This document shows, one piece after another, positions 1-36,770 of a stretch of DNA of 36,770 bases (the stretch's first letter is position 1; every line of letters begins with the position of its first letter). The position numbers and the translations under genes are program-made. The notes beneath the pieces are model-generated. The model did no database searches. It had not been told where the DNA came from and saw only the letters and a list, made by a program, of their open reading frames with translations. Source of the DNA: a virus; the IMG/VR virus record IMGVR_UViG_3300009481_000003. One strand, written 5' to 3'.

Positions 1-123
1 CCCCAGACATTAACAGCAACGCCAGTAGCGGACGCTTGAGCAACAACATTGTCATCACTATCCAATACTAAGCCCGAGAATTGCACGAAGCTATTAGCTG
101 CTAGCTCGTAATCATAGATTAAA
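1..123. repeat. Terminal direct repeat, copy 1 (identical to 36648..36770); assembly overlap of a circular molecule
   Basis: CCCCAGACATTAACAGCAACGCC...ATCATAGATTAAA is found at both window ends, read by eye base for base. Confidence 0.9.
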
Positions 124-293
124 TAATCTTCGTTAGCTAATGCTGCGACAAGCCCATCTACTATTGCCAGCCGAACGGTCACTGAAGTACTATTACGATT
201 AGATAATTGCACCCCTGCGACTGCTCGATTATTTGTTGGCACTTGATAGATGCTAGTATCCGTTGTTGCTGCTAAATCTGCACGTCCTAACAT
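1..293 (-). CDS. Hypothetical small fibre-module protein, N-terminal part; the ORF crosses the circular junction (104 aa in total with 36626..36647)
   Basis: ATG at 293 (MLGRADLAATTDTSIYQVPTNNRAVAGVQLSNRNSTSVTVRLAIVDG...). The frame is open to base 1, continues through the repeat copy and stops at TAA 36626..36628, abutting the ATG of the Gly-rich gene. Confidence 0.6.
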   Translation of the reverse strand, partial: MLGRADLAATTDTSIYQVPTNNRAVAGVQLSNRNSTSVTVRLAIVDGLVAALANEDYLIYDYELAANSFVQFSGLVLDSDDNVVAQASATGVAVNVW

Positions 294-299
294 TGTTTA

Positions 300-641
300 T
301 TATCCTGTTTGGCTGGCATAATAATTCCAGTAATAAAAATCCTTAAACTGTGACACATCAATATTTGTAACATCGTCCCAGCCCGCAGTTACTATAGCTG
401 CATCAACTAAAGACTGGATATCTTGAGCGTTTATCGCCGCAGAAATTAGCGAATTCAAGGCGGTAGTTAATTGTCCATTATCTGCTTTATTTAAAGAGAT
501 AGCCGCGCCATTAATCACGCCTACTATTTCTTCTTGAACAGCATTTAATATGTCGGCTGTGATAGTCGTTGCTGGCGTTACCCCTTCCACTCCTTCGGTA
601 AACATATTATTATCATGGCCTGGGCCATCTACTCGATGCAT
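300..641 (-). CDS. Short tail-fibre-like protein carrying the conserved fibre N-terminal domain
   Basis: MHRVDGPGHDNNMFTEGVEGVTPATTITADILNAVQEEIVGVI parallels the N-terminus of the 1175..1825 product (MFKIDGPGADPNNEFTEGNPASGIPATAVTAEWLNAIQRELLALL), the typical myovirus fibre attachment motif. Confidence 0.55.
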   Translation of the reverse strand: MHRVDGPGHDNNMFTEGVEGVTPATTITADILNAVQEEIVGVINGAAISLNKADNGQLTTALNSLISAAINAQDIQSLVDAAIVTAGWDDVTNIDVSQFKDFYYWNYYASQTG

Positions 642-644
642 ATT

Positions 645-1178
645 CTACCACTCCGTCATTATGTCATCGACTTCGGAAATCGTTTGCGCTATCGCTATTG
701 ATTCCCTATCTTTCCTTGATTTTTCTAATATTTCTCTTCTGATTTTAACGCCATCTTTAAATACCTGAGCAATCTCCTTTGCTGTGTGTAACACATCTGC
801 TTTTATATCAGACCCCATACTTGTACAAGGATAGGTCGTATCCTTTTTTAATACAGCCATTTGCGAGAGATTCAGCTGATCCTCTATAGTGCTGTCATAA
901 TAATGAGGTGATCCCAAAGCGTCCGATGTAAACCCAGACACCATTTTAGTTTTTGCGCTGTCTTTTATTTGTCTACATGCTAATCTTTTTGCATGCTCTA
1001 ATTCCGCAAGAGGCGATGAATTAATAAGCTCTAGCTCGCTCGGCTGTGGGCCAAGGCGGTTATTATCCCACCGTCTTATTACTTGTGCGCCGTCTACTAC
1101 ATGGACTTGATAATCTACATTTGCTTGGGCATGTGGGTGTGTGTGCGCTAATATTCTTGCTAAATTTAAGTTTATCAT
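645..1178 (-). CDS. DUF4376-like protein (fibre-associated / possible fibre assembly factor)
   Basis: The C-terminal two thirds (GFTSDALGSPHYYDSTIEDQLNLSQ...HTAKEIAQVFKDGV...IAIAQTISEVDDI) fit the DUF4376 pattern seen next to fibre genes. It lies between two fibre-like genes. Confidence 0.45.
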   Translation of the reverse strand: MINLNLARILAHTHPHAQANVDYQVHVVDGAQVIRRWDNNRLGPQPSELELINSSPLAELEHAKRLACRQIKDSAKTKMVSGFTSDALGSPHYYDSTIEDQLNLSQMAVLKKDTTYPCTSMGSDIKADVLHTAKEIAQVFKDGVKIRREILEKSRKDRESIAIAQTISEVDDIMTEW

Positions 1179-1825
1179 ATCAGTTTATTACCCCATAGTA
1201 GCGCTGCGTCAACCTCGATGTCTAATGTCGCTGTCTCTACATACGCTGTTAAATCTACATAGTCAGTTGATCCATTCATATCTATGATACCCGCGCACGT
1301 GCTGCCGTGCTGCATCATTGATGCTGCGTGTAAATCCGATCCGCCCAGCTGCATAGACCCTGCATAATCACGCGGTAGTGTGCCGCTATTTTTGCGTATA
1401 TTACACGTTGCAAATTTCCAATTCGTTCCAGCGCCTTTATTATCTCTGTAGTATACAAAACCTATATAGAGATAATTACCCATTACTGTAGGAGTATGTC
1501 TACCTGCTGCAAGGTTTATATCCGCTGCATTACCTAACTCTAGTAACGTAAACGGTATCGGTGTATGTACTTTGTCAGGTATATCGATATTACCTGATCC
1601 CGTCTCTTTGTACATTCTAAACGCTCGACCGCCTAATACTGATAATAACTGTGCATCATCTAACTTGTCCGGCGTTACATTGGCATTAGCTAATAAAGCC
1701 AACAATTCGCGCTGTATTGCATTTAGCCACTCTGCTGTTACCGCTGTTGCGGGTATTCCGCTAGCCGGATTTCCCTCCGTAAATTCATTGTTTGGATCCG
1801 CCCCTGGGCCGTCGATTTTAAACAT
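1175..1825 (-). CDS. Tail fibre protein, N-terminal attachment motif plus compact beta-rich C-terminal domain (possibly C1q/TNF-like)
   Basis: N-terminal fibre motif as above. The C-terminal segment PIPFTLLELGNAADINLAAGRHTPTVMGNYLYIGFVYYR...IRKNSG resembles the C1q jelly-roll pattern; this is inference only. Confidence 0.6.
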   Translation of the reverse strand: MFKIDGPGADPNNEFTEGNPASGIPATAVTAEWLNAIQRELLALLANANVTPDKLDDAQLLSVLGGRAFRMYKETGSGNIDIPDKVHTPIPFTLLELGNAADINLAAGRHTPTVMGNYLYIGFVYYRDNKGAGTNWKFATCNIRKNSGTLPRDYAGSMQLGGSDLHAASMMQHGSTCAGIIDMNGSTDYVDLTAYVETATLDIEVDAALLWGNKLI

Positions 1826-1856
1826 ATTTTTTAATCTCCATAATTCTAATATTATT

Positions 1857-2648
1857 TTAATAAACTGCTAAAACGTCGCCGACTGTATCTCCTGCGACAA
1901 ATAAGTCTCGTGGTTTTTGTATGCAGCCCCAAAGTGGATCACCCGCCTTTGATACTCCTACAACAAAATGCCCCGCGCTCGGTACGACTGACCACCACAA
2001 CAATGACGTATGGGCTGGTATCAGCTCCAATATCCTGCAGCGCAATAAATCAAAAGCCAGAGTTTTAATAGCAAGCCCCGCTCTATCGCCCGCAGAAAAA
2101 CAATGGATACCCCAATTATCAGTAAATGTACGTAATTCAGTTCCCGCCTTGCTGCCCAGCGTGTCATCTGTAAAACTAGCCGCCTCAAATACACCGCTTG
2201 CTGCGCCTTGTACCTCCCACGCATGAGCATATTTTTCACCGTATGCCCTGCCGCCCGCTAAAAACCCCGCCCGCAACATTGGAAACTCATTAATTTCTAT
2301 GGCCCAGCCCAACGCCGCCGCATAATCAATATAATATTGACGACTTTGACCGCCTGCCGTTGTCAATTTTGACGCTACATTCAGCCGACGCTGTGCGACA
2401 GTATCTAAATTTGTGAGACACTTGTCAGGCAGTCCTGCAACTCGCTCCCAATCTAACAATAGCTCGTCAGCTAACCGTGGGTCTGACTCCTTAAGCAGAT
2501 CATCTGCGCGACAATCGACGCGAGACAAAACGCCTGATAAAGCTTTTAATACAGAGCCAAATATAGACCCCGATTCATACTGATACGCCACCCCCCGAGG
2601 CAGTAGCGCGGCTAGCTGTTGTGCGTAATCGCTAGCCGTTAAAGCCAT
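1857..2648 (-). CDS. Baseplate/tail protein, DUF2313 (Mu gp48 / YmfQ-like)
   Basis: MALTASDYAQQLAALLPRGVAY...LADELLLDWERVAGLP is the DUF2313 signature. The start was moved to ATG 2648; the track start 2678 is an upstream extension. It overlaps the stop of the J-like gene. Confidence 0.65.
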   Translation of the reverse strand: MALTASDYAQQLAALLPRGVAYQYESGSIFGSVLKALSGVLSRVDCRADDLLKESDPRLADELLLDWERVAGLPDKCLTNLDTVAQRRLNVASKLTTAGGQSRQYYIDYAAALGWAIEINEFPMLRAGFLAGGRAYGEKYAHAWEVQGAASGVFEAASFTDDTLGSKAGTELRTFTDNWGIHCFSAGDRAGLAIKTLAFDLLRCRILELIPAHTSLLWWSVVPSAGHFVVGVSKAGDPLWGCIQKPRDLFVAGDTVGDVLAVY

Positions 2649-3691
2649 GTGATAGCGCCAAATACGGGCATAGCACACACGTTATGCGGTATATCATCTA
2701 CCGGAGATACAAGCGCATTATTTTGTTCCCCAGCTGCAACAGAGATGGCTTCCCTGATATGCGAGACATAAAGCGTACCCCCTGGTCGGGCCTCTCTAAT
2801 AAACAGGTTTTTTAACTCTTGTTCAACCGCCGCGCGAACCGCCGAGGTATCCGGATCTACCTGAATACGGAAAGAAACATACTCCGCAACTGGTGCAAAC
2901 ACTGATACATCAGCCGTGACAGGTCGCTGTGTATCAATATGCGCTTGTACTGCAGCTACCTCTTGAGTAGATGGGATAACATTATCCTCCCCCACGACAA
3001 ATGTTAGCCCCACTGTTCCGGTGCCGTACCAGCGGGGGAATACATACACGTCACTAACACCCGTGACCTCTTTAGCCCACGCGATATAGTCATGTTTCGC
3101 GCCGCCATGGGGTGGTGCTTGTATACGAGATAAAAGCCGAGCTCTTAAGCTGTCATCATTTTCGACATCAAAGCCTGCGGCGATTCCTAGCGCCGCTACT
3201 ATGGCCGTCGAATTGACGTTAGGAATTGGCGCGGATATACTCAAGCTTACCCCTTTTTGACTATTCGCCAACTCGCCCGCTACTACCGCCTGTATTTGTA
3301 CATCAATGGTGCCGATGGCGGGTATTATAGCTGCCTCTAATGTTGTGTATTTTTGGCCGTCACTTCGCGCTAGCTCTGTGCCTATGGGTATCGCGGTATT
3401 TTCAATTCCAGTAAATGTGATATTGCCTGTGGCCTGAGTTGCAGGGTTACGATTAATACCCCAAATATCCGACCATCGCGCTAAGTTGTCAGAGTCCGCA
3501 CTATCGGGCATTAGCTGTTTTGATAGCCAGTCAAGATATCCATATAATCCATGCGCAGCGCCCGCCTGGGATCGAGCCATTACGCCCATATTTGAGCGCC
3601 TTAACAGCGCATCACTGCCGGGCAAATACGCCGAGAAATCGCCGCTAATCCGGTCGATAATTGTTTGCAGGGTAGGGCGTTCAAAGGACAT
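2639..3691 (-). CDS. Baseplate J-like protein (Mu gp47 / P2 gpJ family)
   Basis: About 350 aa, with family pattern and position between gp46-like and gp48-like genes. Likely start is ATG 3691 (MSFERPTLQTIIDRI). Confidence 0.8.
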   Translation of the reverse strand: MSFERPTLQTIIDRISGDFSAYLPGSDALLRRSNMGVMARSQAGAAHGLYGYLDWLSKQLMPDSADSDNLARWSDIWGINRNPATQATGNITFTGIENTAIPIGTELARSDGQKYTTLEAAIIPAIGTIDVQIQAVVAGELANSQKGVSLSISAPIPNVNSTAIVAALGIAAGFDVENDDSLRARLLSRIQAPPHGGAKHDYIAWAKEVTGVSDVYVFPRWYGTGTVGLTFVVGEDNVIPSTQEVAAVQAHIDTQRPVTADVSVFAPVAEYVSFRIQVDPDTSAVRAAVEQELKNLFIREARPGGTLYVSHIREAISVAAGEQNNALVSPVDDIPHNVCAMPVFGAITWL

Positions 3692-4232
3692 AAGCCACGC
3701 CCCTATTCCAAACATAAGCAAACCGTACTACCTGCAGGGTTCGATCTGCTTGATGTACTTCTATCGTTAAATTCATTTTTCCAAGCTCCGAATATTTGGC
3801 CGCGACATCTACTGATGATGCGATACCGTCATCGATTAACCATTCGAGAGATTCCCGCGCATATTCAACCGCCCGGCCTAACACATCTTGCGTTGCCTTT
3901 TCTCGCCGCAACAACCATAAGCGCGAGCCGATTAAATCATTGTTTATCTCTAAATACTGATCAGCCCACCAGCCCCGACGATCACTGCCGCCGCCGATAT
4001 CATCATCTACTTCTGCGAGTCGATCCGTAAACAAACTAATAAATAATGCTGTCTCTAGGCCGTTATCTGCTACTAGATCACCGCTGTAGACCGCTACTGT
4101 TTGCCATTCCGCAAGGATATCTCCTGCTGTCGCCATCCCTACCTGAGCTCGACTTAATGCCGTTTCCGTGCCAGTCGTTTCTAGATCCCAGTCCATGACG
4201 TAATCACTAAAACACGTCCTGACGTCAGTCAT
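3681..4232 (-). CDS. Baseplate protein, GP46 family (Mu gp46-like)
   Basis: GLETALFISLFTDRLA...DRRGWWADQY...IGSRLWLLRREKAT...ESLEWLIDDG is the GP46 signature. ATGA overlap with the upstream V gene. Confidence 0.75.
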   Translation of the reverse strand: MTDVRTCFSDYVMDWDLETTGTETALSRAQVGMATAGDILAEWQTVAVYSGDLVADNGLETALFISLFTDRLAEVDDDIGGGSDRRGWWADQYLEINNDLIGSRLWLLRREKATQDVLGRAVEYARESLEWLIDDGIASSVDVAAKYSELGKMNLTIEVHQADRTLQVVRFAYVWNRGVAYVL

Positions 4233-4714
4233 TGCGGCTTGCCATTTTGATCATGAGTATGTGTTTTTAAGCTGATGTCCCCGGCTTTAATATCGCCATC
4301 TGGCACATAGACCAAAGGGCTTAAAACTGTGACCGATTTTTTAGCAGTAACTTCGATATTGCCCCCGCGCTTAATATGTATGATGTCGCCCTCGTCTGTG
4401 TACAATGCGACTTCGCCAGGCAATAAACCCCTTAACCTATGTCTACGATCATCCACTGCTATCGCTACGCTATGACTGCGATGGCCTCCAACACTTAAGG
4501 AGATACATTCCGCGCCCGGCAGTGGATTGCTAGTAAGCCCGTAATTTTGGATGCGCTCGACTCCGTCTAAGGTCTCATCAGATAATAGCGTGACCTGTAC
4601 CCCTTGCATTTTGAGCGCATCATCAACTACTCGCACGACGCCCCGCGATATCATCAACATGATTTTACGACGTAATGGCTCTAATATTTTGTTGATTACG
4701 CGTTGTTGTGTCAT
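4229..4714 (-). CDS. Baseplate assembly protein V / central spike base (Mu gp45-like)
   Basis: GVQVTLLSDETLDGVERIQNYGLTSNPLPGAE...GGHRSHSVAIAVDDRRHR...GEVALYTDEGD...SLKTHTH fits the gpV family pattern. Confidence 0.8.
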   Translation of the reverse strand: MTQQRVINKILEPLRRKIMLMISRGVVRVVDDALKMQGVQVTLLSDETLDGVERIQNYGLTSNPLPGAECISLSVGGHRSHSVAIAVDDRRHRLRGLLPGEVALYTDEGDIIHIKRGGNIEVTAKKSVTVLSPLVYVPDGDIKAGDISLKTHTHDQNGKPQ

Positions 4715-4717
4715 TCG

Positions 4718-5776
4718 CTACCCGCCAAAATCCCACTGTATTGATGAGTCCGCTTGATTTCCTGGCCGCTGTCTGCGCGGCTGCACTGGCTCTGCGCTAA
4801 ATGCCTCATGGGGCACGAGCTCTAATGTAGTGACCATGCCGCCGCCACTCGATAGACTATAAGTTACTGTGCTGATCAACAAATCACTGTCGATGCCGAT
4901 TAAGTCATCCTGCACCCTTACCCGTGTGTTGGGAGCCCATAGCCCTTCCCGATGAGTCCAGCCTGCTACGCTATAAGTAAACGCTTGAGACCGCCCCCAA
5001 CGTATGTTCTGCTCCCACTGTGCGCGTTCTAGACACGCCGCTTCGGTTGCCTGGTCTTCCGCCAATACTATTCTTGGCCGATATCTTGGTACTTGAGCAT
5101 CCTCTACATGTCCGCTTGGGTGGGCTGCTATTTCTGCGGCTGTATCGTCACTCCCGCGCCCTTGGCCTTTTACAGTGTAAAGACTAAACCGATCTGTACC
5201 CACAAAATTGGCCGAGCCTGTTTTGATGTTTACGCCCCGCTTCAATATCATAGGGACTCGTTGATTTCTGGCCCGCGTTAATACCAAATTTCCGAGCGAG
5301 TTATCTGTTAATAAAACACCACGCAACGCCGCCAGCTTTTCGAGCACCTCAAATATTCTCGCGCCTTCGTCTGGTTTCCATTCGCTAAAAACCGGATCAT
5401 CTAATAGATACGACAAAACGCTGACCCCTTGAGGCTCACAGAGTGATTCACATATCTGTTCTAAACATTGATTTTTAAACGCCCTGGACAAACAAGAACA
5501 ATCTACTAAGTCGCCCGTTTTTGACCGCCCAGTGATCTGTACGCTATGTTGCAGTGCGTCATAAGATACAGACGTACTATCAACATAGCCGGTTATTATT
5601 TTGACTCCGTTATATTGCAGGATACAGCTATCAAACGGCCTGATGTTTACTTTTTGATTGCGCCATTTGTCAGTGACAGACAGGCGAAATGTAGACGCTA
5701 CTTGACGTAATCCACGCGTTATATCTACCGTTGTCCAACCGTTATATATGCGCCCGTTAATCCTAAGCTCTAGCAT
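4718..5776 (-). CDS. Baseplate hub / late control D family tail protein (Mu gp44, P2 gpD-like)
   Basis: 352 aa. Size, N-terminal pattern (LRINGRIYNGWTTVDITRGLRQVASTFRLSVTDKW) and position upstream of gpV. Confidence 0.7.
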   Translation of the reverse strand: MLELRINGRIYNGWTTVDITRGLRQVASTFRLSVTDKWRNQKVNIRPFDSCILQYNGVKIITGYVDSTSVSYDALQHSVQITGRSKTGDLVDCSCLSRAFKNQCLEQICESLCEPQGVSVLSYLLDDPVFSEWKPDEGARIFEVLEKLAALRGVLLTDNSLGNLVLTRARNQRVPMILKRGVNIKTGSANFVGTDRFSLYTVKGQGRGSDDTAAEIAAHPSGHVEDAQVPRYRPRIVLAEDQATEAACLERAQWEQNIRWGRSQAFTYSVAGWTHREGLWAPNTRVRVQDDLIGIDSDLLISTVTYSLSSGGGMVTTLELVPHEAFSAEPVQPRRQRPGNQADSSIQWDFGG

Positions 5777-5778
5777 AC

Positions 5779-6105
5779 TTACGCTGCTATGTACTCAATC
5801 CGCCGACCGCCAGCTATGAATCCTGGGTGTGATATATTGTTTTGTATATTAATTTCTTCGTCACGTGATGCGTCAATATAGAGTCTATGAGCAAGTACTA
5901 AGCTCGGCACTGTATCATTAGTTGTATAACTAATAACGCTCGGCAGGTCAGCAATGCGTTGATTAATGTCAACTACGAATGCAGATTGCACAGATCTAAG
6001 CGCTGCATATGTATTATCCGGCACTTTATGTAACAATCCGTCTATTAGACGGGTTATCTCATCTCTAAAGGATAAAGCTTCATCTGTTGTATTTATTATT
6101 TGCAT
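5779..6105 (-). CDS. Tail protein X-like (LysM-like C-terminus)
   Basis: VPSLVLAHRLYIDASRDEEINIQNNISHPGFIAGGRRIEY resembles the LysM-type motif of P2 gpX and the C-terminus of Mu gp43. Confidence 0.45.
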   Translation of the reverse strand: MQIINTTDEALSFRDEITRLIDGLLHKVPDNTYAALRSVQSAFVVDINQRIADLPSVISYTTNDTVPSLVLAHRLYIDASRDEEINIQNNISHPGFIAGGRRIEYIAA

Positions 6106-6111
6106 ATATAA

Positions 6112-6927
6112 TTATTGACTTACTAATACGCGAGCTGTTTCCAATACAGATACCCCTTCAACTAAGTTTGATATCGACCTGCGATTGACTGCTTGCGCTA
6201 TGCGCGTTGGTGTATTTTCTTTCAAAATTGTCACGCTCGCGCCGAAATTATGGAGTTTCCGCAGGCCCGGAACATCGCCTACTTCGCCAATTAAGCCGCT
6301 TATCCCGGTAGCCAATCCCAGCGGATCGCCTAAAGCGTTGGACGCGTTTGACTTAAAATTTTTGACAGTCGCCACAGTCGCCCCCGCGATCTGTACAGCA
6401 TCAAGCGCCTGATTGACTGCATCGAGCGAGTCCAAACCTACCGCTGAACTCAAGCTATCCACCCCAAACGCCGCCGAGAAATCACCCAAAACAGTACCGA
6501 GTGCTGCATTAATTTGTTGCTCTAAAAATGAGCCGCTATCTAATATATCACTCGGCTGATCATTGGTTCCAGCTTCTACAAAATCAACCGTAAATGCGGC
6601 CATCCCGCCCTTTTGATTTGATTCTGCAACACGGCAAGAGGTTATGTTTACACGTAAACTACCCCACAAAGGATGAACTAATGTGCCTGGGCCAACCGCC
6701 TCAAGCGCATTAATCAACAAGTTACGCTGGCCTATATAATCTGGGCCAATCACAAAGCATTCAAAACTATATGTACGCGCTAGTTTTCCCAAATCCTCGC
6801 TATAAGGCTGTTCGCGCCCTGGATATTCGTGGGTGACGACCCGCCGCCCGATGGTGCCCTCCATCGCTGCCGTGAAAAAAGCCGCATTGCGAAATTTACC
6901 AGGCCGCAATTCATCACGCCAGCCCAT
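6112..6927 (-). CDS. DNA circulation protein, N-terminal domain type (Mu gp43/N-like)
   Basis: MGWRDELRPGKFRNAAFF...GRRVVTHEYPGREQPYSEDLGKLARTY...GPGTLVHPLWG is the DNA-circulation N-domain signature. Confidence 0.75.
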   Translation of the reverse strand: MGWRDELRPGKFRNAAFFTAAMEGTIGRRVVTHEYPGREQPYSEDLGKLARTYSFECFVIGPDYIGQRNLLINALEAVGPGTLVHPLWGSLRVNITSCRVAESNQKGGMAAFTVDFVEAGTNDQPSDILDSGSFLEQQINAALGTVLGDFSAAFGVDSLSSAVGLDSLDAVNQALDAVQIAGATVATVKNFKSNASNALGDPLGLATGISGLIGEVGDVPGLRKLHNFGASVTILKENTPTRIAQAVNRRSISNLVEGVSVLETARVLVSQ

Positions 6928-6929
6928 GC

Positions 6930-8540
6930 TTAAATCGCCAGCGCGTACCCCGCATCGATGTCCAAATCGACAGCAGGATTATTATTATTAACATCTGTTT
7001 TTTTAATGCGGCCCTCAGAGTCTATCTGTACTGTAATCCGCCCACCTACATCTGTTTTTTGTGCTCCGTTTTGTTGTTGCTTGAACTCGTTTAAAAACCG
7101 TGTTTTTGATGCCGTCGATTGCGCGGCGGGTGATGATGACGCGCCGCCGGAAGCCGGAGCTGCGCCGCCGAGTAACCGGCCTATACCACTTAATGCGCCA
7201 AAGCCTTTAGCGATCCTCGCGCCTATATTCAATAGCGGCTCAAACAATACCATTACGTTATCTATAAATTTGCTAAAAACACCTTTTACTTGGTCTGTAA
7301 CTGGTTTCACAAACGCCAAAAACTCTTTAAATTTATTGATGCCCGTCTCTATCGTGTCCGATACTGCCAGCACCATTTTAGGATATAAATTAATCAATGA
7401 TTTAAAACCTCCGATTAATTGATAGACAGCTATGCCAATCGCGACGACTCCCGCAGCAAACAGACCCACGGGCGTAGCCACCAAGAAGGTACCAAACGTG
7501 ACGATAGCGCCGCCCAGCCCTACCAGGGCTGCAAGCAATGGCCCCGCAAGTATCGCAGCTAGACCAATCGCAAGCGTTTTAAAGCCGCCGATTGAATCTA
7601 ATAAGCTGCTGATTTTTGGTACTATAATCTTAAATTGTGTAGCAAGATCACGGACACCCTGAGCCATACTTTTTGCAAACTCTTTTAATTTTTCTTGCCC
7701 GCCCGTCTGTTTGCTTAAAAGTAGCCACTCCCTAAACTCAATTAGCAAGCCTGATAACTCAGGTATTAATGCAGTGCCTAACGTAAATCCTACGGCTTTA
7801 AAAAGTGAGCCTATATTTGTCATTTCGTCTTTGAATTTTGCAGAATCTCGCAGCACATCGCCGCTAATGACCGCGCCGTATTTGTGCGCTTCTTTGCGCA
7901 AGTTTGCTATTTCTTTGCTTCCTTGTGCGGTGATTTTTACTAGCTGACGACCCGCCTCAGAAAACGCTTTATCCCCCAGTAATATTTGTTGTTGTTGGCT
8001 TTTTAAACCCGACATGCCTTTAATCAGTGCGGCATATGCATCCTCATTGTTTTTTATTGCTAATATTTGTTCAAGAAATGCAGGGTTCACTTTTTTTAGC
8101 AACCCGAAAAGCTCACCTGTCCCGTTTCTGGCCTCTGACAATCTTTTTGTAAACGCCTGGAACGATTTATCAAGCGTTGCCTGAGCTACTCCAGACCGCT
8201 CTGCTACAAAGCGCCACTCTTGCAGGGCATCCGTCGTGATACCAAAATTAGTAGCAGTTTTTAATACCTCGTCGCCTGTTGTCGCTAAGCTTTTTATGGC
8301 CGCGAACGCCCCGCCAGCAACACCTGTTAGGCCCGCTCCAAGCAGCCCTAACTGCCGCCTTACTCCGCCTAGACCATTTCGTAATGCCTTAAATCCTGAG
8401 ACTCGATCCAAGGCTCTAAGCTGGTTATTAATCCTTGTTATTGGCCCCGTCAGATTTCTAAAACTTTTATTGATGCCTCGAAGTTTTGTAGTGCTCTTAT
8501 CAGCAACACTAATAACTGCTCTTAATTTAGCATCAGCCAT
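6930..8540 (-). CDS. Tail tape measure protein
   Basis: 536 aa, helical, Ala/Gly/Leu-rich, with a hydrophobic central segment. It lies directly after the chaperone frameshift pair. Confidence 0.8.
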   Translation of the reverse strand: MADAKLRAVISVADKSTTKLRGINKSFRNLTGPITRINNQLRALDRVSGFKALRNGLGGVRRQLGLLGAGLTGVAGGAFAAIKSLATTGDEVLKTATNFGITTDALQEWRFVAERSGVAQATLDKSFQAFTKRLSEARNGTGELFGLLKKVNPAFLEQILAIKNNEDAYAALIKGMSGLKSQQQQILLGDKAFSEAGRQLVKITAQGSKEIANLRKEAHKYGAVISGDVLRDSAKFKDEMTNIGSLFKAVGFTLGTALIPELSGLLIEFREWLLLSKQTGGQEKLKEFAKSMAQGVRDLATQFKIIVPKISSLLDSIGGFKTLAIGLAAILAGPLLAALVGLGGAIVTFGTFLVATPVGLFAAGVVAIGIAVYQLIGGFKSLINLYPKMVLAVSDTIETGINKFKEFLAFVKPVTDQVKGVFSKFIDNVMVLFEPLLNIGARIAKGFGALSGIGRLLGGAAPASGGASSSPAAQSTASKTRFLNEFKQQQNGAQKTDVGGRITVQIDSEGRIKKTDVNNNNPAVDLDIDAGYALAI

Positions 8541-8945
8541 TTTCGCTTAATTCCCTAGAGATTCTAATAGATTGTTTTTCATACAATTCTAACTCGTTTA
8601 TATCCATTGCTCTGATATCTGAACGGCTCATTTTCCAGCAATACCCAACGTCAAAATATCTTTCTATCAGTTCGCTGAATCGGTTTCGCCTAAAAAACTT
8701 GCCACCTCTAATGCTATCTTTTGTAGATCATTTGGCGATATTTCGCGCACCGCTGAACTAGGTATTTTACCCAACCGAACAATGTATTTTGCAATAACAT
8801 CCATTCGAAAATAAAACGATTCATCAGAATTAATATTAAGCGGGTGCCCTATGTCTATAAAATCCCCGCCTGTGGGCTCGCGTAAGGTTATGCTGTCAAT
8901 AGTCTCGCCGTGAGCTGTTATAGGCTGACTTAGCTTGATTTCCAT
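8533..8945 (-). CDS. Tail assembly chaperone, -1 frameshift fusion product (gpE+E' / G-GT analogue)
   Basis: The 0 frame reads GCA AGT TTT TTA GGC. Slipping on T_TTT_TTA into the -1 frame gives 52 further sense codons (RRNRFSELIERYFDVGYCWKMSRSDIRAMDINELELYEKQSIRISRELSENG) ending at TGA 8533..8535, which overlaps the TMP ATG at 8540. I checked this codon by codon. Confidence 0.65.
8667..8945 (-). CDS. Tail assembly chaperone (P2 gpE / Mu gp41-type), 0-frame product
   Basis: 92 aa between the tube and TMP genes. Contains an in-frame slippery heptamer near its 3' end. Confidence 0.7.
   Translation of the reverse strand: MEIKLSQPITAHGETIDSITLREPTGGDFIDIGHPLNINSDESFYFRMDVIAKYIVRLGKIPSSAVREISPNDLQKIALEVASFLGETDSAN
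8691..8697 (-). promoter_or_regulatory. Slippery heptamer T_TTT_TTA for programmed -1 ribosomal frameshifting
   Basis: Canonical X_XXY_YYZ in the correct phase of the chaperone 0 frame. The otherwise unexplained 126-bp gap downstream is open in the -1 frame. Confidence 0.6.
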
Positions 8946-9295
8946 ATACCCTCCTGTCCACTAAAATTAAGCTCCACTTTTCCCTCGTCGCCACTAATAG
9001 CAGCCGGGCCCATTAAATATGCTTTAGTCAAAGTATATACCCAACTGTTTGCAAGCTCGGCAGTAATAGTTAAATCCACTCTATTACTTATTTTTTCCCG
9101 GTCGAATTCAGGGGGTAACAAAGCTGTTAACTTAATATAAGGGATTATCCTTTTTTCCGAGTAGTGCCCCGCTTGATTATCTAATGCTTCAACTGGCTCT
9201 CTCATATAAGTGTTCATCGGGCATTCAACGCCACCCTCAACCTCAAATTGAACATCGTCCGCCTTAATAAAACATATGCCTGCTATTTTTGCCAT
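8930..9295 (-). CDS. Tail tube protein (Mu-like tube family)
   Basis: 121 aa immediately downstream of the sheath gene. The pattern AGICFIKADDVQFEVEGG...ITAELANSWVYTLTKAYL...EGKVELNFSG fits the Mu-type tube family. Confidence 0.7.
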   Translation of the reverse strand: MAKIAGICFIKADDVQFEVEGGVECPMNTYMREPVEALDNQAGHYSEKRIIPYIKLTALLPPEFDREKISNRVDLTITAELANSWVYTLTKAYLMGPAAISGDEGKVELNFSGQEGIWKSS

Positions 9296-9298
9296 GAT

Positions 9299-10795
9299 TT
9301 ACGCCGCCTCTGCGTATTGCAGTCTAAATTGATTCAAAAGCGCGAATACTCGTAACTGATTAACATAATCAGCAGGGAATAATACATTGATTCTGTTGGG
9401 GTCTCCAACATCCCGCTCAACTACTAAGTTTTGATTAAATAACTCAGTGTTTTCAACGATCCCCAAATACTCCATCTGGGTATATACATCCAGCATTGCG
9501 CCACGTACTATATTAGGTGTAACAATCGCCTGACCTGCACCAAAATTCTGACCATCATCACGGAGCTTGTGACGTGCATATTTAGTCGTTACGGCAAACC
9601 GCAATTGACGCACAACATAAGCGCTTGTGTGCATAGTCTCAGAGTCTAAATAGCTGGTGTCGGGCTGACCAAAAGAGTTTGTTTGATAAGTTGTTATCGA
9701 CCTACCTATTAATACCTGTCCACTTCTTGTGACGCTCGTTGCTATACCTGCATTTAACAAGCTCTCACGCTCGCTTAATATAAACCTGTTACCCACGCGT
9801 GGCGGCAAAATACCCACAAGCGGCCCTGTTTGAGTCGGGCGGGCTGGGTCGGCTTTTATATATACTGCATTACGTCCACCATACGCGGCTGCATACTCCC
9901 ACACGGGATTTGGCGTATCTACTTCGTAACCTGCTATTGTATTATGTTGATCGTTACGAGCACTGCCCAGAGTTTGTAGGTTTGAAAACGTATCACGTGC
10001 TGCTGTATAGACATGTCCATATATTTGTCGGCTATAGCTCCATCGCCCGGTGCTATCGTCCATTTCTGTACGCAATGCGTCCATTTGACTGGTGCCAGAA
10101 TAGGGCGAGATGATAAAATCATATTCTTCCTCCCCCATGGCCGTGATCGCTGCAGATAGTGCAGGGTCGGTTGCCCCGCTTGCCATCGCAACAATAGCCA
10201 GAGACACGCCCGCTGGTGTTTTCTCACCGCCTAAGTTGCCCCTGTAGTTTTCGATAATCGTGATATCGTTGCCAGTGGCCCCCGCCCAACGACACGTTAG
10301 AGTAACTACGCCAGCAACATCTGCTGCAGTCACCGGTAACTCTGTAGCCGCTGTTACTGCTGCTGTAATCGCAGCGCCTATGGTCGTTGCAGTATCACCG
10401 CTTGCAACCGTTACTGTGATTCTTTGACCGGCTATATACAGAGTTAATGTGCCTGCCGCTGTAGATGGCCCTGTTACTGTTATAGTACCCGTCGCTGCTA
10501 CAGCGCCCCCATCATCCGCCAGGGCAATACACCAAATCTCACCCGCTAAATCGTTTTGTCTAACACTGGAATGCATACGCGCTAGCATTGACCCTAAACC
10601 GTATAGCGTTTTAGCGTCATCCGTCGAGTTTACTATTTCTGGCGTGTCTGTGCTTGCCGTTCCTGCTGCCAGTTTTTGGCCTATCAATAATATTGATTGA
10701 TTTTGTGAAAAACTGCCCGCTTGGGAATTATCGACCTCCGCATAAAAAAGAGGTACTCTTATGTTTGATGGTATTGTATTAAATGATATCGTCAT
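9299..10795 (-). CDS. Contractile tail sheath protein
   Basis: 498 aa. The N-terminus TISFNTIPSNIRVPLFYAEVDNSQAG...ILLIGQ is typical of sheath proteins, and it sits upstream of the tube gene. Confidence 0.8.
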   Translation of the reverse strand: MTISFNTIPSNIRVPLFYAEVDNSQAGSFSQNQSILLIGQKLAAGTASTDTPEIVNSTDDAKTLYGLGSMLARMHSSVRQNDLAGEIWCIALADDGGAVAATGTITVTGPSTAAGTLTLYIAGQRITVTVASGDTATTIGAAITAAVTAATELPVTAADVAGVVTLTCRWAGATGNDITIIENYRGNLGGEKTPAGVSLAIVAMASGATDPALSAAITAMGEEEYDFIISPYSGTSQMDALRTEMDDSTGRWSYSRQIYGHVYTAARDTFSNLQTLGSARNDQHNTIAGYEVDTPNPVWEYAAAYGGRNAVYIKADPARPTQTGPLVGILPPRVGNRFILSERESLLNAGIATSVTRSGQVLIGRSITTYQTNSFGQPDTSYLDSETMHTSAYVVRQLRFAVTTKYARHKLRDDGQNFGAGQAIVTPNIVRGAMLDVYTQMEYLGIVENTELFNQNLVVERDVGDPNRINVLFPADYVNQLRVFALLNQFRLQYAEAA

Positions 10796-10830
10796 TGCTT
10801 GATGCTCTTTTTAAATTGTTAGTACTAAGA

Positions 10831-11385
10831 TTATTCGGTTTCGATAGGTATTGTCAGCGTGTGATCTATCACGCCATCTGGTGGATATTCTTTATGGTCT
10901 AAATCTATTTTGATACTTGAGAATGCGGGCGAAGTAGCAATATCTGCGCCCTGCCAGGTTGCTGTCGTGTCAATCGATAGCTGGGAATTAAATTCAAATT
11001 GATAATCTAGGCGTTGTCTGTCGAGTGCTAATAAAGCACCACCTCCATAACTGATACGATCATAATCAACGCCTGGCTCCCAGCCCAATAATGCCGCCCA
11101 AAGCTCAGACCGCAGCGTGTCTAGCGCATCAGTAGCAGATTGGCCTCGCTCGTCTACCAGATTAGATACAACACACACAACGCCAAAATTATCATTGATT
11201 CTTTGTTGATACCCTGTCTGAGATCTGTTCAATTCTGCAGCGTCATCAAGTGGCACGACATAAGCCGCAGGCACTACAAGATTACTTGCCTCTCTTAGTC
11301 CCGCATACTCTGCAGCACCCGCAACGCGGCTTTCGAAAGTCGGTGCGTTTGTCTTTATTTGGTCTATTATTAAACTAAGTTTCAT
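10831..11385 (-). CDS. Neck / tail-completion protein (Gp19/Gp15/Gp42-like family)
   Basis: MKLSLIIDQIKTNAPTFESRVAGAAEY...VVPAAYVVPLDD...FGVVCVVSN...ELWAALLGW resembles that family. It lies between the gp10-like and sheath genes. Confidence 0.5.
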   Translation of the reverse strand: MKLSLIIDQIKTNAPTFESRVAGAAEYAGLREASNLVVPAAYVVPLDDAAELNRSQTGYQQRINDNFGVVCVVSNLVDERGQSATDALDTLRSELWAALLGWEPGVDYDRISYGGGALLALDRQRLDYQFEFNSQLSIDTTATWQGADIATSPAFSSIKIDLDHKEYPPDGVIDHTLTIPIETE

Positions 11386-11777
11386 ATCGGCTTTAATGCT
11401 TGTTTAAAAGCACCCCTTAATGCCCTTATCGTCTGATCACGCCGCTGGTTTATTGCTACCAGCATATAATCTTTTCGCGGTTCTAGCCCTGTTGATAACG
11501 CACCATGCGCCAATATAAACGGGTATCTGTCCTCATTTTTGCCAAGCACATGAGTGATGATGATGGCCATCCCTCCGCTTGCAAGCTTTGTTTTTATTGT
11601 GTCGTGCAAGTACCCAGTTGTAAGCCCTGGATATTCGCCCGCTTTAGACACTGCGTTCCTTGACACTAGCCGCTGGCCCGCTTTCTTTATTTCCCGCCCT
11701 TCTTTTCTGAGTACCTTTTTAAGCGCATCTCGATCATATCCAAAAAGTATATTACCTTCTAATTTTACACCAGACAC
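11382..11777 (-). CDS. HK97 gp10-family neck/tail-component protein
   Basis: PGLTTGYLHDTIKTKL, YPFILAHG and EPRKDYML match the gp10-family motifs. Confidence 0.7.
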   Translation of the reverse strand: MSGVKLEGNILFGYDRDALKKVLRKEGREIKKAGQRLVSRNAVSKAGEYPGLTTGYLHDTIKTKLASGGMAIIITHVLGKNEDRYPFILAHGALSTGLEPRKDYMLVAINQRRDQTIRALRGAFKQALKPI

Positions 11778-11779
11778 GC

Positions 11780-12115
11780 TTATATTGAACCTAGTTGTTC
11801 TGTTTCAATAACACTGTATTTTTGTCTATGGTGCATATCAGATACACGTCTAATTCTGTAGCGCTGGCCGCTGTGCTCGATTACATTATCTTGAGTAATC
11901 CCTTTAATGTATCTGATATAAAACCTGTGAGTTATCGCTTTGCCTGTTTGCTGAGTCCCATGGTATATGGCCGCGCCTACTGGCTCGACTTTGGCCCAGA
12001 CTGAAACCGGGCTATTAAATGTTTGATCAAGTGAGGCTTGAGCGTTAGCTGTTTCGAGCCATGTTTTTATTGTTATTCGCTCTCTTAGCTCGCCGGGCTT
12101 TGGCTCGTCCATCAT
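11780..12115 (-). CDS. Head closure / head-tail adaptor protein
   Basis: PGELRERITIKTW...VWAKVEPV...FYIRYIKGITQDNVIEHSGQRYRIRRV is the head-closure (SPP1 gp16-like) pattern. Confidence 0.75.
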   Translation of the reverse strand: MMDEPKPGELRERITIKTWLETANAQASLDQTFNSPVSVWAKVEPVGAAIYHGTQQTGKAITHRFYIRYIKGITQDNVIEHSGQRYRIRRVSDMHHRQKYSVIETEQLGSI

Positions 12116-12684
12116 CAGTAGGTTACATCCCTATAATATCGCATTAAATCTATTGCGCTGCCCGATAACCCCCCTTGACTCCCTTCAGTTCGGTTATGCC
12201 TGTATTCGTACAAATCCGTAATCATTAGGAGTATTGCGGCTCTTACTGGACCCGGCACATCCGCTCTTGTCTGATACCCTGATGTATACCTGATTTTTAC
12301 GGCTCCAGGACGCACCCTAACATCGGGCCATACTTTTTCATAAGATGGCAGTATAAACCCTGGGTTTGATTCTGTAACAATGTCATATTCAGACGTGGCT
12401 AATAGCTGATTAATACCTGTAGTATCTAGATAGTTAACAGATACTACATTAATTAGCGCAATAGATACCGGTAGAACGTCGCTGTTGGGAAAACAATCTA
12501 ACTGTAACTCTCGAGTATGCAGCATCATAGGATGCCTCATATACTGGCCCGCTGCTTGCCTTGCTGCTGTTATCCATTCACTGATCTGCGCGTCTTCGTC
12601 GGTGTGATCTACGCGCAAATGATCCCGCGCCTCGGTCAATGTCACCGGCTCTAAAGTCGGCTTAATAATTTCTATGTCTGACAT
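12115..12684 (-). CDS. Head-tail connector protein (gp6-like)
   Basis: VTLTEARDHLRVDHTDEDAQISEWITAARQAAGQY is the gp6-like connector signature. Confidence 0.75.
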   Translation of the reverse strand: MSDIEIIKPTLEPVTLTEARDHLRVDHTDEDAQISEWITAARQAAGQYMRHPMMLHTRELQLDCFPNSDVLPVSIALINVVSVNYLDTTGINQLLATSEYDIVTESNPGFILPSYEKVWPDVRVRPGAVKIRYTSGYQTRADVPGPVRAAILLMITDLYEYRHNRTEGSQGGLSGSAIDLMRYYRDVTY

Positions 12685-12692
12685 TGTTTATT

Positions 12693-12989
12693 TTAAAATT
12701 CGTTTCTTTTTATATATATTTCTATCCCTTCCGCAACAGTCAGGCCGCTTGAGCCTTCGTATCTCGCATGATAACGCCCGGATTGATCAAACGTTATCTG
12801 CACTTGATATTGTCCAACGCCTAGTCTCTGTACCTCCGCCCCCGCGCCATAGACATAACTAATAACCGTGCCGTCCGGCTGTCCCAGTCGAAATGTCACA
12901 GAACTGGGATCACCTGCTAAGCCTGCAACATCTGTAAACTGGATATCAAAAGTCCGTCTATCACCCATATCATGTGTTTCTGTTGACAT
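12693..12989 (-). CDS. Hypothetical small beta-sandwich (Ig-like?) protein
   Basis: 98 aa with tight packing. The alternating beta pattern (TFDIQFTD..SSVTFRLGQPDGTVISYVYG..GVGQYQVQITFDQSGRYHARYEG) suggests an Ig-like fold; this is inference. Confidence 0.5.
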   Translation of the reverse strand: MSTETHDMGDRRTFDIQFTDVAGLAGDPSSVTFRLGQPDGTVISYVYGAGAEVQRLGVGQYQVQITFDQSGRYHARYEGSSGLTVAEGIEIYIKRNEF

Positions 12990-12992
12990 TTT

Positions 12993-14498
12993 TTAGTGCA
13001 CGGTTAATTTAGATGATGCCCCAAATAATGACATAGCGCTGTATCCAGGGATAAAAGGATCAAGTATTGTTGCAGTCGCTATTGCTTGAGATACTGCCGC
13101 GCCTGATAGCTTTATTTGAGTGCTAATATCACCCCCTGATAATGCATTGCTAATTGCGCTTACAGATAATCCAGAGATATCAGTAGTTAAGTCCCCAGCT
13201 GCTGTTGCATTAGCTATTGCTGTAGCGTCTAACTGTATTGATGCAGTTAAGTCGCCTGTGATATTTGATACACTGACGCTTAAGCCAGAAAGGGGTATTT
13301 GCGTACTAAGTCCGCCAGTTGAACTAACGACCGCTACTGCCTGTCCGTCTAAATCTATTGAAGTTGATAAATCACCCGATCCTGTAGCCTGCGACGCAGC
13401 ATTCCCGCCCAGCCCGTCACCATCAGCAGTTAAGTCGCCCGTGGCTAAAGCATCTGCTATTGCAGAGCCACTTAATATTATGCTCGTGCTTAATATGCCG
13501 GTTGCGCTGGCTTGTGACTGACTATCTGCCGCCAGTTCTGCCCCGCCCGTATCCAGAGCACCCGTAGCGATAGCACTAGCTATAGCCGCACCGCTTAACG
13601 TAATGTTTGCTGTTAAATCGCCACCCGATACTGCTATACTCGCCGCCGAGCCTAACAAATCTATCGATGTATCGAGGGCTCCGGTCGCCGTTGATAAGCC
13701 TACAGCCGCACCGATTATAGGGATACCCGTATCAAGCGCTCCGGTTGCCGCAGCTATTGAGGCTGCATCACCCGACAGCGCCGGATCACCCGAGCTAAAC
13801 ACCCAATAAGTACGTCTAGGCTTAATAAATCCATACGGGTTGTGCCCAATCTCAAAGGCTTCATCATCATCTAACGCCTTTTTAAACTTAAACGCCGCTG
13901 CTATATCGCAATCTGTGCCAAAGGTTGTTTGGTCTCGCAATCCATTTATATGACTATAAGTGGTATTAAGCGCTGACAGCGAAACAGACAAAGCACCATC
14001 TGGGATGCCGTCGAAATAACCTCTTTGATCAGACGATTGACATGCAAACACCGCGACGCAAAATTTATTCGCGGTCACTGCTGCCGTTCCGACGACGTTA
14101 GCCGATGCGCTGGCACGAATAAAATAACGAAACACAGCGCCTTCAATAATGATGCCCAAAAGCGGATTAGATGCAGTCGCCGACTCACTATAAAGCCATT
14201 TATTAGTAACCGAGGGCGTATCTACTGCCGCAACAACCGCTATCGTCACCTCGTTTGTACTTAAAACTCGCGTATTAGTATATTGTGTTGCGGTATAGTG
14301 CCATGATTGATCCGGGTCTGCGTTAAACCCATCCGACGGCACTGATAAAACATTTTGTTCAACTAGATCGATTAAACCGCACCCGTCGAAATAGTTATAC
14401 TCAAAGAGATCCCCGGCCAATGGATGAGACCAGTTAAGCTCGGGCTTAAAGCTTGGTTTTTTTTCCTTAAATCGATCGAAGCGGGGAATAAAAAACAC
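12993..14498 (-). CDS. Large structural-module protein: LamG/concanavalin-like N-terminal half plus 12 tandem ~20-aa repeats
   Basis: 501 aa, apparent GTG start. The N-terminal ~235 aa is lectin/LamG-like (inference). The C-terminal half is repeats of the form SGxAxxxAxATGxLxTxIxL (e.g. LGSAASIAVSGGDLTANITL, SGAAIASAIATGALDTGGAE). Confidence 0.6.
   Translation of the reverse strand: MFFIPRFDRFKEKKPSFKPELNWSHPLAGDLFEYNYFDGCGLIDLVEQNVLSVPSDGFNADPDQSWHYTATQYTNTRVLSTNEVTIAVVAAVDTPSVTNKWLYSESATASNPLLGIIIEGAVFRYFIRASASANVVGTAAVTANKFCVAVFACQSSDQRGYFDGIPDGALSVSLSALNTTYSHINGLRDQTTFGTDCDIAAAFKFKKALDDDEAFEIGHNPYGFIKPRRTYWVFSSGDPALSGDAASIAAATGALDTGIPIIGAAVGLSTATGALDTSIDLLGSAASIAVSGGDLTANITLSGAAIASAIATGALDTGGAELAADSQSQASATGILSTSIILSGSAIADALATGDLTADGDGLGGNAASQATGSGDLSTSIDLDGQAVAVVSSTGGLSTQIPLSGLSVSVSNITGDLTASIQLDATAIANATAAGDLTTDISGLSVSAISNALSGGDISTQIKLSGAAVSQAIATATILDPFIPGYSAMSLFGASSKLTVH
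13070..13780 (-). repeat. In-frame tandem repeat region (12 x ~60 bp, degenerate) encoding the 20-aa repeats
   Basis: Periodicity read from the translated protein. Boundaries are approximate. Confidence 0.6.
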
Positions 14499-14500
14499 CT

Positions 14501-14914
14501 TTAGACATCCTCAATATTGACGCCTAAGAACGCCATAGAATTGCCCGTAGCCCCTAAAGCGAACGCGCCTGATGACTTCATGATCGCGTGGAATGAATAA
14601 AACTTAGGTAGATCATTTACCCTCAAAACACTACTAACCGCTGTTGTGCCGTTTAGTTTTACCGTGCCTATGCGCGTCATGTTTTCAGCTTCTGTCGTGG
14701 TCAAGTCGCCGGTGTCATTCCCTCGTCTCAAATACACTGCAACATGACCAGACTCACCCGCGTCATTGCCGGTTAAATCGACCTCTAAATCAGCATCTAA
14801 AAAACGATTTGTTGAGTTATCAATTTCTGATGACGAGACGCCCGCGCCATCAGCCAAGCTGGCTAATGTAATCGTGACTGATTGAGTCGCGCTATAAAGC
14901 GGCTTTGCACTCAT
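14501..14914 (-). CDS. Hypothetical beta-rich (jelly-roll-like?) protein
   Basis: 137 aa, translationally coupled on both sides. I recognise no family. Confidence 0.5.
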   Translation of the reverse strand: MSAKPLYSATQSVTITLASLADGAGVSSSEIDNSTNRFLDADLEVDLTGNDAGESGHVAVYLRRGNDTGDLTTTEAENMTRIGTVKLNGTTAVSSVLRVNDLPKFYSFHAIMKSSGAFALGATGNSMAFLGVNIEDV

Positions 14915-15327
14915 GCTCTGGCCTCCGTAACTTCGCCTATTCTTATGGAGCCGAGTCGTAATTGGTGTCCTTTCGACACCAGGCTATTCCCCAAGGCTAA
15001 AATCTGCGTTTTATCTGCCGCATCAATCACGCTGACGACGATTAAGGCATCCAAAATCTGGTTTAATTTAGCTGCAACTGAAGCGTCATCGATATCAAAA
15101 GAATCAAATAAATCCAAGGCGCGTTTTGCTGCCTTTGCAATCGGATCAAGAGAAGCTTCCAAAGGAAGCAATTTATCCACCAGCATTAGATACTTTTGAA
15201 TATCACGTGTCTGAATCGGATGGCTGACCGGAATATTTTTTAAGTTTAATTGAGCCAAAGCGTCAGCATCTGAAAGCCCAGAATAGGCGGGTTTAGACAG
15301 CTCGATTGATAATATTTGCTTGTTCAT
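14911..15327 (-). CDS. Hypothetical helical protein
   Basis: 138 aa, ATGA overlap with the downstream gene. I recognise no family. Confidence 0.5.
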   Translation of the reverse strand: MNKQILSIELSKPAYSGLSDADALAQLNLKNIPVSHPIQTRDIQKYLMLVDKLLPLEASLDPIAKAAKRALDLFDSFDIDDASVAAKLNQILDALIVVSVIDAADKTQILALGNSLVSKGHQLRLGSIRIGEVTEARA

Positions 15328-15343
15328 TTGTGCCTATTATTTT

Positions 15344-15490
15344 TTAAAGATAACCGCTAGGATAGTCACAATCAGAATCATCTAATTGATCACCGAGTGA
15401 TTTACAATAAATCATTGCTCTTGTCGCATATCCACATCCATTTAATAAAAAAGGGATTACAACTATTATAAGTAACGTTCTATATTTCAT
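15344..15490 (-). CDS. Candidate o-spanin (Rz1-like lipoprotein)
   Basis: The internal ATG 15490 gives MKYRTLLIIVVIPFLLNGC|GYATRAM..., a signal peptide plus lipobox-like LNGC. The start lies inside the last codons of the upstream TM/coiled-coil gene in another frame. The mature part is short and Pro-poor, hence low confidence. Confidence 0.35.
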   Translation of the reverse strand: MKYRTLLIIVVIPFLLNGCGYATRAMIYCKSLGDQLDDSDCDYPSGYL

Positions 15491-15821
15491 TTTTACGTCG
15501 ATCAGGTTGCTGATAATCATACTCAGCGCCCCTGCTATTGCGCTGCTCAATAACTGATCTAAGCTGACTTACTGCTGTTGTCATTAGTTGCGTATTCTTA
15601 CCGTTTGCTTCGGATATTGTGAGGTGTACATCACGATTTTTTTCCGATTCTTCAGCAAATTGCTTAGACCAGGCCTTTGTCTCCTCTTTATGATCATTTA
15701 ATATTTGTTGTATAAATTTATAAACGCCCTTCAGTATCATCACAAATATGCATAAAAGGGCGAATATCACTAGCATTGCCGGACCATAATCGGCCCACAC
15801 CTGGGGATCTGCAGGCATCAC
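15480..15821 (-). CDS. Candidate i-spanin (Rz-like): N-terminal TM helix plus charged helical domain
   Basis: YGPAMLVIFALLCIFVMILKGVY is a TM segment, followed by a charged helical region (KEETKAWSKQFAEESEKNRD...). Start is GTG 15821 or ATG 15818. Confidence 0.4.
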   Translation of the reverse strand: MMPADPQVWADYGPAMLVIFALLCIFVMILKGVYKFIQQILNDHKEETKAWSKQFAEESEKNRDVHLTISEANGKNTQLMTTAVSQLRSVIEQRNSRGAEYDYQQPDRRKNEI

Positions 15822-15994
15822 TTATAACAACCCTAGTCCTGCCATAAAAAACGCGCCGAATGCAAACCAAAGGAATCGATCCTGCCATACCGTCCTTGTT
15901 TTTGATTGATCTACCAAAAGCCTGCTAATATTAATAGTCCTAGCTGTGATCGCATCTAAATCCTCTTGTATTATTAACAGTGTTTTTTTATCCA
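15822..15994 (-). pseudogene. Small C-terminal-TM ORF interrupted at an A7 run (frameshifted, or dependent on -1/transcriptional slippage)
   Basis: AGGA-N8-ATG at 15994, then ATG GAT AAA AAA ACA... stops after 12 codons. Shifting -1 in the A7 run (15982..15988) gives MDKKNTVNNTRGLDAITARTINISRLLVDQSKTRTVWQDRFLWFAFGAFFMAGLGLL, ending at TAA 15822..15824 directly before the next gene. Confidence 0.25.
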
Positions 15995-16040
15995 TTGTTC
16001 AATCCTTTTTTTATATAGCAACAAGAATTAATAATTATCT

Positions 16041-16481
16041 TTAATTATCTATCTGATTAGTTAAAGCGCCCGCAGCAAATGACGGGGCCGCGTCACCATT
16101 GTTGATAGTCTTAGACGCTGTTAATGCCGCTTGCACCAACAAATTACCCGCGCTCACTGCATCATAAATTGCAAAGTGTGTTACTAGACCCCAGTTTGCT
16201 GTTGGCGCAGGGAACGTGATCACATTGTTGTTGCTTATAGTTCCCCCCGTCCCGCTGCTGGCTACAGTCGTTCCTGCTCCTTGCGTCCCGCTCCACTCCG
16301 TCATGTTCGCTGCGGATGCGACACGGGCATACGACCCGCCCGTGACCTCTATTCCCCCGCCTGAATCACTCGGTGCTGCTGTCAAAAGCGCAACATAAAC
16401 AGTGCTCGGCGGGGTGAATGCTTGTCCTCTGAACACATAATCTAATATATTATTTTCCAAATAATCGCTTAATGCTGTCAT
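16041..16481 (-). CDS. Hypothetical phage structural-module protein (Gly/Ser/Thr-rich beta protein)
   Basis: 146 aa. LSDYLENNILDYVFRG...VYVALLTAAPSD...SYARV...ITFPAPTANWGLVTHFAIYDA is a pattern I have seen in phage structural regions but cannot name. Confidence 0.55.
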   Translation of the reverse strand: MTALSDYLENNILDYVFRGQAFTPPSTVYVALLTAAPSDSGGGIEVTGGSYARVASAANMTEWSGTQGAGTTVASSGTGGTISNNNVITFPAPTANWGLVTHFAIYDAVSAGNLLVQAALTASKTINNGDAAPSFAAGALTNQIDN

Positions 16482-16739
16482 CTATCCTGCCTCTTTTTCT
16501 GTTTCTTCACTTTTATCGACTAACTCTGATGATAAGGCCGCGCCCTCGAACTCATGCACTTCACCGTCTACTTGTTCTAGCGCGTAATTTACGGCTGGTT
16601 CTGAATCATCGACTTGACCGTTTAACACTAACGTTTTAATCATTGATTTTTTCATTTCAATAACATCGTTAGGTCTTAGGTCGCGCCCTGCTATAACGCA
16701 GGACACAAGTACGCGGGCCTTTTTTATTTGATTTGCCAT
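16482..16739 (-). CDS. Hypothetical small protein downstream of the capsid gene
   Basis: 85 aa with an acidic C-terminus, tightly packed after the MCP. Confidence 0.5.
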   Translation of the reverse strand: MANQIKKARVLVSCVIAGRDLRPNDVIEMKKSMIKTLVLNGQVDDSEPAVNYALEQVDGEVHEFEGAALSSELVDKSEETEKEAG

Positions 16740-16751
16740 ACTGCCCTACCT

Positions 16752-17978
16752 TTAAGTTGCTGAATTTTGGTAAAACTTAACAGCGCCGCCAATGTCTGTC
16801 CATTGTCCACCGTGGCGTGACCACATCAAAAATCCAACCTGACCTTTTTTCGAGTAAACCGAATCAGTGAATCTAAACATAGTCATAGCCATCACATCTC
16901 TAATCAGATAAAAGCTAAAGTCTCCAAATAAGATAGATTTGGCGTTGGCTGCCATCGCTGCAACATCGTTGTTAATTGTTACCGGATAACCGAGTATGGT
17001 ATTAGCTACTGGCCCCGCTAGCCCGTCGTAACCAGGGATAAATATTGGCCGGTTTTGGCTGTCTTTTAATTTTTTAACGGCCTTGAATGCTGAGTCGGAC
17101 AGCATAAAGCTGCATCGTCCTAGATCTCTATACGCATTATCCACTGAGTGCTCTAAATCAATCAGGTCGTCAAATATTACGCTAGTAGTTTGTCCCGTTG
17201 CGCCTGCTTTGCCCAGCGTTGAGGCTGTCACAATGCCATTCGGCTGGGCGGTGCCCGTGCCAGTTGTAAAATGCTGGTTAGTGATGCGGCCAATCCTTTG
17301 CACTTGTCTATTTGTCACATAAGCTTCTACATCGATTTGTGAGTCCTGCAGCAACTCAAACGGGACAGTAGTTACTTTTGAGCTGTATTTCTGGGTTTTC
17401 AATGTCACTACCCCGAAACTTGGATCTAGGTCTGTAGCTGTTGCGTTTTCGCCGATTATTTCACCAACTTCTGCGGTTCCATCGGACTGTGGATAATTAA
17501 TATCATTACCCTGATCTGTGACAATGACAGTAGCTACCTTGCGCATTCCACCAAAATCTTTGAGCGCTTCCATGACGCTCTCCGCAACATCTGTTTGTAC
17601 AGTATTACCTCCCTCTGAGCCTGTCGTCGTGCTCATAGTATTACGATAAATTGCCCATTCGTCAGCGGTCACGGCGTTATCACCACCGCGCATCCATTTA
17701 TTATAGATTTCTAGGCTTTGAGCACGGGGGCTATTTCCATCGCTTAGCTTATTTATAGATTCCTGTAGCTGCTCATCTTCGGCTTGTATGCCTGACTGCT
17801 CTATATATTTAGTCTGTCTATCGACATGATCTTTTATAGCATCTAGTTCTAGCATTAAAGCATCGTATTTTTCTGTGTGCTCTGCCGTCCAATCCTCATG
17901 ATTAACATCGTTCATTAACGAATCTATTTCTTTAGCTTTAACGTCGTGTTTTTCTCTAAGCGCTTGTATTGACTGCAT
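16752..17978 (-). CDS. Major capsid protein, HK97 family, with N-terminal coiled-coil delta/scaffold domain
   Basis: 408 aa. The N-terminal ~100 aa are helical and charged, followed by an HK97-like body. It follows the protease and portal genes. Confidence 0.85.
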   Translation of the reverse strand: MQSIQALREKHDVKAKEIDSLMNDVNHEDWTAEHTEKYDALMLELDAIKDHVDRQTKYIEQSGIQAEDEQLQESINKLSDGNSPRAQSLEIYNKWMRGGDNAVTADEWAIYRNTMSTTTGSEGGNTVQTDVAESVMEALKDFGGMRKVATVIVTDQGNDINYPQSDGTAEVGEIIGENATATDLDPSFGVVTLKTQKYSSKVTTVPFELLQDSQIDVEAYVTNRQVQRIGRITNQHFTTGTGTAQPNGIVTASTLGKAGATGQTTSVIFDDLIDLEHSVDNAYRDLGRCSFMLSDSAFKAVKKLKDSQNRPIFIPGYDGLAGPVANTILGYPVTINNDVAAMAANAKSILFGDFSFYLIRDVMAMTMFRFTDSVYSKKGQVGFLMWSRHGGQWTDIGGAVKFYQNSAT

Positions 17979-18020
17979 TTTTTAATCTCTTTGTGTGTTT
18001 GTGAAGTAAATAATATTTTT

Positions 18021-18806
18021 TTAATCAGTTATTAACTGACATTTTTTCAGTGCTAAACGTCGTTTTCTATGGTTGTGTTCTTGAGCGGCGACTTTTGCGT
18101 GATCTGCTTGGCATCTATCCGGCTCGGATATAGATTCATTTTTCGCTTTTGATGGTGATAGCTCCGGCGGATTATGTCCATAAGCGCTCATATCCCAATT
18201 TATTCTATTTCCAGGCACCTGTGTACCGTCGTCCATTGCAACTCGATCAATAAACCCTTCGTCAACTGCCGCTGATCCGATAAGATTAGTTTCTCGATCC
18301 ATCATCTGCCGCAACACCTCTACATCTTTACCTGTCTTTGCCGCATAGATATCAGCCATCGACCCATCAATCTGCTGTAACACGTCGCTTACTTTATCTA
18401 GTTCATTATGATCTCCGGCTGCAAATGTCCATGAGTTATGTATCATAAATAATCCGCCCGGACTGATCACAGAGTCATCCGCAGCCATCGCAAAATACGT
18501 AGCCGCACTCGCACACATGCCGTCGACATGACAAACAAAACGCGTCGAAGACTCCCGCATATGTTGCGCCACTGATTGAGCCGGGAACACATCACCTCCT
18601 GGCGAATCTATTCTCAAATGTATCTCTGGCGCGTTGATTTCGTTTATGGCTTTTATGATTGTTTTTGCTGATATCCCGCCAAAATAATCATCACTCACAA
18701 TTACATCATATATATAGATTTTGGCTATCTCGCTCTCTTCGTTTTTGACTGCGAAATAGCCTAGCTTATTGTTATTTGCTAATAGGTTAAATAATGGATT
18801 AATCAT
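18021..18806 (-). CDS. Prohead maturation protease (ClpP/S49-like)
   Basis: IHLRIDSPGGDVFPAQSV...GMCASAATYFAMAAD...LFMIHNSW carries the ClpP-type Ser/His motifs. ATG 18806 overlaps the portal stop (ATGATTAA); the track start 18851 is possible instead. Confidence 0.8.
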   Translation of the reverse strand: MINPLFNLLANNNKLGYFAVKNEESEIAKIYIYDVIVSDDYFGGISAKTIIKAINEINAPEIHLRIDSPGGDVFPAQSVAQHMRESSTRFVCHVDGMCASAATYFAMAADDSVISPGGLFMIHNSWTFAAGDHNELDKVSDVLQQIDGSMADIYAAKTGKDVEVLRQMMDRETNLIGSAAVDEGFIDRVAMDDGTQVPGNRINWDMSAYGHNPPELSPSKAKNESISEPDRCQADHAKVAAQEHNHRKRRLALKKCQLITD

Positions 18807-20046
18807 CGTTTTGTTTAGTGCCTTCATTGTCAAATGTCGGTAGTTTATCACCGCCCTCTATCGGCATCCTGTCCTCTAATCTTCTGATTTCGTTAACAGT
18901 TAACCAAGCAGGTTCACCCGCCCTGCCTGCAGCTATTCTGTAGGCCTCATGACGGCTCTTAATATCTCCGCGTTCAAGTCCTGCGGTATTAAACTTAAAA
19001 AAGTAATCTTGTTTTCTTGGATACAACTTCCTGTTCAATTCCTGCTCAAGCTTAACAAGCCAACGAGACAATGTATATTTAACAAACCCTATAGACATCT
19101 GTTCTATCCCAGTTCCATAACTCGTTGTTTTTTCTGTGCTACCGATCATCCATAGGGGCACGCCAAATATTCGGGCTATTTCTTCAGTTTGGTATTTGCG
19201 GGTGGATAAAAGTTGGGCATCTTCGGCATTTATTGATATCTGTTCAATATCCATGCCCCCCGTTAACACTGCGGGCTTGCTTGAGTTAAGCGGGCCTTGG
19301 TGATAACTGGCCCAAGTTTCTCTAAATACTTTTTGCTGCTCTGGACTTAAATCGCCAGGCGTTTTTAAGATAAAGTCTGCTCTCTGATTATTAGCAAAAA
19401 ACGCCGCGCTGTATTCGTCCGCCGCTTGCGCTATGCCGCTACTATTCCTCAGACAATAACGTAGCTGTGACATCCCCCTCAACCCGTCAAACCCTAAGCC
19501 AGGAACATGTATTATGTCGTCCTGATCTCTGGTGTATCTCCCGCCGCTTGATGCGTTATCCTTTTGTATTATATATAATATTCTGCCGTCTTTTTCTATG
19601 GGTTCCACCCATTTGCTTGGCAGCCATTCTATCGATTCTACTCCCGCGCCTCGCCTTTTGATTTCTGCAAAACCATCGCCATGCAAAAGCACTGAAGCCA
19701 TTAGAGACTCACGAAATACTGCAGCGCTATGATGCGGCGCGGGCTGTCTGTTGAGTAAGTTTGTTAAGTTGTTATTTTCTCTTTCGCGCCCTACAGACGT
19801 TGATCTGTATAGATGTAATGGTGTGCAAGCTATGGCCCCACCAATGAGCGACACGCAAGCATAAACTGCGCTTACTGCTAACGCTGTTTTTTCATTGACT
19901 GTCACACCCGCTGTATTAATGCCTGATGTCATCCACTCGTAAAGCTCTGAACCTTTCAAGCCCGCGCTACTAAAGTATTGCGTGTCATTGCTGAGCGTCA
20001 TTTTTTTACGCTCTTCCTTAGCCCACTTCATAAATCCATTACTCAT
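18799..20046 (-). CDS. Portal protein (HK97 family)
   Basis: 415 aa, ATGA overlap with the TerL stop, typical portal pattern and position. Confidence 0.85.
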   Translation of the reverse strand: MSNGFMKWAKEERKKMTLSNDTQYFSSAGLKGSELYEWMTSGINTAGVTVNEKTALAVSAVYACVSLIGGAIACTPLHLYRSTSVGRERENNNLTNLLNRQPAPHHSAAVFRESLMASVLLHGDGFAEIKRRGAGVESIEWLPSKWVEPIEKDGRILYIIQKDNASSGGRYTRDQDDIIHVPGLGFDGLRGMSQLRYCLRNSSGIAQAADEYSAAFFANNQRADFILKTPGDLSPEQQKVFRETWASYHQGPLNSSKPAVLTGGMDIEQISINAEDAQLLSTRKYQTEEIARIFGVPLWMIGSTEKTTSYGTGIEQMSIGFVKYTLSRWLVKLEQELNRKLYPRKQDYFFKFNTAGLERGDIKSRHEAYRIAAGRAGEPAWLTVNEIRRLEDRMPIEGGDKLPTFDNEGTKQNDD

Positions 20047-21743
20047 AATACAAACATCCCAGCGACAGGCTTATGTACCGCTTTCTTCGACGCGCCAACC
20101 GCCATAACCGACGCAACCATCCCATCAATCCGGCCCCACGATTTCGCTTTGTTAAATTTTCTACTGCCTGTTGGATCTGTTTCTATCACGATATTTGACG
20201 AGCACCAGCGCATTACAGGATTGTTATTGAACCTAATATTATTAGATAGTATCAGACGTTCAAGCTCTTCCACACTCGGAGACATATCCTTATAGCCTTG
20301 ACCATGCTCATGCATTTCTATTTCGAGACCTTCTTCATTGAGCAACGTTCGGAAATCATTTATTCGCCATCGATCATAGCTTAATAGCTTTAAATCTACT
20401 AAGCCAGATATCTCTGCTAACCTGCTTACTACAAACCGTTTATTAATTGCTCGGCCCGGTGTAGTCTCTAACCATCCCGCATCGCGCCAAGTTGTGTATG
20501 GCACCCTATCATTATCTGATTTCTGAACCAATCCATCGGCGGGCAACCAAAAATAGGGGTGTATCCTCCAATATTCATCTGCTTCTGTTGGCTCAAATAA
20601 CAATACTAACGATGTCAAATCGGTAGTACTTGATAGATCCAAGCCCGCGTAACATGTCCGCCCACGAAGCGCTTCTATCGTGCATTCATCATCCTGGATT
20701 CTGTCCCAATCTTCAGGGCCTATCCAACTAGCATCGCCTTCTGTCCATTGGCAAAAGTTTAAGCGCCGAACTATCGATTGCTTAGACGGCATTCCCGCCG
20801 CCTGATCGACTTGCTCCTGTAGATATTTATCCGATATTGTTACACCCAGTGATGGATTGGCTTTCGGCCAACAATCCTTATTTTTAAACGGTTCGTCGTT
20901 TTCGTCTAGGGCGCAAATGTATGAAAAAAAGGTATCATCTTTTGATTGCTGCTCAGCGGCTTGGATGCCGTATTGGTGATAATCCCAACAAGCACTTGTC
21001 CTGTCATGCCCGCTGTTTGTGATCATAAATATAAGGGCTTGCCGCCTGCCCTTAGTCCCAGCTCTCAACATCTCAATGATGCGGTTATCTCTATGCTCGT
21101 GGATCTCGTCGAGTAGAACTATATGCGGGCGCGGCCCTGATTGGCTATTATCTGAGCTTAGCGGCTTGAAAAATGACCCTGTTTCTTGATAAGCCAGATT
21201 CCAGCACCGCTCGCCTACTCCGCTCTTGACAAGACGCTTAGACAAATGCGGGGATTGATCTACCATCGCCACCGCATCCCTAAAAAGGATCATAGCCTGG
21301 TCTTTCTTTCTCGCCGCTGCATAGATTTCTGCTCGCGGCTCATCGTCTGCAACCATGCCGTACAAGCCAATCCCTGCAGCTAGTGGCGATTTGCCTGAGC
21401 CTTTGCCGGTCTCGACATATGCCACGCGGAAGCGGCGCAATCCTTTTTTATCAACCCAGCCGAACAGCGAGCCAACTATAAAGCGTTGCCAGGGCAAGAG
21501 GTTATAGGGTGCGCCCTCAAACTCTCCCCCATTCAAACAAAGGACATCCCCAAAAAATCCGATAGCCCTTGATGCTTTTTCTAAATCGTAAAAAAAGCCC
21601 CGTGAAGGCGCTGTTTTTAAATCGTTTATATGGCGTTTACACGCATACCTGACATGCGGCCCCGCGACTATCTCGCCGCTTGTAACTCGCTTTGCGTAGT
21701 CGGTTGCATCATCAAAAATACTTTGCGGCGCTGTCGCTGTCAT
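20043..21743 (-). CDS. terL: Terminase large subunit
   Basis: 566 aa. Walker A-like ETGKGSGKS, DEIH Walker B-like motif, C-terminal nuclease region. Confidence 0.9.
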   Translation of the reverse strand: MTATAPQSIFDDATDYAKRVTSGEIVAGPHVRYACKRHINDLKTAPSRGFFYDLEKASRAIGFFGDVLCLNGGEFEGAPYNLLPWQRFIVGSLFGWVDKKGLRRFRVAYVETGKGSGKSPLAAGIGLYGMVADDEPRAEIYAAARKKDQAMILFRDAVAMVDQSPHLSKRLVKSGVGERCWNLAYQETGSFFKPLSSDNSQSGPRPHIVLLDEIHEHRDNRIIEMLRAGTKGRRQALIFMITNSGHDRTSACWDYHQYGIQAAEQQSKDDTFFSYICALDENDEPFKNKDCWPKANPSLGVTISDKYLQEQVDQAAGMPSKQSIVRRLNFCQWTEGDASWIGPEDWDRIQDDECTIEALRGRTCYAGLDLSSTTDLTSLVLLFEPTEADEYWRIHPYFWLPADGLVQKSDNDRVPYTTWRDAGWLETTPGRAINKRFVVSRLAEISGLVDLKLLSYDRWRINDFRTLLNEEGLEIEMHEHGQGYKDMSPSVEELERLILSNNIRFNNNPVMRWCSSNIVIETDPTGSRKFNKAKSWGRIDGMVASVMAVGASKKAVHKPVAGMFVL

Positions 21744-22200
21744 CGTCTTTCTTTTTCTGATTGGGCGATGGGTTTATACGTGTTCGACTCGACGGCGATA
21801 AGCCAAACTCACCAACAAATGCTTTCATTTGCTCTACTGCTTTTTTTGATATCTGCAGCCAGACGCTAATCTGTTGATAGCCTGATTGTGTATAGATAAT
21901 TAGCCCGCCTTCTTCGCCCAGCTCTTTTATTTTATTTTCGGCTTCAACCCAACGACCGTATGCTTGGCAATAAACCGCCAAGGCTGCGCGGTCTAGCTGA
22001 GAGATCAATCCGTACTTTTCCAAGTGTACGATAATTCGTTTCCATTCTGCTTTAGCTGGCTTTGATAAATGGTTAGGGCAGCTTGGCTTTTCAACATCGA
22101 CCGTTAACTCTTTGTCTAATATATGGTCAGGTATCTTGCTTGGATTGCCTCGTAACCTATGCACCGTTGCTGGGGCAGGCTTTGGTCCTCGTTGTCCCAT
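21712..22200 (-). CDS. terS: Terminase small subunit (P27 family)
   Basis: MGQRGPKPAPATVHRLRGNPSK... is the characteristic P27-family N-terminus. It lies immediately upstream of terL. Confidence 0.75.
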   Translation of the reverse strand: MGQRGPKPAPATVHRLRGNPSKIPDHILDKELTVDVEKPSCPNHLSKPAKAEWKRIIVHLEKYGLISQLDRAALAVYCQAYGRWVEAENKIKELGEEGGLIIYTQSGYQQISVWLQISKKAVEQMKAFVGEFGLSPSSRTRINPSPNQKKKDDDSDSAAKYF

Positions 22201-22247
22201 GTTTTTTTCTCCTATTTTATTGCTTATAACTCAAATAAACGATCAAT

Positions 22248-22270
22248 TGTCGCAACTGTCGCAACTGTCA
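22248..22270. repeat. Tandem 9-bp repeat TGTCGCAAC x2.5
   Basis: TGTCGCAACTGTCGCAACTGTCA, 48 bp upstream of the terS ATG. Confidence 0.85.
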
Positions 22271-22306
22271 TTTGAGCGCCTGTTATTTATTGATTGCTGT
22301 TTTATT

Positions 22307-22348
22307 CCCTATAGCTCAAAACTCACGCCGATGAAAATATCTATAGGG
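22307..22348. repeat. 8-bp inverted repeat CCCTATAG ... CTATAGGG (26-nt spacer)
   Basis: Read directly from the sequence in the non-coding region upstream of terS. Confidence 0.7.
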
Positions 22349-22411
22349 GATCGGTCTAGAAGGCATAGTAGCTAAACAATCATAGCCCCCCTGTCTTATC
22401 AATAATTCCAT

Positions 22412-22464
22412 TTAAATCCCAGATGCCTTGGGATTTAATATGGGATTTAATATGGGATTTAATG
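22412..22464. repeat. Protein-binding-site-like array: one inverted plus three direct copies of TGGGATTTAA(TA)
   Basis: TTAAATCCCA-N7-TGGGATTTAA is a perfect 10-bp palindrome, then the 12-bp unit TGGGATTTAATA repeats at 22429, 22441 and 22453. Confidence 0.85.
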
Positions 22465-22521
22465 GGTTTTATCGTCAGCATATAAAAAAGGAAAAATGCC
22501 TTTCAAATCAATACTGAGCAT

Positions 22522-22554
22522 AGGGTGCACTAAAAAATGCACCCTGTGCACCCT
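22522..22554. repeat. Hairpin with duplicated 3' arm: AGGGTGCA(C)-loop-TGCACCCT-GTGCACCCT
   Basis: 8-9 bp perfect complementarity to either of two tandem right arms. Confidence 0.75.
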
Positions 22555-22645
22555 CTTTACACCACCCTATCTGAGGGCGAGATAATATACCGCATACCGT
22601 TACCCAAGACGGCTGAATTTGCTCAACAACAAATAAAGGTAAATT

Positions 22646-22849
22646 ATGGACGCTCAAAAACCAGATTACACGTATTCGACTATCAAACAATTTTGTAAAC
22701 TCTACCCTGCTTTTTCCGTCGGCGGCATTCGCCACAATATCTTTCAGGCAGATAAGAATGGCTTAAAAGAATCTAAAGCAATAGTTCGTAATGGTCGGCG
22801 AGTACTCATCCACGCACAAAGGTTTTTTGACTGGGTGGAATCACGCTAA
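22646..22849 (+). CDS. Small DNA-binding protein (Xis/AlpA/HTH_17-like), opposite strand to the late operon
   Basis: 67 aa with SD-like AAAGG 7 nt upstream of the ATG. YSTIKQFCKLYPAFSVGGIRHNIF...NGRRVLIHAQRFFDWVES fits the excisionase-type winged-helix pattern (inference). Confidence 0.45.
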   Translation: MDAQKPDYTYSTIKQFCKLYPAFSVGGIRHNIFQADKNGLKESKAIVRNGRRVLIHAQRFFDWVESR

Positions 22850-22862
22850 AGTATAGAGCCGA

Positions 22863-23102
22863 TCAAACCGAATCCGCTCTGGGTGCGCGATTCCACGCTT
22901 GAATCGCAGCTTGTTTTGTAGCCTCGCTTTCGATGTCGTATTTAACCGTCCTGAATTCGACATTCCAGGCGTCGCAGCAATCACCCGTTGCAATAGCATA
23001 TTTATTGCTTGGCCCGCTCTGAGTTATATGCATTTCTTCAGGGACGCAACCACAAGGACATTTTAATATTTTGATGCCGTTTGGTTTGATAATAACTGTC
23101 AT
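22863..23102 (-). CDS. Lar-family-like restriction alleviation protein (Cys-rich)
   Basis: ILKCPCGC...TGDCCDAW...ATKQAAIQAWNRAP fits the Lar pattern (CxxC ... C ... A..WNrR). ATG 23102 forms an ATGA overlap with the HNH stop. Confidence 0.5.
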   Translation of the reverse strand: MTVIIKPNGIKILKCPCGCVPEEMHITQSGPSNKYAIATGDCCDAWNVEFRTVKYDIESEATKQAAIQAWNRAPRADSV

Positions 23103-23419
23103 TGGTTCCAAGGATGCAAAGGATCGACAGGCGCTCCGCTGGCATCACAGCCAGCTTGCCTGCCTGTTTTTTCTAAACGCTGTTTATGTGACGAATGGCA
23201 ATGGTCACAAAGTGCCTGCCAATTTGACCTGTCCCAAAATAGTTTTTTATCGTCGCGATGTGGTGTGATGTGATCGACTACATGAGCGGCTTCTACACGC
23301 CCCAACTTTTGGCACATCACACATAAAGGGTGCTCTTTTAGATATCTCGCCCGCGCCTGTTGCCATTGATACGAGTACCCACGACCTGCCGATGTTTTTT
23401 TGATTTTTTTATATTCCAT
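23099..23419 (-). CDS. HNH endonuclease (terminase-associated type)
   Basis: HPLCVMCQKLGRVEAAHVVDHITPHRDD...NWQALCDHCHSSHK. Likely start is ATG 23419 (MEYKKIKK); the track start 23440 is a TTG lying inside the terminator. Confidence 0.85.
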   Translation of the reverse strand: MEYKKIKKTSAGRGYSYQWQQARARYLKEHPLCVMCQKLGRVEAAHVVDHITPHRDDKKLFWDRSNWQALCDHCHSSHKQRLEKTGRQAGCDASGAPVDPLHPWNQ

Positions 23420-23423
23420 GCAT

Positions 23424-23463
23424 AAAAAAACCCAGGACAATATTTCTATTGTTCCAGGTTTAG
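23424..23463 (-). terminator. Intrinsic terminator downstream of the late promoter (tR'-like)
   Basis: Minus-strand RNA AACCUGGAACAAUA-GAAA-UAUUGUCCUGGGUU followed by UUUUU: a long interrupted stem, a GAAA loop and a U-tract, 5 nt before the HNH ATG. Confidence 0.6.
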
Positions 23464-23552
23464 TAACAGGATAACAACACTCTTGATTGCTTTACATTAT
23501 ATTGTGCCTAGTTTAGCAACAAGATAAAACCATGCTTGAATACTTTACATTA
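23447..23552. repeat. Tandem 53-bp duplication (2 gap-free copies, about three quarters identical) spanning the late promoter region
   Basis: Copy B 23447..23499 and copy A 23500..23552, aligned by eye without gaps. Both end (minus strand: begin) with TAATGTAAAG. Confidence 0.8.
23496..23522 (-). promoter_or_regulatory. Candidate late promoter (PR'-like)
   Basis: Perfect TATAAT (23496..23501, minus strand) about 55 nt downstream of the Q stop. The best -35 is TTGTTG at a suboptimal 15-nt spacing. The predicted transcript up to the terminator is about 65 nt. Confidence 0.4.
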
Positions 23553-23557
23553 AATGG

Positions 23558-23977
23558 TTAACCCATGTCAAGCCTATCGTGGTATTTCTTAATGCACTCA
23601 CTATATACAGCACCCTGTATATGCGCAACAACGTCACGTATATAGCCACGACTGACGCTATTTTTTTCTGCCAGATCTCGCTCCGTCATCTTAAAAACAT
23701 AAATCGAGACAGCGATATGCTTGTATTCTGCGAGCAATGCTACAATGACGCTATCAACATGCTCTGCTATGTCGCTGTCTGGATCTCCAGCACCACCTTC
23801 CGATCCATTATGTATAATGCTCTGAGCAAATGCAGCGTGCCGAGGATAGCCTAGCGATGCCAGGCCATGCCCCAATCGTGCCCATCTACCCCACCTAGAT
23901 AGACACCATTCAGAATATAATCTGACCCTTGCTCTATCGTCGATTATAACGATAGTCTTTTTTTTTTGCTTATCCAT
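23558..23977 (-). CDS. Late antiterminator Q (phage 21/82 type, Phage_antitermQ family)
   Basis: LSRWGRWARLGHGLASLGYP...DPDSDIAEHVDSVIVALL...YVFKMTERDLAEKNSVSRGYIRDVVAHIQGAVY parallels the phage 21 Q layout (RWGAWA ... DDDA ... YYV.GMT...LA ... GYI ... G). Confidence 0.7.
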   Translation of the reverse strand: MDKQKKKTIVIIDDRARVRLYSEWCLSRWGRWARLGHGLASLGYPRHAAFAQSIIHNGSEGGAGDPDSDIAEHVDSVIVALLAEYKHIAVSIYVFKMTERDLAEKNSVSRGYIRDVVAHIQGAVYSECIKKYHDRLDMG

Positions 23978-23978
23978 A

Positions 23979-24083
23979 TCAGTGGCCCAACGCGCCGGAT
24001 ATTATCAAGTATCGATACCAAACCGATATACCATAAAGCAAAAATAATAATACAAATATAATAAGTACTAGGTTTTTAAACAT
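23979..24083 (-). CDS. Small single-TM peptide (34 aa), not in the ORF track
   Basis: MFKNLVLIIFVLLFLLYGISVWYRYLIISGALGH. AGGA 10 nt upstream. Its TGA stop ends 1 nt before the Q ATG. Confidence 0.35.
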   Translation of the reverse strand: MFKNLVLIIFVLLFLLYGISVWYRYLIISGALGH

Positions 24084-24098
24084 ATTATATATCCTATT

Positions 24099-24200
24099 TT
24101 AGCGCCTCATAACAATTTCCAGAAACATAGATACAATCTTTATAAAAAGAATGGCTGAATATAACAACGTTAGCCAATATATAATTTCTATATAATCCAT
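24099..24200 (-). CDS. Small single-TM peptide (33 aa), not in the ORF track
   Basis: MDYIEIIYWLTLLYSAILFIKIVSMFLEIVMRR. The ATG lies 6 nt after the endolysin stop, with no clear SD. Confidence 0.3.
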   Translation of the reverse strand: MDYIEIIYWLTLLYSAILFIKIVSMFLEIVMRR

Positions 24201-24206
24201 ATTTTT

Positions 24207-24581
24207 TTAATTTTTACCCCATCTTGCACGATGATATCTAACGTCAAAATGCGTAAAAGTTTTGTATCTACCAAGGCCGCAAGTATTGGGCCACATATCA
24301 TTAATAATATCTGCAACATCCTTAGGCTCGCATATTTTTGATTTTATGTCTGCTGCCAAACCTACTAGATGTTTGCTTGATTCTTCACCACCTACGTTTT
24401 TGTTATGTTTTTTACACCTATAGCCACTCGTTATTTGTATTGCTCCCCCTGTTTTTTCGCGTATTATTTCTAAGCGCTGAATCAATAACCAAGAAATAGA
24501 ATGAGTTGAACACTGCCCGCAGTGACATTTAAACTCATCACTATGGAAGTGATCTGATAATTGGCCGGTTATTCGCTCCAT
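24207..24581 (-). CDS. Endolysin, peptidase M15A (zinc D-Ala-D-Ala carboxypeptidase-like, Peptidase_M15_3)
   Basis: FHSDEFKCHCGQC...SGYRCKKHNKNVGGEESSKHLVGLAADI...FTHFDV carries the M15 H..D..H metal-site motifs. Confidence 0.75.
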   Translation of the reverse strand: MERITGQLSDHFHSDEFKCHCGQCSTHSISWLLIQRLEIIREKTGGAIQITSGYRCKKHNKNVGGEESSKHLVGLAADIKSKICEPKDVADIINDMWPNTCGLGRYKTFTHFDVRYHRARWGKN

Positions 24582-24598
24582 ATTTATCTCTGTTTGTT

Positions 24599-24928
24599 TT
24601 AAATCGATAAAGAAAATAGGTGTCTTAAATACGAGAGTGTCATCGGTTCATTACCTGTATTTCCTGGCGCTTTGTACATACTCGCATTTGGGTGCATTAT
24701 TGCTACCCCCGTTTTTATTGCTTCGCTGATTCTATCAAGTTTATTTTCCTTTAATTCGAGTTTATTTAATATTCCTTGTAGCTCGTTTTCTGTAATATTG
24801 CTTTCGCGATTGGCTCCTGCTTCGTCAATTTCATTTCTTTGCTCTTCAATTTCAAATCGTAATGCCAGTATCTCTTTAATTAATTCTTTTTTTGTTTTTT
24901 TTAAAAGCATTGCGCGATTTTCATTCAT
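24599..24928 (-). CDS. Hypothetical coiled-coil protein
   Basis: 109 aa with a charged heptad-like N-terminal two thirds. I recognise no family. Confidence 0.5.
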   Translation of the reverse strand: MNENRAMLLKKTKKELIKEILALRFEIEEQRNEIDEAGANRESNITENELQGILNKLELKENKLDRISEAIKTGVAIMHPNASMYKAPGNTGNEPMTLSYLRHLFSLSI

Positions 24929-25013
24929 TTGTTAATGCCCTTTGTTGGTAAATATATAATTTAGCCCGCTGTATCGTAATATGTAGTTTTATCTGTGTCG
25001 TCGAGAGCAATTG

Positions 25014-25421
25014 TCATGTCTCTAAATCTCCATAACTATAACAAGTATATTTCCATCCATCCCCTTTGACTGACTCAACAAGCCAGAATTCGAACTGTGG
25101 GAACGCCTGAGCGGCGATTTTAAGCTTTGCCATACCTGTGCTTAGCCTCATGCCTTTTACCTCGTGAAAAGCCATTACATTTCGTTTAACAACAAAATAA
25201 TCTGGTGTGTAGGTCGTCCTGTTGGCCAATTTGAGCCTAATCTGCTCAAAACCATAGCTTATGATCTCACCGTTGCGCTGTAATCCCGCTAAATATCCAG
25301 CATATCTGGCCTCGGTTTTATTCATACCCATATTATCTTTAATAATTCTGGGTCTCGTCTTCTTCGAATTAACCGCTTTTATATTATTTAATAATATTGA
25401 TTGATTCATTATTCGTTTCAT
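25014..25421 (-). CDS. DUF1064 / PD-(D/E)XK nuclease-like protein
   Basis: KTEARYAGYLAGLQRNGEIISYGFEQIRLKL...YTPDYFVV...FHEVKG...AKLKIAAQAFP fits the DUF1064 pattern with D...EVK catalytic-type residues. Confidence 0.6.
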   Translation of the reverse strand: MKRIMNQSILLNNIKAVNSKKTRPRIIKDNMGMNKTEARYAGYLAGLQRNGEIISYGFEQIRLKLANRTTYTPDYFVVKRNVMAFHEVKGMRLSTGMAKLKIAAQAFPQFEFWLVESVKGDGWKYTCYSYGDLET

Positions 25422-25423
25422 GC

Positions 25424-25834
25424 TTAATATTTTACTAGTAACCCTTTCACCGCTTCCCTCATTTTTTTAATATTTTCAGCCGCTATTTTTGCATCAGCTA
25501 TATTCCTCGCTATGCGCGGCTGAGAAAGATTCTCTTTTATTTTTCTTTCCTTTTTCGCCTCTTCAATACCGCTTAATATTTTAAATATATTCGGCATATT
25601 TTGTGGACTTAATGAGCAAGCATATTCATACCCTGCGACAATATCTGCCATATCGCAATGTTTGATTTTCGTATATAACCTGCGCTTAAATAGCCGCACC
25701 TCCTCGTCTGTCGGATAAGCGAAATGAAATTCTTTGGGATAATCCACGCGCAACGCTTTGACTAGCCCAGTTACTTGGATTGCAGTTGAATCATCCAGGT
25801 TTTTTGTGGGGACAGTTTTTAATTCTTCACTCAT
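25424..25834 (-). CDS. Replication protein, lambda P N-terminal-domain-like (possible helicase loader)
   Basis: VTGLVKALRVDYPKEF...EEVRLFKRRLYTKI...ADIVAGYEYACSLSPQNMPNIFKILSGI parallels the lambda P N-terminal region (IINGVFSQLLATFP...EIRRQW...QVNAGMRVA...FLPSPGQFVAWC). It follows the O-like gene. At 136 aa it is shorter than lambda P. Confidence 0.4.
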   Translation of the reverse strand: MSEELKTVPTKNLDDSTAIQVTGLVKALRVDYPKEFHFAYPTDEEVRLFKRRLYTKIKHCDMADIVAGYEYACSLSPQNMPNIFKILSGIEEAKKERKIKENLSQPRIARNIADAKIAAENIKKMREAVKGLLVKY

Positions 25835-25837
25835 TTT

Positions 25838-26530
25838 TTAAAAATCCAGGCTATCGATTGTTTTCAAGGTCACTCGCCCATAATCTCGCTTTTTGCTCTG
25901 CTCTCGTCTGCCCCATTGTCGACAAGCGGCTTTCCAATCCTTCATTTTTGTTTTTCCAACGTGCCAGCCGTTGGACTCGTAATGATCAAAAAACTTTCCT
26001 GGGTCAATCCCGATTCCCTGCTCGCGCAGATATATTTTTATTTCGCTGGGCGTTGGCTTTACAAAAATTTTTTCTTTTTTTTCGTCGTTTGTTTTTTTTT
26101 CTTTTTTTATATATTTTTTTCTTTTTTTTATTTTATATAAAGATTCGGGTACCCGTTTGGGTACTGGTGTCGTTTTGGGTACTGGTGTCGTTTTGGGTAC
26201 TGGTGTCGTTTTGGGTACTGGTGTCGTTTTGGGTACTGGTGCCGCGTCGTTTTTGGCACTGGTTTTTGCCTGATTCTCCTCGATAATTAATCTGTATTCA
26301 TTAACCTTTCCCGCTGTTTTTTTTATCTGTATTAACTCGCTTTGCTCAAGCTCAGTAAGCGATTTTATAACCGCTTTTTTGTTCATCAGGGTGATTTTTG
26401 CTATCGAATCGATTCCGGGGAAACAAACATTATTTTTATTTGCTCGGTCTGCTAGATGCAATAGCACTAACTTTGACGAGTGCTTTATCCCTATTTGCGA
26501 CCACGCCCAATTAGTTAAAAAATGGCTCAT
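25838..26530 (-). CDS. Replication initiator (lambda O-like: N-terminal winged-HTH, repeat linker, C-terminal domain)
   Basis: The N-terminal VLLHLADRANKNNVCFPGIDSIAKITLMNKKAVIKSLTELEQSELI is an HTH_36-type replication-protein motif. The central part is (PVPKTT)x4-5 followed by a Lys-rich stretch. Start is ATG 26530 or TTG 26548. Confidence 0.65.
   Translation of the reverse strand: MSHFLTNWAWSQIGIKHSSKLVLLHLADRANKNNVCFPGIDSIAKITLMNKKAVIKSLTELEQSELIQIKKTAGKVNEYRLIIEENQAKTSAKNDAAPVPKTTPVPKTTPVPKTTPVPKTTPVPKRVPESLYKIKKRKKYIKKEKKTNDEKKEKIFVKPTPSEIKIYLREQGIGIDPGKFFDHYESNGWHVGKTKMKDWKAACRQWGRREQSKKRDYGRVTLKTIDSLDF
26062..26142. promoter_or_regulatory. AT-rich (T-tract) segment adjacent to the iterons: candidate DNA-unwinding element of the origin
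   Basis: About 80 bp that is almost exclusively A/T with long T runs, immediately downstream of the iterons in the direction of O-gene transcription, the same order as in lambda ori. Confidence 0.5.
26146..26241. repeat. Iteron-like array: four perfect 18-bp repeats GGGTACTGGTGTCGTTTT (26159..26230) flanked by degenerate copies, including the palindrome CGGGTACCCG
   Basis: Read directly from the sequence. In frame inside the O-like gene. Confidence 0.9.
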
Positions 26531-26585
26531 TAATAGCCATTTATGCAATTTAATAATATGTTTATTATTGCTTTAATATACATAG

Positions 26586-26810
26586 CTATACCCCCTCAAA
26601 TTTTGCACATATCCTATTACGCCCTCCAGACCCGCCCCAGAATAATCTACCTCCGAGCTGTTCATAAGCTCTTTTTAGAGCCTTTTTAGATGGTTTTTTA
26701 GCTCTATAATCATTATATTTTTTACACTGCCCAATACCCGCACCATCCCCTATTTGATCAGGTATAAAGTGGGCACATAATACACACCTTATAGCCTTAG
26801 TTTTCTCCAT
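26586..26810 (-). CDS. Hypothetical Cys-rich (zinc-ribbon-like) protein
   Basis: 74 aa. CVLC...GQC...IC spacing. No family named. Confidence 0.5.
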   Translation of the reverse strand: MEKTKAIRCVLCAHFIPDQIGDGAGIGQCKKYNDYRAKKPSKKALKRAYEQLGGRLFWGGSGGRNRICAKFEGV

Positions 26811-26934
26811 TCAGGTACATTATAGTCCATATATATAGATACTTTATCCAATAATATATATATACTGTAATAGATACTAATATTAATATAACAAGCGTTA
26901 ATATATTTCTTAAATCAGAGATTTTATCACTCAT
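26797..26934 (-). CDS. Possible 45-aa single-TM protein, not in the ORF track
   Basis: MSDKISDLRNILTLVILILVSITVYIYYWIKYLYIWTIMYLNGEN fills the AT-rich gap. Its ATG lies 5 nt after the HTH gene stop, and it overlaps the next gene by 14 nt. An AT-rich region can give chance ORFs. Confidence 0.3.
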   Translation of the reverse strand: MSDKISDLRNILTLVILILVSITVYIYYWIKYLYIWTIMYLNGEN

Positions 26935-26938
26935 TGAT

Positions 26939-27145
26939 TTATTCCAAATTATAGTCGGTATCAAATACCCCGCGTTTTATAGCGAGCTCCCGTATCGAAT
27001 AGGCCCGCTCATAATATGTGCTCCTATGTCGCCCAGTCCTTAATCTGCTAACTATTGATTGTGACGCACCAATTTCTGCGCCAATTTCTGCATCTGTCAT
27101 AATCTCATTAAGACGTGTAAGTGTTTTTTGTATATTTATACTCAT
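26939..27145 (-). CDS. Small HTH regulator (Cro/CI-class) at the head of the leftward operon
   Basis: 68 aa from ATG 27145 (MSINIQKTLTRLNEIMTDAEIGAEIGASQSIVSRLRTG...). The longer track ORF (to 27274) would cover three promoters and is rejected. Confidence 0.6.
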   Translation of the reverse strand: MSINIQKTLTRLNEIMTDAEIGAEIGASQSIVSRLRTGRHRSTYYERAYSIRELAIKRGVFDTDYNLE

Positions 27146-27154
27146 GATCGAGCA

Positions 27155-27183
27155 AATATAATTCGCGAACGTATTTTTGTCAA
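27155..27183 (-). promoter_or_regulatory. Leftward promoter PL-like: TTGACA-N17-TATATT
   Basis: -35 at 27178..27183 and -10 at 27155..27160 (minus strand). The ATG at 27145 is only 9 nt from the -10, which implies a (near-)leaderless mRNA. Confidence 0.6.
27161..27174. promoter_or_regulatory. Operator-like palindrome ATTCG-CGAA-CGTAT in the PL spacer
   Basis: One mismatch from ATACG-N4-CGTAT. Contains the perfect 8-mer TTCGCGAA. Confidence 0.45.
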
Positions 27184-27192
27184 TGCTTTTGT

Positions 27193-27222
27193 TTGACATC
27201 AAAAATAATAAAAATATATATT
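27193..27222 (+). promoter_or_regulatory. Rightward promoter 1: TTGACA-N18-TATATT
   Basis: -35 at 27193..27198, -10 at 27217..27222. Back-to-back with the leftward promoter, 9 bp between the -35 boxes. Confidence 0.5.
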
Positions 27223-27249
27223 GACTCCAGATATACGTTTGCGTATATT
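27221..27249 (+). promoter_or_regulatory. Rightward promoter 2: TTGACT-N17-TATATT
   Basis: -35 at 27221..27226, -10 at 27244..27249. An operator-like palindrome sits in the spacer. Confidence 0.6.
27233..27246. promoter_or_regulatory. Operator-like palindrome ATACG-TTTG-CGTAT in the PR2 spacer / -10
   Basis: Perfect 5-bp arms (7-bp arms if extended: ATATACG/CGTATAT). Its centre is 72 bp from the PL site. Confidence 0.5.
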
Positions 27250-27278
27250 GTGAGCCACTAGAGCAATAAATCAACTAT

Positions 27279-27318
27279 AAAAATCATGAAAAAATCATGA
27301 AAAAATCATGAAAAAATC
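27279..27318 (+). repeat. 11-bp tandem repeat ATGAAAAAATC x3 creating two MKKS mini-ORFs chained to the real start
   Basis: ATGs at 27286, 27297 and 27308. The first two read ATG AAA AAA TCA TGA, and each TGA overlaps the next ATG. Confidence 0.85.
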
Positions 27319-27547
27319 AATAAACAAAAAAGTTAAAGAGCTAAAAAATGGCTTGTATAAAATAATTTGGAAAAATCAAGGCGGAGAGTCTTTGGCAGCA
27401 ATCGGCAGAACTCCGTCAGGAGACGTATGGATTGCGCCTACAAACTGGGTTTGCGGCGCTGGAACGACCGGACATTTTAAAGACATTGAAAAAGTAATAC
27501 TAATCAAAGACATTGAACAAGTAATTCTGATAGAACATAAAGACTAG
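27308..27547 (+). CDS. Hypothetical early protein (first rightward gene)
   Basis: 79 aa. The C-terminus contains the duplicated nonapeptide KDIEKVILI/KDIEQVILI. Confidence 0.5.
   Translation: MKKSINKKVKELKNGLYKIIWKNQGGESLAAIGRTPSGDVWIAPTNWVCGAGTTGHFKDIEKVILIKDIEQVILIEHKD
27479..27532 (+). repeat. In-frame 27-bp tandem duplication (23 of 27 identical)
   Basis: AAAGACATTGAAAAAGTAATACTAATC / AAAGACATTGAACAAGTAATTCTGATA. Confidence 0.8.
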
Positions 27548-27592
27548 ATTTAACTTTATAGGCAATAAAAATGACAGAATTTATTGATTGTA

Positions 27593-27784
27593 ATGGCAAC
27601 AGATAATAAAACAAAAACTGTATACGTAAATTTACATGTTGATGAAAAACCAACTTGGGTTAAAGCGTCCGTGACATGGGAAGATGAGCGCTCTATGCGT
27701 GTAACGCCAATAGATGGCGACCCACTGCACTCTATACACATAGATAAAATAAATGGAAAAGGCGACCTGTACAGAGATGCCTAA
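27593..27784 (+). CDS. Hypothetical early protein
   Basis: 63 aa from ATG 27593 (the track start 27584 is TTG). No clear SD. Confidence 0.4.
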   Translation: MATDNKTKTVYVNLHVDEKPTWVKASVTWEDERSMRVTPIDGDPLHSIHIDKINGKGDLYRDA

Positions 27785-27810
27785 CGACCATGCTAAGCGG
27801 TGCGTTTTTT
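27785..27810 (+). terminator. Possible weak intrinsic terminator
   Basis: CGACC-loop-GGT(G)CG followed by TTTTTT (27805..27810). The stem is short and bulged. Confidence 0.35.
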
Positions 27811-27876
27811 GCAGAGGTTGTGGAACCCCAAAACCCACATTAACTGTAACTATTTTACTCATTTGATGTAAATAGC

Positions 27877-27905
27877 TTGACTAACTAAAACTATTATAGT
27901 ATTAT
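27877..27905 (+). promoter_or_regulatory. sigma70-type promoter TTGACT-N17-TATTAT
   Basis: Read directly from the sequence, 50 nt upstream of the 27955 ATG (SD GAAGAGGA). Confidence 0.55.
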
Positions 27906-27954
27906 ACGCACATGGACTGAGGGAATAACCCCAAAGCCTGAAGAGGAACAGAAA

Positions 27955-28254
27955 ATGAAAACTGAATATAAAGCAACTTTCGTAACATTAACTAAAAATG
28001 TTGACGGTGATGAAAACTCTTATGAAGCTACTGTATCAGTAAATAACGAATTTGCTGTGCAATGTTCGGGAAATGAAGAGGAATCATTATTTTTAGGTAT
28101 AGCTCACCCATCTGAAAAATTTCATGAAGATAAAAGTAAGCAGTTATCAGCATATGAAAATTTAGATAGTGACGAAATTGAAAAATCGCTGGAAGAATGG
28201 GGTTTTGAAAATAATCTAGGATGGTTAGAAGATAACGCGGAAGTGGTTCTGTGA
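27955..28254 (+). CDS. Hypothetical strongly acidic early protein
   Basis: 99 aa, very rich in D/E, with a good SD. Confidence 0.6.
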   Translation: MKTEYKATFVTLTKNVDGDENSYEATVSVNNEFAVQCSGNEEESLFLGIAHPSEKFHEDKSKQLSAYENLDSDEIEKSLEEWGFENNLGWLEDNAEVVL

Positions 28255-28427
28255 AACCATCCGAAAAATGCAAAGCGGCAGGGCTGAAAAGCCTTGCTGA
28301 GCTTGCAGAAATTAGCGGTGCAAGCATACAAACTTTAAACAATTGGTTTAAGAATAAGCCGATTATTTTTGATTTAGTTTTACGCGGTGCGATCATGAAA
28401 AAACATTGTCAGTTGTTTGACTGCTAA
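28251..28427 (+). CDS. Small HTH protein with a lambda CII-like layout, not in the ORF track
   Basis: The GTG start overlaps the upstream stop (GTGA). 58 aa: VKPSEKCKAAGLKSLAELAEISGASIQTLNNWFKNKPIIFDLVLRGAIMKKHCQLFDC. Compare lambda CII GTEKTAEAVGVDKSQISRWKRDWIPKFSMLLAVLEWG. Confidence 0.45.
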   Translation: MKPSEKCKAAGLKSLAELAEISGASIQTLNNWFKNKPIIFDLVLRGAIMKKHCQLFDC

Positions 28428-28491
28428 CGATAAGCACCCAGGCGAACAAACCCCAAAATCAAGCTATTTTGTAATACAAAACGAGGCTGAA

Positions 28492-28644
28492 ATGAAAATA
28501 ACTCACAAATTAAGGCAAGATAACTCCCACGTTTATCTGTTTAAACAAAACAAAATCGTCTTTATATCCTCAGACAAAAACAAAGACATTGCTTTCAATC
28601 GCGGCTGGAATCTCATAATGCAATCGATAAAGAACAAAATTTAA
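28492..28644 (+). CDS. Hypothetical small basic protein
   Basis: 50 aa from ATG 28492, with GAGG 6 nt upstream. The track start 28417 is a TTG extension. Confidence 0.4.
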   Translation: MKITHKLRQDNSHVYLFKQNKIVFISSDKNKDIAFNRGWNLIMQSIKNKI

Positions 28645-28649
28645 TAATT

Positions 28650-28785
28650 CGTGGTCTGGTGAAGCTGGTCTATTGCCAAAGTCTACAAAGCCAGCAGTGA
28701 GCTACGGGGAGTTCGCGATACCTCCTTGTCCCTAGGGGGCTCACCGGTTGGCTCACGTCACGAGCCATTTGTTATGAGCCTGGAG
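28650..28785 (+). other. GC-rich, non-coding, highly self-complementary element upstream of bet (candidate structured RNA / leader)
   Basis: No ORF in any frame. Nested complementary segments include GCTGG/CCAGC, GTGAGC vs two GCTCAC copies, GGCTC-ACGTCAC-GAGCC and GGCTCA/TGAGCC. The SD GGAG (28782..28785) abuts the last helix. Confidence 0.4.
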
Positions 28786-28791
28786 TAAGTA

Positions 28792-29613
28792 ATGACCGTA
28801 TTTTTAGACACAGAAAAGGACACGCAAACCATGACTAATAAAACAGCAGTACAAAAAAAAGCCTCAGAAAACAACTTATTAGATAATTTAGCGAATAAAG
28901 CTAATCTCGATCCACAAATATTTAAGCAAACATTGATGGCTACAGTAATGCCCTCAAAAACCGTTGTAACAGACGAGCAATTCACTGCTTTTTTGATGGT
29001 TGCGAATAAATACAATTTAGATCCGATGACTAAAGAGATTTATGCATTTCCATCAAAAAAAGGCGGAATCCAGCCCATCGTGTCGATAGATGGATGGATA
29101 AAATTGATCAATACTAATCCAAATTACAATGGGATAGAGTATATAGACCATAAAAACCAAAATGATGAGCTAACTGCAATCACGTGCAAAATCCACCGAA
29201 AAGATCATGATTATGCGACAGAAATCACGGAATATTTGTCAGAATGTTCTCGATCAAACGAGACCTGGAAGCAATGGCCCGCGCGAATGTTAAGGCATAA
29301 AGCGACTATACAAGCCGCACGTTACGCTTTTGGATTTAGCGGCATATTAGATCTGGACGAGGCGCAGAGAGCACAAGCTGTAGACGAGCATCAAGATGCA
29401 AATATTTATGATGCGAGCGAATACAAGACGGTGCAGAAACCTCTATACCCAGAATCGAAATTTAAAGAAAATCAGACAGCCTGGAGAGAGTCATTTACAA
29501 AAGGAAAAACGGCTGAATCATTAATATTAGCGATCAACTCAAAATATCAGCTATCAGCGGATCAAGAAAAAGCAATACTTGAGCTTGAGACGACTAAAGA
29601 ATTAAACGCATAG
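28792..29613 (+). CDS. bet: Single-strand annealing recombinase, lambda Red-beta (Bet) homologue
   Basis: FLMVANKYNLDPMTKEIYAFPSKKGGIQPIVSIDGW...WPARMLRHKATIQAARYAFGFSGILDLDEA aligns closely with lambda Bet (LLIVANQYGLNPWTKEIYAFPDKQNGIVPVVGVDGW...HPKRMLRHKAMIQCARLAFGFAGIYDKDEA). Confidence 0.9.
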   Translation: MTVFLDTEKDTQTMTNKTAVQKKASENNLLDNLANKANLDPQIFKQTLMATVMPSKTVVTDEQFTAFLMVANKYNLDPMTKEIYAFPSKKGGIQPIVSIDGWIKLINTNPNYNGIEYIDHKNQNDELTAITCKIHRKDHDYATEITEYLSECSRSNETWKQWPARMLRHKATIQAARYAFGFSGILDLDEAQRAQAVDEHQDANIYDASEYKTVQKPLYPESKFKENQTAWRESFTKGKTAESLILAINSKYQLSADQEKAILELETTKELNA

Positions 29614-29623
29614 GACGCAGAAA

Positions 29624-31156
29624 ATGAACATAATAAAACTTGAAATAGGCGGCGCAGAATGGCTGAAAAAAAACAGCGCAAGTGAAGCCGCCGCAATGTT
29701 GGGTATCTCTAAATATACAACTCGATCCGAATTGCTTAGATATAAAGCAACTGGAATAAAAAAGGAAGTCTCTCCGGAAACACAAAAATTATTTGAGCGC
29801 GGGCATTTGGCTGAGAAAATGGCGCGGGCTTTAATAGAAGACTATATAAACGATGATTTATATGTCTATACGGGCGAAACAGAAGTAGACGGTTTAACGC
29901 TATCAGCGAGTTTTGATGGGATTACTGAGAAACAATTAATAATATTTGAGCACAAGCTTTTAAACAATGATCTGCGCATAGCTATGCAATCAGGATGCAT
30001 CCCCGCTGAATATCATCCCCAGCTCGAACAGCAATTAATAGTATCTGATGCTAACGAGGTACTTTTTGTAGCATCAAATTGTATAACTAGTCTCGATGAC
30101 GAGCATTACATTATACCTTACTCAAGCGACCCTGATCTAAGGAGCGATATTATTGCTGGGTGGAAACAATTTAATATCGATTTGAAAAAACTTAATGCCG
30201 ATTTTGAAAAAAATGGCTTACCAGAACCCGAAGAAATTATAGAAAAAAAACGGCCCAGAACACTTCCATTGCTGAGCATTGAGATATCGGGCCAGGTATC
30301 TAGTACAAATTTAGATACTTATAATAATCGACTTGTGGAGATACTGGATAATATTAACACAGAATTAAATACTGACGATGATTTTGCTCAAGCAGAAGCT
30401 GATATTAAATTTTGCAATGAGTCAAAAAAACAGTTAGATCATTGCAAAAATTTTGCACTAAGTCAGGTTGAGGACATCTTTCTTTTGTTTCAACAATGCG
30501 ATTTTTTGAAAAACATGATAACAGACAAGGGCACATTATTAACACGCCAGGTTAAAGCTAAAAAACAAGACATAAAAGAACGAATTATTTTTGACTCTAA
30601 CCTCTTATTTAAGAGGTACTTAGACGAAATAAAACGTGATTTAGATGGGCATCAAATAAAAATGAATTGTGACCCCATACAGATATTTTCGGACGCAATA
30701 AAAAACAAACGAAGCAGATCCACAATGCAAGCATCCGTTGATGCTGTATTAGCTAATTTAAAAATTACGGCATCATATAAATTCGATTCAGCAAAAATAA
30801 ACTTAGATTATTATAACGATAATGACTATCACAAAAATTATAAGTTTTTATTTGGAGACCTCACCGATTTATTAGCTTATGATCTTGATAATTTTAAATC
30901 AATACTACAATCACGCGTCAATTCACACCAAAAGCTCGTATCTGAAAATGAACAACAACAAGTTTATAAGCCACCAAAAAAAGAAAAAGTAATAGAAGAG
31001 TATATAACAATATCAAAAAGCCTATACAAACGTCTATGTGATATAGAAATAGAGTATAACGATATGATTAAGATGGGTCTTAAAAAATCCGATTTTTATG
31101 AAAATTATTGCGAAAAAATTATCAATATAACAAAACAAGAGGGAACATATTTATGA
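29624..31156 (+). CDS. YqaJ/lambda-Exo-family exonuclease domain fused to a ~300-aa Lys/Asn-rich C-terminal extension
   Basis: N-terminal SASEAAAMLGISKYTTRSELL...ERGHLAEKMA...SASFDGI...IFEHKLL...YHPQLEQQLIV fits the YqaJ PD-(D/E)XK motifs. I recognise nothing in the remaining ~300 aa. Confidence 0.7.
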   Translation: MNIIKLEIGGAEWLKKNSASEAAAMLGISKYTTRSELLRYKATGIKKEVSPETQKLFERGHLAEKMARALIEDYINDDLYVYTGETEVDGLTLSASFDGITEKQLIIFEHKLLNNDLRIAMQSGCIPAEYHPQLEQQLIVSDANEVLFVASNCITSLDDEHYIIPYSSDPDLRSDIIAGWKQFNIDLKKLNADFEKNGLPEPEEIIEKKRPRTLPLLSIEISGQVSSTNLDTYNNRLVEILDNINTELNTDDDFAQAEADIKFCNESKKQLDHCKNFALSQVEDIFLLFQQCDFLKNMITDKGTLLTRQVKAKKQDIKERIIFDSNLLFKRYLDEIKRDLDGHQIKMNCDPIQIFSDAIKNKRSRSTMQASVDAVLANLKITASYKFDSAKINLDYYNDNDYHKNYKFLFGDLTDLLAYDLDNFKSILQSRVNSHQKLVSENEQQQVYKPPKKEKVIEEYITISKSLYKRLCDIEIEYNDMIKMGLKKSDFYENYCEKIINITKQEGTYL

Positions 31157-31395
31157 TTAATAAAATAGAAGGAGTCGGCACTCAGTCACATTATGAGCAA
31201 TTAATAATACAGCCTATTGATTATATAGTAAGTAATAATCTAGGATATTTGGAAGGTAATATTATTAAATACATAAGTAGATACAAATTAAAAAATGGAA
31301 TTGAAGACTTAGAAAAAGCTAAACAATACATACAATGGTTAATTGATGTCGAAAAAACACGTGATGAACCAGACATTCATAAAAAGGAAACTTAA
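31153..31395 (+). CDS. DUF3310 protein
   Basis: SHYEQLIIQPIDYIVSNNLGYLEGNIIKYISRYKLKNGIEDLEKAKQYIQWLI is the DUF3310 signature. ATG 31153 forms an ATGA overlap with the upstream stop. Confidence 0.75.
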   Translation: MINKIEGVGTQSHYEQLIIQPIDYIVSNNLGYLEGNIIKYISRYKLKNGIEDLEKAKQYIQWLIDVEKTRDEPDIHKKET

Positions 31396-31397
31396 TT

Positions 31398-31847
31398 ATG
31401 AACGGCGTTAATAAGGCAATAATAGTCGGCGTCGTGGGCAGAGATCCGGAAGTTAGAGACATAGCAAACGGGGCGCTAGCTTGCAATATTAGTCTAGCAA
31501 CTAACGAGGCCTGGAAAGATAAAGCAACGGGCGAAAAAAAAGAGGCGACAGAATGGCATCGAGTCGTGTTTTATAACAAGCTCGCTGATATAGTTAACAA
31601 ATATGTCAGCAAGGGATCAAAATTGTACGTGGAAGGTAAATTAAAAACCCATAAATGGCAAGACAAAGAGGGCAACGACCGTTTCACAACGCAAATTATT
31701 GCTAATAATATGCAGCTTTTGGGCGACAAAAAACCTCAATCTGAAGCAGGCTGGGAACAATCTCAAAATGACTCGATAAAAACCGCCGACTCTACAAATA
31801 AAGCAAATACAACAACGGAGTATTTTGACGATGATATCCCTTTCTGA
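31398..31847 (+). CDS. ssb: Single-stranded DNA-binding protein
   Basis: MNGVNKAIIVGVVGRDPEVR...TEWHRVVFYNKLA... is an OB fold, and the protein has the canonical acidic tail DDDIPF. Confidence 0.9.
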   Translation: MNGVNKAIIVGVVGRDPEVRDIANGALACNISLATNEAWKDKATGEKKEATEWHRVVFYNKLADIVNKYVSKGSKLYVEGKLKTHKWQDKEGNDRFTTQIIANNMQLLGDKKPQSEAGWEQSQNDSIKTADSTNKANTTTEYFDDDIPF

Positions 31848-32082
31848 CAAAAAAAAATATGATTATCCTGAAGCGTGGCGAACAAGCGACGAAATCAAAT
31901 TTATTGATCAAATAGGTACAAAAGATAGAGAGTATCTAATACCTATGTCGAGACTTGAGGTATTAAGACTGTACAGACAAGCAATTAATCAACGTACAGA
32001 ATGGGACAATTTGAAGCGAAGCGAAATAAAAAGGTACGCATCAAAAGCAATTAAAGACGAGTTAGATATAACTTATGATTAA
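31831..32082 (+). CDS. Hypothetical protein
   Basis: 83 aa from ATG 31831. Contains an A9 run (31849..31857) encoding KKK. Confidence 0.45.
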   Translation: MISLSDKKKYDYPEAWRTSDEIKFIDQIGTKDREYLIPMSRLEVLRLYRQAINQRTEWDNLKRSEIKRYASKAIKDELDITYD

Positions 32083-32422
32083 TAAAACAGGCTTATATAC
32101 ATATAACGCAATTATAGAGAGCGTTTATGATGGAGACACAGTGACCGCATCAATAGATTTAGGTATGGGCGTTTGGAAGCGTGGCGAAAAGCTAAGGTTA
32201 GCGCATATAGACGCTCCCGAGGTCAAAGGATTAACTCGTGAGCAAGGCTTGGTATCAAGAGACTGGTTGCGCGGGGAAGTGCAGGGCAAACAAGTTATTA
32301 TCAAGACGATAAAGGACAAAAAAGGCAAGTATGGACGCTATTTAGCTGAGCTCTGGCTGGATGGATCTAATATTAATGATCGACTGGTTAAAAACGGATT
32401 TGCAATTTATAAAGATTATTAA
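32075..32422 (+). CDS. Staphylococcal-nuclease (SNase/thermonuclease)-like nuclease
   Basis: VYDGDTVTASIDLG...LRLAHIDAPEV...GKYGRYLAELWLDGSNINDRLVKNGFA are the SNase-fold motifs. Confidence 0.75.
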   Translation: MINKTGLYTYNAIIESVYDGDTVTASIDLGMGVWKRGEKLRLAHIDAPEVKGLTREQGLVSRDWLRGEVQGKQVIIKTIKDKKGKYGRYLAELWLDGSNINDRLVKNGFAIYKDY

Positions 32423-32482
32423 TTATTTTTATCATAACAAATGCAGGATCAAGTCAATTATAAATAATAATTCATAAATAAC

Positions 32483-32510
32483 TTGACAGCGTCTATGTGT
32501 ATGCTACAAT
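32483..32510 (+). promoter_or_regulatory. Strong sigma70 promoter TTGACA-N16-(TGc)TACAAT, cassette A
   Basis: ATAACTTGACAGCGTCTATGTGTATGCTACAATGTA. Near-identical module at 33428..33455. Confidence 0.7.
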
Positions 32511-32552
32511 GTAATTGAGTTTTAAAAAACTCTCTTAATTTTAAACTAGATA

Positions 32553-32570
32553 TGCACCCGTTGGGATGCA
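32553..32570 (+). promoter_or_regulatory. Conserved leader hairpin, cassette A
   Basis: TGCA-C-CC GTTG GG-A-TGCA, 1 nt after ACTAGAT and 13 nt before the ATG at 32584. Confidence 0.5.
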
Positions 32571-32583
32571 AAGCGAGATAAAA

Positions 32584-33420
32584 ATGTACAAATCAATCAC
32601 TGACATCGTAAAAATAGCTAGAGCCCACGGTCAAAACGGCGCACAAGCAAAGCGCACAAGGCAAGCAAGAGACCAGCGAAGAGCCGCAAACCTCACACCT
32701 TGTCTAAAGAGAAAAATCGACTTAGGGCCAGAAGCGGGAGCAAAAGCTTTTGATTACGCTACAGATCTATATCCGCGCCGAAAAAACTTTGAAGCACCAG
32801 AGTCTGTATCATCAAGGTGCGCTTTTGTTGTAGTCCGCAAAGATAGCTACAGCACCTACATCGGTAATTGTAGATATCAACGACACAGTTACCCTATTTT
32901 AGTTAGCTCTAATTTCGCCCACACAAAAACACAATGTTTTTGGTTCTGCGGTGAATCAAGCGGCAAGATAAAAGCCCCACGCGGCTATGAATGGAGTCAT
33001 GACAATCTAGGGCTTAAGCTGATTGCAAAATCTGACGGAGTAGACTATCACCCCAACAGCGACGACTTAGCATCGGGCGCACGTCATATAGCCCGATTGA
33101 TCCGGGACAAGCGCGAAACCATAAAAATCGAAAATCGGAAAATAAAAGCTAAGGCAAAATATGAAAAAGGCGCGTATTTATGCATGCAAGATAGCCTCAA
33201 TGTAGGCAACTGTCGGGTAGGAACTGTAGGCTTTGCCAAACAAAATAAGCTATCAATTAAAAAACATTATCCTGTCAAATTAATGCGCAAATTGCTTGAA
33301 AAGCTTAGCAGCACTGAAGAAAGATGTGCTTTAGAACGTGCGATTAATTACGCGACAAGTCGCCACAAATACGAGGTCGAAAGCGCTAAATTTTGCAAAT
33401 TAAGCCATCATTACGGTTAA
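32584..33420 (+). CDS. Hypothetical protein (278 aa), basic N-terminus, Cys-containing C-terminal region
   Basis: Start placed at ATG 32584 (MYKSITDIV) by homology of the leader with cassette B. The track start 32566 lies inside the hairpin. I recognise no family. Confidence 0.55.
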   Translation: MYKSITDIVKIARAHGQNGAQAKRTRQARDQRRAANLTPCLKRKIDLGPEAGAKAFDYATDLYPRRKNFEAPESVSSRCAFVVVRKDSYSTYIGNCRYQRHSYPILVSSNFAHTKTQCFWFCGESSGKIKAPRGYEWSHDNLGLKLIAKSDGVDYHPNSDDLASGARHIARLIRDKRETIKIENRKIKAKAKYEKGAYLCMQDSLNVGNCRVGTVGFAKQNKLSIKKHYPVKLMRKLLEKLSSTEERCALERAINYATSRHKYEVESAKFCKLSHHYG

Positions 33421-33427
33421 ATATAAC

Positions 33428-33455
33428 TTGACAGATTCTAAATGTATGCTATAAT
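33428..33455 (+). promoter_or_regulatory. Strong sigma70 promoter TTGACA-N16-(TGc)TATAAT, cassette B
   Basis: ATAACTTGACAGATTCTAAATGTATGCTATAATGTA. Confidence 0.7.
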
Positions 33456-33501
33456 GTATGTAAGTTAAATAAATAACTTGCATACATTAATCAACTAGAT
33501 C

Positions 33502-33519
33502 AGCGACCACTGGGACGCT
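33502..33519 (+). promoter_or_regulatory. Conserved leader hairpin, cassette B
   Basis: AGCG-A-CC ACTG GG-A-CGCT, 1 nt after ACTAGAT and 17 nt before the ATG at 33537. Confidence 0.5.
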
Positions 33520-33536
33520 AAAAAGAGGTAAATAAA

Positions 33537-33959
33537 ATGGCAACATACACGATCAAACATACTTGTGGCCACGTCGTACACCATAATCTAACAGGTAAAA
33601 TTGACGGACGAACTAAAAGAGCTGATTATCTAACCAAAAAAATTTGTATCGATTGTTACAAAGCCAAAAAAACCGCAGACGCAAAAGCCAAGAATGAAAA
33701 AAACAACCTGCCAAATCTGACAGGATCGCCGAAACAAATAGCATGGGCTGAGAGCATACGCGCTAACGTAGCTATAGATGCTAACGAGCTGAAGGGTATG
33801 TGCGACACTCACATAGACACTATGGATAAAACAGTAAGGACTAAAGTTTTATCACTAATAAATGATCTTATGGCTAACGATAGTGCCACATTTTGGATAA
33901 ACAGCAGATATGAATCTCTTGGCACAGAGAACTGGCTCAAAAAAGAACTTTCAAAATAA
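33537..33959 (+). CDS. Hypothetical protein with Cys/His-rich N-terminus and LPNLTGSPKQIAWAESIR motif
   Basis: 140 aa, SD AGAGG. HTCGHVVHH...CIDC suggests metal binding. No family named. Confidence 0.6.
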   Translation: MATYTIKHTCGHVVHHNLTGKIDGRTKRADYLTKKICIDCYKAKKTADAKAKNEKNNLPNLTGSPKQIAWAESIRANVAIDANELKGMCDTHIDTMDKTVRTKVLSLINDLMANDSATFWINSRYESLGTENWLKKELSK

Positions 33960-34000
33960 CCCGATAAAGCCAGGGACGGCTCCTACAGGACTAATACATC

Positions 34001-34423
34001 ATGGCACAAACACAAAAAACCATTAGATTCAACAAACTATCAGATGAAATTATCCGTGCCATCTGCCCCAACGACGAGGTTAACTATAATTTTGCGGTTA
34101 ACCAGTTAATTTTAAGATATAAAGTGATGTGCTTAGAATTAATGAAAGGCCATTTTTCTGAGGATGAAATTAGCGCTTTAGCCAAAGCTTATGAAGGATA
34201 CAATTTTAATTCGGACATCGAACTTGAAGCCAAAGCTTTTAATTATAACGTCTCTAAATCATCACTACATGACGACATCAGTAATCAAAAGACTGAGGCT
34301 TTTTTGGAGAAATGCGGCGCAATGTCAACCCCTCAGATTATCGCGACATTCCATGCTATACATTGTTTTTTAACCCCACCTGAAGCAGAGAGTAATGGCA
34401 ATAATAAAGAGGTATCAAAATGA
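34001..34423 (+). CDS. Hypothetical protein
   Basis: 140 aa ORF, co-oriented, with ATGA coupling to the next gene. Confidence 0.5.
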   Translation: MAQTQKTIRFNKLSDEIIRAICPNDEVNYNFAVNQLILRYKVMCLELMKGHFSEDEISALAKAYEGYNFNSDIELEAKAFNYNVSKSSLHDDISNQKTEAFLEKCGAMSTPQIIATFHAIHCFLTPPEAESNGNNKEVSK

Positions 34424-34704
34424 GCATTAATAGAAAAGTGAAAGAAACCAATTATGAAGATGTGTTAGATAATGTTCTATCGAAAAAATTACCGAATAGA
34501 ACCTCCCCCGCAGGGTGCAGAGTTAGTGGTTTAACTGCTTATGGCCCTGTCTTTTCAAAAGGCACATGGACTGAAAATCATAAGTCAGCTCTAAATTGGT
34601 GCAAAGAAAATAACGCCAAAAACAAAAGCTGGGTTTTTAAAGTCAGTCAAAATCATCGTTGCGAAGAAGCAGGAGTGATAGGTTCTTTTTGTGGCCGACC
34701 ATAA
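34420..34704 (+). CDS. Hypothetical protein
   Basis: 94 aa, ATGA overlap with the upstream gene. Confidence 0.5.
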   Translation: MSINRKVKETNYEDVLDNVLSKKLPNRTSPAGCRVSGLTAYGPVFSKGTWTENHKSALNWCKENNAKNKSWVFKVSQNHRCEEAGVIGSFCGRP

Positions 34705-34762
34705 AAAGTTAGTTTAATCTCAAAGCGAAATTAGGCGACAACTTTAAATTGAGGAATAAATT

Positions 34763-35023
34763 ATGAACAATAAATGGGATATTGAAGAGCTTGCTTACAG
34801 AGCGATCGGAAAGACTGACGAAGAAGCTGAAAAAGAAATAAATAACGGAGATATTGAACAAGCAGTTTACGATAAATACGAATGTAGCTTTGAAACATAC
34901 TGCTCCATTGTTAATGACCTACTCAAGTTCACCCCGCTTGTTAGCAGCCCTTTAACGGGCAAAAATTATCATGCTTTTGTTGATACTGAACAACATAGAG
35001 TAATAGTTAAGTTAGATGTATAA
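34763..35023 (+). CDS. Hypothetical acidic protein
   Basis: 86 aa, SD GAGGA 8 nt upstream. Confidence 0.5.
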   Translation: MNNKWDIEELAYRAIGKTDEEAEKEINNGDIEQAVYDKYECSFETYCSIVNDLLKFTPLVSSPLTGKNYHAFVDTEQHRVIVKLDV

Positions 35024-35044
35024 CAAGGCAAATTCAGCGGATAT

Positions 35045-35242
35045 ATGAAAAAAAGTGACATTGTCATGACCCCTGATTGGGTGGCAAAAATGATGCTGGA
35101 GGTTGTGGAGTATGGCGGCGTAAAAGAAATGCTGGTGGTAGCGCCGGGATCAAGGCTTAAGTTCTCCATCGGGTTTTGCATTGCTGCTGTTCATTTTGAG
35201 CGTGGTTATGAGGGCCCAATGAAGATTGGATTTTCAACATAA
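35045..35242 (+). CDS. Hypothetical 65-aa protein; N-terminus faintly resembles the start of an adenine DNA methyltransferase (possible gene remnant)
   Basis: DIVMTPDWVAKMML...MLVVAPGSRLKF vs the usual ..TP..iv..M... vlePs.G.G.F layout. The match is degenerate and truncated. Confidence 0.3.
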   Translation: MKKSDIVMTPDWVAKMMLEVVEYGGVKEMLVVAPGSRLKFSIGFCIAAVHFERGYEGPMKIGFST

Positions 35243-35278
35243 CGCTGAAGGTAACTATATGAAATGCATAAGGTTATT

Positions 35279-35299
35279 TTGGCGGAAAATTTTCGCCAA
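35279..35299. terminator. Palindromic hairpin at the convergence point of the two arms (possible bidirectional 3'-end element)
   Basis: TTGGCG(G)AAAATTTTCGCCAA. There is no U-tract on either strand after the stem, so this is not a classic intrinsic terminator. Confidence 0.3.
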
Positions 35300-35326
35300 C
35301 CTATGCAGATAAAATGTTTAGTTAAT

Positions 35327-35812
35327 CTAAGTCACGACAATGCGCGGGCTATCTGATAATTCTAGCGACAATCGAGGGTCGATCATATCAAGCCGCACAT
35401 AAAAAATTCCTTTTTCAGAAATCGAAAAAGACAGAGCGCCCGCGCCATTTGTTAGCGATAAAGTCAAAAACTTGGATTGTTTGCCATCGCTGGCGCGAAT
35501 TACTGGCACAGTGTAAGTATTATTAATTGATAAATTAGGGCCTCCATTCGGGAGACTATATAATACAGCGGCGTTTATTATTTCGCCTACTGCCGCTGCG
35601 CTCTTGTCAAGAGATATTGTAAAACCATCCCGCGCTGAAGCCCGCTGATTTGGGGGCGTAAATACCGCGCCATCATACGACCAGCCGATTTCTGCGGTGT
35701 CATTTTGTACAGCAATATAGCCTCTGCTACTTGCTATCCTCGTCGCCATCGCATCATTTCTAGCATCTATTTTATTTATTACAAGGCCGTCATTTATTAT
35801 TAAATAATTCAT
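35327..35812 (-). CDS. Hypothetical fibre-module protein (last gene of the late operon)
   Basis: 161 aa. The N-terminal INDGLVINKI...IGWSYDGAVFTPP motif is common in fibre-associated phage proteins. Confidence 0.5.
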   Translation of the reverse strand: MNYLIINDGLVINKIDARNDAMATRIASSRGYIAVQNDTAEIGWSYDGAVFTPPNQRASARDGFTISLDKSAAAVGEIINAAVLYSLPNGGPNLSINNTYTVPVIRASDGKQSKFLTLSLTNGAGALSFSISEKGIFYVRLDMIDPRLSLELSDSPRIVVT

Positions 35813-35818
35813 TGTTTT

Positions 35819-36625
35819 TTATTCCCACCACACTATTTTGCAATAACCGCTTCCGCCCGCGCCGCCTGTTTTGGTCGTCGAATTGGATTCTCCCGCGCCG
35901 CCGCCCCCGCCGCCCGTATTAGCTGCAGCATCATCAGCATTTGCTTCATATGATCCATTCCCGCCGCCGTGTGATCCGAGGCCTATTCCCACAAGATTTC
36001 CAGAGCACCCCCCGCCGCCCCCGCCGCCATATCCATCAACCCCTGCACCACCATTTCCTCCCGAACCCGTGGCCGCAGTTGTTGCAAGTCCGCCCGCGCC
36101 GCCCGATTGCGCGGACTGCAAATAGCTGCTAAATCTCTGTGATGTTGCTGATGAAGTAGCATTACCCCCGTTGCCACGAGCTCCCCCGCCGCCGCCTGCG
36201 GCTAAGTAATTGTTAGCACCTGATTTTACGCCGCATCCTCCGCTTGTGCCTGCATTTGTTAAATTTTGCGTTTGAAGCGCCAAACCACCACCGCCGCCCC
36301 GCGCAGTTAACGATCCTCCGCCGGTTATCGTGGAGTCCCCGCCATTCGCACCTGCTGCGCCATCTGTCGCTCCGCCACTTCCGCCCGCGCCTATGGTTAT
36401 TGTCAGGTCGTCAGTAATCGGTATGATCCCGTCTTGTATGCACCCGCCACCGCCACCGCCACCGCAGCTATAAAGGCTGGTCGTATCTGATGCACCGCCG
36501 CCGCCACCGCCGCCTACCAAAAATGCTTGGACTGCAAGCACATTTTGAGGCCGGATCCAAGTTCCTGAGCTCGTAAATATTTGAGCTCTAGGCCGCTTGC
36601 CTGGGTCATTTGTTGCTGCGCCCAT
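35819..36625 (-). CDS. Glycine-rich domain protein (phage fibre/host-recognition associated)
   Basis: IFTSSGTWIRPQNVLAVQAFLVGGGGGGG... has multiple G5-G7 tracts and ends GGAGGSGYCKIVWW, the typical glycine-rich-domain layout. Confidence 0.65.
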   Translation of the reverse strand: MGAATNDPGKRPRAQIFTSSGTWIRPQNVLAVQAFLVGGGGGGGASDTTSLYSCGGGGGGGCIQDGIIPITDDLTITIGAGGSGGATDGAAGANGGDSTITGGGSLTARGGGGGLALQTQNLTNAGTSGGCGVKSGANNYLAAGGGGGARGNGGNATSSATSQRFSSYLQSAQSGGAGGLATTAATGSGGNGGAGVDGYGGGGGGGCSGNLVGIGLGSHGGGNGSYEANADDAAANTGGGGGGAGESNSTTKTGGAGGSGYCKIVWWE

Positions 36626-36770
36626 TTATATAGTGCTCCGTATCTCGCCCCAGACATTAACAGCAACGCCAGTAGCGGACGCTTGAGCAACAACATTGTC
36701 ATCACTATCCAATACTAAGCCCGAGAATTGCACGAAGCTATTAGCTGCTAGCTCGTAATCATAGATTAAA
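36626..36770 (-). CDS. C-terminal part of the junction-spanning 104-aa ORF (see 1..293)
   Basis: The same frame as 1..293 carried through the repeat: ...AVNVWGEIRSTI, stop TAA 36626..36628. Confidence 0.6.
   Translation of the reverse strand, partial: LIYDYELAANSFVQFSGLVLDSDDNVVAQASATGVAVNVWGEIRSTI
36648..36770. repeat. Terminal direct repeat, copy 2 (identical to 1..123)
   Basis: See copy 1. Confidence 0.9.

What the first reader, a model, noticed from the sequence alone, without database searches (positions are those of the whole stretch)
32473..33959. Two moron-like cassettes share a duplicated consensus promoter and a leader hairpin that shows compensatory base changes
The same ~110-bp control module sits upstream of the ORFs starting at 32584 and 33537. 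It consists of ATAACTTGACAG (-35 TTGACA), a 16-nt spacer ending ATGTATGC (TG-extended), and -10 TACAAT or TATAAT followed by GTA. A hairpin or palindrome follows at the predicted +1 (GAGTTT-TAAA-AAACTC at 32517..32532; GTATGTAAGTTA-AATAAA-TAACTTGCATAC at 33456..33485). Then come the block ACTAGAT, one nt, and an 18-nt hairpin of identical geometry: TGCA-C-CC GTTG GG-A-TGCA (32553..32570) versus AGCG-A-CC ACTG GG-A-CGCT (33502..33519). Two of the four outer pairs differ by double compensatory changes (T-A to A-T, A-T to G-C). The CC/GG pairs, the internal mismatch opposite A and the NNTG loop are kept. That argues for selection on structure just upstream of the SD and start codon. Together with the good TTGACT-N17-TATTAT promoter at 27877..27905, these are the only internal promoters I found in the otherwise promoter-poor rightward operon, and they are the closest to consensus. 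I cannot place either protein (278 aa and 140 aa) in a family. A private strong promoter plus a private translational operator is the architecture expected for genes expressed outside the normal early programme, such as anti-defence, exclusion or host-takeover functions. The function is inference.
Basis: partly seen in the sequence, partly recalled or inferred. Interest (0 to 1): 0.72.

Follow-up and report, generated by a model that had tools for sequence, protein, structure and literature searches.

The report
Conserved phage promoter-leader cassette, duplicated
Two neighbouring phage genes each carry a copy of the same strong promoter plus a two-hairpin mRNA leader, and the same cassette turns up in at least six other uncultivated phages, each time in front of a different unrelated gene and upstream of one conserved gene, which marks a swappable accessory-gene slot with its own control element.

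Summary
Two about 110-nt modules (32478-32583, 33423-33536) share a consensus sigma-70 promoter with a TG-extended -10 and a structured leader. With only these two copies, stability (z about -2) and covariation were weak evidence.

A covariance model then found the whole module in six to eight related metagenomic phage contigs (E 1e-9 to 5e-21). Each copy precedes a different, unrelated cargo gene. Each lies upstream of a conserved 135-154-aa gene, the homolog of window ORF 34001-34423.

- Hairpin 1 starts at the 7th base after the -10 in every complete copy, and 3 of its 6 pairs covary.
- Hairpin 2 is GC(A/G)-NYC-N3-GRG-A-(U/C)GC. It keeps an invariant bulged A and a variable 3-nt loop, and ends 14-18 nt before the AUG.
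- In hairpin 2, 41 of 42 cells pair, against 21-38% in slid controls.

The best reading is a portable promoter plus 5'UTR cassette driving a hypervariable cargo slot, present twice in tandem here. Hairpin 2 is a probable trans-factor operator, but that step is inferred. Anti-defence function is unproven: P140 shares only a helix motif with AcrIF23. The closest analogue is acr-aca operon control, but no Aca-like protein was detected.

The parts
32478..32583 (+). Module A: full promoter plus leader cassette upstream of P278
   Evidence: Repeat families D5 and D15. BLAST self-hit. CM R2 match 32470-32586, 119 bits.
32483..32510 (+). Promoter A: -35 TTGACA (32483-32488), 16-nt spacer, TG 32502-32503, -10 TACAAT (32505-32510). 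Predicted +1 at G32517.
   Evidence: 11/12 matches, TG present. The start site is predicted from spacing, not measured.
32517..32532 (+). Hairpin 1 of A, at the 5' end of the transcript: GAGUUU-UAAA-AAACUC
   Evidence: Fold. Same position in all six complete copies, with 3 of 6 pairs covarying.
32545..32551 (+). ACTAGAT box of A
   Evidence: Conserved as ACT(T)AGA(T/A) in the window copies, L040, L041, L042 and L130; reduced to ACT in L043 and L044.
32553..32570 (+). Hairpin 2 of A: UGCA-CCC-GUU-GGG-A-UGCA with a bulged A. Identical in L040.
32573..32586 (+). A-rich ribosome binding region of P278: GCGAGA 32573-32578 and AUG 32584
   Evidence: Read from the sequence. Aligned with GGAG or AGAGG in the other copies.
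32584..33420 (+). Cargo gene P278 (278 aa). Unannotated family with a confident but unmatched fold. GC 44-46% against 35-40% for its neighbours.
33423..33536 (+). Module B: full promoter plus leader cassette upstream of P140. It starts 3 nt after the P278 stop codon.
   Evidence: CM R2 match 33415-33539, 115.5 bits.
33428..33455 (+). Promoter B: -35 TTGACA (33428-33433), 16-nt spacer, TG 33447-33448, -10 TATAAT (33450-33455). Predicted +1 at A33462.
   Evidence: 12/12 matches, TG present.
33462..33479 (+). Hairpin 1 of B in the RNA: AAGUUA-AAUAAA-UAACUU. The DNA palindrome extends to 33456-33485.
33494..33500 (+). ACTAGAT box of B
33502..33519 (+). Hairpin 2 of B: AGCG-ACC-ACU-GGG-A-CGCU, with a bulged A and one A-G mismatch
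33524..33539 (+). Ribosome binding region of P140: AGAGG 33524-33528 and AUG 33537
   Evidence: Read from the sequence.
33537..33959 (+). Cargo gene P140 (140 aa). Member of phrog_16123. N-terminal CxH...CxxC zinc-ribbon-like hairpins followed by a helical domain carrying LTGSxKQIAWAExIR.
34001..34423 (+). Conserved 'anchor' gene (140 aa, invariant N-terminus MAQTQKTIRFN). It is the only protein shared by all loci that carry the cassette.
   Evidence: No family assigned.
34420..35242 (+). Three further small ORFs (94, 86 and 65 aa), probably co-transcribed. No terminator separates them from promoter B until about 34685-34708.
   Evidence: Co-transcription is inferred.

Best explanation
The region holds two tandem copies of a portable expression cassette conserved in a small group of uncultivated phages.

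Each cassette has four parts:
1. A sigma-70 promoter with a 16-nt spacer and a TG-extended -10, which host RNA polymerase should use without any phage factor.
2. A 6-8-bp hairpin that begins at the predicted first transcribed base. Its most likely role is to protect the 5' end of the mRNA from RppH and RNase E-dependent decay.
3. An AU-rich linker with an ACU(AGAU) box.
4. A 16-18-nt hairpin of fixed geometry: a 3-4-bp lower stem, an invariant bulged A, a 3-bp upper stem and a 3-nt loop of free sequence. It ends 14-18 nt before the start codon, followed by an A-rich Shine-Dalgarno region.

The cassette drives a hypervariable cargo position. In every phage a different, unrelated gene follows it, and a conserved 135-154-aa gene (here 34001-34423) lies just downstream. 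In this phage the slot holds two cargo genes, P278 and P140, each with its own cassette. The P278 coding sequence is bracketed exactly by the two copies. That layout is the product expected when a [cassette-gene] unit recombines into a resident cassette.

Hairpin 2 keeps its shape, its bulge and its distance to the ribosome binding site while its sequence drifts. It is most likely the binding site of a trans-acting factor that sets translation or mRNA fate.

Shown here: the homology, conservation and covariation of the cassette, its constant spacing, the cargo variability and the conserved neighbour.

Inferred: the transcription start, the stabilising role of hairpin 1, the operator role of hairpin 2, the recombination origin of the duplication, and any function of the cargo.
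For: - Promoters.
- Paralogy of the two copies.
- Homologous cassettes: CM R1 hits L040 at 35.8 bits, E 3e-6. CM R2 hits L040, L041, L042, L043, L044, L130, L131 and L132 at 39-131 bits.
- Sequences were read directly.
- Hairpin 2: 97.6% of cells paired; AU/GC and UA/CG exchanges; 3 of 500 shuffles reach the observed score; slid controls pair at 21-38%.
- Hairpin 1: 30 of 30 cells paired, 3 of 6 pairs with double changes, and RNAalifold recovers both hairpins. L043 has an unrelated stem at the same place.
- Constant geometry: hairpin 2 starts at +37 to +42 and ends 14-18 nt before the AUG; leaders are 67-75 nt long.
- Cargo proteins are unrelated to one another apart from the L041/L042 76/74-aa second-gene pair, and the genes that directly follow each module are all unrelated.
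- The anchor gene is 44-49% identical across loci, with 11 invariant N-terminal residues.
- P278 is bracketed exactly by the repeats and is GC-richer than its neighbours.
- Terminator-like hairpins follow the cargo in relatives.
- Independent lineages carrying P278 or P140 homologs also place them behind their own duplicated promoter or leader modules: L003, L033, L034, L038, L039, L004 and L036.
Against: - There are no transcript data, so the start site and the RNA nature of the hairpins are predictions.
- The isolated hairpins are only marginally more stable than shuffled sequence (z about -2). Hairpin 1 is AU-rich and weak (-1.8 to -6.7 kcal/mol).
- The alignment used for the pair counts was fitted to the model. 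The copies fall into few independent lineages: A with L040; B; L041, L042 and L130; L043 with L044.
- No candidate RNA-binding protein was identified. The anchor protein matches no family.
- In this window the cargo genes lack terminators, and read-through from the upstream early operon is not excluded.
- The recombination origin of the duplication rests on the layout alone.
Confidence: 0.65

Rival explanations
1. The locus is an anti-defence locus of the acr-aca type. The strong promoter fires on entry, the variable cargo genes (including P140) are inhibitors of host immunity, and the conserved anchor protein is the Aca-like autoregulator. It would bind the promoter region and/or hairpin 2 to shut expression down.
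For: - The architecture matches published acr-aca control. In that system Aca1 and Aca2 bind inverted repeats at the promoter and about 20-nt 5'UTR hairpins that have a lower stem, unpaired bases and an upper stem, and that end about 20 nt before the start codon. The motifs recur at neighbouring operons (PMC13551039).
- Variable cargo with a conserved downstream gene is the classic acr-aca layout.
- The P140 family profile matches AcrIF23 residues 45-109 (E 2.4e-5) and, weakly, AcrIE7.
Against: - The AcrIF23 match is one helix motif lying outside its Cas2/3-binding loop, residues 17-28. Foldseek gives E = 1 and TM 0.3.
- The anchor has no HTH or RHH signal in Pfam, NCBIfam, PHROGs or PDB sequences. 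hhalign against Arc and CopG is negative.
- No inverted repeat is conserved at a fixed position in the promoter.
- In L040 a terminator separates the cargo from the anchor.
- The 80 other P140-family loci lack the cassette.
Confidence: 0.2
2. The hairpins are purely cis-acting. Hairpin 1 stabilises the mRNA, and hairpin 2 only insulates the ribosome binding site from upstream sequence, acting as a standby-site scaffold. No trans-acting regulator is involved.
For: - The leaders keep the Shine-Dalgarno sequence and the AUG in an unpaired A-rich tract in the predicted folds.
- No regulator was found.
- The loop sequence of hairpin 2 is free: GUU, ACU, AAU, ACC, AUU.
Against: A mere insulator would not need an invariant bulged A, invariant G-C and C-G pairs, a fixed 3-nt loop length and fixed stem lengths in all seven copies while hairpin 1 changes freely.
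Confidence: 0.3
3. The palindromes act at the DNA level as operators for a dimeric repressor that sits over +1 and over the leader.
For: Palindrome B is 12+12 bp and spans the predicted start site. Promoters of P278 homologs in L034 and L039 carry palindromes in their spacers.
Against: - Half-site spacing changes between copies: loops of 4, 6, 4, 7, 7 and about 5 nt for hairpin 1.
- Half-site sequences covary rather than stay constant.
- Arms that exchange sequence while keeping complementarity, with loops of free length, suggest a folded strand rather than a DNA site read by a protein. A T-G mismatch in the arm of palindrome B would be a G-U pair only in plus-strand RNA.
Confidence: 0.07
4. 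The box plus hairpin is a nut-like site (boxA plus boxB) that loads an antitermination factor on polymerase leaving the promoter.
For: A linear box followed by a short hairpin about 35-40 nt downstream of a strong promoter recalls lambda pL-nutL (established knowledge).
Against: - There is no boxA consensus, and the box is lost in L043 and L044.
- The loop is a free 3-nt sequence, not a GNRA-like pentaloop.
- No N-like protein was found.
- The hairpin is tied to the ribosome binding site at a constant 14-18 nt, not to a downstream terminator.
- The phage's Q-like gene acts on the other strand.
Confidence: 0.03

Closest known systems
acr-aca operon control: strong acr promoter with Aca operators, plus the Aca1/Aca2-bound 5'UTR hairpins (PMC13551039 and works cited there)
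   Same: - Strong early promoter.
- A short two-tier hairpin in the 5'UTR ending about 15-20 nt before the first start codon, with covariation.
- The same control motif repeated at adjacent transcription units.
- Variable small cargo genes followed by a conserved gene.
   Different: - No known Aca family or HTH/RHH domain was detected in the conserved gene.
- No validated Acr is present; P140 shares only a helix motif with AcrIF23.
- The hairpin sequence is unrelated to known motifs and is not in Rfam.
- Here the lower stem is the more conserved and the upper stem covaries.
- No conserved inverted repeat lies in the promoter.
Morons of lambdoid phages (promoter-gene-terminator units inserted between conserved genes; established knowledge)
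   Same: - Own promoter.
- Cargo differs between relatives at one locus.
- Mild compositional difference for P278.
- Terminator-like hairpin after the cargo in L040, L041 and L042.
   Different: - Here the promoter and leader are themselves a conserved, homologous element shared by all insertions.
- There are no terminators in this window.
- No evidence of lysogeny.
PeSL (promoter-early stem-loop) cassettes of T4-type phages (PMC2839356, PMC4122927)
   Same: Short repeated regulatory cassettes containing an early sigma-70 promoter and a stem-loop. They flank variable accessory genes and offer homology for modular gene shuffling.
   Different: - PeSLs are composite terminator/promoter motifs. 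Here both stem-loops lie downstream of the promoter inside the 5'UTR and are not terminators.
- There are one or two copies per genome rather than dozens.
5'-terminal stabilising stem-loops such as the one in ompA mRNA (established knowledge)
   Same: A hairpin beginning at or within a few bases of the first transcribed nucleotide.
   Different: The stabilising role was not tested here, and the stems are short and AU-rich.
Coat-protein operator hairpins of RNA phages (MS2, Q-beta, PP7) and other bulged-A protein-binding hairpins (established knowledge)
   Same: A short stem interrupted by a single bulged A, with a small loop, next to a ribosome binding site. The stem sequence is free as long as it pairs.
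   Different: - The bulge is on the 3' side.
- The loop sequence is not conserved.
- The hairpin does not contain the start codon.
- This is a dsDNA phage and no binding protein is known.

Membership tests
Sigma-70 promoter with extended -10 | -35 TTGACA-like hexamer, 16-18-nt spacer, TGn, -10 TATAAT-like hexamer | tested here: met
   12/12 and 11/12 matches, each with a TG. The layout is kept in all complete homologs, whose -35 is weaker but whose TGn -10 is retained. Activity was not measured.
Moron | Own promoter upstream of the gene | tested here: met
   (prediction only).
Moron | Own terminator downstream of the gene | tested here: not met
   No plus-strand terminator follows 33420 or 33959. 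One is present after the cargo in L040, L041 and L042.
Moron | Gene present in one phage and absent from relatives at the same locus | tested here: met
   The cargo gene directly after the module differs in all seven loci, while the anchor gene is conserved.
Moron | Expressed from the prophage | not testable with these tools
   No integrase or repressor-immunity module was recognised.
acr-aca operon | Contains a gene homologous to a validated anti-CRISPR | tested here: inconclusive
   The profile matches AcrIF23 residues 45-109 only (E 2.4e-5). Foldseek gives E = 1. The functional loop 17-28 is not covered.
acr-aca operon | Conserved aca gene with an HTH or RHH DNA-binding domain in the operon | tested here: not met
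   The conserved anchor gene has no detectable HTH or RHH domain.
acr-aca operon | Inverted-repeat operator overlapping the promoter | tested here: inconclusive
   Only short 4-bp arms around the TGC of the extended -10 were seen, and their register shifts between copies (read by eye).
acr-aca operon | Conserved, covarying 5'UTR hairpin near the start codon | tested here: met
PeSL cassette | Composite terminator/promoter motif: a stem-loop that serves as terminator joined to an early promoter | tested here: not met
   Both stem-loops lie downstream of the -10 and lack T-runs.
PeSL cassette | Repeated cassettes bracketing insertions, deletions and replacements of accessory genes | tested here: met
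   P278 is bracketed exactly by two copies. Cargo is replaced between relatives.
Lambda-type nut site | boxA consensus, boxB hairpin with a GNRA-like pentaloop, and an N-like protein | tested here: not met
   No N-like ORF was found.
Any Rfam family | Match to a curated covariance model | tested here: not met
   No hit at gathering threshold in the window. Nothing relevant at E up to 10 in 32400-33600.
CsrA/RsmA binding site | GGA in the loop of a short hairpin and a second GGA at the Shine-Dalgarno sequence | tested here: not met
   The GGGA or GAGA lies in the 3' arm and bulge, not in the loop. GGA is replaced by GAGA in four copies.

The most novel reading that the evidence does not exclude
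The bulged-A hairpin is the RNA operator of the conserved anchor protein (the 34001-34423 family). That protein would be a new regulator family, without a recognisable HTH or RHH domain, playing the Aca role. The cassette plus anchor would then mark a previously unrecognised anti-defence or host-takeover cargo slot. The covariance model could serve as a beacon to harvest new counter-defence genes such as the P278, P140 and L040-L044 cargo families.
Probability: 0.15. Interest if true: 0.75.

Novelty: new variant of a known kind. Interest (0 to 1): 0.55.

Why it matters
Conserved control elements next to variable cargo are how anti-CRISPR and other counter-defence genes have been discovered in bulk. 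Here the conserved element is a complete promoter plus a two-hairpin leader. It has real covariation, is absent from Rfam, and is tied to an unannotated conserved gene. It therefore gives three things:

- A searchable covariance model.
- A defined set of at least eight unrelated candidate accessory genes, including two sizeable unannotated families (P278-like with about 470 remote homologs; phrog_16123 with at least 241 IMG/VR relatives).
- A simple testable hypothesis about post-transcriptional control in a dsDNA phage.

If it is only a stabilising leader, it is still a compact natural high-expression cassette and a clear example of cassette-mediated gene shuffling outside the T4 group.

Tried and rejected
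**Exact-pattern scans for the module.** These returned only unrelated hits.
- Promoter pattern in IMG/VR: one unrelated contig, L001.
- Leader pattern in IMG/VR: no hit.
- Composite pattern in IMG/VR: ten chance hits.
- Promoter pattern in metagenomes: 13 unrelated consensus promoters.
- Leader pattern in genomes: four chance hits, two of them inside glmS-like coding sequence.

**Similarity searches against reference collections.** Megablast and blastn against INPHARED phages, and tblastn of P278 against phages and plasmids, found nothing.

**Relatives sought through other genes.** Searching through YqaJ or P140 alone gave nothing useful. The route that worked was the downstream gene 34001-34423.

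**Statistics on the two copies alone.** These have no power or are borderline.

**Hypotheses considered and dropped.**
- Minus-strand terminator. It was flagged by the scan, but the tail is weak in copy B and there is no leftward transcript to stop.
- Anti-Shine-Dalgarno pairing, which is not conserved between A and B.
- CsrA site.
- nut site.
- Q/qut site. The Q-like gene serves the other strand.
- Operators shared with the main control region 26900-27950; no shared repeats were found.

**Cargo function.**
- Pfam, PHROGs, NCBIfam, PADLOC, PDB sequence and Foldseek searches gave no assignment for P278.
- For P140 they gave only the AcrIF23 motif.

**RHH reading of the anchor N-terminus.** This was a by-eye idea. 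HMM searches and hhalign against Arc and CopG do not support it.
Full report
**What the window is.** It is a nearly complete 36.8-kb phage genome from a metagenome. An identical copy exists in a second sample.
- The minus strand carries a regulator, an O-like replication gene, a resolvase, an endolysin, a Q-like gene, HNH, terminase, portal, capsid and Mu-type tail and baseplate genes.
- The plus strand carries an early operon from about 27955: RecT, a YqaJ exonuclease, DUF3310, SSB and an SNase. The region in question follows these.
- No integrase was recognised.

**The observation.**
- The two promoters are the best-scoring sigma-70 sites with a TG extension in 17000-36770.
- The two modules are paralogs: BLAST 72.7% over 110 nt, E 5.5e-7, and repeat families D5 and D15.
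- The promoter part is 86% identical and the transcribed part only 63%.
- There is no third copy in the window.
- Hairpins 32553-32570 and 33502-33519 have the geometry and the two double changes described.

**Strength of the evidence from two copies alone.** It was weak.
- Thermodynamic z-scores were -1.9 and -2.0 for the isolated hairpins and -1.1 to -1.5 for the leaders.
- In simulations that mutate leader A at random to the observed divergence, a shared helix with at least two compensated pairs appears in 5-19% of trials.
- Adding the 5' hairpin, which also covaries (GAGUUU/AAACUC against AAGUUA/UAACUU), lowers this to 0.2-0.9%. That figure rests on a hand alignment.

**Search for homologs: the dead ends.**
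- Exact-pattern scans of IMG/VR, JGI metagenomes and GTDB genomes returned only unrelated consensus promoters or chance matches.
- P278 and P140 have no close relatives.

**Search for homologs: the route that worked.** The next gene downstream, ORF 34001-34423, has five IMG/VR relatives at 44-49% identity. All share an invariant N-terminus, MAQTQKTIRFN.
- A covariance model of box plus hairpin 2 built from the two window copies (R1) hit L040 at 35.8 bits (E 3e-6), and also L041 and L042, a few hundred bases upstream of that gene.
- Reading those sequences showed the entire module.
- A full-length model (R2) then recovered complete or contig-truncated copies in L040, L041, L042, L043 and L044. 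It also recovered copies in three further contigs reached through cluster members of the anchor protein: L130, L131 and L132.
- None of the 80 other loci encoding P140-family proteins has the module.

**Anatomy across copies.**
- Promoter: the -35 is TTGACA, GTGACA, TAGACA or TTGATA. The spacer is 16 nt and ends in (A/T)GATGC or GTATGC, so TGn is always present. The -10 is TACAAT, TATAAT, TATACT, TATGCT or TACACT.
- Hairpin 1: in all six copies examined (window A and B, L040, L041, L042, L043), six bases separate the -10 from hairpin 1, so it starts at the canonical +1. It has 6-8 pairs and loops of 4-7 nt. Three of its six common pairs show changes on both sides and none is mismatched. L043 has a completely different stem at the same place.
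- Linker: AU-rich, carrying ACU(U)AGA(U/A), which is reduced to ACU in L043 and L044.
- Hairpin 2: GC(A/G)-(C/A)(C/U)C-NNN-G(G/A)G-A-(U/C)GC. Of 42 cells, 41 pair. Two pairs show double changes (A-U/G-C, and C-G/U-A at three copies against four). The bulged A is invariant. The 3-nt loop is free in sequence. Sliding the partners drops pairing to 21-38%, and 3 of 500 shuffles reach the observed score.
- Spacing: hairpin 2 begins at +37 to +42 and ends 14-18 nt before the AUG. Leaders are 67-75 nt long.
- RNAalifold recovers exactly these two hairpins on the structural alignment.
- Caveats: the alignments are structure-guided, and the copies fall into about four independent lineages.

**The locus.** Each cassette precedes a different protein: P278, P140, and proteins of 78, 146, 119, 75, 105 and 132 aa.
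- Only the second genes of L041 and L042 (76 and 74 aa) are related to one another.
- The anchor gene follows after zero or one further gene.
- In L040, L041 and L042 a terminator-like hairpin follows the cargo.
- In the window, the P278 coding sequence lies exactly between the two cassettes and is GC-richer than its surroundings. This layout is what a [cassette-gene] unit recombining into a resident cassette would produce.
- Independent phage lineages that carry P278 or P140 homologs also put them behind their own, unrelated, duplicated promoter or leader modules. These are L003, L033 (four hairpin leaders), L034 and L039 (promoters with spacer palindromes), L038 (two 140-nt leaders that keep two hairpins through changes), and L004 with L036. 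The habit is general even though the sequences are lineage-specific.

**The proteins.**
- P140 belongs to phrog_16123. It has a zinc-ribbon-like N-terminus (C10, H12, C37, C40) and a helical domain (pLDDT 87).
- The P140 family profile matches AcrIF23 only through the LTGxxxQxxWAExIRA helix. That helix lies outside AcrIF23's Cas2/3-binding loop, and the folds do not superpose convincingly.
- P278 has 473 remote homologs and a confident model (pLDDT 89). It has no Pfam, PDB or informative BFVD match.
- The anchor protein has no family. A by-eye RHH reading of its N-terminus is not supported by hhalign.

**Interpretation.** The element is a conserved, portable promoter plus 5'UTR cassette serving a hypervariable cargo slot.
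- Host sigma-70 polymerase should fire it without phage factors. This follows from the consensus match and is inferred.
- A hairpin at the very 5' end is the classic arrangement for protecting an mRNA from 5'-end-dependent decay. This rests on established knowledge and was not tested here.
- Hairpin 2 keeps its bulge, stem lengths, loop length and distance to the ribosome binding site while its sequence drifts. That is the signature of a shape-specific ligand site, so I favour a trans-factor operator over a passive insulator. No ligand is identified.
- The closest described system is acr-aca control, in which Aca1 and Aca2 bind both promoter DNA and two-tier 5'UTR hairpins, and the motifs recur at neighbouring counter-defence operons (PMC13551039). 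Membership fails on the defining Aca domain and on a validated Acr.
- PeSL cassettes share the shuffling logic but are terminator/promoter composites.
- Morons share the comparative definition, but not the conserved shared leader or, in this window, the terminator.

**Verdict.** The functional label (anti-defence, translational operator) remains inference. I rate it a new variant of a known kind, of moderate to good interest, mainly because it yields a new covarying cis-regulatory RNA motif and a ready handle on a set of unknown accessory genes.

Noticed in passing
window 27277-27322: Three tandem 11-nt repeats, AAAAATCATGA, sit at the start of ORF 27308-27547 in the divergent control region.
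   Followed up: no
window 26148-26243 (inside the minus-strand gene 25838-26548): Tandem 18-nt repeats GGTACTGGTGTCGTTTTG, encoding PVPKTT repeats, lie in the O-like replication initiator. They are probably iterons or the origin.
   Followed up: no
window 35819-36625 (minus strand): The glycine-rich tail-fibre-like gene has 57-61% GC, against about 38% for the rest of the genome.
   Followed up: no
window 33469-33480 and 32474-32485: The leader of module B contains a second exact copy of ATAAATAACTTG, the flank of the -35 of module A. It may be a remnant of a further promoter duplication.
   Followed up: partly
window 32566-32568: An in-frame ATG lies inside the 3' arm of hairpin 2 of module A and would extend P278 by six residues. 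It has no Shine-Dalgarno sequence and no counterpart in the other copies.
   Followed up: partly
window 23558-23977 (minus strand): A Q-like antiterminator gene (phrog_79, E 1.4e-7) is present. A late promoter with a qut-like site should therefore lie near 23440-23557.
   Followed up: no
L033 5600, 5962, 8540, 8845: An unrelated GC-rich phage carries four copies of CA(T)TTCAC-GCCCCGC-N3-GCGGGGC-TCAA, each a few tens of nt upstream of a start codon. One precedes a P278 homolog. The same contig encodes a CsrA homolog.
   Followed up: partly
L038 665-807 and 1085-1226: Two 140-nt leaders at 85% column identity each carry two hairpins that keep pairing through changes (GAAACAT/ATGTTTC against GAACCAT/ATGGTTC). 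They precede successive genes, one of them a P278 homolog.
   Followed up: partly
L024 (Ga0315282_10061496), minus strand, two copies 1041 nt apart: An unrelated contig has an identical consensus promoter plus a leader of more than 100 nt, duplicated. The extended consensus CTTGACAG...TATGCTATAATGTA recurs in many unrelated metagenomic contigs.
   Followed up: no
L130 2934-4023 (minus strand): In one relative, an N6/N4 methyltransferase and a Mu Com-type zinc-ribbon gene lie next to the anchor gene, an arrangement like com-mom.
   Followed up: no
L004 6001-7854 and L036 2765-4492: In another lineage the P140 homolog heads an operon with a 230-aa Glu/Arg-rich coiled-coil protein and a protein with a vWA-like DVSGSMDE motif (identified by eye only). 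A conserved GC hairpin lies in its leader.
   Followed up: partly
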